Positions 1 to 64,000 are shown, counted from the stretch's first letter. The stretch is 64,000 nucleotides of DNA from Candidatus Latescibacterota bacterium (GCA_965217585.1 OZ244561.1:1408001-1472000), one strand, 5' to 3'. The notes: generated from the sequence alone by a model not told the origin. A program made the numbers and translations.

Positions 1-27
1 ATCCGCTAAGTGGATCAACTCGTTCCA

Positions 28-240
28 TTACAAAAGGTTACGAAATTCTTCAACGGTTAATCCTGCGTCCCTTACAATACCCCCCATAGTAAAGGCATTA
101 ACAGGATTGTTTCTTGGAATAGTCAGAATACGCACTCCATCTGTCATGACGATATGCTTGCCCTGACGTGCAATGTGAAAACCCGCCTTTCCCAAAGCTC
201 GCACCGCATCAAGATGGTTGACACCCGGAATCTTGGGCAT
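28..240 (-). CDS. hicA: HicA-family mRNA interferase toxin
   Basis: 70 aa; ALGKAGFHIARQGKHIVMTDG...TIP...GIVRDAGLTVEEF pattern with conserved His; abuts hicB. Confidence 0.9.
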   Translation of the reverse strand: MPKIPGVNHLDAVRALGKAGFHIARQGKHIVMTDGVRILTIPRNNPVNAFTMGGIVRDAGLTVEEFRNLL

Positions 241-438
241 TTATACCACCAGTTCGATTTCTCGGACTTCGGCATTCTCCAAAAGGTCTTCTACGACGCT
301 GATATATTCTCGAATGGCGGCTTCGATATTGACGAGAGCCTCTTCTTCTGTTCTTCCTTCAGACCAACAACCCGGAAAGCCAGGGATCGAGACACTATAG
401 CCCTCGTCAGATCGATGAAGGGCAATTTTGTACCTCAT
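241..438 (-). CDS. hicB: Short HicB-family antitoxin without a DNA-binding domain
   Basis: GYSVSIPGFPGCWSEGRTEEEALVNIEAAI signature; likely start ATG 438 (ORF track starts at 462). Confidence 0.9.
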   Translation of the reverse strand: MRYKIALHRSDEGYSVSIPGFPGCWSEGRTEEEALVNIEAAIREYISVVEDLLENAEVREIELVV

Positions 439-532
439 AATGGTCTCTTTGCGGTTATTCATTTTCCTCTCCTTCTAATGTGTCGCCGATAAGCGGCGAG
501 CGAATGTACCTGTCGTTTAAGGGGCCCGACCT

Positions 533-784
533 TCATCCACAGTTCATTTCCTCCGCTATTTCGTCCATATTGTACTGGAATACGGAGACCTCGAATCGGC
601 CTAGTGCCGAGATGAATTCGCTGCGGGATAAACCCGAAATTTCGGCTGCTCGGCTTTGGGAAACCAGCCCCATCTCGTACCATTTCACAGCGGTAGCCAA
701 ACGCAACTCTTGGGTGAAACGCTCGGGATGTTTCCGCACCGACGAAAGCATATCTTCTCGCAGTTCAAAAGTAACCGTTACCAT
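533..784 (-). CDS. UPF0175-family putative antitoxin
   Basis: ELRLATAVKWYEMGLVSQSRAAEISGLSRSEFISALGRFEVS HTH pattern. Confidence 0.85.
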   Translation of the reverse strand: MVTVTFELREDMLSSVRKHPERFTQELRLATAVKWYEMGLVSQSRAAEISGLSRSEFISALGRFEVSVFQYNMDEIAEEMNCG

Positions 785-840
785 AGCATTCTCTCCTGAT
801 TGACTAAGGCGTGGTTCTCGTAGATGACGAACAGATGGTA

Positions 841-3800
841 TTAGTCTTCCAAGTTCAAAAGGTCAAAGCACCCGCATCGAAGTAGGTTCTCGCGAGCCCG
901 TTTGGCATTTTCTTGTACAGTTTCATCGTCGCTTTTCAGTCCGGCTCGGAGGATAGGTTTCGCTTCATTGGTTGGAATATAAAGGCTCTCGTCATTTTTG
1001 ACAGCGAAATCAGTTAGCTTGGCAAAACACTCTACGACCAGTGTAGTATGATCCTCAATCATCTCTCGTAGGACATCTATCTGCATATATATTTTGATAT
1101 CCTTTAATCCGCTTATATCGAGGATATTCGATAACGAAGTCAGACGCCAGTCGGCGTCCAAGCACTCTGCCCCCAGCCAAAACGTAAATTCTTTAAGTTC
1201 GGATGGTTCCTTTTTCTCAAAGCGCCAGTTGAAGAAGTCGATGGTTCTCTGTTTAAGGCCCGCTTCCAGTTGCTTATCGCTGTTTTTCAAGGAGATCCCT
1301 ATATGATTAAACAAGTGAGACCAGCGATCTTTGTCTTCCTTGGTCTTTTTGTAAAATTCTTCCAACAAACTGCTATCTCCCGTAAGTGGATAAACTTCCC
1401 ATAGATAGTAGGTAAATAAGTGTTCGCCGAGAGTATCTGTGCTGTCCGTCTTGAATTTATCAATGTTCTCAAGTGCGAACTCAATGTCGTCCCGGACAAT
1501 ATCAAAGACCTGTTTGTATGGCCGATTATACCGGAGGAAATTTTCAAAGGCTTCCGTCCATGCTGGTATTTTCTCTTGCGGAAGAAGATCTCTCTTATGC
1601 TGGACCGCCCATTCTCGATTCAAATCGCAGATGCGGCCGTAATTCAGTCCAAGGAGGGCATATTCAGGCAGTGTCAGTGCGTACTTGCATTCCGAACCGA
1701 GTCGCTTATCGAGGATAGTAAAAACTTCAGGCGTATCCGCTTGATTATCCCCCGATTGGCGGCGCACCCAGTAACCGAAATCGACCAAATGCTCCAGTGC
1801 CTTACTTCGTGTATTATTGATCGCTTCGGTTAGTTGGTCGTCTCGATTTGTAAAAACGGGATCATCCTCATCCAGTCGCCTGTCGTATTGGGTGCAAAGC
1901 TTATCCAACAAAGAGACGAGACGCTGACTCATTGAGATTGGGACATTGACATCCTCTTTCAGGCACATTCCGACAAAATCGCCCACTGCTTGACGCGAAC
2001 TTTGCCAGTCTGGATGCTCCCTGGATACATCGCTACGATTGACTTCTTCTTCCTTTGGCTGGTCAGGATGGGACAATACCCATTCGCAGAGATCGAACCA
2101 TTGATCGAGCTTGTCGAATTGCTTGAGTTTTACTTGCTCTTGGATGGCAGACACTATCGCCTCGACATAGATAGGTCTCTTCAATTGGTCCCGATTTTCG
2201 GTCCAGAAGTGTAGCCGCGATTCGTTAGGTATGATAACCTCTTTAAAAATCGACTGAAACGCTTGGGCAAGCCCTTCGAAATTGATGTGTACCCACCACT
2301 CATCAGGATCGCGATCAACATTTTCCCATTCGTTCAAGAACGAAAGGATTTCCTCATCTGACATTTCATCCAGTTCGTCAGCCGGCTTCGGACTACGCTC
2401 CTCTACTTGCTTCACATCTCCTAATCTATAAGGTCCATAGTCGTCATCCGTAATCGGCTTTTCTTCTTCCGCATTTAGTTCTTCAAAGTATTCGCTGTAT
2501 TTGCCGAAGAGTACTGAAGCAAATGGATTTAGTTGCATTCTGTGGAAGTGGCGTTTCCGTTCTTCAAATGATTCTTCGGTAAAACGATCTCCTGCCCGAT
2601 CCCGAAAATGCTGCTCCGATGGCCCGCTAAGGATAGTCTCAAATATTCGCTCCTTTTCGGCCTTGGTGAGCAAACTATCGCCGAATTTTTCACATGCTAG
2701 GCGAATCATGTGCTGAAACTCAAAGCGGTGATCCCATTTATCGTAATCTTCGTGGGCAAGGATCATCTCACGAATCCAAGGCTTAGTCTGTTCATTTAGA
2801 TGCAGTGAGTAAAGATGCTGGCAGATGCGTATAAAAATACCCCAACTCTGGTTTCGCAACGCTTGATCCAGTGCTGACGCGGCTTCCGGCGCTTTCTCGT
2901 AAACTTTTTCACAGGCGAACGTTAGCGTATGAACAAGAATATCCTTCGAGTTTGGAGGCCCACCGCCAAGTTCGTTCACACGCCTGAATAAAAAAAAGGT
3001 AAGATCATTACTACTGCTCTCTTCAAGATCGTCCTGATAAAATAGGCGTATCATAGTCGCGGTGGCATCAAGCAATATTCGAGCTATTGAGTAAGGCTCT
3101 CGCTCCGCTAAAGGTCGGACACCTTTTTCCAGTATTTGACAATACTCCCACTCATCAAAGCGTGGTCGTGGCTCCAGCCGAGTTGTCCAATCTTCGGGAT
3201 TCGCTCTGCGTCGAGCCTGTTTGTCCTCGGCTTGCTGGTCGGGTTGGAACTCAACTACCTTGAGTAAAAATGATTCTGAAAATCCTCCAAAACGCCTGTC
3301 CATAAGCGAAAGCCTATTAACTAATTGTATAATTTTCTCATGGCCCCATCGAGAATGATCTACAAAGGCCAGAATTTTCTCAGAAAGACGCATCAGATCA
3401 TTCGTATCATCCGACTTCAGAACTATGGTCACAATTCCCTCAAGCACACGTGGATTAGTGTTTTCAGGTAGTCCTTCCAATATGGTAAAGACTTCCTCAC
3501 GAGCTGAGTCACAAACTCTCTCGAGATAGTAAATCGGTGGCCAATCAGGAATCTTTAAACTTCCATCTTCAGTTTGTTCAACTTCCGGTAGATTGTCCAA
3601 TAGTCCACTGGCCTTCAGGTGAGGAATCCACATCGGCTCATCTGCATTATTAAAGAAATAGCGATAGTTATCGCCACGAGATTGTAATAGCTTTATCACT
3701 CGATCAATCTCGACCTGAGTAGCACCATCTCCTCGACCTAATATGGCTTTTAGCTCCTGCAAATCCTCGGTGACAATCGATTGAGTCGGATCGACAGGTT

Positions 3801-4416
3801 CTTCGATTAAATGCTGCTCCCTTGTGAATTCGGGTTTAAACGCGCTGGCATATTCTTTGAGACTGTCAAAATGATATATGTAACGCCGAATCTTACAGGA
3901 TTTACCAAAGTCACCATCCCCACTCACCACAGCGATGTTTGCCTTGTGGTCATTGTGATATGATTCTAGCGCACTCAGAATGAAGGCGTCGGGAAATTCC
4001 TTATTCTTATTCTTAGAAAATGGTGGCTCAACCGAAAAATACCAATCCACGACGCGGTCGATATCCCCAACAAGTGGTAGCTCCTCAACAACGAAATGTG
4101 ACTTGAACTGCTCCCACTGTGATTTAAGCTCATTGAAACATTCATCTATAACCTCGTTTTTAGGCCGTGGCGTCCACATCTTCAAGAACGGCATAGGGTG
4201 CTTCTGTTGTGCCTTATGAACCGCGTCTGCACATTCTTCGGCTTGCCTCCAATAATGCCGAAGAATCTCGCGTTCCATCATGGCCGGAATCAATAAACGT
4301 AGTCCTCCCTTGACGAATGTGTCCTTCAGTGAGTTAAAGTCGTTTGTATCCAAACGCAGTCCCTGACGCTTGAACACCTCCGTATCAATGTATAAGGATG
4401 TGGGGATATGTCTCAT
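841..4416 (-). CDS. Large protein: N-terminal PIN-like (DUF4935-type) nuclease domain plus ~950-aa probably alpha-helical region
   Basis: LYIDTEVF, MEREI, KEFPDAFI, VVSGDGDF acidic PIN motifs in the first ~190 aa; no Walker motifs seen in the remainder. Confidence 0.7.
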   Translation of the reverse strand: MRHIPTSLYIDTEVFKRQGLRLDTNDFNSLKDTFVKGGLRLLIPAMMEREILRHYWRQAEECADAVHKAQQKHPMPFLKMWTPRPKNEVIDECFNELKSQWEQFKSHFVVEELPLVGDIDRVVDWYFSVEPPFSKNKNKEFPDAFILSALESYHNDHKANIAVVSGDGDFGKSCKIRRYIYHFDSLKEYASAFKPEFTREQHLIEEPVDPTQSIVTEDLQELKAILGRGDGATQVEIDRVIKLLQSRGDNYRYFFNNADEPMWIPHLKASGLLDNLPEVEQTEDGSLKIPDWPPIYYLERVCDSAREEVFTILEGLPENTNPRVLEGIVTIVLKSDDTNDLMRLSEKILAFVDHSRWGHEKIIQLVNRLSLMDRRFGGFSESFLLKVVEFQPDQQAEDKQARRRANPEDWTTRLEPRPRFDEWEYCQILEKGVRPLAEREPYSIARILLDATATMIRLFYQDDLEESSSNDLTFFLFRRVNELGGGPPNSKDILVHTLTFACEKVYEKAPEAASALDQALRNQSWGIFIRICQHLYSLHLNEQTKPWIREMILAHEDYDKWDHRFEFQHMIRLACEKFGDSLLTKAEKERIFETILSGPSEQHFRDRAGDRFTEESFEERKRHFHRMQLNPFASVLFGKYSEYFEELNAEEEKPITDDDYGPYRLGDVKQVEERSPKPADELDEMSDEEILSFLNEWENVDRDPDEWWVHINFEGLAQAFQSIFKEVIIPNESRLHFWTENRDQLKRPIYVEAIVSAIQEQVKLKQFDKLDQWFDLCEWVLSHPDQPKEEEVNRSDVSREHPDWQSSRQAVGDFVGMCLKEDVNVPISMSQRLVSLLDKLCTQYDRRLDEDDPVFTNRDDQLTEAINNTRSKALEHLVDFGYWVRRQSGDNQADTPEVFTILDKRLGSECKYALTLPEYALLGLNYGRICDLNREWAVQHKRDLLPQEKIPAWTEAFENFLRYNRPYKQVFDIVRDDIEFALENIDKFKTDSTDTLGEHLFTYYLWEVYPLTGDSSLLEEFYKKTKEDKDRWSHLFNHIGISLKNSDKQLEAGLKQRTIDFFNWRFEKKEPSELKEFTFWLGAECLDADWRLTSLSNILDISGLKDIKIYMQIDVLREMIEDHTTLVVECFAKLTDFAVKNDESLYIPTNEAKPILRAGLKSDDETVQENAKRARENLLRCGCFDLLNLED

Positions 4417-4518
4417 GTGATTGTGTACACCTTGCCAAAAAGGATTTCGAGAGTTACCGGAATCTTTCGTCCTGAGATTTAAGAAATATACCTATTAATC
4501 TGATGTCATCTTGGTAGA

Positions 4519-4960
4519 TTAACCGCCCCACACCCGCCCAATCGCCCCCCGAATCTTCCCCTCCATCCGCTCCACCAACTCCCGATTAGCGGCGACAAGA
4601 GACTGCTCGGCTTCGATTTCGGCGACGATGGCTTGCTGGGTTTCGAGGGGAGGAAGCGGAATCTTGGTCTTGAACAACTGCGACCGGTTAATCTTTGGAA
4701 TGCTTGCTCGCTCGTAGTAATGCTGAATTTGTTTATTGAACGCTTCAGACAGCATATAGTTAGCCAGATAAGAGGCTTGGACTCTCGAATAATTCGGGAT
4801 CAGAGGATACATGTCGGAGCTACTGTATCCATGAAGGTCAACAATAGCCAATTTGTTGAGATATGGGCGAATTTTGCTGTAGAGTAGGCGCTCACCTGAG
4901 AATTCATAGACCGGCCCACTGACTCCTTGAGCCTGAATCGTCTCCACTTTAACGAGCTTA
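4519..4960 (-). pseudogene. hsdS: 3' part (second TRD and C-terminal conserved region) of the IS-split HsdM-HsdS fusion
   Basis: LLYSKIRPYLNK and KIPLPPLETQQAIVAEIE; rejoins 5893-7943 in frame when the IS and one TTA copy are removed. Confidence 0.9.
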
Positions 4961-5892
4961 GAGGCTGTCTGAAAACCCTTGCTGTAGCCCGTATTTGAAT
5001 CGGCGTACTCATCGGGCCATATTCAGGTTTCGCTACAAAATCTGAACAGAAAGGCTCGTATGATGAGTACGCCTAGTGGCCAATATGCCACCGATGTAAC
5101 CGATGCGCAATGGCGGCGGATCGAACCGTTGCTGCCGGCTTCGACTTGGCAACCGAACGGTCCGGGTCGGCCGCCGCGGGATCAACGCCAGATGGTCAAC
5201 GGCCTTTTGTATTTGACCAAGACCGGGTGTCCTTGGGCGCTGCTGCCTTCTTGCTTTGGGCCGTGGAAAACGGTGTATGATTACTTTCGTCGCTGGAGTC
5301 TACAAGGGGTCTGGCCACAGGTATTGGATCGACTCACCCAGCGAGAACGCCGCCTTAACGGACGGGCCCCTCAGCCGTCGGCTGGTTGTGTCGATAGTCA
5401 GACGATCAAGACGGCAACCCACGGTAAAACAACCGGTTATGACGCCGGCAAAAAGATCCAAGGACGTAAACGTCATCTGTTGGTCGACACCTCGGGCTTG
5501 CTTAGAGAGGTGGTGGTCACCGCCGCCGATGTAGACGATCGCGACGGCTTGAAGCAGGTGTTGACCCGCTATAGTACTCCCGACGTACCCCGGTTACGCA
5601 AACTGTGGGTCGATGGCGGCTATCGAGGCGATCCGATCCGAACGTGGGTGGCCAACCTAAAAAAGACGCACAAAATAGACTTGGAAGTCGTCGCCAAACA
5701 AGGCGGCGGATTTACCGTAGTCAAACGTCGTTGGGTCGTCGAGCGCACGTTTGCGTGGTTGATGAATTTTCGCCGCCATGCCCGAGATTATGAGGTGTTG
5801 ACCCGCCATAGCGAGGCCTTGATTCAGATTGCCATGATCCACTTGCTACTCAAACGGATCAAATAGAAAAAATGGAGTTTTCAGACAGCCTC
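4961..5892 (+). mobile_element. IS5-family insertion sequence, 932 bp
   Basis: Perfect 16-bp TIRs GAGGCTGTCTGAAAAC (4961-4976) and GTTTTCAGACAGCCTC (5877-5892); TTA target duplication at 4958-4960 and 5893-5895. Confidence 0.95.
5060..5866 (+). CDS. IS5-family DDE transposase
   Basis: YATDVTDAQW, TGCPWALLP, VDSQT, GYDAGKKIQGRKRHLLVDT, DGGY, RWVVERTFAW. Confidence 0.95.
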   Translation: MMSTPSGQYATDVTDAQWRRIEPLLPASTWQPNGPGRPPRDQRQMVNGLLYLTKTGCPWALLPSCFGPWKTVYDYFRRWSLQGVWPQVLDRLTQRERRLNGRAPQPSAGCVDSQTIKTATHGKTTGYDAGKKIQGRKRHLLVDTSGLLREVVVTAADVDDRDGLKQVLTRYSTPDVPRLRKLWVDGGYRGDPIRTWVANLKKTHKIDLEVVAKQGGGFTVVKRRWVVERTFAWLMNFRRHARDYEVLTRHSEALIQIAMIHLLLKRIK

Positions 5893-7943
5893 TTACCAGT
5901 ATTCGATTCTATACTGTCAGCTCCAAAGTAAGGACATAGGGGATCCACTTCCTTGGTAATACTTCCACCGATCTTACACAACGCCCCCAACTCTACCATC
6001 GGCCACTCAGGATCAACCACAATCTGCGGCCGATAGTTGTCAATCACCGCCCGCGCCCCGTCTATCACCCGCTGATACCCCTCAATCTCCGCCACAATCT
6101 CCCGCTGCACCTCCAACGGCGGCAGGGGAATTTGGATTTCTGACAACTGTCCTTTTGTGACACCTTGTATTGTTGAACCCTGACTAACTTTTTTAAAGTT
6201 TTCGACTCTATCCTTGAGAACGTACACAAGGTAATCTGCATTAACCGCATCTTTCAAAATTAGTCCTTGAGAATCTTGGCTTATGCAAACGTCGAAATCA
6301 TTCCTGAATAATTTTCCCAGTCCAACTCTTGTTACAACTATGACATTCCCTTTTTTGATTAAGTTAGTGGCTGATTCGCTTATGGCTTCTTCTGTGATGT
6401 ATTTCCGCGGTTTTGCTGTCTTGACATTCACGATGTCTGCACTTGTAATCCATGGAATATCGCCGTTCCAGTAGGCTTCATTCTTTGTTGAAGGTGTACC
6501 ACCGCTCAAAATATCATCGCAAACATCCCCCAATTCCACCATCGGCCACTTCATACTGGCGTAATTAGTCGTTTCCCGGTACCTTTCCCCGCTCAGATTA
6601 TACTCCCCTCCCCCCGTAATCTTCTCCTTCTCGGCGACCAGCCCCAGCGTGGCCGTGTACTCCACTTTAGGTTCCGCCACACCATCGCTCGTCACCGACT
6701 CCCCCGCCCGTAGCTGCCCCAGATACTCGCCAAGCTCCTCCCTCACCTGCGGCAAGTCATTCTCCGCAATCTCCCGCCGCTGCGCCCCCAAACCAAACCC
6801 ATCGTTCTCCACCTTAAAAAAGGCAATGCGATCCGTCTTTTGCGCCAGCGCCTTGTCCAGCAGCAGAATGGATGTCTTGACCCCCGAATAGGGCTGGAAC
6901 ACGCCCGCCGGCAGCGAGATAACAGCCACCAGATAATTCTCCACCAGCATCTTGCGTAGCTGCTTATGGGCGGTCTGGCTCTGAAAGACAATGCCCTCCG
7001 GCACAATGATACCGGCGCGCCCCGTAGGCGTCAGATGCTCGGCCATGTAATCGACAAACAGCACTTCGCTGCGTTTGGATTGCACCGAAAAGCGGCGATG
7101 CGGACGAATGCCGCCCTTCGGCGACATAAACGGCGGATTGGCCAAAATCACGTCGGCATACTCGTTCCAGCGCTCCTCGCTGGTCAGGGTGTCGTACTCG
7201 GAGATATGCGGCTCGACAAAGCCGTGCAGATACAGATTCACCAGCGACAGCCGCACCATATCGGGCGAGATGTCATAGCCCTTGAAATTGGCCGCGAGTG
7301 TCCCCTTTTCATCTGGCGTGAGCGTACTATTGCCCTCGTCGTCGATATTGGCCTTGAGAATATGCTTGTACGACGAAATCAGGAACCCGGCAGTGCCACA
7401 GGCCGGGTCGAGAATAGTTTCGTCTTTCTTCGGATCAACAACGGCGACAATGAAGTCGATGATATGGCGCGGAGTGCGGAATTGCCCAGCGTCCCCCTGC
7501 GAGCCAAGAACCGAGAGCAGATATTCAAAAGCATCGCCGAGCCGCTCGCTGTGATCGTACGTAAACTCGTCAATGACCTTGAGAAAGGCGCGCAAAGTCT
7601 CCGGGTCGCGGTAGGGCAAATAGGCGTTGTTGAAGATGTCGCGGAACAGCGGCGGAATGCCCGGATTTTCCGGCATCCGGGTGATCGCCTCGGCGTACAG
7701 ATTCAAGGTCTCGTGGCCGCCCAAGCCAGCGCGCACCAGTTGAGGCCAGCCATAGCGGGCAAAGTCGCCGGCAAAAAACGTGCGCTGCCCGCCCAACTCC
7801 TCGCTCGCGGCGTCAATGTCGTCCATGAACTTGTAGATGAGCGCGATGGTGATTTGCTCCACTTGGCTTTTAGGGTCGGGCACCTTGCCGACGAGAATGT
7901 CGCGGGCCGTGTCAATGCGGCGTTTGGTAGCGGTGTCGAGCAT
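5859..7943 (-). CDS. hsdM: Type I RM N6-methyltransferase fused to specificity subunit (HsdM-HsdS), truncated by IS5 early in TRD2
   Basis: GQFRTPR, LDPACGTAGF, ANPPF, then SGGTPSTK TRD1 and IPLPPLEVQREIV; likely start ATG 7943; stop lies inside the IS. Confidence 0.9.
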   Translation of the reverse strand: MLDTATKRRIDTARDILVGKVPDPKSQVEQITIALIYKFMDDIDAASEELGGQRTFFAGDFARYGWPQLVRAGLGGHETLNLYAEAITRMPENPGIPPLFRDIFNNAYLPYRDPETLRAFLKVIDEFTYDHSERLGDAFEYLLSVLGSQGDAGQFRTPRHIIDFIVAVVDPKKDETILDPACGTAGFLISSYKHILKANIDDEGNSTLTPDEKGTLAANFKGYDISPDMVRLSLVNLYLHGFVEPHISEYDTLTSEERWNEYADVILANPPFMSPKGGIRPHRRFSVQSKRSEVLFVDYMAEHLTPTGRAGIIVPEGIVFQSQTAHKQLRKMLVENYLVAVISLPAGVFQPYSGVKTSILLLDKALAQKTDRIAFFKVENDGFGLGAQRREIAENDLPQVREELGEYLGQLRAGESVTSDGVAEPKVEYTATLGLVAEKEKITGGGEYNLSGERYRETTNYASMKWPMVELGDVCDDILSGGTPSTKNEAYWNGDIPWITSADIVNVKTAKPRKYITEEAISESATNLIKKGNVIVVTRVGLGKLFRNDFDVCISQDSQGLILKDAVNADYLVYVLKDRVENFKKVSQGSTIQGVTKGQLSEIQIPLPPLEVQREIVAEIEGYQRVIDGARAVIDNYRPQIVVDPEWPMVELGALCKIGGSITKEVDPLCPYFGADSIESNTGKRLSENSIFSI

Positions 7944-7944
7944 A

Positions 7945-8835
7945 TTAGGTCCGATAAACGAATTCTGCCCCAATCTTCCACACCCCCTTCTCCCGAAAAG
8001 CGGGAATGGTCTGGCGACGGGCAGCGTTGGTGACTGCGGGTGCCGAGAGCCCATGCTGTTTGATATAATCCGACAGCCGGATAATGGCCTCCCCCTGTAA
8101 ATAACTCAGCCTCTTGTGCAGCGACTCTACGAGCGCCAACGCCATAATATCTTCCATCGTCCTAGTCGTTTGGCGGTCCCCATAGTCCCTGAACGCCTGA
8201 TAATACCGCTCCTTTTCCGAGTTGCGAATAATAAGACGCGGCAGTCCGAGCTGGATAAGTTGAAAATTGATGAGAATTCGCCCCAAGCGGCCATTGCCGT
8301 CGCAAAAGGGATGGATGGTCTCAAAATCCAAGTGAAATCGGGCAATTTTATCGAGGAAGTAGGTGCCGAGATCGCTGGAATACTCGACGAGGATGTCATC
8401 TATCATGCGCTCGACATGCTCGGGTGCCGGCGCAATATGAGTCCCCACCCGCACGTATTCCCCCTGCTCTCGAAAGCGTCCGGCGATGGCATCATTAATG
8501 CCGCCGATAAGCATCTGATGCAAAAGTAGTATCAGATCTTTGCTCAACTCACTGTCTTTAGCTTTGGTCCGTTTGTATTCCGTGACGCGGGCTAGATTTT
8601 TCGCCTCGAAGACTTCCTGCACAGACACATTTCGGGACAACATCTGGTCCAACAGGATTTTCTCTGTCTCCTCAAGAGTAAGGGTTGAATTCTCAATCGC
8701 GTTCGAGTTGTACACGCTCTCAGGGATCTCCACTTCGTCGATCATCGACAGCAGCGATTCCTTGCCTTGGCGCAAGGTATCGTACGCTCGTTTCAAGCCT
8801 TGGATGCGGCTTCTTATCGGCTCTGTGGTCGCCAT
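7945..8835 (-). CDS. Fic-family protein
   Basis: HPFCDGNGRLGR Fic motif; SNAIEN; start probably ATG 8835. Confidence 0.9.
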   Translation of the reverse strand: MATTEPIRSRIQGLKRAYDTLRQGKESLLSMIDEVEIPESVYNSNAIENSTLTLEETEKILLDQMLSRNVSVQEVFEAKNLARVTEYKRTKAKDSELSKDLILLLHQMLIGGINDAIAGRFREQGEYVRVGTHIAPAPEHVERMIDDILVEYSSDLGTYFLDKIARFHLDFETIHPFCDGNGRLGRILINFQLIQLGLPRLIIRNSEKERYYQAFRDYGDRQTTRTMEDIMALALVESLHKRLSYLQGEAIIRLSDYIKQHGLSAPAVTNAARRQTIPAFREKGVWKIGAEFVYRT

Positions 8836-8841
8836 ATCATT

Positions 8842-8870
8842 ATTGTATCGCATTCACGGTATATTGGCAA
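8842..8870 (-). promoter_or_regulatory. Sigma70-type promoter for fic-hsdMS, probably leaderless
   Basis: TTGCCA-17 nt-TACAAT, with the ATG 6 nt downstream of the -10 box and no Shine-Dalgarno. Confidence 0.65.
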
Positions 8871-9005
8871 ATATCCGTGAATGAACCGGGAAAAATGGAT
8901 GCCATTCACGGTTTTTTCGGATAAAGACGTTAATCGCGGATTAGAAATCCGGATTGGTGATCTTGCATGTGGCGCTACGGAGCCTCGGGAACAAGCATTC
9001 CAGAT

Positions 9006-9329
9006 TCACCAGCGCAACCCTTTCCTGCGCGCCCACTTCAGCCAATCTTGGGTCATCTCTGCGACAACGCCCCGATGATCGGGAAGCACGGGATCTTCTC
9101 GTGCAATCGACCTAAGTGCCCAAAACCAGTGTTCCGGCTTGTGTTCGAGTTCTCTAAGAATCAACGGCAGCGCTGGCGGCCCCATGCCTATGATCTGCTG
9201 ATACGCAGGATGTAGAACGATCTCTCGTACTGAGGAAAAATGAGCGCATTCCTCACGTACAATTTCTGCGAGACGGTGGAACTGTTCTGGCAGGACATCT
9301 GGCTGGGGCTGTGGGAACTCCGTACTCAA
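9006..9329 (-). CDS. Conserved hypothetical protein
   Basis: 107 aa, HPAYQQIIGMG...HWFWALRSI...DPV...WLKW; GGAG upstream of the TTG start. Confidence 0.65.
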   Translation of the reverse strand: MSTEFPQPQPDVLPEQFHRLAEIVREECAHFSSVREIVLHPAYQQIIGMGPPALPLILRELEHKPEHWFWALRSIAREDPVLPDHRGVVAEMTQDWLKWARRKGLRW

Positions 9330-9396
9330 AGCTTCACTCCCATATCAAAAAGGCTCGATAGCTGAATCTTCACGGCTCGAACGTCGTGTACCCTTT

Positions 9397-11934
9397 CTAG
9401 ACGGTGAATTGGTTCAAGGACACGTAATCCTTGACATACTCGGGAACGAGCCTGCGGTACGGCTCCGGCACCGCGCGAAAGTCGCGGGAGGAAAAGGCCG
9501 AATTGGTTGCCAGCTCGGCAAAGCTCCGATTCTCAATGATGTCTCGGGTCTGTCCGCTGGTCAGGTACGCCTTGAAGTACGCCCTGATCGCCGCGATAGA
9601 CTCGGCCTCGTCGGGCTTGTAATCGGCGACAAATTTGGCGAACTCCTCTTCGAGCAGCTCGTCCCTAGACTTAAAACGCGGGATGAGATCAAAGACTTTC
9701 TCCAGTATCTCGCGCAAGGTTACGCGACGATCCACCGCAGCGGCTTGGCGCAGCTTGGTGAGGGTGTAGTACTCCTCGGGCTTGTCGAAAACTTCCTGAT
9801 TCACATAGTCGATGGCGCGATCCCATTGGCCCGCCTCGATAGCTTGGGCAATGAAGTCGTTGTCGCGCACCTCGTCGGCAAAGCGGTCGAAGAACATCCG
9901 ATCAATTCTCATCCCCTCGGAGCCGACCTGCTCTTGCTCGATCGTCGATAGGAAGTCGCTTCCCAAGTGCTCGTAGGTGCCGGCATATACAACCGGCCTT
10001 GGATCGTCCCCGTCCTCTCTACCTCTATCTCGCAGCCGAGGCAATTCCAATATCTCGTCGTAGTTGAACTCGTTCTCGAAGTATTGGCAGTTGCCGAAGA
10101 AGTCGAACAGCTTGAAGGTGGTCTTCTCCGGCTCAGCGACAACGTCTGTGGGGCGGTGCCCTATCATCTGGTCGAGGAAGTTGTGCTTTCTGGTGCCGCG
10201 CCCCTTGATCTGGACGAAATCCGTCGGCGAGAATATCGGCCTGAACAGGCCCAAATTAAGAATGTCGGTGCAGTCGTAGCCAGTGGTCATCATGCCAACA
10301 GTTACGCATACTCTCGCCTTGCTCGTCCGGTACTCGCGCATAAAGTTGCCGGACCCCAAGAGATTGTTGTTGGCAAAGTTGACCGTGAATTGCTGGGCAT
10401 CCCTCACATGCGACGTAACCTGAACCGCAAAATCCGACTGGTACTGGCCCGGAAACATGCGGTCGGCGATCTCGTTGAAGAACTGCGTTAGCTTGGCCGC
10501 GTGCTCTTGGCTTACCGCGAAGACGATGGACTTCCCGATCTCCCCGCTAATCGGATCGCGGAGCGCATTCTCCAAGAAAGTCCGGCAGAAGACCGCGTTG
10601 GTGGCTTCCGAGAAAAACTCCCGCTCGAAATCGCGTTTTTTGAACGCTTCCTCCTGCTGCTCTCCTTCGTCATCAGTGAAAGACACCACAAAGCCCTTAT
10701 CGGCGAGAAGCTGGGTGGTCACCTCCGTTCGTGCGTCAACGACCCGAGGGTTGATCAGATGCCCATCGCGCACCCCATCGCGCAGTGAGTAGCGGAACGT
10801 CGGCTCGCCACTCTCGCAGCCGAAGGTGCGGTAGGTATCGAGCAACAACCGGCGCTCCACCTCGCGCGGGTCGCGCACATGCGGGCCGCTCGCATGGGTG
10901 CCTCTGAGGTAGTCTCGGGGCGTAGCGGTCAGCCCCAGCTTGTACCCAACGAAGTAATCGAACACGGCGCGGGCGTTGCCGCTGATGGACCGGTGCGCCT
11001 CATCCGAAATCACCAAGTCGAAGTCCGTCGGCGAAAACAGCGACTGGTACTTGTTGTTGAACAGCAGCGACTGAACGGTCGTGACCACAATGTGCGCTCG
11101 ACGCCAGTCATCGCGTTTCTCCTTGTAGATGACCGTGTCAAAGTCGTTCGCCAAGTACGGGACAAACGACTTGCTCGCCGCTTGGTCTTCTAACTCCAGC
11201 CGATCTACCAAGAAGAGGACGCGGCGGGCGTTGCCAGTGCGGAGAAACAGCTTGATAACAGCGGCGGCCACTAGCGTCTTGCCGGTGCCGGTAGCCATCT
11301 CGAACAGGAATCGGTCGCGTCCGTCTCGGACCGCCCGCTGCAAACCGTGGATCGCTCGTAGCTGGTAATCGCGCAAAAAGCGCAGGCCGTGCGTCTGGAT
11401 GTATCCGAAACGCTCGGCCTCGTTGCGCCATCCAGCCTCCGCCGCATAGCTAGGCCGCTGCGTGAGGACGATATAGTCGTCGCCAACTTGCTCATCGATC
11501 AGGCGCTGTGAGTTAGGCTCGACCTGTTTGTACCCTTCCACCGAATCCGGCGATGGGAACGCCGTAATGATATGCGGATTGCCGCGTTCTAGGTCCCAGA
11601 AGTAGTGCAGATTGCCGTTGGAGAGGATGACGAAGCGGCAGTTCAGCGAGCGGGCGTAGCGGCGGGCCTGCTCCTTACCGACCAACGGGTCTTTGTCCTC
11701 GGACTTGGCCTCCAACACGATCAACGGAAAACCCCGGTCGTCGAGGAGCAGGAAATCGACAAATCCTCGACCGGAACGCTCAAAATTATCGCCTAAGCTG
11801 TCGAGGTCGTCGCGTTTGAGGGCGACATGCGCCTCCAAGCGGATATTGGCCCGTCCATTGTCGTCGTCGAAGAATCGCCAACCAGCGCTTTCAAGCAACT
11901 GGTCGATTTTATGCCGAGCAACAGCCTCGCTCAT
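9397..11934 (-). CDS. hsdR: Type I restriction endonuclease R subunit (SF2 helicase/translocase)
   Basis: VDFLL...LEAK nuclease motif, MATGTGKT, DEAH, LTATP, QIKGRGTR. Confidence 0.92.
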   Translation of the reverse strand: MSEAVARHKIDQLLESAGWRFFDDDNGRANIRLEAHVALKRDDLDSLGDNFERSGRGFVDFLLLDDRGFPLIVLEAKSEDKDPLVGKEQARRYARSLNCRFVILSNGNLHYFWDLERGNPHIITAFPSPDSVEGYKQVEPNSQRLIDEQVGDDYIVLTQRPSYAAEAGWRNEAERFGYIQTHGLRFLRDYQLRAIHGLQRAVRDGRDRFLFEMATGTGKTLVAAAVIKLFLRTGNARRVLFLVDRLELEDQAASKSFVPYLANDFDTVIYKEKRDDWRRAHIVVTTVQSLLFNNKYQSLFSPTDFDLVISDEAHRSISGNARAVFDYFVGYKLGLTATPRDYLRGTHASGPHVRDPREVERRLLLDTYRTFGCESGEPTFRYSLRDGVRDGHLINPRVVDARTEVTTQLLADKGFVVSFTDDEGEQQEEAFKKRDFEREFFSEATNAVFCRTFLENALRDPISGEIGKSIVFAVSQEHAAKLTQFFNEIADRMFPGQYQSDFAVQVTSHVRDAQQFTVNFANNNLLGSGNFMREYRTSKARVCVTVGMMTTGYDCTDILNLGLFRPIFSPTDFVQIKGRGTRKHNFLDQMIGHRPTDVVAEPEKTTFKLFDFFGNCQYFENEFNYDEILELPRLRDRGREDGDDPRPVVYAGTYEHLGSDFLSTIEQEQVGSEGMRIDRMFFDRFADEVRDNDFIAQAIEAGQWDRAIDYVNQEVFDKPEEYYTLTKLRQAAAVDRRVTLREILEKVFDLIPRFKSRDELLEEEFAKFVADYKPDEAESIAAIRAYFKAYLTSGQTRDIIENRSFAELATNSAFSSRDFRAVPEPYRRLVPEYVKDYVSLNQFTV

Positions 11935-12962
11935 CCCTCACCCTCCACCAACACCGGCTCCCGCTCCAGACGAATCCCAAAGGTCTGTTCCACCGCGTCC
12001 CGAATCTCACCGGCCAAGGCAAGAATTTCGCGGGTCGTGCCGCCGCGATTTACCAACGCCAGCGCGTGTCGCTCTGAGATGCCAACCCCGCCCCTTTGCA
12101 ACCCCTTGTGAAATCCCGCTTGCTCGACGAGCCAAGCAGCCGGAACCTTGACGCCAGCCGAATCGGGAAAGTGAGGGACATTGGGGTAGCGGTCCTTTAA
12201 TGCGGCAAAGGCTTCCGCGTCAATGACTGGATTTAAGAAGAAAGAACCGACGGAGCGGGAGTTGGGGTCTTGCGGGTCGATGACCATGGACTTGCCGCGA
12301 CGGAGCCCAAGCACAGCGTCGCGCACAATGGCTAAGGTCGGACGGTCGTCGTTCACGTGCCGACGCAGCTCCGGGTAGCGGATTTGCGGCTGACCGCCAG
12401 CATCCAAGCGATACGTCACCGAGGTCACAATAAAGCGGTCGCGGTCGGCCCCCTTAAAGCGGCTCTGGCGGTAGGCAAAGCCGCACTCGGCAGGGGCAAA
12501 TGCGATTTCCTCCAAGGTCTGTCGGTCGAGTGCCCGCACTTCCACGATGGTGTCTTTTACTTCTTGGCCATACGCGCCCACGTTTTGGATGGGCGTCGCA
12601 CCCACCGACCCAGGGATACCCGAAAGGCACTCCACGCCAGCCAAGCCGCGCTCCACGCAGCACTGGACAAAGCCATCCCAATCCTCGCCAGCCGCTACCT
12701 CGACGGTCTCGCCATTGAACACCACGCCGTAGAGTCCCACTTTGAGCACCAAGCCGCTGTACCCCGCGTCGGCAAAAAGCACGTTGCTGCCGCCGCCGAG
12801 CACTTGCACGGGCAAGCTCTCAGCCGCCGCCCACGCCAAGCAGACGCGCATCTCATCTAGGGAGACGCAATCGGCCAAGTAGCGCGCGGGGCCGCCGAGG
12901 CCCATAGTGGTGAGGGGGGCGAGTGGAGTATCCTCGCGGAGGATGTGGGACGGCTTTTCCAT
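11931..12962 (-). CDS. murB: UDP-N-acetylmuramate dehydrogenase
   Basis: LGGGSNVL, GIPGSVGATPIQNVGAYG, SVGSFFLNP, HALALVN; start probably 12962. Confidence 0.95.
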   Translation of the reverse strand: MEKPSHILREDTPLAPLTTMGLGGPARYLADCVSLDEMRVCLAWAAAESLPVQVLGGGSNVLFADAGYSGLVLKVGLYGVVFNGETVEVAAGEDWDGFVQCCVERGLAGVECLSGIPGSVGATPIQNVGAYGQEVKDTIVEVRALDRQTLEEIAFAPAECGFAYRQSRFKGADRDRFIVTSVTYRLDAGGQPQIRYPELRRHVNDDRPTLAIVRDAVLGLRRGKSMVIDPQDPNSRSVGSFFLNPVIDAEAFAALKDRYPNVPHFPDSAGVKVPAAWLVEQAGFHKGLQRGGVGISERHALALVNRGGTTREILALAGEIRDAVEQTFGIRLEREPVLVEGEG

Positions 12963-13056
12963 GAAGAGACGCCTCGTTTCGCATGTACTGAGCATTTGCG
13001 TTGCACTGCCTATATACAGAATATAGGTCGTACAATACACAACGCCGGAGCATAGA

Positions 13057-13527
13057 ATGAAAAAGACCCTCTATCTCGCCAGCCCGTATGGATTCTCGCC
13101 CCAATGGAAGGAGCGGCTCCTGCCCCAGTTCGTCTCTGCCTTAGAGGCCTTGGGAGCTGAGGTCTGGGAGCCTTTTGCCCGCAACAACCAAGTCGATTTT
13201 TCCGCGCCGGGCTGGGCCTATGAGGTCGGCCAAGCTGACTTGCGCGACGTGGTCGAGGCCGACGCGATCTTCGCCATTGTCAACGGCACGCCCCCAGACG
13301 AGGGGGTGATGGTCGAGTTGGGAGCGGCCATTGCCCTCGGCAAGCCGACCTTTCTCTTCCGCGACGACTTCCGCCGCTGCACGGATTCCGAAAACTATCC
13401 CCTGAACCTGATGCTGTTCACCGGCCTGCCAGAAGACGGCTGGGAAACCTACTACTACACATCGCTCGCGGAAATTAGCGCGCCCGACAAGGCCCTAGCG
13501 CGCTGGCTGCGGGACGAACTGAGCTGA
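13057..13527 (+). CDS. Nucleoside 2-deoxyribosyltransferase family protein
   Basis: LYLASPY, DEGVMVELGAAIALGKP, YPLNLML. Confidence 0.88.
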   Translation: MKKTLYLASPYGFSPQWKERLLPQFVSALEALGAEVWEPFARNNQVDFSAPGWAYEVGQADLRDVVEADAIFAIVNGTPPDEGVMVELGAAIALGKPTFLFRDDFRRCTDSENYPLNLMLFTGLPEDGWETYYYTSLAEISAPDKALARWLRDELS

Positions 13528-13530
13528 CCT

Positions 13531-14811
13531 ATGCGCACGACCATTCCCCCCCATCTGCTCCAAGACCCAGAGGTTGAAGCGTCCGAAAAGGTCTTGCGCG
13601 CCTGCGTCCACTGCGGCTTTTGCAATGCCACCTGCCCCACCTACCTGCTCACCGGCAACGAACTCGAAGGGCCGCGCGGCCGCATTTACCTCATCAAAAG
13701 CATGCTCGAAGAGGACATCCCCCCGAGCCGGCAAACGGTCGAGCACATCGACAACTGCCTCGGCTGCCTCGCGTGCGAGACCACCTGCCCGAGCGGCGTA
13801 GATTATTCGCTCCTCTTGGAAATGGCCCGACCGAGGCTAGATCAGCTCGTCAAGCGGCCCTTGGCCGACCGCCTGCTGCGCGCCCTGCTGACGCGGATGC
13901 TGCCCTACCCCGGCCGCACGCGCTTGGCACTCAAAATGTCTAGGGTGGGCCGCGCTTTCTCCTTCCTGATGCCCCGCGCCATGCGGCCGCTGTTGGAGAT
14001 GGCACCCAAGCGATTGCCGCCGCCAGCCACTGGAGCCCGGCCCGGAGTCGTGCCAGCCGAGGGCGCGACGCGGCTGCGCGTGGCCTTGCTCACCGGGTGC
14101 GTCCAACAGGTGTTGGGACCGCAGATCAACGACGCGACCGTGCGGCTGCTGACGCGGTTGGGGGCTGAGGTGGTCATTCCGCCGGATATGGGCTGTTGCG
14201 GCGCGCTGACTTTTCACATGGGCGAGCGCAAACGCAGCCTCAAGCTGATGCAGCACGCCATTGCGGTTTGGCATCGCGAGCTGGAAGCGGGCTTGGACGC
14301 GATTGTGCTCAACACGTCGGGATGCGGCACGGCCATCAAAGAATACGATCACATCTTCCGCCACGATCCGCAGTGGGCCGACAAAGCCAAGGCGGTAGTG
14401 AAGCGGGTGCGAGACGTTTCCGAGGTGGTGGCGCAATTGGGATTGGGCGAGGCCAACAACGCTCCGGCCCTGAAGGTGGCGTATCACGACGCCTGTTCCC
14501 TCCAACACGGCCAGCACGTCACCGAGCCGCCGAGGCAACTGCTGCAGGCCGCGGGCTTTGAGGTCGTCGAGGTGCCCGAAGGCCACATCTGCTGCGGCAG
14601 CGCGGGCACGTACAACATGCTGCGCCCCGACTTGGCGCAACAACTGCAAGCGCGCAAAGTAGAGCACATCGCCAGCGTTGCGCCGCAGATCGTGGCGGCG
14701 GGCAACATCGGCTGCATGGAACAGATCGCCGCCCACGCCGAGGTCCCGGTCGTCCACACCGTCGAGCTGTTGGATTGGGCGACGGGCGGGCCGCGGCCGG
14801 CGGTGGTATAA
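13531..14811 (+). CDS. glcF: Glycolate oxidase iron-sulfur subunit
   Basis: CVHCGFCNATCPTY, CLGCLACETTCPSGV, two CCG domains, HTVELLDWATGGP. Confidence 0.9.
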   Translation: MRTTIPPHLLQDPEVEASEKVLRACVHCGFCNATCPTYLLTGNELEGPRGRIYLIKSMLEEDIPPSRQTVEHIDNCLGCLACETTCPSGVDYSLLLEMARPRLDQLVKRPLADRLLRALLTRMLPYPGRTRLALKMSRVGRAFSFLMPRAMRPLLEMAPKRLPPPATGARPGVVPAEGATRLRVALLTGCVQQVLGPQINDATVRLLTRLGAEVVIPPDMGCCGALTFHMGERKRSLKLMQHAIAVWHRELEAGLDAIVLNTSGCGTAIKEYDHIFRHDPQWADKAKAVVKRVRDVSEVVAQLGLGEANNAPALKVAYHDACSLQHGQHVTEPPRQLLQAAGFEVVEVPEGHICCGSAGTYNMLRPDLAQQLQARKVEHIASVAPQIVAAGNIGCMEQIAAHAEVPVVHTVELLDWATGGPRPAVV

Positions 14812-14862
14812 CGGGGCTGATCAGGAGGCGTTTTTCTGACTATGGAGTATAGAGGCGGGCGC

Positions 14863-15327
14863 TCACACCGCCGAGGCTGCCAGTATCTCTTCCGGCGTTC
14901 GATCCGGCGAGTCAAACGGATTGACCACCCGAACCGCGCCGAACTCTTGGCCGTGCTGCAGGTCCTCGGTCAGCAGAACCTTGCACTCGCAGGTCTGCGC
15001 GGCGGCGATGATGAGCGCGTCCCACCAAGACAAGGGAAAGCGGTCCTGCAAGAGCCAAGCTCGTTTCAGCATCGCTAGGTCAACGGCTACCGGTTGCCAC
15101 ACTGCCAGTTCCCGTACGATTAATCGGGCCTCTGCCACATCGACCTTCAGCCGCCGCTTGCTTGTGAGGGTGGAGTAGAGTTCCTGCAGAACCTGAAAAC
15201 TCACGCGACCAGAGCGGCCACGTACGAGCAGCGAGATCCACTCGTCCGCGCGAGTTTTCTTTTGGGGTTCCGAGTCGTCGTGCAGATAGACGAATACGTT
15301 GGTGTCAACGAAGACCGGGCCGGTCAT
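14863..15327 (-). CDS. PIN-domain (VapC-like) toxin
   Basis: FVDTNVFVY, QVLQE, SWWDALI, LLTEDLQHG. Confidence 0.9.
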   Translation of the reverse strand: MTGPVFVDTNVFVYLHDDSEPQKKTRADEWISLLVRGRSGRVSFQVLQELYSTLTSKRRLKVDVAEARLIVRELAVWQPVAVDLAMLKRAWLLQDRFPLSWWDALIIAAAQTCECKVLLTEDLQHGQEFGAVRVVNPFDSPDRTPEEILAASAV

Positions 15328-15553
15328 ACAGTTCCTCCCGCGTCGGCTTGCGCCCGTCGATCCACTCGATTTTTCGGGGTTTCCGCGCCCGCGTCAAAAA
15401 GCGTTCCATTGCGACCTCGTACTCGTCTTCTTGGCGCTGCATACTTTCCAGCAGTTCGGCCAGCCATTTGGAGACGCTGCGCTCGTTCTCGGCGGCCTTG
15501 ACCCGCAGCCACCGGGCGACATCCTCCGGTAGGGTGATGGTGATGTTCTTCAT
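15305..15553 (-). CDS. Ribbon-helix-helix antitoxin
   Basis: MKNITITLPEDVARWLRVKAAENERSVS...TREELYDR; overlaps the PIN gene. Confidence 0.85.
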   Translation of the reverse strand: MKNITITLPEDVARWLRVKAAENERSVSKWLAELLESMQRQEDEYEVAMERFLTRARKPRKIEWIDGRKPTREELYDRPGLR

Positions 15554-15628
15554 GCTAGACCTCCAGTATCCGCAGCATATAACTGCTAATCAGGACCGGG
15601 GACGGTCCGTGATGGTCTCTATAACGCA

Positions 15629-15657
15629 AGAATAGTGTAACACAGAAATTGTGTCAA
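15629..15657 (-). promoter_or_regulatory. Promoter of the TA pair with an overlapping palindromic operator
   Basis: TTGACA-17 nt-TATTCT; inverted repeat ACACA-N5-TGTGT at 15640-15654. Confidence 0.7.
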
Positions 15658-15808
15658 TAATGATCGTCGCCACAGCGCGGATGCACAATCTGGTGCTAAT
15701 CAGTGCCGACCAACGGCTGCGCGCCTATCCACACGTACAAACAAAGTGGGAATAGTAAATCAATCTATTCGGCGAACTTGCCCTTGAGTGCTCCCCAACT
15801 CTCGACAG

Positions 15809-16286
15809 CTATCGCGGTGGCCGGGCTAGATATTTCGGTGAGGCGGGCGATTTGGGTGGCCGTAGTCGGCGGGATGTTGCCGCTGGCGAAAGTCTGCTTA
15901 GTCTCTGCTGGAAATAGTGGTACGTCTCAATCTCGTCCGTTCCACCAGTGGCATTGGGCGCAGTAGCAATGTTATAGATGGCGTAATCGGCGAGCGTCGG
16001 GGACCTGCTCCAAGGAGAGGACCGAACTGCGGACAAAGGCAAGTATGCTGTTGGAGATGGATCCGGTGAGGTCTGAGGACTGGTCGGCACCGGCAGAGCC
16101 GACGTCGAAGTCGGTGTCCTCTAGGCTGCTAAGGACTGTGGCGATTTCTTGTTCCCAAGTCATGCCCAAGGATAGGCGCAAATCGTCGGGAGAAAGGGTA
16201 ATCTGGGCTGTAGCAGAGAGGGGAAGGAAGACGAGGGCGATTGATGCTAATGCACGGACGACGAACATGGTGGTATCCTTTCTCAT
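15809..16286 (-). pseudogene. Frameshifted, truncated secreted-protein gene
   Basis: Signal peptide (ALASIALVFLPLSATA-Q) in 15972-16286; protein-like text continues in another frame (ADYAIYNIATAPNATGGTDEIETYHYFQ). Confidence 0.45.
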
Positions 16287-16305
16287 TGACTTTCACTAAG
16301 AAGCG

Positions 16306-16438
16306 TTCTTAAAACTAGGGTTTCGTTTTCTCACTCGGCTCACAACATCTGGGATCGAGGGCGTCTCGCCCTCGAAAAACGCTGGACACCCAAGCCGCTC
16401 GACCGCTTCGCAAGACAGCCCGACGGGGGTTTTAAGAA
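16306..16438. repeat. Small MITE/REP-like element
   Basis: 10-bp terminal IR TTCTTAAAAC/GTTTTAAGAA and internal hairpin TCGAGGGCG-TCT-CGCCCTCGA (16355-16375). Confidence 0.5.
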
Positions 16439-16513
16439 TATTGGACACCCGATAGAACTTTCATTTTGTCTCAAACTGCCCGATTTTTGGGAGCGCCTGC
16501 AAAGGACCACGCC

Positions 16514-18058
16514 ATGCAATTGAGAGAATCAATGGAATTGGGGGGCCAGCACCTGCTGGGCTGGCTCGACCCGGAGCGCGACTACCTGCCCACGGGCAGT
16601 TGGGCCATCACCCACGATCTGGGTCGCTGGTGGGACGCCATGCTGCGCCTTGAACGCGCCACTAACTTTGCCATCCCCGCACACGTGGAAGGGGCCAACC
16701 TGCGCAATCTCCACTGGCTCACCGACAATGCCGACGGGCTCCTCTGGGTGCCGCCGGGCCTGGATTGGCACCCCATCAAATTCGAACTCCACAGCCTGCG
16801 CGAGGGCATCCTGACCTTTGCCGCCCTAGCCCAGTACCGCAACAACGCCTGGGCCCACCAAGCCGGTCGCAAGTACCTCGAATCGATCCGCCGCGGCCTC
16901 AAGCCGGACTTCACCTGGGACTTCGACCAGTTCGACTACGCCCGCTACTTCACCGGCGGCGAAAACGAGGACCCGGGACACAAGCCCTCCAACGAGGGCC
17001 GCTTTGCCCTGACCGTCCAGCACGGCCGCTGCATCGAGGCCCTGGTGTGGTACTACGAGGCCACGGGCGACGCCCTGGCCATGGAACTGGCCGAGGACCT
17101 GGCCCGCTTTCACCTCGCGTACGCCACTGCCCCCGACGGCACCATCCCCGACGAACTGGCGCACCGGGCTATCGGCGACCGCCAATCCCACCTGTACACC
17201 CTGTGCGGCCTGCTGCTCTTTGGTTGCAAGACCCACCAGTCCGAATACGTCGACGCAGTGGTGCGCACGTACCGGGCCGGCGTCCCCGCGCTGGTCAATG
17301 AATGCGGCTGGGTCGCCCACGATATGGGCCAGACGCGCTTCCTCGACCAATCGGGCAATCTCATGGCCAACACCGAATCCACGGGCGCGGCCGCCCGGCT
17401 CGCCCTGTGGATGGCGCGTTATACCGCGCATACCGAGTGCTACGACGACGTCGAGCGGCTGGTGCGCGCCCGGCTTTTCCCGGGCCAGATCACCCAAGCC
17501 GATATCCACGCCAACCCAGACCTGGAAATTCCCTCTAGGGCGCTCGGCGGCTGGGGAGGCAACGACTACCCCCACGCTGGCAAGGGGTACAATCCCAGCG
17601 GCACGGCCGAAATCGTCCACACCATGAGCGCGATCTACCAGCACATCAGCGCCCTCGAAGAGGCTGGTCTCATCGTGTACATGCACTTCGACTACGCCGA
17701 CGACGCGGTCGAGATCAAAGCGGACAGAAGCGCCGAGGCCACCCTCGCGGTGCGGCCCCGCATCCACGACAATGTCCTGATCCGCGTGCCCGGGTGGGCA
17801 CCCCCGGAATCGGTCCGCATCGAGGTCGACGGCCGCCCAGCGGCCCTGCACATGGTGGGGTCATTCGCCTATCTCGGACGCCGGCAAGTAAGCGTCAACA
17901 GCCAGATCGTCCTGCGCCATGCCCTGCCAACCCGCCGCACGCAAGAGACCATGGCGGCCGGAGACACCTACCACTTTGCCTGGCGCGGCGACCAGATCAC
18001 CGGCGTGCATCCGAACGAGTGGCCCCTGCCGTTCTACCCGACGCTCGAGTCTTCCTAG
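16514..18058 (+). CDS. Hypothetical protein, possibly GH127-like (alpha/alpha barrel plus beta domain)
   Basis: HDLGRWWDAMLRL, YDDVERLVRARL, VLIRVPGWA; AAGGA before ATG 16514. Confidence 0.55.
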   Translation: MQLRESMELGGQHLLGWLDPERDYLPTGSWAITHDLGRWWDAMLRLERATNFAIPAHVEGANLRNLHWLTDNADGLLWVPPGLDWHPIKFELHSLREGILTFAALAQYRNNAWAHQAGRKYLESIRRGLKPDFTWDFDQFDYARYFTGGENEDPGHKPSNEGRFALTVQHGRCIEALVWYYEATGDALAMELAEDLARFHLAYATAPDGTIPDELAHRAIGDRQSHLYTLCGLLLFGCKTHQSEYVDAVVRTYRAGVPALVNECGWVAHDMGQTRFLDQSGNLMANTESTGAAARLALWMARYTAHTECYDDVERLVRARLFPGQITQADIHANPDLEIPSRALGGWGGNDYPHAGKGYNPSGTAEIVHTMSAIYQHISALEEAGLIVYMHFDYADDAVEIKADRSAEATLAVRPRIHDNVLIRVPGWAPPESVRIEVDGRPAALHMVGSFAYLGRRQVSVNSQIVLRHALPTRRTQETMAAGDTYHFAWRGDQITGVHPNEWPLPFYPTLESS

Positions 18059-18076
18059 CGGCGGTTAGACGGCTTC

Positions 18077-18916
18077 TCAGGCCTGCTGCCAGCGGCTGGG
18101 ATTCACTCCCGGTGCCGCGCTCGGCATATTATCGGGTTTGTTGGGCACACCAAAGTCCCAGTGCCGCGTATTGGGATCGGTGAAAAAAGGACGCACCGAC
18201 TCGGGCAGCCCGGCCAGATCCTCTTCGTTCCAGTTCTCGACCTCGGCAATGGGGCCGGCCCAAGCCGGGCGGTACGCAATCGCCAGCACCGAGCGCGTGT
18301 ACTGGCCTCTGTTGGGCCAAGTGCCGTGGAAAGCGCGGTGGTTGAGAAAAACCGCCGCGCCGGCCTTGCACGGCACCACCACCTCCTCGGGATGGCGCTC
18401 GTAGCGCAGGTACGGATTGGCGTCGGCGTGCATGCACAAATGGGAGCGCGGAATGACGCGGAAAGGCGACACTTCGGGCGTCAGGTCATCGAGGTAGTAG
18501 AGCACGCGGATGGTGAAGGGACAACTGCCGTTGTTCCCGAAAATTTGCGAGCCGTAGGGCTGCCCGTCCGTGTGCAGGCTGATACCGGGCGTGCCGGGCT
18601 CGGAGCGGTCGTACCCGTAGCTGAGAAAGACGATCTCGTCGCCGAAGACCTGGCGCAAAAAATCAACGGTCGGCGGATGGGCGATGAGATCGGTCACAGG
18701 GCCCCCTTCAAACTGGATCTGGGACTTGCCGCGCTGGTGCGGACTGTAGTCGCGCGGCTTGGTCTCCCAGGTTTCGGCCTGGGCCTTGAGACGGGCGATG
18801 TGCTCGGGGCTGAGCAGGTCGGGAATGACTAGGTATCCTTCGAGTTCGACATGGCGGATGCGCTCGCCCAGAGTGAGGGCGGACCAGTCGCGGTCGTTGA
18901 TGGTGGCCTTTTGCAT
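18077..18916 (-). CDS. Phytanoyl-CoA dioxygenase family (Fe/2OG) protein
   Basis: EGYLVIPDLL, LHTDG, YLDD, IPRSH, FHG. Confidence 0.88.
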   Translation of the reverse strand: MQKATINDRDWSALTLGERIRHVELEGYLVIPDLLSPEHIARLKAQAETWETKPRDYSPHQRGKSQIQFEGGPVTDLIAHPPTVDFLRQVFGDEIVFLSYGYDRSEPGTPGISLHTDGQPYGSQIFGNNGSCPFTIRVLYYLDDLTPEVSPFRVIPRSHLCMHADANPYLRYERHPEEVVVPCKAGAAVFLNHRAFHGTWPNRGQYTRSVLAIAYRPAWAGPIAEVENWNEEDLAGLPESVRPFFTDPNTRHWDFGVPNKPDNMPSAAPGVNPSRWQQA

Positions 18917-18949
18917 GGCAGACTCTCCTAGGTTGAGGTTATACCTCTT

Positions 18950-19009
18950 CTACACTGCGGCACTGCTGCCGCCGTCGATATTGATGGAGGCACCGGTGAT
19001 GAACTTTCG
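18950..19009 (-). pseudogene. C-terminal remnant of an SDR oxidoreductase gene
   Basis: Translates as RKFITGASINIDGGSSAAV-stop, matching the SDR terminal ITG...IDGG motif; no start codon. Confidence 0.65.
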
Positions 19010-20083
19010 TCAATTGTCGATCGGCACCTTTGCGCCAGTTTCCGCGCTCGCGTAAATCGCGTCCAGCAGCTTCATGAAGGTCAGCGCCTCGGCGGGAGAG
19101 ACATCGGGCGGCTGGGCACCGCGGATCGCGCTGGCAAAATCGCGGATCTCCGCGTTGAAGTCACCGTCGCCGTGTTCCACGAATTCACCAGCGGAATCGT
19201 CGCCTTCCGTGTAGATGGCACCCAGCAACCGACGCGTCCCCGAACGTCTCTTGCCCTCGGGCAGCGAAGTGGATTCCATCTCAATGGTGCCATCCGTCCC
19301 TAGGATGCGCAAGCGCAAATCCCACGCCCGGTCCGCCCAGGTGGAAATGACCGAGGAAGTATCCATCTGAATGGTCATACCGCCGGCGCAGCCCACCAGA
19401 AAACTTATGTAATCCTCGGAGTGACGCTCTACTTTTAGGGTTGTTGGAAACGCGCTATGGCTGACGGCAAAGGCCCATTCGGGTTGCGGACAACCCAGTA
19501 AGAACCAGGCCTGATCGAGGTAGTGCGAACCGTGTTGGCCCAATGCACCGCCCTTAAAACCCCACCGATATATCCAGCTCCTGCCCGGCGGCGGCTCATA
19601 ATTAGCTCCGCGCTCGCGATAGTGGTAGTGGACGCGCGCGTGATACACGTGCCCAATCCTTCCAGCGGCGATGATTTGCCGGTTCTCTTTGTTCTCCGCC
19701 TGGTGCCGCATGAAGTAGGAGTACACGAGCGTTTTTCCAGTGCTTTCCGCAACGGCGTTGATCTCCTCGACGTCTGCGGCATTGCGACCGTGCGGCTTCT
19801 GCACCAACACGTGCTTGCCCGCCTCCAGCGCCTCAATGACCATCGGCTTCCGCACATCGGGTGCGGTGGCGACTCCAACGGCTTCAACCTCGTCATCGGC
19901 GAGCAGCTCTCGATAGTCGCCGTAGATTTTGGGGACCTCGTGCTCCTCGGCGACCCGTCGAGCCAAATCTCGATCCAGATCGGCGACCGCCCAGGCGATG
20001 GTATCTGCGCCGGCTCGGGCACCTGCCACCCAAGCCCTGCCAACTCGGCAACCGATTACGCCCATTTTAATTTTGTCTATCAT
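19010..20083 (-). CDS. Gfo/Idh/MocA-family oxidoreductase
   Basis: GVIGCRVG, ALEAGKHVLVQKP, GGALGQHGSHYLD; AAGGAGG before ATG 20083. Confidence 0.9.
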   Translation of the reverse strand: MIDKIKMGVIGCRVGRAWVAGARAGADTIAWAVADLDRDLARRVAEEHEVPKIYGDYRELLADDEVEAVGVATAPDVRKPMVIEALEAGKHVLVQKPHGRNAADVEEINAVAESTGKTLVYSYFMRHQAENKENRQIIAAGRIGHVYHARVHYHYRERGANYEPPPGRSWIYRWGFKGGALGQHGSHYLDQAWFLLGCPQPEWAFAVSHSAFPTTLKVERHSEDYISFLVGCAGGMTIQMDTSSVISTWADRAWDLRLRILGTDGTIEMESTSLPEGKRRSGTRRLLGAIYTEGDDSAGEFVEHGDGDFNAEIRDFASAIRGAQPPDVSPAEALTFMKLLDAIYASAETGAKVPIDN

Positions 20084-20085
20084 AA

Positions 20086-21123
20086 TCACCTCCTTTGCAA
20101 TCGCTCGAGCTTTGCCTGCAGCCCGGGCTTTTCCAGCACCTCCCTGTTGACCACGTGCGCGGGAATTTCGCCGCGCCCAATTTGCGCCACCTGCCGGAGC
20201 CTGCCCCTCCAGGCCTGCATGTAGTACTCGTCGGTGTGGCACAGGGAGTGCGGCGAGACCACGACATGGTCCATTTTGAGGAGGGGATTGTCCGCATCGA
20301 TGGGCTCCTGCTCAAATACATCCAGCCCAGCGCCGCGGATGCGCCCGCTCTGCAGGACCCGTATCAGGGCTTGCTCATCGACGATGGGTCCCCGCGAAGT
20401 ATTGATCAGGTACGCCGTCTGTTTCATCAAGTTCAATTCCCGCTCGCCGATCAGGTGGCGAGTCTGCTCGCTGAGCGGTACGCTGATGCTGACGAAGTCG
20501 GACTCGGCCAGCAGGGTATCCATATCGACCAGTTCCACGTCCACATCGGCCACATCCTCCTCGCTCAGATTGGGATCGCAGCCCAAGTGCCGCATGCCAA
20601 AGGGCCTAGCCAGCAGGAACAGCTCGTGCCCGATATTGCCCACGCCAATGGAACCGAGCGTCTTGCCGGTCAGCCCTTCGCCGCGGTAGAGACGCTGGTC
20701 GGCCCAGCGCCCCTCGCGGGTGATCCGATCCTTGTTGAGCAGGCGCGTGGCTAGGGCCAGCATAAAGGTCATGATGGTGCAGGCCATGGGCCGGCGCACG
20801 GCGTCGGGGGCCGAGCAGAGCATTGCATTGGCCCGGGTCAGGGCCCCGACATCGATATGGTCGTACCCGACGCCGGTGAGGAGCACAGCCACGAGCTGGT
20901 CGTTGCCAATTAGGGAGCGCTCGCTCCAGCGGGACGCGCCCGAGATAACCGCGTCGCAGCCGCGCACTTGCTCGGGGGCGATTTCCGCGCGCTGCTCGGC
21001 CAATATCCGGTACTGGATTCCGGGCATTTCAGCGAATAATTCAAGCCCGGGGCCGGGCAGGTTGAAGTTCCCCTCCGCATCGAAGAAATCCCGGGTGATT
21101 CCAACCGTGACTTTAGTGGTCAT
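20086..21123 (-). CDS. D-isomer-specific 2-hydroxyacid dehydrogenase
   Basis: GVGYDHID, GSIGVGNIG, INTSRGPIVDE, GLDVFEQEP, SPH; start 21123. Confidence 0.92.
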   Translation of the reverse strand: MTTKVTVGITRDFFDAEGNFNLPGPGLELFAEMPGIQYRILAEQRAEIAPEQVRGCDAVISGASRWSERSLIGNDQLVAVLLTGVGYDHIDVGALTRANAMLCSAPDAVRRPMACTIMTFMLALATRLLNKDRITREGRWADQRLYRGEGLTGKTLGSIGVGNIGHELFLLARPFGMRHLGCDPNLSEEDVADVDVELVDMDTLLAESDFVSISVPLSEQTRHLIGERELNLMKQTAYLINTSRGPIVDEQALIRVLQSGRIRGAGLDVFEQEPIDADNPLLKMDHVVVSPHSLCHTDEYYMQAWRGRLRQVAQIGRGEIPAHVVNREVLEKPGLQAKLERLQRR

Positions 21124-21922
21124 CTGCATCCTCTCGGTACATGGAAAAAGCCCGCACCGCGCCGTCGCGGAGCAGGTCGTATTCGCTGTGGCGGAAGCGA
21201 CCCACCAGTTGGATGCCGGCCCGGCGCTGGCGCAGGTACTCCTGGCGGTTGCGCGGATAGATCGCCGGCTCAGTGGCGATCCCCCTAACCAAGGCGATCT
21301 CGACGACGCGCTCCATGGCCCGCACCACTTCCGGGTGTTCCCAATCGCCGTGAAAACCCATGGTCGCCGCCAAGTCGCCGGGGCCAAAGACCACGGCGTC
21401 CACCCATTCGTTGGCGAGCATGGCCTCGGCGTTCTCGACGCCGCGCCAGGACTCGATTTTGAGGATGAGCATCGTGGCCGCGTTGGCCTCGCGGCAATAG
21501 CGGGCCGCCTCGACAGAGGCGTACTCCACATTGGCACCCATGGCCAGCCCCCGCTCCCCGTCCGGCGCGTATTTCATCCAGCGCACCAGCGCCGCGACTT
21601 GCTCGGGCTCTTCGGCGTGGGAGAGGCAAATCCCCAGCGCGCCCGCATCGAGCAGCCGCGATACAAAGGGACGCTCGGGCACCAGGACCGTCACCGCCGG
21701 AGCAAGGCCGTTGTCCCGAGCCATGACCAGGAAGTTGGTCAGGGTTTCGTCGTTGTGGATCACGTGCTCGTTTTCGACCAGCAGCATATTGTACCTCGCC
21801 TGGGCCGCGATCTTGATCACCGAAGGACGCAGCGACTCGAAGACATTGAAGCCAAAGAGCGGCCCACCGCTCTGGAGAATTTCCTTGGCCGGGTTGCGGA
21901 TAAGGGGATCTTCTGCCGCCAT
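21113..21922 (-). CDS. HpcH/HpaI aldolase family protein
   Basis: LVENEH, RLLDAGALG, KYAPDGERG, KIES, FGPGDLAATMG. Confidence 0.85.
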   Translation of the reverse strand: MAAEDPLIRNPAKEILQSGGPLFGFNVFESLRPSVIKIAAQARYNMLLVENEHVIHNDETLTNFLVMARDNGLAPAVTVLVPERPFVSRLLDAGALGICLSHAEEPEQVAALVRWMKYAPDGERGLAMGANVEYASVEAARYCREANAATMLILKIESWRGVENAEAMLANEWVDAVVFGPGDLAATMGFHGDWEHPEVVRAMERVVEIALVRGIATEPAIYPRNRQEYLRQRRAGIQLVGRFRHSEYDLLRDGAVRAFSMYREDADDH

Positions 21923-21923
21923 A

Positions 21924-24095
21924 TCAATCCATTTCTGCAAAGCGACGCAACACGTTCTCGGTGATGCGGGAGACATTGTTGTCACCGCGATTGTATGAAA
22001 GGCAACTGCACCAGCTAATAGAGCCCACCGAGAATACCGCGCCACCCTTGGGGCCTTCAAAGTACACCATGTCGGACCGCACCAGGGGGTTCTGGCTGCC
22101 GCCGGTATTGGGGGCCGAGACCAACTGGTCTTCAATGGCCACCTGGTACAGATCGGTGAAGCCCTCGGCCGAAGCGAGCAAGAGGACGTGGTCGGGCGTG
22201 CCCTGGCCGCGGTCGATCCGGTCGATTTCAAAGCCGCCGGCGCCGTGTTCCAGAACCAGGGAGGGAAAGTCGCCGATTAATTCCTCGGGGGCCAGGCCCG
22301 CAAAGATAAAGGCCGCCCTCGGGTCCAAACTGTCCGGCTGCCGTCTGTAGGGGCGGTTGCGACCGCCGCCCTGAGAGGTAAAACCAACGCCGACCATTTT
22401 TTGCGGTGCCCGGTTGCGAAAGCGCCAGAGGCCACCCATCTCGCCCGTGGTGCTGTGGAAGCTCTCGCCGGGGGCGGCCTCCCAGGCGCGCGAGCCCCGC
22501 CAGCGCCTGACTTCGACGATGTGCGGACGCCCGGGGTCGAAGGAGGCGATCCAGTAGAAACCGTTGCCGCCCAGGTACATCAGGCGGCCGCCCCCCGCTT
22601 GGTACGATTCCAGCCCTTTGAGCATAGACGCCGTCCAGTACTCTGGATGCGTGCCGGTGAGGATCACCTGGTACGGCTCCAACAACTCGCTGCCTTCGCC
22701 GTGCAACTCGTCGTCGGTGATCACATCGTAGGCAAAGCCCTTGGTGTCCAGCCAGTCGAGCAGATGGAGATCGGCGTTGAGCAGGCGGGGCCAGTCCGCG
22801 GCCAGAGAGCGGGAGGGCATGCGGTACAGGGGACGAAAATTGACGATCGGCCGCCGGCGCGACGAATAGCAGACACCCGTGCCGTCGCTGTGCAGGTCGT
22901 AACAGCTCAAGAGCCGCTGGTCCTGCATGTACTGGTCTTGCGGGGCGGTGTCGCTGCTTGCGCGCAGGTCCAGCATGGCGCGGATCGGATCGTTAAAGCG
23001 CTGGTTGGCATAGACTAGGTACGTGAGAGTGGGCGCGAGGAAGGCGATGCGGGCACGGGCCTTTGCGGGGACGACGATAAAGGGCAGATAATCCTCGGCG
23101 TCGGCGCTGGTCAAGTGGGCCGCGTACACGCCGCTCGGCCAGTGTGGGGGCACGGTCCACTCGAAGGCGGCATCCCACTGGGCGTCTTCGAGATCGTCGT
23201 CGTGGAAGTGAATGGCCCCGTACTGGCTGGGGGCGACTTTGAAATCCGCCTCGTCGCCGGTCCAGTTGTGCCCAGTCACGGCCCGGGTCGGCAGGTTGAC
23301 CGTGCGGCCGTGGAGTTGGTTGGCCTCGGTGTCGCGCACTATTTCCGCGCCGATATCTAGGGAAAAGTCCCAACTAGCGATCGGGGTGTCGGCGTCGGCC
23401 TCCGCCGTGGAAAGCGCGCGGTCGTAGAGCCGCGGATTGTCGATCTTGCCATTGAAGTGGTGGGCGGCCGCCGGCCCCGAGGCAGCGCAGGCCATCAGCA
23501 AATCCTCCTCGTTCTCTCCCACAACCAAGGGGCGGATGGTTTTGCAGACCCTTGCTTGGGCGCGGGCCACCGGCCAGTTGGACTGCAGCTCTTGGTAGAG
23601 GCAGACTGCGCCAGTGGCCGCGTCGTAGCTGGCGGCGATACAGTGCCATTGAGCTGGGTGCAGGGGCACGCCGGTGCTCACTTTTTCCAGCCGCGTCCCA
23701 GCGCCGACCCACAGGGCCAGCGACCCGTCCTCATCGATAAAGAGGCCATAGCCCGATTGGCCGGACAACTTGGTCAACAGCCCTTGCAGGCCCTTTTGCG
23801 GCGTGGTGGGGTAGATCCACGCCCGCAGGGTAAACCCATTGGGGCAATTCAACAAAGGGTGGTGCGGCACGGCTGCGTACGAGCCGCTGTGGATGGCCTG
23901 GTACTGACCCGGGTACTCGCCGCTGATCGAGGATGCGAGCGCTTCGATTTTGCAGCCGGGACCCTCGGGATTGGCGTCCGTATGCCGCAGGCGCACGAGT
24001 TGGGCGCGGTACGCGGGCGCTTCGCTGCTGACCATAAAGCGTATAGTCTGCCCGGGCCGCACACTGAAACGGTCGCTGTACCCGACGATTTTCAT
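21924..24095 (-). CDS. N,N-dimethylformamidase large-subunit family protein with LamG-like domain
   Basis: GYSDRFSVRPG, AIHFHDDDL, TYLVYAN, YDLHSDG, HPEYW, MYLGGNGFYW, NNVSRITENVL. Confidence 0.88.
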   Translation of the reverse strand: MKIVGYSDRFSVRPGQTIRFMVSSEAPAYRAQLVRLRHTDANPEGPGCKIEALASSISGEYPGQYQAIHSGSYAAVPHHPLLNCPNGFTLRAWIYPTTPQKGLQGLLTKLSGQSGYGLFIDEDGSLALWVGAGTRLEKVSTGVPLHPAQWHCIAASYDAATGAVCLYQELQSNWPVARAQARVCKTIRPLVVGENEEDLLMACAASGPAAAHHFNGKIDNPRLYDRALSTAEADADTPIASWDFSLDIGAEIVRDTEANQLHGRTVNLPTRAVTGHNWTGDEADFKVAPSQYGAIHFHDDDLEDAQWDAAFEWTVPPHWPSGVYAAHLTSADAEDYLPFIVVPAKARARIAFLAPTLTYLVYANQRFNDPIRAMLDLRASSDTAPQDQYMQDQRLLSCYDLHSDGTGVCYSSRRRPIVNFRPLYRMPSRSLAADWPRLLNADLHLLDWLDTKGFAYDVITDDELHGEGSELLEPYQVILTGTHPEYWTASMLKGLESYQAGGGRLMYLGGNGFYWIASFDPGRPHIVEVRRWRGSRAWEAAPGESFHSTTGEMGGLWRFRNRAPQKMVGVGFTSQGGGRNRPYRRQPDSLDPRAAFIFAGLAPEELIGDFPSLVLEHGAGGFEIDRIDRGQGTPDHVLLLASAEGFTDLYQVAIEDQLVSAPNTGGSQNPLVRSDMVYFEGPKGGAVFSVGSISWCSCLSYNRGDNNVSRITENVLRRFAEMD

Positions 24096-24239
24096 TCGAT
24101 TCTCCGCGCCACTAGGGCCGTGCAACGCCCCTGCAACCGCTTCTAGCCTACTCCTCGGTCGGCTCCGAGACGACGCGACATTTTTCGTCTACTACCACGG
24201 TCCAGACACAAGCAGACACAAGAAATCCAGGACCAACCT

Positions 24240-25250
24240 CTATTGTGCAGGGGCCAAGTTATTCAAGCAGAGTGGAGTTTCGACGTTCGAACGGATGAAG
24301 GCGATATGATCATTCTGTCCTGGCTTGATGTCACGCGCATTATCTAGGGGCACAACAATCGTCCCCCCACAACAGCGATGGTCCGCGCGGCCCAATGCAA
24401 AGGCACTACTCAAATGCGACATCGATCCTGATGGCTCAGTCTTAGAGCAGTGCTCTGACAGTTGCGTACATACGATTCTGGCACTGGGCATGATCTCTCG
24501 CAAGACGCTAATGATCTCAGGATTTGGAGCACCGTAACGCCCGCGACCAAAGGAAAAGATCACAGTTATAGGCTCTACGGCTTCAAGTAGCCTCTCAGTG
24601 AAGGAGCGAATGTCCGCTGCACCCGGACGACCTCCATGATGTGGGTAGACCAAAATGGGTATCTTCAGGTCCATATTTTGCATCAGCAGATCGTCTAGTC
24701 CAATTCCGTCGATGTCTGCGGGCAGAATGGCCACGTGCTTGCCGGACACGCTTATCCGTATCACCGCACTGATAGAATTGCTAGTGATCCTCCTCCCTGA
24801 TCCGTTTTTATTACCTACGCCCTTCAGGGCTAAATAAGGGCTTGGAGCCATTACCCGAATCTCTATATCGCCAAAATTCTCGCCCTTCCCCGAGACCAAG
24901 CCGACATCAAGCTGCAAAGTACCAGCCATGTGCGCGCTGTTCAGCTCGTAAGCTAAGTCATTCCAGATCTCAGTATCCTTCAAAGCGTCATTGTTGAGCA
25001 CAACTCTGTCTATAGTCACTATACCCGACGCCAACAACCCAACAAGGGCACCGATGTGGTCCTCGTCAGCATGAGATAGGTAAACTGTCCGAATTCTCTT
25101 GATGCATTGCTGGTCCAAGAACTCCAGAAGCCCACTGCGACGCCCAACATCAACGACAACCACTTCGGTATCTCCCACGACTACAGTGCAGCTTCCATGA
25201 CCAACATCGAGAATGTACAGATGACGTCGTAGCTTGCTCACGGCATTCAC
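24240..25250 (-). CDS. ComEC/Rec2-like metallo-beta-lactamase-fold hydrolase (putative nuclease)
   Basis: LDVGHGSC, SHADEDHIG, NSISAV, PHHGG; GTG overlaps the upstream TGA. Confidence 0.85.
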   Translation of the reverse strand: MNAVSKLRRHLYILDVGHGSCTVVVGDTEVVVVDVGRRSGLLEFLDQQCIKRIRTVYLSHADEDHIGALVGLLASGIVTIDRVVLNNDALKDTEIWNDLAYELNSAHMAGTLQLDVGLVSGKGENFGDIEIRVMAPSPYLALKGVGNKNGSGRRITSNSISAVIRISVSGKHVAILPADIDGIGLDDLLMQNMDLKIPILVYPHHGGRPGAADIRSFTERLLEAVEPITVIFSFGRGRYGAPNPEIISVLREIMPSARIVCTQLSEHCSKTEPSGSMSHLSSAFALGRADHRCCGGTIVVPLDNARDIKPGQNDHIAFIRSNVETPLCLNNLAPAQ

Positions 25251-25909
25251 TTGGATTCCCAATCATCGAAGAACAGATCCTCGTGGCTCTCTGCACCGAT
25301 GTTAACTAGGGCATGAAATCTTCTACCGGGCTCGACAAGATCGCGTATCTCATCCGAAAGACTGTCCTCATAGAGCCTTATCTTTTGTTGAGGGTCCCAC
25401 GCCGGCACAATGGCGTAAAGATACCTGCCCTCTTTATCGACCTCAGCAACTCGGACGAGCGTACGCCGTGGTTTTCTCGTGGAATGGAATGTACCACCGA
25501 TCTCACAGAGCCCCTTGCTCCAAGCCATGGTGAGTGCTTCTGGCTCTGGACTGTTGGTCTTGAGCAGTGCTGGTATGTACCGGAGACAATCGCGACGAAT
25601 TGTCACGTTAACATCAGTAAATGTCGTACAGAGCATTCCTGGTATACCAGCTTTATGACACTCTGCCACGAGAATATCCCCATCGCATTTGGCGTAGTCG
25701 TACTTCTTAAGATGGTAGTCACAGACTACGGCATCTGCTAACTGCTCCGCTTCGGCTACGAACGACTCTGCAGTGTCGACGGGGCCTTCCATCATGACTG
25801 GTTCCAACCCCAAATCCTCGACGGGATACCCGTATCCAACCCGCGCTTCTGGGTCGTCGTCCACAATCATAACTCGACTGATCTTTCTGTTGTGAATCGT
25901 TATCGACAC
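25247..25909 (-). CDS. Receiver-domain protein with a beta-rich C-terminal domain
   Basis: MIVDDD, VVCDYHL (phosphoacceptor Asp), LCTT, LLK; no HTH output domain. Confidence 0.75.
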   Translation of the reverse strand: MSITIHNRKISRVMIVDDDPEARVGYGYPVEDLGLEPVMMEGPVDTAESFVAEAEQLADAVVCDYHLKKYDYAKCDGDILVAECHKAGIPGMLCTTFTDVNVTIRRDCLRYIPALLKTNSPEPEALTMAWSKGLCEIGGTFHSTRKPRRTLVRVAEVDKEGRYLYAIVPAWDPQQKIRLYEDSLSDEIRDLVEPGRRFHALVNIGAESHEDLFFDDWESK

Positions 25910-25911
25910 GG

Positions 25912-27978
25912 TTACGCTCCTAGGATAGGAAGCTCTACAGTAATTACCGCCCCGCCGAGTTCCCCTCTCTCTATGGCGTCCACTTCCCCACCCAAATCCT
26001 TGACTGCATCTCGGACAATCGTAAGTCCAAGGCCGGTCCCGTTCTTGCGCGTGGTACGTCCTGGAAGCCAGATATCGGTCTTCCGTATATCTTGGATTCC
26101 CGGGCCACTATCGTGGACTGTTAGGGTCCAGCGACCTTGTGAAATCGATGTCGAAACCCTAACAACCCTGGCACGTGTACCTCCACTTTCAAAGGCTGCC
26201 ACACTGTTATTCAGGAGATTCGTGAAGATAGACTCGATAGCAGCATCACTCCCCTTCAAGTAGGGTTTCCCTGCATAGAAATCTTTCTGCACAGTAACAT
26301 CTCTTCCTTTAAGAAACGGATCAAAGGTATCCAACACCTCCTGCAATCGCCTATGGAGGTCGACGCGAGAGGCCCTCCGCTTTTCATGGTCAACCAATTT
26401 GAGAGTTGCCGTCCCTAATACAGCCAAGCTCTTCACCGCTCGTCTAATACCATCAACGGGCTGCTGAAGGAATTTGCTATAGTCGTCCTTGAGCAGCTTC
26501 CGGGCCCTCCGAGCAATAGCTTCGACTGACTGCGAAACCACCTTGATCGGATTCCCACTTGACTCGTGAGCAAACGTGACGGCTGTAATTCCAGCGGTGC
26601 TGAGGGTTCTGTATAGTTGTATCTCTTTTTGAAGAAGATCAACTTCGCGGTCCCTTGCAGATTCGTAAGTAGCAAACGCCTGCTCAGTGGTTTTGCGTAA
26701 CTCAGACGGCACATTGGCGATCGCTTTTTCTACTCTACGCCTTGCCACGTCAACTCGTTTCGGAGATGATGTCCGCTCTCGGGAACGCCGCTTCTCCGCC
26801 GCCTCCATCCTCCGATTGGCCATCCACCCCATGGCATCTTGGGCGAACAGACGGAGTTCGATGAAGGATTCATCCTCGATAAATCCAGACCGGTCTGTCT
26901 TCTGGACGAGTCTCTCACGCCTGTCGGTGACATCCACACGTCCAATTGAGGTGTTAGTTCCCGGTCTCTCCTCTGGACTTCGTACGCGTCGGAGATTCAT
27001 CTCCAACCAATCGTCGCCGGGATTGCCATATGGGCTTACTCGCAGGCCATTATAATAAAAGTGGACTCCACCGAATTCGTGCAGCCACTCTTGTACCTCT
27101 TTAACACTCGACCTTCTGGTAGAAAAGGTCTCTTGATTGAGTATGAAGACCCACAAATCGAAGGTTGCAGGCGGACTTTTGTAAGTCTTCTCGTCTCTAT
27201 GTACTGCGATGTCCCTATGACTAGCGACGTAAAGTTCTTGCCCCTTCCAGTCCACAATGCGTGCACTCGCTTGTCCCTCTTTGTCGATTTCCGCCCGCAG
27301 ATGATACTCCGCGTCTTGGAAATACCGACTACGCACGAGAGTCTCTAGATCTTCGTACTCTGGGGCCACTAACTCTGGACGGAATCCTTTTGGATCATCC
27401 CCGAACGGGTCGGCAAGCAGAATTAGTTCCCGGGCCAACCTTTTCACTACCGTCCGACCAAAGCCAGTTCTTAATTCTTCAATCCGGATCTCGGTTCCGG
27501 GCTGGGTTCCCTTCTTCCTCCTTTCAGTCTCCACGTTCAGCTCTACATCATCGACGAGATCAGCCGTATCGAACTCTTCCCAGTCTATGAGCAGACCGTG
27601 CTCAGTAGTCTTCTCTTTCCGTGGGGAAGTCGTCATGAGCGCTCGCTTGCCCATTCGCAGGGCGGCAAGCCTCCCAAGGCCCTTACTACCTGCTGGTATC
27701 CGCCCGAGACGTGTCTTTTGGCGCTGGGTCTTTGTCGATTTACCCAGGACCAGCCACCCATTGGTAATATCATCAACGGTCATTCCATCGCCATTATCCT
27801 TGACGAGAACCATGCCCCCTGCTGCGTCGGTACTTTGCAGCTCAACCTTGCATTTAGTCGCATCTGCGTCGTACGCATTCTTGACAAGCTCAAGCACCCC
27901 CTTGTCTAGGCTCGGATTTAACTCCTCGCCCAAGCGCTTGAGTATCTCAGTTGAAAACCGAATCCGTGCTGTACTCAT
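25912..27978 (-). CDS. MORC/MutL-like GHKL ATPase fused to a histidine kinase
   Basis: N-terminal ELVKNAYDAD, DNGDGM, GSKGLGR, GTEI; C-terminal FAHE (H box), NLLNNS, DSGPGI, GTGLGL; no TM segments seen. Confidence 0.88.
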   Translation of the reverse strand: MSTARIRFSTEILKRLGEELNPSLDKGVLELVKNAYDADATKCKVELQSTDAAGGMVLVKDNGDGMTVDDITNGWLVLGKSTKTQRQKTRLGRIPAGSKGLGRLAALRMGKRALMTTSPRKEKTTEHGLLIDWEEFDTADLVDDVELNVETERRKKGTQPGTEIRIEELRTGFGRTVVKRLARELILLADPFGDDPKGFRPELVAPEYEDLETLVRSRYFQDAEYHLRAEIDKEGQASARIVDWKGQELYVASHRDIAVHRDEKTYKSPPATFDLWVFILNQETFSTRRSSVKEVQEWLHEFGGVHFYYNGLRVSPYGNPGDDWLEMNLRRVRSPEERPGTNTSIGRVDVTDRRERLVQKTDRSGFIEDESFIELRLFAQDAMGWMANRRMEAAEKRRSRERTSSPKRVDVARRRVEKAIANVPSELRKTTEQAFATYESARDREVDLLQKEIQLYRTLSTAGITAVTFAHESSGNPIKVVSQSVEAIARRARKLLKDDYSKFLQQPVDGIRRAVKSLAVLGTATLKLVDHEKRRASRVDLHRRLQEVLDTFDPFLKGRDVTVQKDFYAGKPYLKGSDAAIESIFTNLLNNSVAAFESGGTRARVVRVSTSISQGRWTLTVHDSGPGIQDIRKTDIWLPGRTTRKNGTGLGLTIVRDAVKDLGGEVDAIERGELGGAVITVELPILGA

Positions 27979-29279
27979 GGCTTATACCACCATGGCATCT
28001 CAGCTAAAACTGAGGTCGTTAAGTGCCTACAGCGAAGTCGTCTGTTAAGCCAATTGTCCGTCTTGCTAGACTGAAGGCGTGTTATCAAAGCTCGACAGGT
28101 GTCCTCAGTTCCATCTTTCGGTAGCAACACCATCAGATGGTTTTCTACGGCTACTGCACCTTTACCAAGTACCAGGGTGGCTATCGCACGCTTTCCGCCG
28201 TCCGGCCTTGATGTCCTTCTGATAGCTACGAATGGCGGTTCAAAGAGACGCCCGGTAAATTTTCGCTTCTCCACGATCCGCTTTTGTTCCCCCCACGCGG
28301 GTAAAGAACGTGCGTGGATGTATCGGACTTCTGGACCCACTTCCTCGTGGCGATGTGGCACCACAGGTCCCACATGAACTGCGAATCGTCTGCCAATACC
28401 TCCGGGTTTTCTAGCACTGATTGAGACCCCTGCCTTGCCTCCCTTCTGCTCCCTAGTCTTCAGGAGGTCGAGAAGGTACACATCAACGTCAGCCCATCGG
28501 TCGAACAGGCCGAGCGGGCGCTCTCTACGAATCGCACCCAAAGTGCTGATCATGTTGCGCCAGTGTTCGTAACGACTCCCTGATCGAAGTACGTCCGGCA
28601 GGATTGCGACAATCCTGGTTCCTTCTTGGGAATCTTGAATTGCTCTCTCTGCGAACATTGCCGCAGCGCTGATCCGACCTCGCGCCCATTCGCATTCATC
28701 AGGAGCATGAGTATAACCGAACGGCGGGTTCATGATTACAACGTCAGTACGATACGAACGTTTCGAATGAGATAGGAAGTCGGCCTCGACTATCTTCGGA
28801 AACGTGCGATCAAGCACTAGACTCTCGTCACTGGGACGGACTCCACAACGCTTTGAAGCCAGCAATGCGAGTCTGACCTTCGCCAAACGGACGAAATCCG
28901 AGGAGATGTCGCAGCCAGCTAGGCATCGTCCCCAATGGTCGAGGGTTTCCCTGAACGTGTTGGAAATTGGCAGTTTCTTCGCCACAGCAAGTAGGAGGTC
29001 GCCTGCACCGCACGTTGGGTCGAGATATACTTGTTCGTAGTCCGCACCAACGTCAAGTACCTTTGCTAGCCGCATAGCCATATTGGCACCAGTAAAATAG
29101 GCCCCCTGCTCTTTCAACCGTGAATGATTCTCTTCTCGGCGGAGCATCTCTCCAGGCTCACCGTCTAGGCACATTGTCAGCTTCCGCTGCCACTCGACAG
29201 GCCTAAGAGTCTTTCGTCCCTGGGCTAGCTGCTCAAGCTCGTCAACGTATCGGCGAAATTGTCTCAATGTATTTACCAC
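27975..29279 (-). CDS. DNA amino-methyltransferase (N6-adenine type) with C-terminal TRD-like region
   Basis: GAYFT, LDPTCGAGDLL, MNPPF. Confidence 0.88.
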   Translation of the reverse strand: MVNTLRQFRRYVDELEQLAQGRKTLRPVEWQRKLTMCLDGEPGEMLRREENHSRLKEQGAYFTGANMAMRLAKVLDVGADYEQVYLDPTCGAGDLLLAVAKKLPISNTFRETLDHWGRCLAGCDISSDFVRLAKVRLALLASKRCGVRPSDESLVLDRTFPKIVEADFLSHSKRSYRTDVVIMNPPFGYTHAPDECEWARGRISAAAMFAERAIQDSQEGTRIVAILPDVLRSGSRYEHWRNMISTLGAIRRERPLGLFDRWADVDVYLLDLLKTREQKGGKAGVSISARKPGGIGRRFAVHVGPVVPHRHEEVGPEVRYIHARSLPAWGEQKRIVEKRKFTGRLFEPPFVAIRRTSRPDGGKRAIATLVLGKGAVAVENHLMVLLPKDGTEDTCRALITRLQSSKTDNWLNRRLRCRHLTTSVLAEMPWWYKP

Positions 29280-29645
29280 ACTCGGGTTTAGATACTCGAA
29301 GGATACGGCTACAAGGGTACCTACTTGAAATCGACAGGTTTCGACCTACACGTTCTCGTAATTCTTTGTTCAACAGTATGTTAGAGTTGGAAATCGTTGA
29401 AAGCGTGAACCCACTGATTGCATTATGTTTACGAAGTTACCTTCGCACTCCGCAAGCCGCAAGGTATTTCGCCTGCCGCTCGATCTCTTGAAGCAGTTCC
29501 CTCCTATACTTCTTGCGCCAAGACGCAGTAAGGCTGACGGACTTTGCGGCTCCACAAACTTGTTTACTGCGGAATATTAGTCAAGATATCCGGTATTTAT
29601 GCGAGGCCCTATACCCGTCCACTGAATTCGCGTCTCCCGACCAGC

Positions 29646-30326
29646 CTACGCCAGCTTCTCGTCAGAAGCGATGCGGCCGTCGTGGATGCGGATCATCCGC
29701 TCGGCCTGTAGGGCAATAACCGGATCGTGGGTCACCAAGAGCACGGTGTTGCCCTCCTCGTGCAAGGTATCGAAGAGAATCATGATCTCCTCGCCGGTGC
29801 TAGAGTCGAGGTTGCCAGTAGGCTCGTCGGCCAACAGCAGCGACGGCCCATTGGCTAAGGCGCGGGCAATGGCCACCCGCTGACATTGGCCGCCAGACAG
29901 CTCGGCCGGGCGGTGCGTCATGCGGTCGGCCAAGCCAACCCGCTCCAGCGCCTGCATCGCCCGTTCACGGCGCACCTTGCGACGTTGGCCATTGTAAATC
30001 AGCGGCAGTTCGACGTTTTGCAGGGCCGATGCGCGCGGCAGCAAATTGAAGGTCTGGAAGATGAAGCCAACGCGGCTGTTGCGCACTTCGGCCAACTCGT
30101 TGGCATTCATGCGCGACACATCCGTGCCGTCCATGCGATACGTCCCATCGGTGGGCGAGTCCAAGCAGCCGAGGATGTTCATCAGCGTGGATTTGCCCGA
30201 GCCAGAAGGCCCCATCAGCGCGACGTATTCATTGTCCCCAATCGCCAAATCCACCTCCCGCAAGGCGTGAACCTCCTCGGTGCCGCGCACGTAAACCTTG
30301 CTAATGCCATTCAGTTCGATCAGCAC
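29646..30326 (-). CDS. ABC transporter ATP-binding protein (LolD/MacB type)
   Basis: [35 protein letters not shown]; start GTG 30326. Confidence 0.95.
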
Positions 30327-30330
30327 GAGA

Positions 30331-31554
30331 TCACTCCGAGCGCAACGCATCCACCGGATCGAGCCGCGAGGCGCGGGCCGCCGGATAGATGCCAAAGAAA
30401 AGACCAATCGCAATGGACAGGACCAGCACCAGCAGCGTGGCCTCTGGCGAAACAATGCTGGGAAAGTTCAATTCGCTGTAATGGGAAATGACGCGCGCAA
30501 TGCCCTCGCCCAACCCGTATCCCGCCGCCACCCCCAGCGCTCCTCCCGTCAAGCTCAGGGCCATCGCCTCGATCACGAATTGCCACAACAGCGTCACCGG
30601 CTTGGCACCGAGGGCCTTGCGGATGCCAATCTCGCGGGTGCGCTCGGCCACCGACACCAGCAAAATGTTCATAATGCCAATGCCGCCGACCAACAGCGAA
30701 ATCCCCGCAATCCCACCCACGACCAATTTCAACAGCAAAATGATCTGCTCGACCTGCTCTAGGATGCTGCGGCCGCTGATGATCTGATAGCTAGCCTCTG
30801 GGCCGTGGCGCTTTTTGAGCGCCTTTTCAATGGCAGTGGTAATGTGGGGCACGTCTTCTTGCTCCTTGGCGTGGGCTACCATGGCTTGGATGAACTTGTT
30901 GCCGGCGAGGCGTCGCTGGGCCGTCGTCACCGGCACCAGCACTTGGTCTCCCCAGTTCTCGCCAAAGGTCTGGCGATCTTCCATGAGGCCGACGACCGTA
31001 AAGCGCTGGCCGTTGAGCTTGAGCTCGCGGCCCAAGAAGGGAGCCAAGCCAAACACCTCCTCGCGCACCTTTTGCCCAATCACGCAGACCCGGCGCAGCT
31101 TGTCCAAGTCGGCGTTGAGCAGGAAGCGACCCTCGGCAACCTGCCAGTTGTACACCTCGGCAAACTCGGGCAAGGTCCCGGCCGCACTACTCTGGTAGCT
31201 GGCCTTGCGATAGCGCAGATTGGCCCCATGCGTCATAGAGGGCAGGACCGCCGCCAAGCGGTCGGAGGATTGCTCGACTACGCGCAGGTCGTCCATAGTC
31301 AAGGGCTTAGAGCGGGGGTTGGGCACCCAGCGGCCGTCCTTGAGCTGCATGTATTGCGGCGTAATCATCACGAACTGCGCCCCGCCTAGCTTGCCGAACT
31401 CGTCAATGACAAACTGCCGCATCCCCTCGCCAATGGACACGATGCCGACGACCGCGCCGACCCCAATCATCATGCCCAGCAGGGTCAGCGCCGTGCGCAG
31501 CTTGTTGACCCATATTTGCCCGAGGGCAATGCGGATGGCTTCGAGGAAGATCAC
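30331..31554 (-). CDS. MacB/FtsX-family ABC permease
   Basis: [51 protein letters not shown]. Confidence 0.95.
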
Positions 31555-32780
31555 GAGCGGCGCAGCGCCTCTACCGGATCGAGCCGGGCAGCGCGAAAGG
31601 CGGGATAGACGCCGAAGAAGATGCCGACGGCCGATGAAAAGCCGACGGCCCAGAGCACGGACTCAGCCGAGACAATGCTGGTAAAAGGCGCGCCGGGCGC
31701 GAGTTGCTGAATAACGAAGGCCGCTCCCAAGCCCAAGCCCAAGCCGCTGAGGATGCCCAACAGGCCACCGACCATGCTCAAGACTACGGACTCGGCGAGG
31801 AACTGACCGAGGATGTGGCGCGGCTTGGCGCCGAGGGCCTTGCGGATGCCAATCTCGCGGGTGCGCTCGGCCACCGACACCAGCAGGATGTTCATAATGC
31901 CAATGCCCCCGACCAACAACGAAATCCCCGCAATCCCACCGCCCACTTGCTGCAGGACGCGGAAGAACTCATTGGCATTGTCTATCTCTCCTTGGCTGGT
32001 TTCCACCTCAAACTCGTCGCCGTGCTCGTGGTGCCGCCGGAGGACGCGGCGCACCGCAGTGACGACCCGCTCGACGTCATCCAAATCCTCGACGAAAAGC
32101 GTGAGTTCCGAGAAGTGATCCACGCCCCGCAGCCGCTTTTGGGCCGTGGTGTACGGGACCAACACTATATTGCCCTCACTCCTGCCAAAGCGGACGCGCT
32201 CGTCGAGCACGCCAATGACCACATAGCGATCGCCGTTGAGCAGGATTTCCTTGCCCAGCGGGTCGGCCTCCTGAAAGAGGTCTTTATGTACATCACCGCC
32301 GAGCAGGCAAACCTTGCGGGCGAGGCGCAAGTCTAACGCGCTCAGGGGCCGGCCGCCGAGCACGGGCCAGTTGAAGCCCTCGTTGAACGCAGCGGATGTG
32401 CCCTTATAGCTCGCATCCACCGTGGTTTTGCCGCGCTGTAGGGAGGCACTGCCTTGAACCCCGGGCACGAGCGCGTGCAGCCCGTCGATTTCCCGCTGCA
32501 TGGCCACCATGTCGGCCTCGGTCAAGTACTCCTGCCAAGGGCGGCGCACCCAGCGGCCATCCTTGCGCACCCACTGACGCGGCGGCTCCACCTTGATCAT
32601 GCCCGCCCCGCCGCTGAAGACAAACTGCGAGATCACTTGGCGGCGCAATCCCTCCCCCAGCGACACCACGGCAATAATGGCCGCCACGCCAATGACAATC
32701 CCCAACAGCGTCAGCAGCGAGCGCAGCTTGTGCGCCCTAAGCTGACCCAAGCCGGCGAAGAGGGGTTCGAGAAGGGTCAT
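31551..32780 (-). CDS. MacB/FtsX-family ABC permease (paralogue)
   Basis: Same motifs as the neighbouring permease. Confidence 0.95.
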   Translation of the reverse strand: MTLLEPLFAGLGQLRAHKLRSLLTLLGIVIGVAAIIAVVSLGEGLRRQVISQFVFSGGAGMIKVEPPRQWVRKDGRWVRRPWQEYLTEADMVAMQREIDGLHALVPGVQGSASLQRGKTTVDASYKGTSAAFNEGFNWPVLGGRPLSALDLRLARKVCLLGGDVHKDLFQEADPLGKEILLNGDRYVVIGVLDERVRFGRSEGNIVLVPYTTAQKRLRGVDHFSELTLFVEDLDDVERVVTAVRRVLRRHHEHGDEFEVETSQGEIDNANEFFRVLQQVGGGIAGISLLVGGIGIMNILLVSVAERTREIGIRKALGAKPRHILGQFLAESVVLSMVGGLLGILSGLGLGLGAAFVIQQLAPGAPFTSIVSAESVLWAVGFSSAVGIFFGVYPAFRAARLDPVEALRRS

Positions 32781-32821
32781 CAGTGTTTTTCATCCTTCGG
32801 GTCGAAGATGTTAAAGTGCTA

Positions 32822-32958
32822 ACTGATGTTACGCAGCTTTGTGCAGCGTCTGCCGCTTGCTACCACCGACCCGGTGTCATTCCCGCGCAAGCGGGAATCC
32901 AGGGGGCGGTCATTCATCGAGCTACCGCTACCGGCTGTCAGAACTGCGTAACGTCAGG
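32822..32958. mobile_element. MITE, 137 bp
   Basis: TIRs ACTGATGTTACGCAG and CTGCGTAACGTCAGG; 5-bp TSD TGCTA; internal GTCATTCCCGCGCAAGCGGGAATCCAG palindrome. Confidence 0.8.
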
Positions 32959-33038
32959 TGCTAAAGATAAGTTAGATGAATCACAATCCCAAAACGACAC
33001 CGAGAATTCTGCTGCTGCTAATTTGCACTACCAATTTG

Positions 33039-33076
33039 CATTGACTAAATTTATTCATCGTCCATTGACTAAATTT
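33039..33076 (+). promoter_or_regulatory. Tandem 14-bp direct repeat (candidate operator/promoter)
   Basis: CATTGACTAAATTT at 33039-33052 and 33063-33076, each containing a TTGACT -35-like hexamer. Confidence 0.55.
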
Positions 33077-33103
33077 TTACAATAAACGTAACTACATATA
33101 TCA

Positions 33104-34489
33104 ATGAACTTAGAAGAATTCCAAATTCACAATAGCCATCTCGACGGCACCTTTTCCGACCTCGACCCGCACCTCAGACGCCTGCGCGATCAGCCCCTAA
33201 TCTATCGCTTTCCCCTCCTCGACCGCCTGCCGCGCAACCAGCCAGGCATTTACACTGTGGGCGGGGGCCGCCAGATTGGCAAGACGACCCTACTCAAACA
33301 GTGGATGGCCGACCTGCTGGCAACCGGCCTTGACCCAGCCCGTCTGCGCTTTTTCACCGGTGAACTCATCGACGATCACCACGCGCTAGTGCGCTTGGTA
33401 TCGACTCTACTGCGAGAAATGCCCACCGAGGACCGGCGCTATGTCCTGCTCGACGAAGTGACCTATATCGCCGGTTGGGACAAGGGGATCAAGTACCTCG
33501 CCGACGCCGGCTTACTCGAAGGCGTCGTGCTCATTGCGACCGGCTCGGACATGGCGGTCATCCAAGAGGCCCGCATGCGTTTTCCCGGCCGCAGAGGGCA
33601 AGCCGCGGCCGTTGACTTTCACCTCCATCCCCTCAGCTTTGCCGCGGCCGTGGGGCTAAAGCGCTCGCTGAGCAACCAAGAGTTGCTACAATTAGCACAG
33701 CCTAGATCGCCGCTATCCGCAGAAACCGAGCAAGTCCTGCGCGAGGAATTTCTCGCCTATCTAGTCCACGGCGGCTTTCTCACCGCCATTAACGATATGG
33801 CCCGCCACGACCGCATCCTCCCGGCCACATTCGCCACGTACAGCGACTGGATACGCGGCGATATGCTCAAACGCGGCAAGCAGGAACACTATTTGGGCGA
33901 AGTGCTGGCCGCCATTGTCCGCTGCTGCGGCACCCAGACCACTTATAACGCCTTGGCCCGCACACTCAGCATAGACCATCCCGCTACCGTGAGCGACTAT
34001 GTCGCCCTGCTCACCTCTATGGATGTCCTCCGCGTCCAGCCGGCCCTGCGCGAGGACAAGCTGACCGGTGCGCCGAAAAAGGCACGCAAAATCAGCTTTT
34101 GCGATCCCTTCATTTTTCACGCCGTGCAAAGCTGGCTGCACGCGGCGCAGGACCCTTTCGCCGCCCAAGTGCGCCCCCTCCTCGCCGACCCCGAGCGCAC
34201 CGCCCCCTTAGTAGAAGCCTGCGCCGTTGCCCATTATAGCCGTCGCTATCCCACCTACTATATCAAAGGCGAGGGCGAAGTGGATATCGCCTATGTAAAA
34301 GACGGTCGTTTTTGGCCCGTGGAAATCAAGTGGACGGGCCAGTTGCGGCCTAAGACGCTCAAACAGATAGGCAAGTACGCCAACAGCCGCGTCCTCGCCC
34401 GCCGGAGTGCGCCGGCGAGAATAGGAGATATTCCCGTCGAGTTCCTGCCCCAGACCCTGTTGCGCCTAGACCTAGAGGCGCGGCCTTAA
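33104..34489 (+). CDS. AAA+ ATPase (AAA_14 / DUF4143 type) with C-terminal PD-(D/E)xK-like motif
   Basis: GGRQIGKTT, LLDEV, ATGS, HGGF, EVDI...VEIKW. Confidence 0.88.
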   Translation: MNLEEFQIHNSHLDGTFSDLDPHLRRLRDQPLIYRFPLLDRLPRNQPGIYTVGGGRQIGKTTLLKQWMADLLATGLDPARLRFFTGELIDDHHALVRLVSTLLREMPTEDRRYVLLDEVTYIAGWDKGIKYLADAGLLEGVVLIATGSDMAVIQEARMRFPGRRGQAAAVDFHLHPLSFAAAVGLKRSLSNQELLQLAQPRSPLSAETEQVLREEFLAYLVHGGFLTAINDMARHDRILPATFATYSDWIRGDMLKRGKQEHYLGEVLAAIVRCCGTQTTYNALARTLSIDHPATVSDYVALLTSMDVLRVQPALREDKLTGAPKKARKISFCDPFIFHAVQSWLHAAQDPFAAQVRPLLADPERTAPLVEACAVAHYSRRYPTYYIKGEGEVDIAYVKDGRFWPVEIKWTGQLRPKTLKQIGKYANSRVLARRSAPARIGDIPVEFLPQTLLRLDLEARP

Positions 34490-34491
34490 TA

Positions 34492-34714
34492 CCTGATGTT
34501 ACGCAGTCGTTATCGTCTGCGGCTTCCTGCCGTCCTCCAATTGTCATTCCCGCGAAAGCGGGAATCCAGCTCCACGCACGATGCGGAATACGGCGCACTC
34601 AATCGAGTCGTCGAGTCGCTCAGCGGTTCGACGGAGCGCACCGAAGCCCGAACCGCCGAGGGGTACTCTGGATGCCTGCTTTCGCAGGCATGACAAAAGC
34701 TGCGTGACATCAGT
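34492..34714. mobile_element. MITE, 223 bp, same TIR family as 32822-32958
   Basis: TIRs CCTGATGTTACGCAG and CTGCGTGACATCAGT; 5-bp TSD TAATA; two oppositely oriented REP-like palindromes inside. Confidence 0.8.
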
Positions 34715-34742
34715 TAATACCTAGGACGATCAAGGGCGGTCA

Positions 34743-36056
34743 TCAGCGTTCCTCGTCCTCGTCCTGCTCCTCGTCCTGCTCCTCGTCCTTGTCCTTGTCC
34801 TCCAGTTTGCTGCGAATGACGCTTGGGTCTTCGGCGACGCGGTCGCCGCTAGCGAGGCCGGAGAGGATTTCGAGGCGGGTCGAAGTCTCAATGCCGATGG
34901 TCAATTCCACCTCGGCGAAGGCGCTGAGCGGCAGTTGCAGCGCGCTGTCTGGGCGCGTGCTATCCGGGCGCGTGCTGTCCGGAACGGCGGCTAACGAATC
35001 CGGCGACTGGGCGACATACGCGACAAAGCGACCGGGCGTGCCCTCGCCGCGCTCGTCTTCTTCGTCCTCGTCGTCAAAGACCTCCAGCACCCGCTCGACC
35101 GGCAGGTACACCGCGCTGTCGCGGCGCGCAAAGAGAATGTCGATGTCGCAGGACATGCCCTGGCGCAAACGCGGCGCGTGGTCGGTAATCTCGATCTCGG
35201 TGTCAAAGGTGACGATGGTGCTGCCCTGCTTCTGCTGGCCCACCGGCGCGACCCAGCGCACCCGGCCGCTATACGTGGTGTCGGGATACGCATCCACGAC
35301 CATGTTCACGTCTTGGCCGACCTGCACCCGGCCAATGTCGATTTCCGCGATGTCGCCGCGCACGATCATCTGGCTGGGGTCGCCGATTTCAAAGAGTACC
35401 GTTCCGCCGGAATACGACGAGAGTCCAGAGGCCACCACCTCGCCGATTTCTACGTTGCGGCGGATGACAATGCCGTCGATCGGGGCGAGGACGCGCATCT
35501 CGTCGAGCGCGACTTGGTCTTGCCCGAGTTGGTCGCGGTGTAGGTTAGCCTTGGCTTCGAGCATGTCGAGTTCGAGCTGGGCCAAGCGCAGGCTAGTGCG
35601 CACGCGCGTCAGACGCACCTCGGCTTCCTCAAACTGCTTGGCCGGCACCATCTTGCTGTCGAAGAGGGCCTTCTGGCGCGCGAAGTTGCGCTCCTCTTCC
35701 GCCAAGTTGATCTTGCCCTGCTCCACACCTGAGCGCTTCTGATATAATTGCAGCGATTGATTGGGGTCTGGCTCGATGACGACCATCAGCTCACCCGTCT
35801 CCACCCACGCGCCGGCCTCGATGGGCAAATCGCGGATTTCGCCGGCAATCGTCGATTTGACCTCCACGGTCCGCACCAGCTCAATGCGGCCCGTTTCGGC
35901 TAGCTTATCGACGACCGCGCCCCGCTCGACTAGCGCAGTGGCATAGGTCTCTTCGGCCTTTTCTTGCCGCAAGTTGAAATAGACCGCAGCCCCGACCGAG
36001 CCGGCCAAGAGCAAGAAGACGAAGAGCTTCAAAAGGCCGCGCTTCTTGGTCGCCAC
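34743..36056 (-). CDS. Periplasmic adaptor (membrane fusion protein)
   Basis: N-terminal TM, VEVKSTIAGEI, APIDGIV, IAEIDIGRVQVGQ, LRQGMS. Confidence 0.9.
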   Translation of the reverse strand: MATKKRGLLKLFVFLLLAGSVGAAVYFNLRQEKAEETYATALVERGAVVDKLAETGRIELVRTVEVKSTIAGEIRDLPIEAGAWVETGELMVVIEPDPNQSLQLYQKRSGVEQGKINLAEEERNFARQKALFDSKMVPAKQFEEAEVRLTRVRTSLRLAQLELDMLEAKANLHRDQLGQDQVALDEMRVLAPIDGIVIRRNVEIGEVVASGLSSYSGGTVLFEIGDPSQMIVRGDIAEIDIGRVQVGQDVNMVVDAYPDTTYSGRVRWVAPVGQQKQGSTIVTFDTEIEITDHAPRLRQGMSCDIDILFARRDSAVYLPVERVLEVFDDEDEEDERGEGTPGRFVAYVAQSPDSLAAVPDSTRPDSTRPDSALQLPLSAFAEVELTIGIETSTRLEILSGLASGDRVAEDPSVIRSKLEDKDKDEEQDEEQDEDEER

Positions 36057-36057
36057 C

Positions 36058-36747
36058 TCAACCTCCAGGGTTGAGGGTGCTGAAGAATGCACCGATGGCG
36101 AGGAAGAGCAGCGTGATGGCTGCAACGCCCGCATAGGCGCGGCTGCGCTCTACCTGCCCGACGATAGCTAAACCGAGGCCGGCGATGACCACCATCCAGA
36201 CGACAAGGGGATCAATGGAGCTCAATAAAGCTCCCCCGAAACTTTTTCGGGCCTCCTCGGAAAGGAACATCCCCAACCCTATCTGCACATTCATCGTCTC
36301 ATTGGCCAAGACCAGCGGCGTCTTGACAACATGCTGGATAATGGCAATCAGCGACGTGTACGCTACTATGGCCAAGCACTGACCATAGCCGAGCAAGCCG
36401 CCGAGTAATTTGCCTACCAAGAGGTAAATCGCAGCACCAATAAAGAGCATGACAAACGTCATAACCGGCGCGGCAACCAGCCCGCTGATCCGTATGGCGT
36501 CTCCAGTGCCCTCCACACTGGGCTGTTCCGCGGGCGTCTGTTCCCGTATCTGCTCCATCATCTCGGCCACGTAGATAGGCGAGGTTAAATACGTGGAGAT
36601 GAAGATCACCACCGCGACTATAACGGTCGGCAGCAGCCAGTCGGCGGCACTGCGCTGCTCGGCTACGGCCTCAAAGGTCTCGGATGGAGCGTAGAAGACG
36701 CGCAACATGCGGCCGACGACGCTCATTTCTGCTTGGGGAGCTTCCAT
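36058..36747 (-). CDS. Yip1-family membrane protein
   Basis: VFYAPSETFEAV, five hydrophobic segments, SIDPLVVW. Confidence 0.8.
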   Translation of the reverse strand: MEAPQAEMSVVGRMLRVFYAPSETFEAVAEQRSAADWLLPTVIVAVVIFISTYLTSPIYVAEMMEQIREQTPAEQPSVEGTGDAIRISGLVAAPVMTFVMLFIGAAIYLLVGKLLGGLLGYGQCLAIVAYTSLIAIIQHVVKTPLVLANETMNVQIGLGMFLSEEARKSFGGALLSSIDPLVVWMVVIAGLGLAIVGQVERSRAYAGVAAITLLFLAIGAFFSTLNPGG

Positions 36748-36859
36748 GGCGGTTCCTTTGTGGGGGTGAAGGTTTTTCGCCTCTAGCGGCGAATGCTCCG
36801 TCCATTGAAGCAAACTAACGATTGCCTATCACAGTTCCAAACAAAGTCCCAGAGGACCG

Positions 36860-37849
36860 CTATAGCCACTGCAACAAGAACCGAGCCAGTGCCTCCTCTA
36901 GGCTCAGCAGACCCTGGACGTACTCGCGGATGCGCTTTAGCATGGCCGCCGGATCGTTGCACGCTCCCTTGAAGAACAAGACGCGCGTCGCTTCCCAACG
37001 CCGGCTTATGTCCCCAAAGGTATCAGCCGCGGCCGACAGGGCACCCAAGCCGGTTGCCGCCGCCAGCCTCCGCAAATTGTCGTCTAGCCGCCGCCGCTGA
37101 GGGCCGAGTAGGGATATCTGGATGAACACCTCCCGCATCCAAGTGCGCAGGCTCTCTTCGTCCTGCTCGGTCTGATGTTCCATCTCCTCGACAAAGCGCT
37201 GCGCAGCCGGTAGGCCCGTCTCTACCCGGCCGACCTTGTTGCCCGCGAGCATCTCCCGCACATCCTCCAAGAGGACCTGCCCCATTTTTTCAACTGGATA
37301 AGGGTCGAGACCCTCGGGCACCGCGTAGTCGTACACCACCAACTCGGACAGCATCTCGGGCAGACAAGAAAGCGGAACCTGTCCCACAAAGCCCTGCGGA
37401 TTGACCAAGATCATCAACGCATCCGCCGCTTGATCGTACCCGTAGATGAGCATGGCTTCGCTCGCGCCGGGGGTGTGATTGTATCGAAAGGCCGCATCGC
37501 TCACCTTGTGAACATCGACCCAAGCGAGCAGCACCCGGTCTGCGGCAATTGACTCCTCAATGGCCTGCCACAGGTCGGCAAAATTGTCGCGGCGCACCTC
37601 GCGGCGCTCAATTCCGTAGAGATAGTACAAATTGCGATGGATAAGCTCGTTGGCGGGCAGGCCGACTGGCATTCTCTCCTCGGAGTCAAAAAAGAACGAC
37701 CAGCTCATCAAGGCCCCGTAGTACGCTCGCTCGTCGGCGAGCTGGGGGCTGTAGTATTGGAGCTCGGCCATAATAGTCTCCCCAGAGGCGAACAACATAG
37801 GATCCCCCTCGACTCGGTATAGATTAACAGGGCGACGTACCTTTTTCAC
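36860..37849 (-). CDS. BtrH-like protein (papain-like fold), catalytic residues apparently lost
   Basis: LWQAIEESIAADRVLLAWVD...MLIYGYD and GLPAAQRF patterns; GAGGA before the GTG. Confidence 0.55.
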   Translation of the reverse strand: MKKVRRPVNLYRVEGDPMLFASGETIMAELQYYSPQLADERAYYGALMSWSFFFDSEERMPVGLPANELIHRNLYYLYGIERREVRRDNFADLWQAIEESIAADRVLLAWVDVHKVSDAAFRYNHTPGASEAMLIYGYDQAADALMILVNPQGFVGQVPLSCLPEMLSELVVYDYAVPEGLDPYPVEKMGQVLLEDVREMLAGNKVGRVETGLPAAQRFVEEMEHQTEQDEESLRTWMREVFIQISLLGPQRRRLDDNLRRLAAATGLGALSAAADTFGDISRRWEATRVLFFKGACNDPAAMLKRIREYVQGLLSLEEALARFLLQWL

Positions 37850-38040
37850 AGTATCCTCAATCGGTTAGAGGGTGAGTTGGCAAAGTCAGGGCAAGGCGCA
37901 CATATAGAGTGGTCTAAAAAGGATTTCTGCTCTAGACAGCGGATGGGATGGTAATGAGCAAGTCGCCTTGGGCCGAGGCGGGCTTTCACCGCGCCTTCAG
38001 GCGTGAACATGACCCATCTCCTTCGGAGAAGGGGACAGGA

Positions 38041-38199
38041 GGCCCCCGAAGGGGCCGGGTCGTGTCCAACATTCCCTGCAGAATGCAGCGATGTCTCTAC
38101 CTATTCGCCAAGGCGGAGGGAGCGACCCTTCGCCGGGTTTCGGCTTTTGTATTCAGCAGATAACCCGACTAAGGCGGGATCTGCAAGGAATGCTGGACA
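38041..38199 (-). ncRNA. Candidate structured RNA of unknown family
   Basis: 20-bp closing stem (38180-38199 with 38063-38082, two G.U pairs on the minus strand), nested stems, then GGCCCC-UUCG-GGGGCC. Confidence 0.5.
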
Positions 38200-38204
38200 G
38201 CCTG

Positions 38205-38234
38205 AAGATAGGGGGAGATGGCCGCTGGCGACAA
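38205..38234 (-). promoter_or_regulatory. Sigma70-like promoter upstream of the structured RNA
   Basis: TTGTCG-18 nt-TATCTT; predicted start site falls at the 5' edge of the long stem. Confidence 0.5.
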
Positions 38235-38257
38235 GGCAACCTTGTTGGGTAATGGGC

Positions 38258-38288
38258 AAAAAAAAACCAGCCCCTTTGCGGGGCTGGT
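38258..38288 (-). terminator. Rho-independent terminator of the ABC/DUF1854 operon
   Basis: ACCAGCCCC-GCAAA-GGGGCTGGT followed by a T run on the minus strand. Confidence 0.9.
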
Positions 38289-38314
38289 CGGCATGCTGCA
38301 ACGGCGAGCGCTAG

Positions 38315-38860
38315 TCAGACGACCTGTTCAACCGCTGCCAAACTCTTCTTATCCAATTCGTCGAGGTGCGGAATTTCAAAGCGGTTGCCGTCCACGTCGG
38401 TGATCAGCAGCCGGTGGTCGCCGAGCCAGTGGGCGTTTTCCGAGACGTTCTGGACGACGAACTCGCGCGGGCCGCGGTCGGTCTGCACGTCCCAATAAGA
38501 AGTGCCGTATTCGTTGCGCACCGCATTGACTCGCTGAATCGCCGCGGTCAAATAGCGGCGGTCCAGTTCCTCCTCAATCAAGGCGCGCGCCTCTAAGTCG
38601 AGCTGTTTGAGGTCGTCGATCATACAGATCTCCTCGTCTTTGGCGTCGAGGAGGCAGATATAGCGGGTCGGGTGGGACAGCGGCGCGGCGCGGACGACCT
38701 TGACCTTCAGATACGAGCGGTCGCCGTCGATGGTCAAGCGCAAGATCCAAGCCGGCTCGCGGAAGAGGCGCAGATTGCCAATTTCTACGTGCTCGGGGTG
38801 AGTCACGGAAATCGGAGTGATCGCTAGTTTTTCGTCATTTGTCATTGCGTCGTTCCTCAC
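38315..38860 (-). CDS. DUF1854-family protein
   Basis: VRAAPLSHPTRYI, EEELDRRY, SYWDVQTDRG, LLITDVDGNRFEI. Confidence 0.85.
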   Translation of the reverse strand: MRNDAMTNDEKLAITPISVTHPEHVEIGNLRLFREPAWILRLTIDGDRSYLKVKVVRAAPLSHPTRYICLLDAKDEEICMIDDLKQLDLEARALIEEELDRRYLTAAIQRVNAVRNEYGTSYWDVQTDRGPREFVVQNVSENAHWLGDHRLLITDVDGNRFEIPHLDELDKKSLAAVEQVV

Positions 38861-41079
38861 TAGCCGCTGGTGGCCATGACCGCTGACGTCTCGCGTTGGG
38901 TCTTTACCAGATTGTAGAAAATGCCCTCGCGCGCCATCAGTTCCTCGTGCGTACCAACTTCGGCTATTTTGCCCGCGTCGAGGACCACGAGGCGATCCGC
39001 GCTGCGCAAGGTCGAAAGCCGGTGGGCAATGGCGAAGGTGGTGCGGCCTTTGACGAGCCGCTGAATAGCCTCTTGGATCTTCTTCTCGGTCGGCGTGTCG
39101 AGCGACGAGGTCGCCTCGTCTAAGATTAGTATTCTCGGGTCGTGGAGAATGGCCCGCGCAATGGAGATGCGCTGCTTCTCACCGCCGGCCAGCTTGTTGC
39201 CCTGCTCCCCGACGACCATGTCATAGCCGTCCGGCTGTTTGACGATGAACTCGTGGGCATTGGCCGCGCGGGCCGCGCGCAGAATTTCGTCGAACGTAGC
39301 GCCGGGCTTGCCGTAGGCGATGTTTTCGGCAATCGTGCCGTTGAACAAAAACGACTGCTGGGCCACCATGCCGATCTGCGAGCGCAGGTCGCGCAGGCGA
39401 ATGTTGCGGATATCGACCCCGTCGATGGCGAGGCGGCCATACGAGACATCGTAAAAGCGCGTGATTAGGTTGATCAGCGTGCTCTTGCCCGTCCCAGACT
39501 TGCCGACCAGACCGATCATCTCGCCCGGCTGCACCACCAAGTCGATGTCGCGCAGGACGATCTTGCCAGGGTCGTAGCCAAAGGCCGCGTTCTCAAAGGC
39601 GACTTGGCCCTTAATCGCGGGGACGCGCTGAGCGCTGGGATTGTCGAAAGGCTCGGAGGGCGCATCGACAATTTCAAAGATGCGCTCGGCACCGGCAAAG
39701 GCCCGCACCATGAAGCTGTAGAAATCGCCAAACCACTTGAGCGGGTGGTAGAGCATCCACAGATAGGCGATAAAGGCCATCAGCTCCCCCAGCGACAGGT
39801 CGCCACCAACGATCTGACTACCACCGAAATACCACACGAAGAATCCGCCAAAGCTCATAAAGAAATTGGTCACCATAAAGAAGACCAACCAAGCGCGCTC
39901 GGCGCTGACGCTGATTTGGCGCAGGGCGTGATTGCGCTGATCAAAACGCTCGGACTCGCGGTGCTCTTGCGCGAAAGCCTTGACCACGCGGATGCCGGAG
40001 ATCGACTCGTTGAGATGCGTCGTCAGCCGCGACCAGCGCACCGACCAACGGCCCCAGAAGCGTTGCAGGCGATTCCAGATCAGGCTTGAGCCAATGACAA
40101 TCGGCGGCACCGGGGCCAGCACGTAGAGGGTCAGCTCCCAGTTCATGTAAAACAGCAGCCCCAAGATGCCGACGATCATCGCGGCATTGGAGACGATATA
40201 GGGCATGTCAAAGAGCAGATAGTCTTCGACCATCTCCGAGTCGTTGTTCATGCGGGAGATCAAAGCGCCGACCTTGCGCTTGTCGTAAAAGCGCAGGGGT
40301 AGGTACTGGAGTGCCTTGAACAAGTCCGTGCGCAAGTGCTCGATGGCGCGAAAGCCGACCCAGACGTTGAGCCAGCGGCGCACCACGCCGACGCCCCACT
40401 CGACGACTCCAATCACAAAAAGGCCGCCGACCAGCCAGTAGAGTAGGTTGATGTTGGCGGCGGCACCGGGTACGAGTACGTCGTCGATGAGATGCTTAAC
40501 GATATAGGGCGGTGCCAACTCCAGCAGCGAGGAGAACACAGTCAGGCCCAACAACAACGCTAGCTGGAAGCGATAGGGCAGCATGTAGCCGATCAGGCGT
40601 CTAAAGGTATCGAATTTGGCGATGCAGACCGGGCATATTCCGCCTACCTCGGGCAGGCGGCGCTGGCATTGCTCGCAGTGCGTGCGGTCCAGCTCGTGGG
40701 GCAGGTTGAGATCCTGGCCCTCTTTGAGCTGCTCAATGCCCTCGGCCACCTCGGCGAATTTGGCCGCCAGTGAGTTGGAGTAATACAAATGAGCGGGTGC
40801 ACCCGCCTCGCGCTCCAGTTCCAAGCGCCCGCCGCCGACTAGCGCCTCAATGCGGGCGGATTTGACCGCTTGCAGCGCAAACTCCACGTCGCCGCTCGCG
40901 CCGTTGGGCGCGAGAACCATCAGGCGCTCCGACGTCACGACCAACCAGCGTTGCTCGAAGCGGTCCTCGCCGGCCATATCCGTGGCGACCTGGATCAGGA
41001 CTTGCTCTTCGCTGCCCTTGCGCGAGCGAACTTTGGCTTCGACGGTGTGCGGCAGATTTTCCAAAAAGAAGGTGGACAT
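38860..41079 (-). CDS. Fused ABC exporter (TMD+NBD) with N-terminal extension and CxxC-x8-CxxC motif
   Basis: GKSGTGKST, LAGGEKQR, LILDEATS; CEQC...CPVC. Confidence 0.92.
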   Translation of the reverse strand: MSTFFLENLPHTVEAKVRSRKGSEEQVLIQVATDMAGEDRFEQRWLVVTSERLMVLAPNGASGDVEFALQAVKSARIEALVGGGRLELEREAGAPAHLYYSNSLAAKFAEVAEGIEQLKEGQDLNLPHELDRTHCEQCQRRLPEVGGICPVCIAKFDTFRRLIGYMLPYRFQLALLLGLTVFSSLLELAPPYIVKHLIDDVLVPGAAANINLLYWLVGGLFVIGVVEWGVGVVRRWLNVWVGFRAIEHLRTDLFKALQYLPLRFYDKRKVGALISRMNNDSEMVEDYLLFDMPYIVSNAAMIVGILGLLFYMNWELTLYVLAPVPPIVIGSSLIWNRLQRFWGRWSVRWSRLTTHLNESISGIRVVKAFAQEHRESERFDQRNHALRQISVSAERAWLVFFMVTNFFMSFGGFFVWYFGGSQIVGGDLSLGELMAFIAYLWMLYHPLKWFGDFYSFMVRAFAGAERIFEIVDAPSEPFDNPSAQRVPAIKGQVAFENAAFGYDPGKIVLRDIDLVVQPGEMIGLVGKSGTGKSTLINLITRFYDVSYGRLAIDGVDIRNIRLRDLRSQIGMVAQQSFLFNGTIAENIAYGKPGATFDEILRAARAANAHEFIVKQPDGYDMVVGEQGNKLAGGEKQRISIARAILHDPRILILDEATSSLDTPTEKKIQEAIQRLVKGRTTFAIAHRLSTLRSADRLVVLDAGKIAEVGTHEELMAREGIFYNLVKTQRETSAVMATSG

Positions 41080-41088
41080 GGATGATCT

Positions 41089-43323
41089 CTATTCCTTAAT
41101 GGCGATGATCTCAGCCACCTCTTTTTGCAAATTGACCAACTCGTAAAAGGTCCCCTGCTTCGCCATAAGCTCCGCGTGCGTCCCCGACTCGACGATGCGA
41201 CCGTCGTCGAGCACCATCAGCCGGTCGGCGTTGCGCAACGTCGAAAGCCGGTGGGCAATGGCCACGGTGGTGCGGCCCTCGACGAGCCGCTGAATCGCCT
41301 CCTGGATCTGCAACTCGGTCTCCACATCGACCGAGGCAGTGGCTTCGTCGAGGATCAGTACGCGCGGGTTGTGGAGGATGGCGCGGGCAATGGAGACGCG
41401 CTGGCGCTCTCCCCCCGAAAGCCCAGCCCCCTTCTCCCCGACCTGGGTCTCATAGCCATCGGGCTTGGCCATGATGAAGTTGTGGGCGTTGGCCGCGCGG
41501 GCGGCCGCCATGATGTCCGCAAAGGAGGAGCCGGGCCGACCGTAGCCGATGTTCTCGGCAATGGTGCCGGAAAAAAGCACCGGCTCCTGCAGCACGATGC
41601 CGATCTGCGAGCGCAAGTCGCGTAGGGCGATGCGGCGGATATCAATCCCGTCGATCTCAATGGACCCGTAGTCGACGTCGTAGAAGCGGGCGATCAGGTT
41701 GACGGTCGTCGTCTTGCCGACCCCGGACTTGCCCACGAGGCCGATCATCTCGCCCGGCTGGATGTCCAGGTCAAAATCCTTCAGCACGGGCTTGCTCTTG
41801 TCGTAGCCAAAGGTGACGCCCCGGAAGCGAATGCCCCCTTCCATTCGCGGCACCCGCTTCGCAGTCGGGTCCTCGTATGCCTCGGGCTGGGTGTCGATGA
41901 CCTCGAAGATGCGCTCGGCCCCGGCAAAGGCCCGCGACATCCAGGCGTTGACTTGGCCGAACCACTCCAAGGGGCCGTAAAACAGCCACATATACGAGTA
42001 AAAGGCCAACAGCGTGCCCAAAGTCATCTTGCCGCCGAGGACCTGCTGCCCGCCGAGCAGCCAGACGACCAAGACCCCCAAACCCGTCAAGAACGTGATA
42101 GTAGCGAAAAACACGCCGCGATTTATCGCAGTCTTTTCGGCGACCTGGCGCAGCCTGCCGTTGGGTTTGGCAAAGGCCGCTATTTCCCGGTCCTCTTGGG
42201 CAAACGCCTTGACCACGCGGATGCCGGAAAGCGTCTCCACCGTGCGCTCGGTCAGGCCAGACCAGACCTCGCCCCACTTGACGAAAAACCCGCGCAGCCG
42301 CTGCCAAAAGATCACCCCCCACAGCATGATCAGCGGCACGGGCACCAACACGTACAGGCTCAACGACCAACTCATCCAAAACAAAAACCCGAGGATGCCA
42401 AAGACCATCAGGCCGTTGATGACGATATAGGGCAAGCCATCGACGAGGAAGTCCTGCAACATGCCAGCGTCGCGGGTGGCCCGCGAGATGAGGGAGCCGA
42501 CCTTGCGCTTGTCGTAAAACTGCAAGGACAGCATTTCCAAGCGGCGGTAGAGGAGCGAGCGAATATCCGCGGTGAGCTGCGCGCCGAGCCAAGTCGCAAT
42601 CCAGCCGTGGGCCCATTCGGCGACCCACGCCGAGAAGCGGACGCCGACCAAGGCCAAGACGAACAAGCCCAAGAGGTGGATGCGCTCGTCAAACCCCGTG
42701 GCGTAGCCCTCCACCGGGACCAACACCTCATCGACGATGCGCTTGGTAATTAGCGGTGGGGCCAGCTCCGCGGCCGTGGTGGCAATGGAGGCGAAGGCCA
42801 AGATGCCCGCTTTGAGCTTGTACGGGCCGATATAGCTGGCGATGCGCTTGAGGGTCGCCAGTTTCTTGATACACGCTGGACAGATGCCGTTTTTCTCTGG
42901 CAAGAGCCGGTCGCAGCGCTCGCAGCGGGTCCGGTCCAAGTGGCCATTGACGGCAAAGGGCTGGCCCTGGCGCAATTGCTCCAAGCCCCGCGCCACCTCG
43001 GACATTTTGCCGGCCTCCGAGCTCGTGTAGCTCAGCAACAAGGCCGGCGCATCCACGCGCTCGATCTCCAACTGGCCGCCGCCGACGCGCGCGTCGGTGC
43101 GCACCTCGGCCAGCGAGGCGAGTGGGATATCGACGACCTCGCCCTGAGCAGGTACGACGAGAATCCGACGCGGGGTGGCCACCAGCCACTGGTGGCCAAA
43201 GCGCCCGTCGGCATCCAAATCCGTAGCGGCGCGGATTAGCACCTCCTCCTCAGCGGGCAAGGCGGCGGCAATCCGTGCTGCTGCGGGCGCGTCGGCTGAC
43301 TCTAGCAGTTTTTGCACGCTCAT
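41089..43323 (-). CDS. Fused ABC exporter paralogue with the same architecture
   Basis: GKSGVGKTT, LSGGERQR, LILDEATA; CERC...CPAC. Confidence 0.92.
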   Translation of the reverse strand: MSVQKLLESADAPAAARIAAALPAEEEVLIRAATDLDADGRFGHQWLVATPRRILVVPAQGEVVDIPLASLAEVRTDARVGGGQLEIERVDAPALLLSYTSSEAGKMSEVARGLEQLRQGQPFAVNGHLDRTRCERCDRLLPEKNGICPACIKKLATLKRIASYIGPYKLKAGILAFASIATTAAELAPPLITKRIVDEVLVPVEGYATGFDERIHLLGLFVLALVGVRFSAWVAEWAHGWIATWLGAQLTADIRSLLYRRLEMLSLQFYDKRKVGSLISRATRDAGMLQDFLVDGLPYIVINGLMVFGILGFLFWMSWSLSLYVLVPVPLIMLWGVIFWQRLRGFFVKWGEVWSGLTERTVETLSGIRVVKAFAQEDREIAAFAKPNGRLRQVAEKTAINRGVFFATITFLTGLGVLVVWLLGGQQVLGGKMTLGTLLAFYSYMWLFYGPLEWFGQVNAWMSRAFAGAERIFEVIDTQPEAYEDPTAKRVPRMEGGIRFRGVTFGYDKSKPVLKDFDLDIQPGEMIGLVGKSGVGKTTTVNLIARFYDVDYGSIEIDGIDIRRIALRDLRSQIGIVLQEPVLFSGTIAENIGYGRPGSSFADIMAAARAANAHNFIMAKPDGYETQVGEKGAGLSGGERQRVSIARAILHNPRVLILDEATASVDVETELQIQEAIQRLVEGRTTVAIAHRLSTLRNADRLMVLDDGRIVESGTHAELMAKQGTFYELVNLQKEVAEIIAIKE

Positions 43324-43483
43324 GTCTTAGAAAAATCCCAGGGGTGGCCCCGCAAAACAGGTTGACCCAACCCTGAAGAAGCTACTCTTGGCGTTTGGAC
43401 AATGGCAAGGGGAAACTGGGCGAGAGCGCTCGGTTGTGGACAATTGCTTTTCCAATCCGCTCTTATCCTTACATTATAGGTCT

Positions 43484-44290
43484 ATGACCGCTATGACCGC
43501 TATGACCGCAGACCAAAAGACGCTGGTGCCCTCGCCTCGCGAAGAGCGCAACCAGCAGCTAGCGCACTACCTCCGCGACCTCGCTCTAGAGCAGATGCCC
43601 GCCGAGGACCTTTTGCGCTGGGCCAGCGAGACCTTTCCCGGCCGGGCCGTACTCAACACCAGCTTCCAGTACACCGGGGTTGCGATGATCCACATGGCGT
43701 CGTCTATGGGGCTGGATCTGCGCTTTGCCACCATCGACACCCTCCGGCTCCATCCCGAGACGTACGCCTTTATGGAGGAAGTCAAAGCGCACTACGGCTG
43801 CCACTTTGAGATCGTCCGGCCTAAAAGCGGCGATGTCGAGCGGATGGTCGCACGTCACGGCGAGTATTTGTTTTTCGACTCCAAGGAAAAACAGGAGCAC
43901 TGTTGCCAAGTGCGGAAGGAATGGCCCAACAACGCGCTGTTGCAGACGGTCGATTGCTGGATCTCGGGGCAGCGTTGGGACCAGTCCGAGCATCGCCAGC
44001 AAACGGCGAAAAAGGCGACTTTGATTGACGAGTACGGCACCCGACGCAAAGTACTCAAGCTCAATCCGTTGGTGGACTGGAGCGAAGAAGCGCTGATGGA
44101 GTTTACGCGGGCAAACGACCTGCCGGTCCATCCGCTCTACGGCCAAGGCTACCCGAGCTTTGGCTGCATCATCTGCTCCACCCCAATCCAGCCCGACGAA
44201 CACAAGCGCAACGGTCGCTGGCGTTGGTTCAACGAACAAACCGATGTCGCGGACGACCGCAAAGAGTGCGGGCTGCACTACAACATCTGA
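43484..44290 (+). CDS. cysH: APS/PAPS reductase with Fe-S cysteines (APS-reductase type)
   Basis: TSFQ, IDTLRLHPETY, CCQVRK, GYPSFGCIIC, ECGLH; start is one of three tandem ATGs at 43484, 43493 or 43502. Confidence 0.9.
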   Translation: MTAMTAMTADQKTLVPSPREERNQQLAHYLRDLALEQMPAEDLLRWASETFPGRAVLNTSFQYTGVAMIHMASSMGLDLRFATIDTLRLHPETYAFMEEVKAHYGCHFEIVRPKSGDVERMVARHGEYLFFDSKEKQEHCCQVRKEWPNNALLQTVDCWISGQRWDQSEHRQQTAKKATLIDEYGTRRKVLKLNPLVDWSEEALMEFTRANDLPVHPLYGQGYPSFGCIICSTPIQPDEHKRNGRWRWFNEQTDVADDRKECGLHYNI

Positions 44291-44303
44291 GAGAAACCGC
44301 GCA

Positions 44304-44654
44304 ATGGCCCACACCTTGGAATGGCGCTACCATCGCCCCGGCTGAACAAGCTGCAAGCGCGCACAAGAGTTTCTTGTGCAGAACGGCATTGCCGACGGCA
44401 TCGTGCAGAGTGCGACCAAAGAACCGGTCGCCGGCACGGAAGCCCTCGCCTTGCTAGAGGGCGCGACCGAGCTTTTCGTCGCCCAAGGGCAGCGCGTCCT
44501 CCGCTTCGACCTAGCGTCGCAACGGCCCGCGGACGAGCAATTGCTCCCGCTTCTGTTGGGGCGTTCCGGCAAGCTCCGGGCACCCGCGTTCCGCTGCGGC
44601 ACGCGCCTAATCGTCGGCTACAACCAAGCGCTGCTGCCGCTGGCGTTGGATTAG
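44304..44654 (+). CDS. ArsC-like thioredoxin-fold selenoprotein (UxxC), 116 aa
   Basis: MAHTLEWRYHRPG-TGA(44343)-TSCKRAQEFL...GRSGKLRAP...LIVGYN; hairpin GCACAAGA-GTT-TCTTGTGC downstream of the TGA. Confidence 0.85.
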
Positions 44655-45788
44655 ATGGAGAAAGGTATGTCAACGGTGGAAAATGATGCCTACCTCGATG
44701 AAGAAGAGATCTGTGTCGAAGAAGAGCGGGAGGATCCGAAAGAAAAAATCACAAATCCATTCAATCCTGAGCAGATCAAAATTCGCACCACCCACATCGT
44801 CGTTGAACAGCTTATATCGCGTATCAAGCACAAGGAAATTGATCTAGCACCAGATTTCCAACGACAGGCCGGCATCTGGAACGACGAGCGCAAGAGCCGC
44901 CTCATCGAATCGCTGTTGCTGCGCATTCCCCTCCCGGTATTCTATGTCGCCGCTGACGAGTCTGAAAAGTGGTCAGTCGTCGACGGCATCCAGCGCATGA
45001 CGACCATATATGACTATGTGACGGGCAAGTTCCCGCTTAAACGACTTGAATATCTAACCAAACTCAACGGATGTACGCACGACGAGCTGCGGAGGCCATT
45101 GCAGCGACGAATCAGTGAAACCCAACTCATCGTCAACATCATAGAGTCGGGTACTTCACCGGACGTGCTGTTCAATGTCTTTCGACGTATCAATACAGGT
45201 GGAATGACGTTGAATGGACAGGAAATACGCCATGCACTGAACCCAGGTCCAGTTCGGGATTATCTGAAGGAACTCGCCGAATCCGACGAGTTCAAAAAAG
45301 CCACGGACGGTAGCATCAATCCAAAACGGATGGCTGATCGGGAATGCGTACTGCGATTCCTCGCTTTCCATATCACTCCGTGGGAAAACTATTCCTCCAG
45401 CGATCTCAATGGCTACCTTGTACGCACTATGCAGGAAATCAACTACATGAGTGAGTGTGAGCGAAACAACTTCGCTGTTGATTTCAGGAGAGCAATGTTA
45501 GCGGCATTCGACATATTCGGTGAGAATGCATTCCGCAAACCACCTAACGACCGCCGACCTCCAATTAATAAGGGCATTTTTGAGGCGTGGAGCGTTCAGT
45601 TGGCGCGTTGTCTGCCAGAGCAGATAAGAGTGCTTGTCGAACGGCGGAATGACATCCAATGTTGTTTCAAAAAACTGATAGCAGAAGACAGCGATTTCCT
45701 AGAGGCCATCTCCTATGCTACTGGATCACCACAAAACGTACAGAAGCGATTTCAAGCAATTGAGCAACTTGTCAAGGAGTTCGTCTGA
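44655..45788 (+). CDS. DUF262 (ParB-like) protein, Menshen NsnA-like
   Basis: PDFQR, SRLIESLLLRIPLP, VVDGIQR, FRRINTGG, QEIRHA; start may be 44667. Confidence 0.88.
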   Translation: MEKGMSTVENDAYLDEEEICVEEEREDPKEKITNPFNPEQIKIRTTHIVVEQLISRIKHKEIDLAPDFQRQAGIWNDERKSRLIESLLLRIPLPVFYVAADESEKWSVVDGIQRMTTIYDYVTGKFPLKRLEYLTKLNGCTHDELRRPLQRRISETQLIVNIIESGTSPDVLFNVFRRINTGGMTLNGQEIRHALNPGPVRDYLKELAESDEFKKATDGSINPKRMADRECVLRFLAFHITPWENYSSSDLNGYLVRTMQEINYMSECERNNFAVDFRRAMLAAFDIFGENAFRKPPNDRRPPINKGIFEAWSVQLARCLPEQIRVLVERRNDIQCCFKKLIAEDSDFLEAISYATGSPQNVQKRFQAIEQLVKEFV

Positions 45789-47080
45789 TGCTTCGCAATA
45801 TCAAGCTAATTCACTTCAAGTGCTTTGAGCAGTTGGAGTTGAATTGCAAACAGCTCAATCTTCTCTGCGGTTTGAACGGGATGGGCAAGAGCAGCGTCAT
45901 TCAAGCATTGCTTATGATCCGGCAATCGTTCGAAACTGGAGAATTACTCGCCGGCAGACTGGTCCTGAACGGCGAGCGGATAGACATAGGTACAGGCGAG
46001 GACGTGCTGTTTGAAGACGCTAAACGCGATGTCTTGGGATTCTCACTTGAGAGCGACAAAATAGAAGAACCATGGGAAGAAGAATTTGACTGTCCTAGGA
46101 CATCTGATCGTCTGAATATTAAAAACAAACTGGACGAAGGAGCTTTGAACAATCTTCTGAGCGATTTTTTTAACGATCGTCTAGATGAGAAAATCTTCGA
46201 CGAGGAGAGCTCCTCGGTACGGGAATTTTTACGGCATTTAGGCCCGATATTGAAGGATGAGGACCCCCCGTTCGACGAAGAGAGCGTCCGGGTAATAGGT
46301 CTGGGATTCCTCTACGTATCTAGCAAATGGCGAAATGTTCCACCGTTTGGAGGCCATCTCGTTTACGTAAATGCAGAACGGGTCGGCCCCCAGAAGTTAT
46401 ACTCTGTCTCTTCCAACGTGCTGACTAGGCGCGGTGATTTCGGTACAAGAGGCGAGTACGCGTGGGATTATCTAAATCGCCATCAGAATGACCTACTACA
46501 GGCGGACGATCCTCGTTGTATTGAGGGAGAGGACCGACCACTGAGGGCCATCGTCGACCAGTGGATGCAGGACGTGTGCCCCGGTGCTCATCTACAACTT
46601 GAAGAGGTGAAAGCTGCTGACGCGGTCATCGCCGGATTTACGTTCGACCGGGAGGACGATGTGGCTTCCCGTCGGTATCGTGCGACCAATGTCGGGTTTG
46701 GTCTATCGTATGCGCTGCCGGTCATCCTCGCCCTGCTTTCAAATCCCGGCACACTATGCCTGATCGAAAATCCAGAAGCTCACCTGCATCCCCGAGGCCA
46801 GACCAAGCTAGCCGAATTGGCAGCCCGTGCATCGAAGGCGGGCGTCCAAGTGATTGCTGAGACCCACAGCGATCACTTCATGGATGGCGTGCGAATCGCG
46901 GTCCGCGACGGCCTTATCGAACCAGAAAACGCCGCATTCCATTACTTTGAGCGCAAAGGCAACCAAACTGTCGTCACTTCGCCGCAAATAGACTCGGACG
47001 GGCGATTGTCGTCGTGGCCTATCGGGTTCTTCGATCAGCACGACGAGAATCTGGCAAGGCTACTTGCACCAAAGGAATGA
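45788..47080 (+). CDS. ABC-type ATPase with DUF3696, Menshen NsnB-like
   Basis: GLNGMGKSS, NVGFGLSY, IENPEAHLHPRGQ, ETHSDH, WPIGFFDQ. Confidence 0.88.
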   Translation: MLRNIKLIHFKCFEQLELNCKQLNLLCGLNGMGKSSVIQALLMIRQSFETGELLAGRLVLNGERIDIGTGEDVLFEDAKRDVLGFSLESDKIEEPWEEEFDCPRTSDRLNIKNKLDEGALNNLLSDFFNDRLDEKIFDEESSSVREFLRHLGPILKDEDPPFDEESVRVIGLGFLYVSSKWRNVPPFGGHLVYVNAERVGPQKLYSVSSNVLTRRGDFGTRGEYAWDYLNRHQNDLLQADDPRCIEGEDRPLRAIVDQWMQDVCPGAHLQLEEVKAADAVIAGFTFDREDDVASRRYRATNVGFGLSYALPVILALLSNPGTLCLIENPEAHLHPRGQTKLAELAARASKAGVQVIAETHSDHFMDGVRIAVRDGLIEPENAAFHYFERKGNQTVVTSPQIDSDGRLSSWPIGFFDQHDENLARLLAPKE

Positions 47081-47081
47081 T

Positions 47082-48029
47082 ATGCGCGAGTTAGTACTGA
47101 ACGACGCCAGTATTGATGCCGCCGATCAGCGTACTGCTATGGATTGGCTCGCGGATATCGCTAAGGGGATATCGTCGCTTGTTGTAAAAAAAGTCGTTCA
47201 GAACACATTGCGGACGAGTCGCCCTTTACAGGCGATACATTATCGAGGCAACAACTCGCTTTGGGAGATAATCCTCGCACTGAAGCAACACGGTTTGAGG
47301 GAAGAGTATCTATTTCTCATGAGTAGCAGTGTCAAGACTCCTCTGACAAACGAGCTTGAACAAGGTATCAAAGATCGGTTTCTCTCGTGTGGAGGACGGA
47401 CGTTTCCATCGCCAGCAGGCAATTCCCTCGTCTTATGCGCCATCTCCGATGGAATCGCTGTCAGCTTTCCCTCTGATTCGGTCTGGGATAGAAACCTAAT
47501 TAAAGTTGATTTCTACGAACTGAAAGACGACGGAAGTGGCGAGGTAAGTGAGGAAGAAACGTTTGAAGAGATAGACAATCTCTCACGCTCCGATCACGCT
47601 CCGCCAATATGCGAACGCCATCGACAGAATCTTCGCGGCCAAATCACGAGTGCCGAGGGATTGTGGGATAACAGAAAACAGGCATTTCCTAACCTCCTAT
47701 TCGGGCCGGACATAGAGGATCATCTTACTAAAATAAATACCGGCGACCTAGGGACTATCGTCGGCAAGCTAGCAAGTCTCAATGCTGCTGCAGCCGAGTG
47801 GCCCGATGTTGGAGGCGGTGTACCCCGGTGGAAGACCAAAGTAACCAACGAAAGCGAGTCATTGCAGAACGATGCCAAGGAGCGGGAAAATCGGCGGTTC
47901 AGATCGTACAATGGCATAAGCCAACTATTCCTGTGGCACGCCCGCTTTGGCAATTCTGGCCGAATTCATCTCCGTTTCGATCCAAGTTCGCACGAAGTCG
48001 AAATCGGCTACATTGGGCCGAAATTATGA
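47082..48029 (+). CDS. Hypothetical third gene of the Menshen-like operon (NsnC-like), possible RelE-like C-terminus
   Basis: Position in the operon; ends WHARFGNSGRIHLRF...IGYIGPKL. Confidence 0.6.
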   Translation: MRELVLNDASIDAADQRTAMDWLADIAKGISSLVVKKVVQNTLRTSRPLQAIHYRGNNSLWEIILALKQHGLREEYLFLMSSSVKTPLTNELEQGIKDRFLSCGGRTFPSPAGNSLVLCAISDGIAVSFPSDSVWDRNLIKVDFYELKDDGSGEVSEEETFEEIDNLSRSDHAPPICERHRQNLRGQITSAEGLWDNRKQAFPNLLFGPDIEDHLTKINTGDLGTIVGKLASLNAAAAEWPDVGGGVPRWKTKVTNESESLQNDAKERENRRFRSYNGISQLFLWHARFGNSGRIHLRFDPSSHEVEIGYIGPKL

Positions 48030-48259
48030 ACGCTGTGCATTAGGATGCAAAAAAGGCTGTGGAACGAGCCCGATCGTCGGCTATAACCAAGAGCCACTAC
48101 CGATGACTTGGGATTAGGATTAGATGAGGAGCATCTTCTATACCGACAACGAGTCCGAAAAGAGGTAGTCGTCGAGGGCATTCAGCGAAGACGGCCATCT
48201 ACAACTAATTCCTTGAGAACATGGCATCAATGAGACTTATTTTATAGAGCGGTAGCTTT

Positions 48260-49363
48260 GTGTCGAACTCCGGTGACCGTTACATATCCGTCGATTTTAC
48301 GGGGACCCTCACTCACGATCCCGAACGGAGAACCCTCCCAAATGGCAAGGCTGTCTGTGAGTTTGAAATTGAGAATGAGGAATGGGAGCACCATCAGTAC
48401 GTGCTACTACATGGGATTACCGGTGAACGGATCATTTGCGAGTGGACTGAAGCCATCCAACGTCTCAAAAACGGTGAGGCCGCTACACTGCATGAGATTA
48501 CCTTTGAAAGGATCATTTGTAAGGCACATGATCAGACAGCTCAAAAGATCACGAACAGTCACCATTGCAAGGGTGGTCACAAAATCAGGATAACTGGCTA
48601 CATCCGACACATCGAAGAGGAGAAGGCGACCTCGTTCTTTACCATAAAATTTGACCAACTAATAGTTTTTGTTGAAGAGATAGAGCTCTATAGTTCTGCA
48701 CAAATACAGCAGATTGCCGACGCACAGAGAATAAGCACACTTTGCCATTTTACCCCAAAAGAACGCCTCAGTAGTATTTTATATCGCGGCTTATTAAGCC
48801 GTCGTTTTCTGGAGGACCTCCCACCATCAAAACGGCCTCCGTTCACTGATCCAGACCGACATGACGGATACAAGGAATCAATCTGTTTGAGCATCGGCTT
48901 CCCAAACTACCGAATGTTATTCCAAAAGACCGGCCATGATGAACAATCCCAATGGGTTATCTTGCTTATTGATACAAAAGTGTTATGGGAATTGGATTGT
49001 GCCTTCTGCCATCAAAACGCTTCTTCTAATCTTGTACGTCGCATTCCATTGGAGGATAGAAAAAAACCCTCAGCATTAAAAAGGATGTTTAGGGATCGGG
49101 ACTACGACAACGAAGGTTTGTACCAGCGTCAATTGCAAATACCCAAAGACTACCCAACGCATCCCCAAGCAGAAGTTCTCGTCTTTAACTCAATTCCAGC
49201 AATGTATATCAAAGCAGTCCTTTTTTACAATGGTACCGCTTTGAAGAAATGGAAGGAAGACAATCCCAAGCCTTATCCTCAAACATTTTCCGCTAACAAG
49301 CAATATTTCAAGCCTAGATGTGATTACGCGGCATGGCAAAGTGATAACCGTAACCTCGCTTAG
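48260..49363 (+). CDS. darT: DarT-family DNA ADP-ribosyltransferase (DUF4433) with N-terminal SSB-like OB-fold domain
   Basis: LCHFT...SILYRGLLSR, ICLSIGFPNYRM, QAEVLV (catalytic Glu); N-terminal GTLTHDPERRTLPNGKAVCEF. Confidence 0.82.
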   Translation: MSNSGDRYISVDFTGTLTHDPERRTLPNGKAVCEFEIENEEWEHHQYVLLHGITGERIICEWTEAIQRLKNGEAATLHEITFERIICKAHDQTAQKITNSHHCKGGHKIRITGYIRHIEEEKATSFFTIKFDQLIVFVEEIELYSSAQIQQIADAQRISTLCHFTPKERLSSILYRGLLSRRFLEDLPPSKRPPFTDPDRHDGYKESICLSIGFPNYRMLFQKTGHDEQSQWVILLIDTKVLWELDCAFCHQNASSNLVRRIPLEDRKKPSALKRMFRDRDYDNEGLYQRQLQIPKDYPTHPQAEVLVFNSIPAMYIKAVLFYNGTALKKWKEDNPKPYPQTFSANKQYFKPRCDYAAWQSDNRNLA

Positions 49364-49375
49364 GAGCGAAGAACA

Positions 49376-50053
49376 ATGGCAAAACGTCCTATTTTTATTC
49401 CAGTCAACGGATTTCCTAACTTCAAAGAGACAGACATAGAGTTTCACTGGTATCCCGGTTTTGCAAAATCACAGATCCAAAAATCCATTGAGTCTTTACA
49501 CAAAGCTGCCAAAAAGAAGGGAATCTCCCCAATTTTGGAAATCTCGGGTAAATCCAAGTCGGACCTAGGCTTTTCGTTGAGTGCTTTTAATCTGCTATTG
49601 AAAACGAATAGCGGACGGACGATGAGTGTGGAATGTGCCTATCAAGGAAGCAAGGTATTTGAAAAAGGCGGTCCGTACCACGAGCTGTATTCGGTGTCAA
49701 GTCGCGCGGCGAAGACCGATAAACGACTGCGAAATTCGGGCGATCTCGTTAAATTCAACTTCTGTGGCGAGGATTTTCCGATTGAACCCAAAACAGCTTT
49801 CTACGATTGGTTATATATGACTGCACTATGCCAGAAGCAACCAAATCCAGTGCAAAAGCTCAAAGAGTTTCAAGGTTTTTCAGACATCGTCTTTAATCCG
49901 AATCGTTCGCTCAATTGCCAGGCTCGGGCTGCTGCGATTTTTGTGTCGTTATCCCCCCAAAGCGAACAGGAGGTACGAGATTATTACGACCGGCTTCAAG
50001 CTAGTGATAAACCTCTTTTATCTCAGCTTTCTCTCTTCAACGGCTCTCTGTAG
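49376..50053 (+). CDS. DarT1-associated NADAR-family antitoxin
   Basis: MAKRPIF, WYPGFAKSQ, LEISGKS, LSAFNL, VECAYQGSKVF, FYDWLY, FNPNRSLNCQA. Confidence 0.82.
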   Translation: MAKRPIFIPVNGFPNFKETDIEFHWYPGFAKSQIQKSIESLHKAAKKKGISPILEISGKSKSDLGFSLSAFNLLLKTNSGRTMSVECAYQGSKVFEKGGPYHELYSVSSRAAKTDKRLRNSGDLVKFNFCGEDFPIEPKTAFYDWLYMTALCQKQPNPVQKLKEFQGFSDIVFNPNRSLNCQARAAAIFVSLSPQSEQEVRDYYDRLQASDKPLLSQLSLFNGSL

Positions 50054-50080
50054 AAGTGATCTCATAAATTGCGACGGCCT

Positions 50081-51550
50081 TCACTGATCCAAGGGCTGCG
50101 GATAGCCCCGCTCCCACCCCGCCGCGCCGAACGCCTTGTCGGCCCACAGGGAGACGTTTTCGGAAGAGTAAACCACGTTGTAGGCGTGCGAGGCCTGTAC
50201 GGAGCGCATGATCTCGCGCCACAGCGCGGCGTCCAAATGCCGGTATTCGGCTGCGTGCGAGGCGGATTCGGCGAGATTGTGCTGTTCTTGGGAATCTTCC
50301 TGTAAATCGAAAAGCCCGGTCGCGCCGTTGCCGTACTTCACCAGCTTATGCCGCCCGTCGTAGGCCATCCAGCCGGACTGCAAGCCGCCGACGAGCATGT
50401 CGCGCGGAGAATCGCCGGCCAAGCCCAAGCCGGGCAGCGGTCTAGCATCCATGTACTCCGGCACGCCGTGGCCAGACGCGGCCAGCAGGGTGGCGGTGAC
50501 GTCCGTGAGGCAAACCAGATCGTCGCGCACTGTGCCAGCGGCTCCGCCCGGCTGGCGCACCAGCATGGGCACGTGGCAGCTACCCTCGTAGAAATTGCCT
50601 TTGGCGTTTACTCCGTGATCACCAACTAGATCGCCGTGATCCGAGGCAAAGATGACGAGGGTATTGTCGAGGCGACCGCTTTCCTCCAGCGCGGCGAGGA
50701 TGCGGCCCACCTCGTGATCTATCTGCAAGATGAGGGCCGAATAGTGGGCGCGCACCTTGCACTTCTGCTCCTCGGTGTAGGGGCCTTCAGTCTCTGGGGT
50801 CCATATCGGCACGCCCGGCCGACGCCGGGGATGGATGCCCTCGCGGACATCGCGGTGGATGGGGTCACCGGGTGCGGGAGCGGGAATTTTATCGACATCG
50901 ACTTTGGCCAGAAACTCCGGCGTGGGGTCGTAGGGGTCGTGCGGGCCGGGAAAGCCCACCATGCAGGCAAAGGGCTCCTCGCGGTCGTACTCGCGGATGA
51001 AGCGCGTCGCCTCCTCGCCGACGAAGTAATCCCAGTAGCAGTCCCAAGGCAAAAGCGAGACGCAAGCGCCGCGATTCTCGTCGTAGCCTGTGTGTTCTTT
51101 GCCCATGTACTTGCGGTGGCCGCGCTGTTGCAAATAGTGCCAGTAGTCGTCTTGGATATTGACCCACACCTTGTCCTCGCAGGCGATGCGATGTTGGAAG
51201 CCAAAAGAGGCGTCCCAAGGATAGAAGTGCATCTTGCCGATGGCCGAGGTGAGGTAGCCGTAGTCGGTCAACATCTCCGCCCAAGTGCGGATGCCACACG
51301 CAGCATGGTCCGGGCGCAGGTAATTGCCGTTAGTCAGCACATGGGTGCGCCAAGCGTTGAGGCCGGTGAGCAGCGAACAACGCGCCGGTACGCAGACCGG
51401 GTGCAAGCTGTACGCGCGGTCGTAGCGGATGCCCTCAGCGGCGATGCGGTCGATGTTGGGCGTGGAAATGTGGGGAGCGCCGTAGCAGCCGAGAAAGTCG
51501 TGGCGCATTTGATCTGGCATAATGAACAACAGGTTGGGTCGATCGCTCAT
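50081..51550 (-). CDS. Sulfatase (formylglycine type)
   Basis: PNLLFIMPDQ, CVPAR, GKMH, PHDP, SDHG; start 51550. Confidence 0.93.
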   Translation of the reverse strand: MSDRPNLLFIMPDQMRHDFLGCYGAPHISTPNIDRIAAEGIRYDRAYSLHPVCVPARCSLLTGLNAWRTHVLTNGNYLRPDHAACGIRTWAEMLTDYGYLTSAIGKMHFYPWDASFGFQHRIACEDKVWVNIQDDYWHYLQQRGHRKYMGKEHTGYDENRGACVSLLPWDCYWDYFVGEEATRFIREYDREEPFACMVGFPGPHDPYDPTPEFLAKVDVDKIPAPAPGDPIHRDVREGIHPRRRPGVPIWTPETEGPYTEEQKCKVRAHYSALILQIDHEVGRILAALEESGRLDNTLVIFASDHGDLVGDHGVNAKGNFYEGSCHVPMLVRQPGGAAGTVRDDLVCLTDVTATLLAASGHGVPEYMDARPLPGLGLAGDSPRDMLVGGLQSGWMAYDGRHKLVKYGNGATGLFDLQEDSQEQHNLAESASHAAEYRHLDAALWREIMRSVQASHAYNVVYSSENVSLWADKAFGAAGWERGYPQPLDQ

Positions 51551-51566
51551 GGTTCTACTCCATTTC

Positions 51567-52496
51567 TTAGGGTGTTTTCGCGCCCGCGCCCGCCCGCGCT
51601 TCGGCCCAAGCGCGTAGCGGCACATCGGCGGTGTCCTTGGTCAGCCAATACTGGGACGACGGCGCGACGCTTGGATCGGCCCCCAGCGGATTACCGCCGC
51701 TGGGCAGGGCACCCAAAAGCTGCTGGCGAATCGGCGAGCAGCGCGCGAGTAGCGCCGGATCCTGTTGGATGTAGTCGGTCGGGCGCAGCCAGCGGTAGTG
51801 GTAGCCCACGTGCATGATCTTGCGCGTCCGCTGCGACTGATTGGGGCCAACGCAATGCCACGTTGCCGTGCGCCACAGCACCGCCGAGCCGGCCGGGAGC
51901 CGCAGTTCCAGTGTCTGTTCCGCCGGCACCTGGTACTCCATGTCGCGCAGTTTTTGGGGACATCGCTTGTGGCTGCCCGGCACCAGCCAGAGGTTGCCGC
52001 AATTGGATTCGGTCATGTCGAAGAGGACATAGAAGACCTTGATCTCCATAAAGGGCAAGCGCCCATCGAGCGAAGGCCCTGCAAAAAGCTCGGGACTAGC
52101 CAAGTCGGGATGCCAAACTACATTGCGGTAGCCGGCCTCCTGATCGGCCCCCCGTCCGCTCCCCACAACCCCGGGCTGCACGTCGCGCGGATACGGTGGG
52201 CGATAGTCGAGATGCGTCGTGCGGATCTGGATATTCCAGCCGATTGCATCGACCACCAGCGGCAGCATCCGCGGATGATCCACTAAGTCGAGAAAAGCGT
52301 CGTGCTGCGCTAGGGCATTGCGCACCTGGAAATGCGTCTCCGCCCCCAAGTCCTGTTCCTTCTGAATGCGGGCGACCACTTCATCGGCGGCCATTGAGAG
52401 CCGGGCCAGTTCCTCAGACGTTAGGAAGTGTTCGAGGACGATAAAGCCCTGCTCGGCAAAGTCGCGTTCTTGCTCGCGGGTCATTGCTATGGACAT
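51567..52496 (-). CDS. Phytanoyl-CoA dioxygenase family protein
   Basis: QGFIVLE, WHPD, LWLVPGSH, TWHCVGPN. Confidence 0.88.
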   Translation of the reverse strand: MSIAMTREQERDFAEQGFIVLEHFLTSEELARLSMAADEVVARIQKEQDLGAETHFQVRNALAQHDAFLDLVDHPRMLPLVVDAIGWNIQIRTTHLDYRPPYPRDVQPGVVGSGRGADQEAGYRNVVWHPDLASPELFAGPSLDGRLPFMEIKVFYVLFDMTESNCGNLWLVPGSHKRCPQKLRDMEYQVPAEQTLELRLPAGSAVLWRTATWHCVGPNQSQRTRKIMHVGYHYRWLRPTDYIQQDPALLARCSPIRQQLLGALPSGGNPLGADPSVAPSSQYWLTKDTADVPLRAWAEARAGAGAKTP

Positions 52497-52571
52497 TTTC
52501 GTCTCTTGGTGAGTCAGGTGAGAGGGCTTGCTGATGGCTATGTACAAACAAAGTAAAAAAGATCGGGCGGC

Positions 52572-53966
52572 TCATACAACGCTGGGGGCGCAGACCAGCC
52601 GTTTGAACAGGTCGCCCCGTGCGGCGTAGTTGGGAAACTGATCGAAACTGGCGCAGGCCGGCGAAAGCAGCACCACGTCGCCAGTTTGCGCCAAGTGGCG
52701 GGCGGTGTCCAGGGCTTGGGGTAGATCGCGGCAGCAGTGGGCGATCTCGCCCGCGCCCACCCGCTGTACGGCGGCGGCAATGCGCGGGGCCTCTTGGCCG
52801 ATGAGCAACACGGCGCGCACATGGCCAGCGGCAATAGTGGTGCCCAAGGCGCTGAAATCGGCCCCTTTTTCAGCACCGCCAGCGATCAGCAGCAGGGGCG
52901 CGTCAAAGGCGCGGAGGGCAGCGCAGGTAGCATCGACTGTCGTGGCCAGTGAGTCGTTGTAATAGCTAACGCCGTCGCGCTCAGCAACGTATTCGAGACG
53001 GTGGGGAAGACCCTCAAAGGCGCGGAGGGCCTCGGCGAAATGGGTTGCTGGCGCACCAAAGGCCAAAGCACCGGCTACGGCAGCGGCGACGTTGCTCCAA
53101 TTGTGTTGGCCTCGGAGGGGCAGGTCGGCCATCGGACAAATGGCGATTGGGCGCTCCTCGGGGCGGCAGGCCCACAACTGGCCGTCGGCGATCCACGCGC
53201 CCAGAGCACTCGGAGCGGTTGTGCTGAAGGACCAAAGGGCGGCTGGACTCTCTGCGGCAAAGGCCCGAGCCGTAGGACAGTCCCGATTGACAATGAGGAT
53301 ATCGCCGGGAGTCTGGTGACGGCACACGGGTTTTTTGGCGGCGACGTATTCGGCGCGGTCGGCGTGGTAGTCGAGGTGGTCCTCGGTGACGGAAAGAACC
53401 ACGGCGATGTGGGGACTTTGGTCGAGGTCTTGCAATTGGAAGCTGGACAGCTCTAGGACGACCCGATCGGTCGGCTGCAACTCGTCAATGAATTCGAGCG
53501 GCGGTCGGCCGATGTTGCCGCCGCTAAACACCCGGGCTGCGGAGTCGGTAGCCAAGAGCGCGTGTAGCAGCGCGGTCGTAGTGCCTTTGCCCTTGGTACC
53601 GGTGACGCCGAGCACCGGCGCGGGGCATAGTTGCAAAAAGAGGCGCGTCTGGCTCGATACTTCGACGCCGCAACGGCGCGCCGCGCACAGACGCGGGTCC
53701 AGCGTCGGCAGGCCCGGCGTGCGGAACAGCAGATCGAAGTCGGTCAGGTCGTCGAGGTAGCGGTCGCCGATGCGCCACTGTTGCACGCCCTCCACCGGCG
53801 TGGCCGGGGCGCGGGCGTCGCATGCGGAGAAGGGAATCTGGCGCGCATGGAGAAAGCAGGCCAGCGCGCGGTTTTCCACGCCGAGGCCGAGGAGGGCAAT
53901 GCGCCGCTGGTGCAAGTGTTGGGTCGCGCTTGACTCTTTGGGGGCGGAGGATTTTTTTAGCGCCAT
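52572..53966 (-). CDS. murD: UDP-N-acetylmuramoyl-L-alanine--D-glutamate ligase
   Basis: GVTGTKGKGTT, GGNIG, ELSSFQL, DHLDYH, YNDSLATT, LSPACASFDQF. Confidence 0.95.
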   Translation of the reverse strand: MALKKSSAPKESSATQHLHQRRIALLGLGVENRALACFLHARQIPFSACDARAPATPVEGVQQWRIGDRYLDDLTDFDLLFRTPGLPTLDPRLCAARRCGVEVSSQTRLFLQLCPAPVLGVTGTKGKGTTTALLHALLATDSAARVFSGGNIGRPPLEFIDELQPTDRVVLELSSFQLQDLDQSPHIAVVLSVTEDHLDYHADRAEYVAAKKPVCRHQTPGDILIVNRDCPTARAFAAESPAALWSFSTTAPSALGAWIADGQLWACRPEERPIAICPMADLPLRGQHNWSNVAAAVAGALAFGAPATHFAEALRAFEGLPHRLEYVAERDGVSYYNDSLATTVDATCAALRAFDAPLLLIAGGAEKGADFSALGTTIAAGHVRAVLLIGQEAPRIAAAVQRVGAGEIAHCCRDLPQALDTARHLAQTGDVVLLSPACASFDQFPNYAARGDLFKRLVCAPSVV

Positions 53967-54015
53967 TGGAATCGCAATACGCGCTCTAAGTTAAATTGGA
54001 TAGGAGAACGATCCT

Positions 54016-54393
54016 GTGGCTGTAACAATTATGCGTACGGTGCGGCCTAGTCCGCAATGGCAAGACAGCTTGATCCGGCTAGAGAACGGCCAGCGGGTCG
54101 TCATCGACGCCGAGGAAACTTGGTCGCCGGACATGCGCAACCAAATCGCTTGGTGCGGTGCTGATGGCTTGTACAACCTGCCCGCAGAATCGGGGTACCT
54201 AATGCCGGGGGCTAACGTCGGCGCGCTCGTGGCCCGCATTGGCGACGACGGGCCGACCTTTGCCGTGGGCAGCCGCTACGACTTTATCGCCGACCGCGCG
54301 GGCATCCTGCATTTGGCCATGAACGAAAACCCGAGCTTCAACAACCAAGCTGGCAAAATCGTCGCCCAGATCATCGTCTTTGACTCGCGATGA
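54016..54393 (+). CDS. Hypothetical beta-sandwich protein (LecA/PA-IL-like)
   Basis: WQDSLIRL, GALVARIG, FAVGS, GILHLAMNE pattern. Confidence 0.5.
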   Translation: MAVTIMRTVRPSPQWQDSLIRLENGQRVVIDAEETWSPDMRNQIAWCGADGLYNLPAESGYLMPGANVGALVARIGDDGPTFAVGSRYDFIADRAGILHLAMNENPSFNNQAGKIVAQIIVFDSR

Positions 54394-55424
54394 GCTTGAC
54401 GGGCAAAGCGTATCTGCGCGCCCAAGTGCCGCTGATGCTCGCCGACCATCCGGCCGTCCGCGCGATCGCGCCGCTTGCGGATCAGGTTTGGCGCGTCGAA
54501 ACCGACGACGGCCGCAAGGTCGTGGTCAAGCATCAGCTCTTTGGGTGGCTAACGCAGGGTATGGCTTACGACCTGTTGGAGGTCGAGCGCGATGTGCTCG
54601 GCCTCTTGCACAGAGCGGGTTGCCCGGTGCCGGCCGTGCTGGGCATCGATCAGGAGGCGCACTGCATTTTTTTGCAATGGGTCGGTGATCGCACCCTCGA
54701 CGACGCCATTCAGGACGGAGATCAAGCGACGACGACGCAGGCCATACGCGGGCTGTGCGCCATTGAGCGAGCGTGCGCCCAACGCGCCGACCAGCTAGCG
54801 CCGAGGGTGGTGCCGAGCGCCAACCTCGCAGCCCTAGCCACCGCCTGGGACGAGGCGGGGACGCGGGCGCACGCTGGCATCAAGCAGCTATGCAGCCGTC
54901 TCCAGCGGCCTTTGGATGCTGGGATGCGACCGCTGCTCGAAGCTATGCACGGTTGGCTGGCGGCGCGACCGCCCGCGCTGGGCAGCGTAGATTACAACGC
55001 GCGCAACGCAGTTGTCGAACCGGGGGGAACGCGCGTTTACTTCCTCGAATTTGCCAAAATTGGTTGGGACTGGACGGAACGGCGCTTGACGCAGTATACT
55101 TCTAGTATGGGTAGTGGCCGGCAGGATGGGCGCATGCGCTCGCTGCTGGACGCGCCCGCAGCGCGTTTATACGCCGAGGTGTCCGGGCACAAAGACGGCG
55201 CTCGCGCGCTCGATTATCACCGAATCTTTTTTCTTTTAAACAGCGCGGCCCTGTTGTGCGCGGCCCTCGACAGCGAGCCGCACGCATTGGCCCTGCGCCA
55301 ACGCTGGAAAAGGCCCCATGCGCGGCTGCGGCAATGCGCGGCCATGCTGGCCCAGGATCTGAGCACAGACCCGGTCGCGGTCGCATTCAGGTCTTGTTTA
55401 CCATCAGATGGAGGTCCCCTATGA
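54390..55424 (+). CDS. APH/choline-kinase-like phosphotransferase fold protein
   Basis: VVVKH, VERDVL, DYNARN, FLEFAKIGWD (degenerate HxDxxxxN and DFE motifs). Confidence 0.55.
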   Translation: MSLTGKAYLRAQVPLMLADHPAVRAIAPLADQVWRVETDDGRKVVVKHQLFGWLTQGMAYDLLEVERDVLGLLHRAGCPVPAVLGIDQEAHCIFLQWVGDRTLDDAIQDGDQATTTQAIRGLCAIERACAQRADQLAPRVVPSANLAALATAWDEAGTRAHAGIKQLCSRLQRPLDAGMRPLLEAMHGWLAARPPALGSVDYNARNAVVEPGGTRVYFLEFAKIGWDWTERRLTQYTSSMGSGRQDGRMRSLLDAPAARLYAEVSGHKDGARALDYHRIFFLLNSAALLCAALDSEPHALALRQRWKRPHARLRQCAAMLAQDLSTDPVAVAFRSCLPSDGGPL

Positions 55425-55687
55425 GCGAGTGGAACACGCTCGACTTCAAGCCCCGGGCTCGGGGTATGATCATCGGCGATATTCCCTGGCTGGCGCGCAT
55501 AGCCGACAAGGCGCGAGCGCACCAGCAGCAACGCATCGGCGACTACGTATTTCCCTGACCGGCCGACAAGCACTTCCTGGAGGAAGTGGAGCTGACAGCC
55601 GCAGCATTCGAGGAGATGGTAGCCACGTCCGCAGACGACGATGCACTGATCGAAAAGATGAAAGCGCATTTGGCCAGAAAGCATTAG
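55421..55687 (+). CDS. Probable DUF5069-like selenoprotein, 88 aa
   Basis: MSEWNTLDFKPRAR...WLARIADKARA...GDYVFP-TGA(55556)-PADKHFLEE...RKH-TAG; GGAGG RBS; hairpin CACTTCC-TGGA-GGAAGTG; TAG lies 1 nt before the next ATG. Confidence 0.75.
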
Positions 55688-55688
55688 C

Positions 55689-56576
55689 ATGAGTACCTCA
55701 GCGCAAACAACGCGCACGCCAAGGCGGAGAGTCCGGGAGTTGGAAGTGGAGGTCGTCCAAGCGCGCCGCGACACCCCAGACACCACTACGCTCTTTATGT
55801 CCGCTGGCGACGAGCCGCTCCAATACGAGGCCGGCCACTTCTGCACCATTGATCCCCATCAATTCGGCGAGTTGGAGCACTTCACCGCCTATTTAGAAGA
55901 TCAAAAGGGGCAGCGGGAAAAGCCGCGGGCCTATTCCATGGCCTCTGCACCGCACGAACAACACCTCGCCATCACGATCAAAGAGGAGCGCTACGAGAGC
56001 GGCGAGACGCCGTACCCGCCGCTGCTGTCGCCGCTGTTGACGTACTACATCCAAGAGGGCCGGCGGCTGGTCATCAGCGGTTTTACCGGGGCTTATACCT
56101 TTCCCGCCGATGTCTACGAGCGCACCGATCACATTGTCCACGTGTGCGCTGGCAGCGGCATCGTGCCCAACAGGAGCCTCATCAAGGAGAGCCTGCACCA
56201 CGGCGACCCGCTTCGGCACACCTTACTGTTTAGCAACAAGACGCGCGGCGACGTCATTTACTTTGAGGAATTCGAGGTGCTGCGGGCGCAGTATCCCGAC
56301 CAGCTCGACGTGATCCACTGCATCACCCGCGAAGACCCAGCCGGCATCCGCGGAGCCCGCAACGGACGCATCTCTGGGGAGCTTTTGCGCGAAATCGCGC
56401 CCGACCCCTCCAAGGTGATGGCCTATAGCTGCGGCCCGGGCATCACGCCCTACGAGCGCCGGGCGGCCCGGGCCAAGGGTGAGACCCCGGAGCCGCGCTT
56501 CGTCGAAAACATGGTCGCGCTCTTGCAGGAGCACGGGCTGGACAAGAAGCAGATCCGGCAGGAGAGCTGGGGTTGA
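55689..56576 (+). CDS. Ferredoxin-NADP reductase-like FAD/NAD(P)-binding oxidoreductase
   Basis: RAYSMAS, CAGSGIVP, FSNKT, SCGP. Confidence 0.85.
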   Translation: MSTSAQTTRTPRRRVRELEVEVVQARRDTPDTTTLFMSAGDEPLQYEAGHFCTIDPHQFGELEHFTAYLEDQKGQREKPRAYSMASAPHEQHLAITIKEERYESGETPYPPLLSPLLTYYIQEGRRLVISGFTGAYTFPADVYERTDHIVHVCAGSGIVPNRSLIKESLHHGDPLRHTLLFSNKTRGDVIYFEEFEVLRAQYPDQLDVIHCITREDPAGIRGARNGRISGELLREIAPDPSKVMAYSCGPGITPYERRAARAKGETPEPRFVENMVALLQEHGLDKKQIRQESWG

Positions 56577-57533
56577 ATGAAGTTGATCGTGCAGATTCCC
56601 TGCTTTGACGAAGAGCAAACCCTGCCCGCTGTAATCCGCGACATCCCGCGCCAAGTGCCCGGCATTGACCAGGTCGAAATTTTGGTCATCGACGACGGCT
56701 CCAGCGACCTCACCAGCGAGGTGGCGCGTGAATGCGGCGCGGATCACGTAATTCGCTTCCCGCACAACCGGGGGCTGGGCCAAGCCTTTAAGGCCGGTTT
56801 TGACGCTTGTCTGCGGCTGGGGGCCGACATTATCGTCAACACCGACGGCGACAACCAGTACTACGGTGGCGATATCGGCAAGCTAGTCGCGCCCATCCTC
56901 GGCGGTCGGGCCGACATGGTCATCGGCGACCGGCAGACGCAGGCCATTGCCCACTTCTCCGCCCTCAAGCGCTACCTACAGAGCTTGGGCAGCCGGGTAA
57001 TTAGCCGCCTCGCCGGCTTACAGGTGCCGGATGTGGCCAGCGGCTTTCGCGCCTTTAGCCGCGAGTGCGCGCTTCAGCTTTCGACCTTTACCAACTTCGA
57101 CCACACGGCCGAGCACGTGATCGAGGCCGGATACAGGAATTTGGCCGTGACCTCTGTCGCGGTCCGCACCAACCCCAAGACGCGCGAGTCGCGCCTCTTT
57201 TCCAACATCGGCAAATTCGTCTTCAAATCCGGGGAAATCAGTTTGCGCACCTATGCGCGCTACGCCGCGCTCAAGATATTTGCCCTATGCGGCATTTTGA
57301 CCTTTGTCGCGGGCTTTTGCCTAGGCGTGCGCTTTCTCTACTTCTTCTTTTTTACCGCCGAAGGAGGGCTGCATGTGCAGTCGCTTATTTTAGCGGCGAT
57401 TCTGCTGTTGGCCGGGTTTCAGATGTTTCTCACCGGCGTCATAGCCGATTTGATCGCCACCAATAGGGACTTGCTTGAAGACGCGTTGCAGCGGGTCAAG
57501 AAGTTGGAATTGCGCGATACGGACATAAAATAA
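56577..57533 (+). CDS. Glycosyltransferase family 2 with two C-terminal TM helices
   Basis: QIPCFDEE, IDDGSSD, NTDGDNQY, SGFRAFSR. Confidence 0.92.
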   Translation: MKLIVQIPCFDEEQTLPAVIRDIPRQVPGIDQVEILVIDDGSSDLTSEVARECGADHVIRFPHNRGLGQAFKAGFDACLRLGADIIVNTDGDNQYYGGDIGKLVAPILGGRADMVIGDRQTQAIAHFSALKRYLQSLGSRVISRLAGLQVPDVASGFRAFSRECALQLSTFTNFDHTAEHVIEAGYRNLAVTSVAVRTNPKTRESRLFSNIGKFVFKSGEISLRTYARYAALKIFALCGILTFVAGFCLGVRFLYFFFFTAEGGLHVQSLILAAILLLAGFQMFLTGVIADLIATNRDLLEDALQRVKKLELRDTDIK

Positions 57534-57540
57534 TTCTCCC

Positions 57541-58488
57541 ATGAAAAAACCTGCGGTTTACATAGACGGCCAAGAGGGGACGACTGGGCTGCGCATTCGC
57601 CAGATGCTAGCCGGGCGCGAGGATGTGGAGGTGTTGCTCATTCCACCGAAGCATCGCCGGGATCGGCGCGTTCGGGCCGAGTTTCTCAACCGCGCGGACT
57701 TGTGCGTGCTCTGCCTGCCCGACGACGCGGCAGCCGAGGCCCTCGCCCTGCTCGAAAACCCGCAGACCAAGGTCATCGACACCAGCACGACGCGGCGGGT
57801 CCACTCCGAATGGATCTATGGACTGCCCGAGATTTCACCCGCGCACAAAGAGCGGATTCGCCGCGCACAAAGAGTCGCCAATTGCGGTTGTTATCCCGTC
57901 GGCTTCATCCTCGCCGTGCGGCCCCTTATCTCGCAGGGATTGCTCCTGCCCACCGCGCCGCTGGCCATCAACGCGGTGTCCGGCTACTCCGGCGGGGGAC
58001 GCCAGATGATCGCCGAATACGAAGGAGAGGACGACCACAAGCCTTTCTGCCTGTACGGCCTCGACGGCGACCACAAGCACCTGCCCGAGATATGGAAATT
58101 CAGCGGGTGCGAAAAACAGCCGCTCTTTGTACCGTCCGTCGATCATTCGTTCTGCGGCATGGTCGTCAGCACGCCGGTGCCCACGGAATTTTTCGCCCGT
58201 CCCCACGTCAATCGCGAAGCAGTGTACGAGGCCTGGCGCGAGTACTACGAGGACTGTCCCTTTGTGAAGTTGGTCGCGCCGCAAGCCGCTGTCCTGCGCG
58301 ACGACAAGTTCCTCGACCTAACGGGGTTGAGCCATACCAACTTCGTCGAGCTATCGGTCTGGGGCGCCCCAGAGCGGGGGCTGGTTTTGGTCGGGCGGCT
58401 CGACAATCTCGGCAAAGGGGCGTCGGGCAATGCCGTGCAGTGCCTCAACTTGATGCTCGGCTGCGACGAAACCGCAGGGCTGCGCTAG
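57541..58488 (+). CDS. argC: N-acetyl-gamma-glutamyl-phosphate reductase (type 2)
   Basis: IDGQEGTTGL, ANCGCYP, SGYSGGG, LDNLGKGASGNAVQ. Confidence 0.93.
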   Translation: MKKPAVYIDGQEGTTGLRIRQMLAGREDVEVLLIPPKHRRDRRVRAEFLNRADLCVLCLPDDAAAEALALLENPQTKVIDTSTTRRVHSEWIYGLPEISPAHKERIRRAQRVANCGCYPVGFILAVRPLISQGLLLPTAPLAINAVSGYSGGGRQMIAEYEGEDDHKPFCLYGLDGDHKHLPEIWKFSGCEKQPLFVPSVDHSFCGMVVSTPVPTEFFARPHVNREAVYEAWREYYEDCPFVKLVAPQAAVLRDDKFLDLTGLSHTNFVELSVWGAPERGLVLVGRLDNLGKGASGNAVQCLNLMLGCDETAGLR

Positions 58489-59238
58489 ATGCTCGTCGAT
58501 AGCCACTGTCATCTCGACCAATTCGCCGATGCCGACGCCGTACTTGCGGCGGCCACACAGGCCGGGGTGGGGCAGGTCGTCGCCGTCAGCGAAAGTGCCA
58601 GTTCCATGCGCACGGTGCTCGCGCTCAAGCAGCGGCACCCGGACCAAGTGCTGGCCGGGCTGGGCTTGCATCCAGCATGGGTCACCCAAGCTACAAGCGC
58701 AGAGCTCGCGGACGCGCTCGCCTATCTGGCGGCCCATCTGCCCGAGGCCGATGTCCTCGGCGAAGTCGGCCTCGACTACAAATGGGCAGCCAGCCCGGAG
58801 CAGCAGGTCCAGCAGCAAGACGTCCTCGCGCAGCAGCTCGACCTAGCGGCTCAATGCGGCAAGCCGATCAACCTGCACTCGCGCCGCGCCCAGCGACAGA
58901 CCTTGGAGCGGGCCGTGGAATTTCGCCGCCGCACCCAGCTCAATGCCCAGCTACACTGGTTCACCCAATCCAAAAAACTCGTGAAGATATGCCGTGCAGA
59001 GCGGATTTACGTATCCGTCGGTCCGTCCGTCCTGTGCGACCCGCAGACCCAAGCCGTGGTCGCGGAGATCGACCGCGAGTTGCTGCTGTTGGAGACGGAC
59101 GCGCCCGTGCCCATCGACGGGGTCCCAGGCCATCCAGTGCGGGTGGCAGCAGTTGCCGCAAAACTAGCCGAACTAACCGGGTTCACCGAGGAGGAGGCCG
59201 CGGCCAATTGGGCGCGCTATTTGGGCAAACTGCCGTGA
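58489..59238 (+). CDS. tatD: TatD-family hydrolase
   Basis: DSHCHL, GLHP, GEVGLDY, LHSR, LETDAP. Confidence 0.9.
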   Translation: MLVDSHCHLDQFADADAVLAAATQAGVGQVVAVSESASSMRTVLALKQRHPDQVLAGLGLHPAWVTQATSAELADALAYLAAHLPEADVLGEVGLDYKWAASPEQQVQQQDVLAQQLDLAAQCGKPINLHSRRAQRQTLERAVEFRRRTQLNAQLHWFTQSKKLVKICRAERIYVSVGPSVLCDPQTQAVVAEIDRELLLLETDAPVPIDGVPGHPVRVAAVAAKLAELTGFTEEEAAANWARYLGKLP

Positions 59239-59321
59239 AAACACGGGTAGACACTAGGGGTTGCGATTTTTCGGCATTACGGGAAATACTATAAAGCGCA
59301 ATTAGGTAAACAGGAGGAACC

Positions 59322-61073
59322 ATGCCAACGAGTATTTTTGTCCTTGCTTGCGCCCTCGTCTTTTGCGGGCTAGCAGGGCCAGCGAGCGCCCAACGAGGCC
59401 TAGGCAGCTTGGAAAGTCTGATCCGGGGCGAAGAAGAAGTCAGACTACAGGCCCTTTCCGCGTCCGACCTACCGGACCTAAATCAGGATTTCATCTCCGA
59501 TAAGGCGCGCCTGCCCGGCAGCTTAGGCGCGGATAAGACGCGCATCGGTCAGGATCGCGATATAGACCCAGACGCGTACATCGTCGGCCCTAACGACGTA
59601 CTTCAGCTTTACATCTGGGGCGAATTTGACCAGCCCTACACCTTGCAGGTCGATCCAGAGGGCTACGTTCTCATCCCCACCGTCGGCTCGTTTCACATTT
59701 CGGGCCTGTCGCTAACCGCAGCCAAAGAGCGTCTCTCAACCGCAGTCCAAAACAAGTATCCTAACGTGGACATCAGTATTTCCCTCGTGAGTATGCGCTT
59801 CTTCACCGCGTACGTCACCGGTGCGGTGCTGAACGAGGGCAGCTTCACCATCCATCCGACCACGCGGGTTTTAGATATAATCAAACAGGCTGGCGGCTTT
59901 AGGGACCGGTTGCAACGGATCGCGTTGCCGGGTCAGGATGCCGGTGGAACCACTAACCGCAACACAGGCCGACGCTCCATCCAACTGATCCACCGCGACG
60001 GCACCAGCGAGCGCGTGGATCTCGATATGTTCCTCGCCACCGGCGACCTCGCGCACAATCCCTACGTGCGCATGGGCGACGTGGTCCACGTCTCGTTCCG
60101 CAAGCATTCGGTGTCCATCTTCGGCGCGGTCAACGAAGAGGGCGAATACGAGTTCCTACCCGGGGACACCCTCGGCGACCTCGTGACATTGGCCAAGGGC
60201 TTAAACCGCTCCAAACCGCTGATCAGCGCCGAGCTCTGGCGCTTTCAGGAGGGAACCGAGCAGGCCGAAGTCATTGAGCTAGGCGGTGCCAAAGAGACGC
60301 TGGAGGAACTGAACTACGAGACCATCCGCCACATTGAGCTGCGCCCCAACGACGCGATCTTTATCCGCGCGCAATCGCTGTGGCAGTCCACGCACACGGT
60401 CGTGATCTCTGGCGAGGTCAGGTTCCAAGGCCGCTACCGCATCGAACCCGGCGTTACCCGCATCAAGGACGTGGTGGCCGCGGCCGGCGGCCTAACCGAT
60501 GAGGCGTCTCTCATCGGTGCCCGAGTAATCCGCACCAAGGTACGGGTCGAGAAAGACCCGCAGCTAGAGCAGCTAAAGAGACAGAGCGAGGTGGCGGGCC
60601 TCACCTACATGAACATCGAGGATCGGGCTTATCTCAAGACCAAAACCCGCGAAGAAAAGGGGCGGATCGCAGTCGATTTCGAGCGGTTGTTTGTGGATGG
60701 CGACGAGGGGCAAAACATCTTGCTCGCCAGCGGCGATGTGATCTTTTTCCCCATGCAGCGGCACACCATCAACGTCAGTGGTCAAGTGCAGCGAGCCGGG
60801 CTGATCGACTACGAGCCAGGCCGCAAAGTGCGCTACTACATAACCAAGGCCGGCGGGTACTTGTACGACGCCGACAAACGCAATGCCCGCCTAGTCCGAG
60901 CGCGCACGGGCGTCCGCGAGAAACTCAAAGACAACCTGCTAGTCGAGGTCGGCGACGAAATATGGGTGCCCCAGAAGGAGCGCATCGATTACTGGGCATT
61001 CACCCAAGAGACTATTCCCACCGTCTTCAATATCCTGACCCTCGCGGCCTTGTTGAAGGGGGCTTTTTTCTAG
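59322..61073 (+). CDS. Polysaccharide export protein with SLBB repeats (Wza/KpsD-like)
   Basis: Signal peptide, YIVGPNDVL, VDPEGYVLIPTVG, repeated GxV...AGG SLBB units. Confidence 0.88.
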   Translation: MPTSIFVLACALVFCGLAGPASAQRGLGSLESLIRGEEEVRLQALSASDLPDLNQDFISDKARLPGSLGADKTRIGQDRDIDPDAYIVGPNDVLQLYIWGEFDQPYTLQVDPEGYVLIPTVGSFHISGLSLTAAKERLSTAVQNKYPNVDISISLVSMRFFTAYVTGAVLNEGSFTIHPTTRVLDIIKQAGGFRDRLQRIALPGQDAGGTTNRNTGRRSIQLIHRDGTSERVDLDMFLATGDLAHNPYVRMGDVVHVSFRKHSVSIFGAVNEEGEYEFLPGDTLGDLVTLAKGLNRSKPLISAELWRFQEGTEQAEVIELGGAKETLEELNYETIRHIELRPNDAIFIRAQSLWQSTHTVVISGEVRFQGRYRIEPGVTRIKDVVAAAGGLTDEASLIGARVIRTKVRVEKDPQLEQLKRQSEVAGLTYMNIEDRAYLKTKTREEKGRIAVDFERLFVDGDEGQNILLASGDVIFFPMQRHTINVSGQVQRAGLIDYEPGRKVRYYITKAGGYLYDADKRNARLVRARTGVREKLKDNLLVEVGDEIWVPQKERIDYWAFTQETIPTVFNILTLAALLKGAFF

Positions 61074-61099
61074 AATAAGAATCCCAAGGAGCACTATTA

Positions 61100-62302
61100 A
61101 TGAATACCCCAAAAAAAGAAATCGACATCATCGATCTGCTAACGGCACTGCACGCGGGCCGATGGCTGATCATCGGCGGCACCTTGGCCATCTGCGTCTT
61201 GGCCGGTGGCCTCAGCTTCCTCTTGCCAAAGGAATACGAGGCCACCGTGCAAATTCTGCCCCCCCGCGAGAAGAAGCAGAGTTTTGGTTTTTCCAGCCTG
61301 CTCTCGTCCTTACCCATACCCGCCTTGCGCCTCGGGGAGAGGGGCACGCCATCTGACATTTCTCTCGCCGCCATCAAGAGCACGACGACGCGGCGGCGGA
61401 TGGTCGAGAAATTTGGCTTGATGCAGCGCTACGAGGCTCGCACCCTGACCGACGCGATTGAGGTCCTCGCCGACAACACCACGGCCGACATGACCGAAGA
61501 GGGCATGCTTAGAGTCTCAGTTCTAGACAAAGACCCGCAAATGGCCGCCGACATGGCCAATTACTACATCGCCCTGCTCGATAGTACCAACAAGCGATTC
61601 TCGCATAAGACTGCCTCCGAGCGCTTGGACTTTATCCGCGGGCTTTTGCAAGAAGAAGATAAAAAGCTAGAGGACAAGATGAAGCGGCTGGAACAGTTCC
61701 AGTCCGAGCACAATGCCATCTCGATCGCGGACCAAGCCCGCGCGGCGATTCTGACTGCCGCCTCAATGCAGACCGCCGCGATAGAGCTCGGAATTGAGCG
61801 TCAAGGGCTTCTTCAATCCGGGCTAGGTCCCAACCACGACAAGATCAAAAAGCTCGAGCGCGAAATTCTACTGCGGCAGGGGACCCTGGCTTTCTTGCGC
61901 GACGGCCCCAACCCCGCCGACAACAGCGTGCTGCAAAACAAATCGCTGCAACTAGAGCTAGACGAAAACCTCTTCCTGCCGCTGAAGCAGATCCCGAGCG
62001 TGGCCCAAGAGTACGCAAACCTCGAAAAGGATGTACTCGTGCAGACGTCCCTTTTGCTGGTCCTGCTGCAACAGGAGGCTCAATCCCTGATTGAGGCCAA
62101 AGACGCCACTTCGACCGTGCAGATACTCGACCCGGCCACTCCGCCCGAAGTCAAGGCCAAGCCCCAGCGCGTGCTGATCGTATTTATCGCCGGCTTACTC
62201 AGCCTCATCGCCTCATTCTCCTATGTGCTGGGGGCGGTGTACATGCGGGACCTTCAACAGCGCTGGCGCGAGCGGCGCGAGACGACGCCTGAAGTTCTAT
62301 GA
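61100..62302 (+). CDS. Wzz/GumC-type polysaccharide co-polymerase
   Basis: EIDIIDLL, two TM segments, coiled coil, ILDPATPPE...KP. Confidence 0.85.
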   Translation: MNTPKKEIDIIDLLTALHAGRWLIIGGTLAICVLAGGLSFLLPKEYEATVQILPPREKKQSFGFSSLLSSLPIPALRLGERGTPSDISLAAIKSTTTRRRMVEKFGLMQRYEARTLTDAIEVLADNTTADMTEEGMLRVSVLDKDPQMAADMANYYIALLDSTNKRFSHKTASERLDFIRGLLQEEDKKLEDKMKRLEQFQSEHNAISIADQARAAILTAASMQTAAIELGIERQGLLQSGLGPNHDKIKKLEREILLRQGTLAFLRDGPNPADNSVLQNKSLQLELDENLFLPLKQIPSVAQEYANLEKDVLVQTSLLLVLLQQEAQSLIEAKDATSTVQILDPATPPEVKAKPQRVLIVFIAGLLSLIASFSYVLGAVYMRDLQQRWRERRETTPEVL

Positions 62303-62739
62303 CTATTCAAGTAAAGGTGATCAACAAGGGGGGCCAACCACTGCCCACCTATGAGACAGCACACAGTGCGGGCCTCGACTTGCGCGCCGCTTTATCAGCA
62401 GCAGTGGTCTTAGCGCCCGGCGAGCGCGGCCTCATTCCTACGGGCCTGTTTCTCGAAATTCCCCCAGGCTACGAGGCACAGATCAGGCCGCGCAGTGGCT
62501 TGGCCCTCAAGCGCGGTCTGACGCTGCTCAACGCCCCGGGCACAATCGATGCCGACTACCGAGGCGAAGTCGGCGTCATCATGATCAACCTTTCGGCCGA
62601 AGAGCAGCACATCGGCCCAGGCGACCGCATCGCCCAACTCATTTTCGCGCCGGTGACGCGCGGCGAATGGATCGAGGTCGAGACGCTCGCCGAAACGGAG
62701 CGCGGCAGCGGCGGCTTTGGCTCGACAGGGGCGCACTGA
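62299..62739 (+). CDS. dut: dUTP diphosphatase
   Basis: SAGLDL, RPRSGLA, GTIDADYRGE, RIAQ, RGSGGFGSTG. Confidence 0.97.
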   Translation: MTIQVKVINKGGQPLPTYETAHSAGLDLRAALSAAVVLAPGERGLIPTGLFLEIPPGYEAQIRPRSGLALKRGLTLLNAPGTIDADYRGEVGVIMINLSAEEQHIGPGDRIAQLIFAPVTRGEWIEVETLAETERGSGGFGSTGAH

Positions 62740-62757
62740 AATTATTCAGAAGTGGGT

Positions 62758-62805
62758 AAAAAAAAGAAAGGGGCCGGTACTCCTGTTGGAGTACCGGCCC
62801 TTTCT
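62758..62805. terminator. Terminator hairpin between convergent dut and moaD-like genes
   Basis: GGGCCGGTACTCC-TGTT-GGAGTACCGGCCC with an A run on the left and TTTCT on the right. Confidence 0.85.
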
Positions 62806-62825
62806 GTTGTATCCGTTACGGCTGC

Positions 62826-63095
62826 TTAACTCGCGCCCCCCGATATGGCGGGCAAGAAGTGAACCTCGCTTTGCGGCCCCACCTTGGCCCTCAGCCCGGC
62901 GGCGACCACTTCGCCATCAACGGCGACGGCGATCTCGGTCTTGATGCGGTCGCCATCGATAATCCGCTCCTTAAAGCCAGGGTAGCGGGCGTCGAGTGCG
63001 GCAACGACCTCGCGCACAGTCGCACCCTCTACCTCTACTTGCTGCTGGCCAGCGGTCAGCTTCTGCATCAGCGAGGGAATCCAAGCTACGGGCAC
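62826..63095 (-). CDS. MoaD/ThiS-family sulfur carrier
   Basis: VEGATVREV...PAISGG-AS. Confidence 0.88.
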   Translation of the reverse strand: MPVAWIPSLMQKLTAGQQQVEVEGATVREVVAALDARYPGFKERIIDGDRIKTEIAVAVDGEVVAAGLRAKVGPQSEVHFLPAISGGAS

Positions 63096-63100
63096 GGCTT

Positions 63101-64000
63101 TTAGCTACTCCCTGTCAACGCGGCGACAATGCGGTCGGGCTTCATGGGCAATTCCTGCGGACGCACGCCAACGGCATCCCCAATGGCGGCGGCGATGGCG
63201 GCGGGCGGCGGGGCGATGTTGGCCTCGCCAACGCCGCGCACTCCGTAGGGATGGCCCGGATTGGGGACCTCGACGATGATGGTCTCAATCATCGGCAGGT
63301 CGAGGCTGGTCGGGATCCGGTAGTCGAGATAGCTGGAGTTGTCGAGGTGGCCGTCTGGATTGTAGAAGTACTCCTCGTTGAGCGCCCAACCAATGCCTTG
63401 GGCCGAGCCGCCCTGCATCTGGCCCTCGACGTACGCCGGGTGAATGGCCCGCCCGGCGTCTTGGACGACCGTAAAGCGCACAATCTCGACCTTACCGGTA
63501 TCGGGGTCCACTTCGACATCGGCGATATTGGCCGCAAAGGAGCCGCCGACGCCCGAGTCTGGATCCACGGAGGCGCGGCCAATGACGGGGCCGCCGGTCT
63601 CTTCGAGCCGGCCAGCCAATTCCTTAAAGGTCAGCGCGTTATCGCCGGAACGGAAGACGCCATCGTCAAACTCGACTTGGCTTACTTCGACCTCCCAAAG
63701 CTGGGCCGCGCGCTCGCAGAGCTGATCCCGCACGTCGAGGGCGGCCTTGTACGCGGCCCAACCGGTGGCGTACGTCACGCGGCTGCCGCCGGTTACGTCC
63801 GTGTGGCCAATCGAGTCCGTGTCGGCCACCTGCGGTTTGACGTCTTCGGCCCGCAGGCCCAAGGTCTCGGCAAACTGCATGGCGATCGACGTGCGCGTGC
63901 CACCGATGTCGGTCGAACCCTCGACTAAGTTGACCGTGCCGTCTGCATTGACGCTGGCCGTGCAGGAGGACTTAAGCCCGACGTTGAACCAATAGCCGAC
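63101..64000 (-). CDS. Xanthine dehydrogenase family molybdopterin-binding subunit (3' part; runs off the window)
   Basis: TGGSRVT, EVDPDTG, VEGQMQGGSAQGIG, GVRGVGE. Confidence 0.92.
   Translation of the reverse strand, partial: VGYWFNVGLKSSCTASVNADGTVNLVEGSTDIGGTRTSIAMQFAETLGLRAEDVKPQVADTDSIGHTDVTGGSRVTYATGWAAYKAALDVRDQLCERAAQLWEVEVSQVEFDDGVFRSGDNALTFKELAGRLEETGGPVIGRASVDPDSGVGGSFAANIADVEVDPDTGKVEIVRFTVVQDAGRAIHPAYVEGQMQGGSAQGIGWALNEEYFYNPDGHLDNSSYLDYRIPTSLDLPMIETIIVEVPNPGHPYGVRGVGEANIAPPPAAIAAAIGDAVGVRPQELPMKPDRIVAALTGSS

Follow-up and report, generated by a model that had tools for sequence, protein, structure and literature searches.

Gene organization of the locus

The window, that is, the whole stretch of DNA analyzed here, comprises 64,000 nt of one strand from Candidatus Latescibacterota bacterium (GCA_965217585.1 OZ244561.1:1408001-1472000). 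Its ORF listing places four genes on the minus strand at 24240-29279, encoding a methylase (P0001), a GHKL-kinase (P0002), a receiver (P0003), and an MBL hydrolase (P0004), with the following features:

29280..29645, minus strand: AT-richer intergenic region of 366 nt, presumed from the gene layout to be the operon promoter region
27975..29279, minus strand: gamma-class N6-adenine DNA methyltransferase P0001, 434 aa (Pfam, family profile, invariant motifs)
26884..27978, minus strand: MORC/paraMORC-like GHKL ATPase and transducer-like middle domain of P0002, about residues 1-365, a putative DNA-clamp sensor (Pfam, NCBIfam, Foldseek)
25912..26883, minus strand: coiled-coil/DHp and CA domains of the histidine kinase P0002, about residues 366-688 (Pfam, NCBIfam, Foldseek)
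25499..25909, minus strand: REC domain of the response regulator P0003, fold at about residues 10-137 (AlphaFold2 model, Foldseek, Pfam matches of the family)
25250..25492, minus strand: C-terminal small beta-barrel of the response regulator P0003, residues 140-220, predicted to dock on the MBL protein (model, complex prediction)
24240..25250, minus strand: standalone ComEC-type MBL-fold hydrolase P0004, 336 aa from GTG, a putative Mn/Zn-dependent DNase effector (Pfam, NCBIfam, profile)

A first-pass annotation had described four tightly coupled genes in a block of lower GC, and the sequence bore out both points. The methylase and kinase genes overlap by ATGA at 27975-27978, the kinase and receiver genes are separated by a 2-nt gap (TAA-cc-GTG; 25910-25911), and the receiver gene (25247-25909, minus strand) overlaps the MBL gene by GTGA at 25247-25250. 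GC content is 0.51-0.54 across 24.0-29.5 kb versus 0.60-0.65 in both flanks. The closest database homologues of the MBL protein are 336 aa long, which supports the GTG start at 25250 over the listed TTG at 25262. No ORF lies between the methylase gene and the ABC-transporter gene in the window, and hence no HipB-like XRE regulator is encoded there; a consensus scan of 29280..29645 detected no convincing minus-strand promoter.

Domain composition and invariant residues

P0001 carries the motifs DPTCGAGD (motif I) and NPPF (motif IV, codons 28719-28730) and matched the Pfam families N6_Mtase (8.6e-7) and Eco57I (8e-4). Its family profile matched HsdM, M.BseCI, and BpuSI (E 5e-10 to 4e-6), and D87, G91, and N184-P185-P186 were invariant in 57 of 57 sequences.

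P0002 (688 aa; 25912-27978, minus strand) is a MORC-like GHKL ATPase fused to a histidine kinase, with no transmembrane segment noted. Pfam assigned HATPase_c_3 to residues 25-126 (9e-21) and HATPase_c to residues 580-685 (1.5e-21), and in NCBIfam the N-terminus matched NF050001, the N-terminus of BbrUII/HgiDII restriction enzymes (1.2e-20), and residues 447-685 matched AtoS, PhoR, and BaeS-type kinases. In Foldseek searches with a structure model of moderate confidence (mean pLDDT 72.8), the N-terminal half resembled MORC2, MORC3, SMCHD1, and Hsp90 (444-534 columns, E 2e-12 to 3e-10) and the C-terminal half CpxA, ZraS, and HK853. The motifs of both halves were invariant among 25 homologues: E30, N34, D61, G63, G65, and G97-G102 in the N-terminal GHKL module, and H471-E472 (H box), N587/N591 (N box), D623/G625/G627 (G1), and G647/G649/G651 (G2) in the kinase, where H471 (codon 26566-26568) is the likely phospho-acceptor. 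Pfam matches, invariant residues, and fold matches thus agree with the earlier claim of two complete GHKL modules with intact H, N, G1, and G2 boxes. HisKA was matched by none of the 25 kinases.

P0003 itself had no Pfam match at E<=0.1, whereas 42 of 65 members of its family matched Response_reg (PF00072; best E 4.1e-5). Its AlphaFold2 model (pLDDT 94.9) consists of a REC domain, resembling NtrX, FixJ, PrrA, and CheY-like receivers (Foldseek, E 4e-5 and weaker), and a beta-barrel. The receiver had been said to keep DD, the acceptor Asp, T, and K. This holds for D17, D18, and D64 (invariant in 65/65; D64, at codon 25718-25720, is the putative phospho-acceptor) and for position 95 (T or S in 65/65), but not for position 117, which is K in only 14 and R in 17 of 65 sequences; position 106 is basic in 63/65. 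Judged by alignment, the two-component motif set of the cassette therefore appears invariant except for the receiver Lys. The earlier reading of a beta-rich output rather than an HTH is supported by the model, in which the barrel has five strands and one short helix (b-b-b-short helix-b-b). Neither P0003 nor the 65 family members matched a Pfam family in the barrel, an HTH or LytTR match was absent from all 65, and no significant natural PDB relative of the barrel was found; it may be called OB-like by the order of its secondary-structure elements in the model. The barrel carries conserved Arg and Trp residues. Its profile retrieved 1361 representatives at E<=1e-3, and the best 150 of these were nearly all either proteins of about 215-240 aa that end in this domain or shorter fragments, with none longer than 383 aa.

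P0004 matched Lactamase_B (2e-9; Pfam) and ComEC/Rec2 (TIGR00361, 1.2e-8; NCBIfam), with HxDxDH at 25056-25073 and a Cys-rich C-terminal part at about 24267-24470. The family profile matched solved ComEC chains (9ic4, 30bt, 9vcb, 9vcf; E 2.5e-19 to 4.3e-19), and H60, D62, D64, H65, D179, H204, H205, C261, C268, and C328 (336-aa numbering) were invariant in 65/65 sequences, which substantiates the earlier call of a ComEC-like MBL protein with an intact HxDxDH. Alignment to 9ic4 and 30bt likewise suggests a ComEC-type site, comprising H-x-D-x-D-H, the downstream metal-binding Asp, and PHHG, with residue roles assigned according to PMC12455585. Among the best 120 homologues, none exceeded 395 aa. 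Weak profile matches also included the phosphorylcholine esterase Pce (6e-8) and the cyclic-nucleotide phosphodiesterase Apyc1 (1.6e-4); substrates hydrolysed by MBL folds also include molecules other than DNA, which counts against the DNase reading. All four active sites are invariant across the family alignments, suggesting catalytic competence.

Conservation and genomic context

We found relatives encoded in 133 of 171 candidate stretches from species-representative genomes and kept 80 loci; together with at least 3365 kinase homologues among 8000 candidates scored, this indicates a large family, and at least a dozen phyla are named in the record titles of the related loci. All four genes were intact, co-linear, and on the same strand in 56 of the 80 loci, so that the conserved gene order, for which the first-pass annotation had proposed a neighbourhood check, is not a product of chance. 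In 44 of the 56 complete loci the methylase and kinase genes overlap by 4 nt, and the receiver and MBL genes overlap or abut. Across these 56 loci, identity to the window proteins co-varied for kinase and receiver (rho 0.93), kinase and MBL (0.90), and receiver and MBL (0.92), whereas co-variation of the methylase with the other three was looser (rho 0.71-0.75). The flanks of the 80 loci vary: among 790 flanking ORFs no family occurred in more than 4 loci, leaving no conserved fifth gene. Neither a regulator gene (the only HTH_3 neighbour was at one locus, L069) nor a second receiver gene recurred, and an HNH gene was found neither in the cassette nor recurrently in the flanks. The reported lack of a classical restriction endonuclease holds for the window and for the conserved neighbours in the 80 loci. 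These data support the view that the four genes form a genuine unit and move as one.

In 73 of the 80 loci a methylase gene adjoins the other genes of the cassette; in three loci it lies on the opposite strand. This methylase is missing from six loci whose kinase, receiver, and MBL genes are all intact; in two of them (L011 and L020) an SNF2 helicase occupies its position, and the other four (L025, L029, L068, L070) have neither methylase nor helicase upstream, L029 carrying only an unrelated M.Eco57I-like methylase downstream. A methylase obligatory beside the nuclease, as in classical type II R-M systems, would therefore not be the rule in this family.

Copies occur on plasmids of the cultured bacteria Burkholderia sp. 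IDO3, B. aenigmatica, Hymenobacter volaticus, and Pseudanabaena; that of IDO3 is annotated as methylase, ATP-binding protein, response regulator, and MBL hydrolase, beside ParDE. Integrases, transposases, or a relaxase flank six loci, and about 10 of the 80 carry broken genes. Low GC, spread over many phyla, and plasmid copies point to mobility. Most immediate neighbours are housekeeping genes. Credible PADLOC matches were obtained for 13 of 132 nearest-neighbour ORFs (type IIG R-M, SspE, Cas1, AbiEi, HmaC, HEC-01, and others), and these counts are no more than suggestive of defence-island enrichment. The PADLOC search proposed in the first-pass annotation bore on part of the cassette itself: the methylase matched only the generic MTase_II (best match, 2.1e-15), and the kinase and receiver have no PADLOC model.

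Predicted contact between receiver and nuclease

Complex prediction placed the barrel beside the metal-binding motif of the MBL protein in each of three runs (ipSAE 0.84, 0.83, and 0.83), whereas the best of three controls scored 0.00. The score is the model's own confidence; the ipSAE mark was reached by 116 of 157 solved complexes versus 2 of 215 mismatched pairs, a calibration that is only rough because the analysis' own alignments were used. Contacts agreed 100% between runs, with a partner pLDDT of at least 90, and the predicted interface joins barrel residues 142-206 to MBL residues 37-43, 63-76, 94-102, 286, and 289. R149, W171, R197, N203, and G205, each at least 91% conserved, lie within it. 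Interface residues of the barrel were more conserved than the remaining barrel (0.65 vs 0.44, p=0.002), whereas the MBL side was no more conserved than the rest of the MBL protein (0.49 vs 0.54, p=0.67).

The arrangement has a parallel in ComEC, whose MBL domain is, according to the available text of PMC12455585, an Mn-dependent DNase in which the same H-x-D-x-D-H variant is catalytic and which needs a tethered DNA-binding domain to bind DNA well. The two proteins share the MBL subfamily by profile (E ~1e-19) and the H-x-D-x-D-H, Asp, and PHHG residues, and the ComEC nuclease relies on a small OB-fold barrel next to it that binds DNA. P0004 differs in being soluble and standalone, without a competence channel and with the extra Cys-rich C-terminal region; moreover, the barrel would be supplied in trans by a separate phosphorylatable receiver and has no sequence similarity to the ComEC OB fold. 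The predictor may have memorized the structures of ComEC, where the MBL domain has an OB fold as its neighbour.

Comparison with known systems

The first-pass annotation knew of no characterized system of this composition, a statement outdated by two reports. The available portion of a preprint (bioRxiv 10.1101/2025.09.30.679545) describes Ambrosia of Pseudomonas aeruginosa (AbrR-AbrA-AbrB-AbrC-AbrD: regulator, N6 methylase, kinase, receiver-wHTH, and HNH nuclease), which has the same methylase-kinase-receiver-nuclease logic, was validated against phages, and lost defence in a receiver D60A mutant. In both, as far as AbrA-D are known from that description, the methylase heads the cluster and is followed by a kinase/HATPase, a receiver, and a nuclease, and the phospho-acceptor Asp needed in Ambrosia is invariant here. 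Ambrosia is also unlike conventional R-M, in that phage grown on the methylase alone stayed sensitive and AbrA methylation was not protective. The two differ in the effector (HNH, type IV-like, there; ComEC-type MBL here), in the HipB-like XRE regulator, absent here, in the receiver output (wHTH there; here a family-specific barrel predicted to bind the nuclease), and in distribution (76% of occurrences in Pseudomonadales there; many phyla here). An Ambrosia-like cassette on plasmid P2 of Deinococcus gobiensis (HTH, Eco57I-type methylase, kinase, 215-aa protein, HNH) encodes a kinase with the same two HATPase domains that is homologous to P0002 over 98% of its length (23% identity, E 6e-43). 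Its methylase is weakly similar to P0001 (22% over 192 aa, E 2e-5), and similarity between the receivers was not significant (BLASTP E 0.65, hhalign probability 8%). The cassette seems to represent an Ambrosia-type phage defence in a form not previously described; our literature search returned no published description of the four-gene family.

The second report (Bellieny-Rabelo et al. 2021, PMC8011034), as far as its available text goes, describes HEF_HK / Response_reg_2 pairs near R-M genes and proposes descent from paraMORCs. Shared features are a soluble double-HATPase kinase (HATPase_c_3, DHp, and HATPase_c in P0002) adjoining a receiver-like protein without a known output domain, here with DD, D, and T and beside R-M genes. 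The partners there are mainly C5-cytosine methylases, Vsr, and HNH_2, and the term MBL has 0 occurrences in the available text. P0002 is 23-28% identical to HEF_HK-type plasmid kinases. PF19191 matched 0/25 kinases and PF19192 0/65 receivers at E<=1, the models perhaps being missing from the Pfam copy or narrow; this is uninformative, because four plasmid kinases of HEF_HK type (in Dcm/Vsr/HNH contexts) and their partners likewise had no match at 1e-3. A role in R-M systems has also been proposed for the paraMORC/MORC GHKL ATPases (Iyer, Abhiman and Aravind 2008, PMC2292703). P0002 appears, from motifs and model, to have the paraMORC arrangement of intact GHKL ATP-binding motifs followed by an S5-type transducer domain, and both groups are linked to methylases, nucleases, and SNF2/SF2 helicases with sporadic, laterally transferred distributions. 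In paraMORC1 the C-terminal extension is conserved and the partners are HNH proteins, whereas the extension here is a complete DHp-CA kinase, proposed to signal to a receiver; in the available text of that paper, the terms receiver and MBL have 0 occurrences each.

Detocs (DtcABC), as presented in the available part of bioRxiv 10.1101/2023.01.24.525353, likewise uses a histidine kinase-to-receiver relay as a direct immune switch for an enzyme rather than for transcription: its kinase activates a receiver-fused effector. That effector is a PNP ATP nucleosidase, the sensor is TPR-based, a stand-alone buffer receiver (DtcB) is present, and methylase and nuclease are absent, whereas the effector here is a separate gene.

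Proposed mechanism and alternatives

On balance, we read the cassette as a self-contained, horizontally mobile R-M-like conflict module of the paraMORC-kinase/"Ambrosia" class, in which a relay switches an MBL nuclease; its role is most likely anti-phage or anti-plasmid. In the soluble kinase, a MORC-like GHKL-plus-transducer ATPase would replace the sensor domain of ordinary kinases and may read a DNA-borne signal; sensing of unmethylated DNA, as previously suggested, is pure inference. The intact and invariant motifs are consistent with autophosphorylation on H471 and phosphate transfer to receiver D64. Since the receiver has no DNA-binding HTH and its barrel is predicted to bind the ComEC-like MBL protein next to the HxDxDH metal site, phosphorylation would switch the nuclease at the protein level, either because an occluding barrel is released or because the enzyme is supplied with a substrate-binding module. 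The isolated ComEC MBL domain binds DNA poorly by itself, and the enzyme here may do so as well. Of the earlier proposal that a His-to-Asp relay activates the nuclease, the action of a relay on the MBL protein fits the predicted complex. The methylase would be an accessory, exchangeable module rather than an obligatory antidote, probably tuning self/non-self discrimination or the signal read by the clamp. We put forward more tentatively, as a possible though rather doubtful extension, that a MORC-type DNA clamp, coupled directly to the histidine kinase, turns a DNA state (foreign, unmodified, or broken) into a phosphoryl signal through which the receiver-barrel adaptor, docked at the metal site, switches the ComEC-like DNase wholly post-translationally, while methylase and SNF2 helicase would be inputs that can replace one another. 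If true, such a relay from DNA sensing to cleavage would be distinct from R-M logic and from the transcriptional control proposed for Ambrosia. Should the barrel really gate the nuclease, the cassette would be a simple and testable case in which phosphorylation governs an immune nuclease through contact between proteins. It would then also give biochemical access to the signal sensed by MORC-like GHKL clamps, in prokaryotic paraMORCs and with relevance to eukaryotic MORCs, and would show that the Ambrosia-type scaffold swaps effector and mode of control alike.

Direct phospho-control of the nuclease is favoured over transcriptional control by the predicted position of the barrel beside the MBL metal motif. 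In the transcriptional reading, which we regard as improbable, the barrel would be a DNA-binding output and, upon infection, the phosphorylated receiver would switch on transcription of the methylase and nuclease genes, leaving the nuclease free of control by protein contact. Beta-rich DNA-binding outputs are known in response regulators (the LytTR family), and the conserved Arg and Trp residues of the barrel would suit one. However, these conserved residues sit in the confidently predicted MBL interface, none of the 65 family members has an HTH or LytTR match, the receiver and MBL genes overlap or abut, and the receiver gene lies inside the operon to be induced, with no separate regulator gene. 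The precedent for this reading is the working model of Ambrosia, whose receiver is proposed to be transcriptional and in which reporters in the cluster were induced by infection (available text of bioRxiv 10.1101/2025.09.30.679545). We give similarly little credence to a conventional R-M system with a host-protecting methylase and an MBL protein that cleaves DNA lacking methylation, the GHKL-kinase and receiver serving only for translocation or tuning, even though the methylase is adjacent in most loci and translationally coupled to the kinase, the N-terminal GHKL module resembles BbrUII/HgiDII-family restriction enzymes, and paraMORCs were proposed for R-M systems (PMC2292703). The claim that the methylase marks self is doubtful because six loci have the other three genes intact but lack it, four of them with neither methylase nor helicase upstream and two with an SNF2 helicase; the three opposite-strand copies, the looser co-variation of the methylase, and the failure of AbrA methylation to protect phage in Ambrosia weaken it further.

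Less probable still is a role outside immunity, as a selfish addiction or stabilization module of mobile DNA or as a DNA-processing or repair signalling unit that links a MutL-like clamp to a ComEC-like nuclease. The plasmid copy beside ParDE, the many chromosomal copies among housekeeping genes, the non-defence roles of ComEC and MutL relatives, and the broken genes, as expected of a dispensable element, would fit such a role. Against it stand the patchy, cross-phylum distribution, the architecture common to a validated defence system, Ambrosia, as described in its preprint, and the recurrence of defence and mobile-element genes among the neighbours.

Results and discussion

We analyzed a cassette of four ORFs that stands out in the window by its lower GC content (0.51-0.54, versus 0.60-0.65 on both sides):

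24240-29279, minus strand: four-ORF cassette
27975-29279, minus strand: methylase P0001, 434 aa
25912-27978, minus strand: P0002, fusion of a MORC-like GHKL ATPase and a histidine kinase, 688 aa
25247-25909, minus strand: receiver P0003, 220 aa
24240-25250, minus strand: ComEC-like MBL hydrolase P0004, 336 aa (340 aa from a TTG at 25262)

The first-pass annotation had described these genes as one tightly coupled unit, and our reading of ORFs, junctions (an ATGA overlap, a 2-nt gap and a GTGA overlap) and GC content bore this out. The cassette is flanked by a DMFA2-like gene on one side and a MacB/ABC transporter operon on the other, with no adjoining integrase or tRNA gene, and a scan for promoters and terminators gave no excess of sites over shuffled sequence. 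A PADLOC run on the four proteins, which had been proposed at first pass, matched no named system: it returned generic methylase matches, weak GHKL and MBL matches, and none for the receiver.

The gene order, whose conservation had also been put forward for checking, proved widely kept. Among species-representative genomes, 133 of 171 candidate stretches encoded a relative, and 80 loci were retained. Their record titles named Latescibacterota, Gemmatimonadota, Acidobacteriota, Spirochaetota, Rhodothermales, Bacteroidota, Chloroflexota, Planctomycetota, Verrucomicrobiota, Actinomycetota, Cyanobacteria, Armatimonadota, and several proteobacterial classes. With the window proteins as tblastn queries, the methylase was found in 73 of the 80 loci and the receiver and the MBL in 76 each, their misses falling at contig ends or in one disrupted locus. 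In 56 loci the four genes were all intact and co-linear on one strand, and 44 of these also had the 4-nt methylase-kinase overlap. The other 24 loci were as follows.

Loci departing from the intact four-gene order
L074, L078, L079 (3 loci): methylase on the opposite strand
L011, L020 (2 loci): SNF2 helicase at the methylase position
L025, L029, L068, L070 (4 loci): neither methylase nor helicase upstream
15 loci: cut by contig ends, or with broken, rearranged or out-of-range genes

The SNF2-family helicase (928-1150 aa) heads the cassette in two Spirochaetia loci (L020:4552-8004 and L011:5185-7971), overlapping the kinase start by 4 nt in the former, and L029 carries an unrelated M.Eco57I-like methylase downstream. 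One locus (L030:4686-8001) departs from the others in having a shortened methylase gene (378 aa) about 2.2 kb away from the kinase gene, a gap that may reflect an insertion; downstream, it encodes a TIR-STAND NTPase. There was no conserved fifth gene: among 790 flank ORFs, no family occurred in more than four loci, and the single most recurrent one (four loci) was the displaced methylase itself, indicating that the unit consists of these four genes and nothing more. Across the 56 intact loci, which are mutually related and hence non-independent points, identities to the window proteins co-varied among kinase, receiver and MBL (rho = 0.90-0.93), and those of the methylase co-varied with the other three at rho = 0.71-0.75. 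In the chromosome of another Ca. Latescibacterota MAG (L001), the cassette is present at 80-92% protein identity with the same MacB and DMFA2-like neighbours; therefore, its insertion is older than the split of these two genomes. The cassette also occurs on plasmids of cultured bacteria at 43-51% identity, and on Burkholderia sp. IDO3 plasmid p1, where it is annotated as methylase, ATP-binding protein, response regulator and MBL fold hydrolase, a ParDE pair adjoins it (among these plasmid copies, the one whose neighbourhood was read). The cassette family is widespread and uncharacterised.

Active sites were computationally intact in all four proteins. P0001 matches Pfam N6_Mtase, its family profile matches HsdM, M.BseCI and BpuSI, and all 57 relatives compared keep motif I and N-P-P unchanged; it is a gamma-class N6-adenine methylase. 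P0002 contains HATPase_c_3 (residues 25-126) and HATPase_c (residues 580-685), and over residues 1-185 it resembles the BbrUII/HgiDII family of restriction enzymes (1.2e-20). Its AlphaFold2 model, of moderate confidence (pLDDT 72.8), comprises a GHKL domain, an alpha/beta middle domain, long helices, and a CA domain; Foldseek aligned the N-terminal half with MORC2, MORC3, SMCHD1 and Hsp90 over 444-534 columns and the C-terminal half with CpxA, ZraS and HK853. The kinase is soluble, and its MORC-like module occupies the sensor position. The phospho-acceptor H471, with E472, and both ATP sites were invariant in 25 homologues. At least 3365 kinase homologues had E ≤ 1e-3 among 8000 candidates scored, the best 120 being 603-713 aa long at 63-100% identity. 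In the phage collection, only six records showed any match; two distant near-full-length matches were unannotated short contigs, and one Escherichia phage protein matching the N-terminus is annotated as ParaMORC3.

P0003 itself has no Pfam match, and 42 of its 65 relatives match Response_reg. In the model (pLDDT 94.9), a barrel of five strands and one short helix (residues 140-220) follows the REC domain. D17, D18 and the phospho-acceptor D64 do not vary, and every sequence has T or S at position 95; the canonical receiver Lys is not conserved. The receiver output is a family-specific barrel. Foldseek with the receiver model retrieved REC-domain matches only and gave the barrel no classification, an ESM Atlas search with the barrel yielded nothing usable, and the barrel profile matched two engineered proteins (1.1e-5) plus noise in the PDB, the ComEC OB fold being absent. 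The profile found 1361 representatives at E ≤ 1e-3; the best 150 were nearly all receiver-sized proteins or fragments, except for two tandem-barrel proteins and one with a different N-terminus. Barrels without REC were seen among the profile matches in P0364, P0297 and P0253: a 204-aa protein has two tandem copies, a 383-aa protein three barrel-matched stretches (apparent tandem copies), and a 242-aa protein one copy behind an unrelated N-terminus. Receiver-MBL or receiver-effector fusions were found neither among the best 150 barrel matches nor among the best 120 MBL matches.

P0004 has an MBL fold, and its family profile matches solved ComEC chains at 2.5e-19 to 4.3e-19. The H-x-D-x-D-H motif, D179 and H204-H205 are invariant among relatives, and the available text of PMC12455585 describes the ComEC MBL domain as a Mn-dependent DNase with the same H-x-D-x-D-H variant. 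A Cys-rich C-terminal region (residues 261-328; window about 24267-24470) lies outside the ComEC MBL alignment range. Three to five of its cysteines are conserved (C261, C268 and C328 invariant, C293/C294 nearly so), which suggests a metal-binding module; an ESM Atlas search with this tail (best score 0.87) returned unnamed clusters and nothing usable.

Complex prediction for MBL and receiver scored 0.84, 0.83 and 0.83, against 0.00 for the best of three controls, with 100% contact agreement between runs and partner pLDDT of at least 90. Of 157 solved complexes 116 reached the same mark, as did 2 of 215 mismatched pairs, a calibration that is only rough because our own alignments served as input. 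The predicted interface pairs barrel residues 142-206 with MBL residues 37-43, 63-76 and 94-102, right at the H-x-D-x-D-H motif and beyond it. Interface residues were more conserved than the rest in the barrel (0.65 versus 0.44, p = 0.002), and not in the MBL (0.49 versus 0.54, p = 0.67). According to the available text of PMC12455585, the MBL domain of ComEC by itself binds DNA negligibly, and its rate rises about seven-fold once any small DNA-binding domain is tethered, which makes a comparable role plausible for the docked barrel. Since the ComEC MBL works with a DNA-binding domain at its side, the predictor might also be recalling the ComEC arrangement.

Related kinases are known from restriction-modification (R-M) settings. 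The available text of PMC8011034 reports 644 regions in which HATPase_c_3 + DHp + HATPase_c proteins are paired with receiver-like proteins, with an excess of type II R-M genes, C5 methylases, Vsr and HNH_2; unlike in our cassette, an MBL is never named there as a partner. The corresponding Pfam models (PF19191/PF19192) matched neither the cassette proteins nor the plasmid comparator proteins serving as positive controls, and so do not discriminate here. In plasmid tblastn, such kinases were homologous to at least 90% of P0002 at 23-28% identity (E 1e-19 to 6e-43). Their contexts are of the Dcm/Vsr kind in B. glumae and Rhizobium gallicum and Ambrosia-like on D. gobiensis P2; the receivers shared no detectable similarity beyond a weak REC signal. 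Outside Gammaproteobacteria, the Deinococcus gobiensis plasmid P2 locus (L085, 2904-8517) has the gene layout of Ambrosia: HTH regulator, Eco57I-type methylase, double-HATPase kinase, a 215-aa protein without Pfam matches, and HNH endonuclease. ParaMORCs were defined in PMC2292703, the available text of which describes paraMORC1 with a C-terminal extension and HNH partners. Our literature search found no paper joining a HATPase_c_3 kinase with Lactamase_B in defense, nor one on a ComEC-type metallo-beta-lactamase nuclease with a response regulator in phage defense. The cassette is a paraMORC-kinase or Ambrosia-type R-M-like system, new in its MBL effector, its barrel adaptor, and the lack of a regulator gene.

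As to mechanism, the clamp may sense DNA, and the signal would pass from H471 to D64, alter the barrel-MBL relationship and so switch the nuclease, with the methylase as a swappable accessory. We lean, by a modest degree, towards this reading. Transcriptional control is the mode proposed for Ambrosia, a validated system of XRE regulator, N6 methylase, kinase/HATPase, receiver-wHTH and HNH that loses defence in all catalytic mutants and with receiver D60A (available text of 10.1101/2025.09.30.679545); by that description the cassette differs in having an MBL, a barrel and no regulator, and we regard such control here as unlikely. [quoted passage not shown] A classical R-M system, with the methylase as antidote, has to be set beside the loci headed by a helicase or by neither gene; we weighed it and ranked it low, as improbable. 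The first-pass interpretation is supported in part: the MORC-like soluble kinase, the receiver with a beta-rich output and the ComEC-like MBL are upheld by Foldseek, models and profiles, and its self-marking methylase logic is disfavoured.

A role outside defence appears least probable, indeed quite remote, to us. Among the 132 of 144 nearest-neighbour ORFs scanned (the other 12 being ORFs scanned separately, three inverted methylases and one long ORF), housekeeping genes were in the majority. Thirteen gave credible PADLOC defence matches (type IIG R-M, SspE, Cas1, two AbiEi, HmaC, HEC-01, PDC-S02, PDC-S15, C-protein and methylases) and five further were ambiguous; Pfam added TIR-STAND, DUF4420, three integrases, two DDE transposases and a TrwC relaxase. 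As raw counts, these are only suggestive of defence-gene enrichment.

The window holds further defence-type genes, including a type I-like R-M cluster (5060-11934, minus strand):

5060-5866: IS4/5 DDE transposase
5859-8054, minus strand: N6_Mtase + Methylase_S
7945-8853, minus strand: Fic/DOC
9397-11934, minus strand: ResIII + HSDR_N

A 1191-aa protein (841-4416, minus strand) has an N-terminal PIN_12 as its sole Pfam match (1.1e-23), and a stand-alone PIN-domain protein lies at 14863-15327 (minus strand). An AAA_14 + DUF4143 ATPase (33104-34489, plus strand) sits in a lower-GC patch (0.56-0.57). Consecutive PAPS_reduct, GmrSD_N (DUF262) and AAA_15/AAA_21 + DUF3696 genes, followed by an unassigned 321-aa ORF (43388-47080, plus strand), possibly form another DNA-modification or restriction module. 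At 48260-50053 (plus strand) lies a DarT-NADAR pair of the toxin-antitoxin or defence type: a DarT ADP-ribosyltransferase whose N-terminus is short and SSB-like, and after it a NADAR-type DarT1 antitoxin (3.1e-81).
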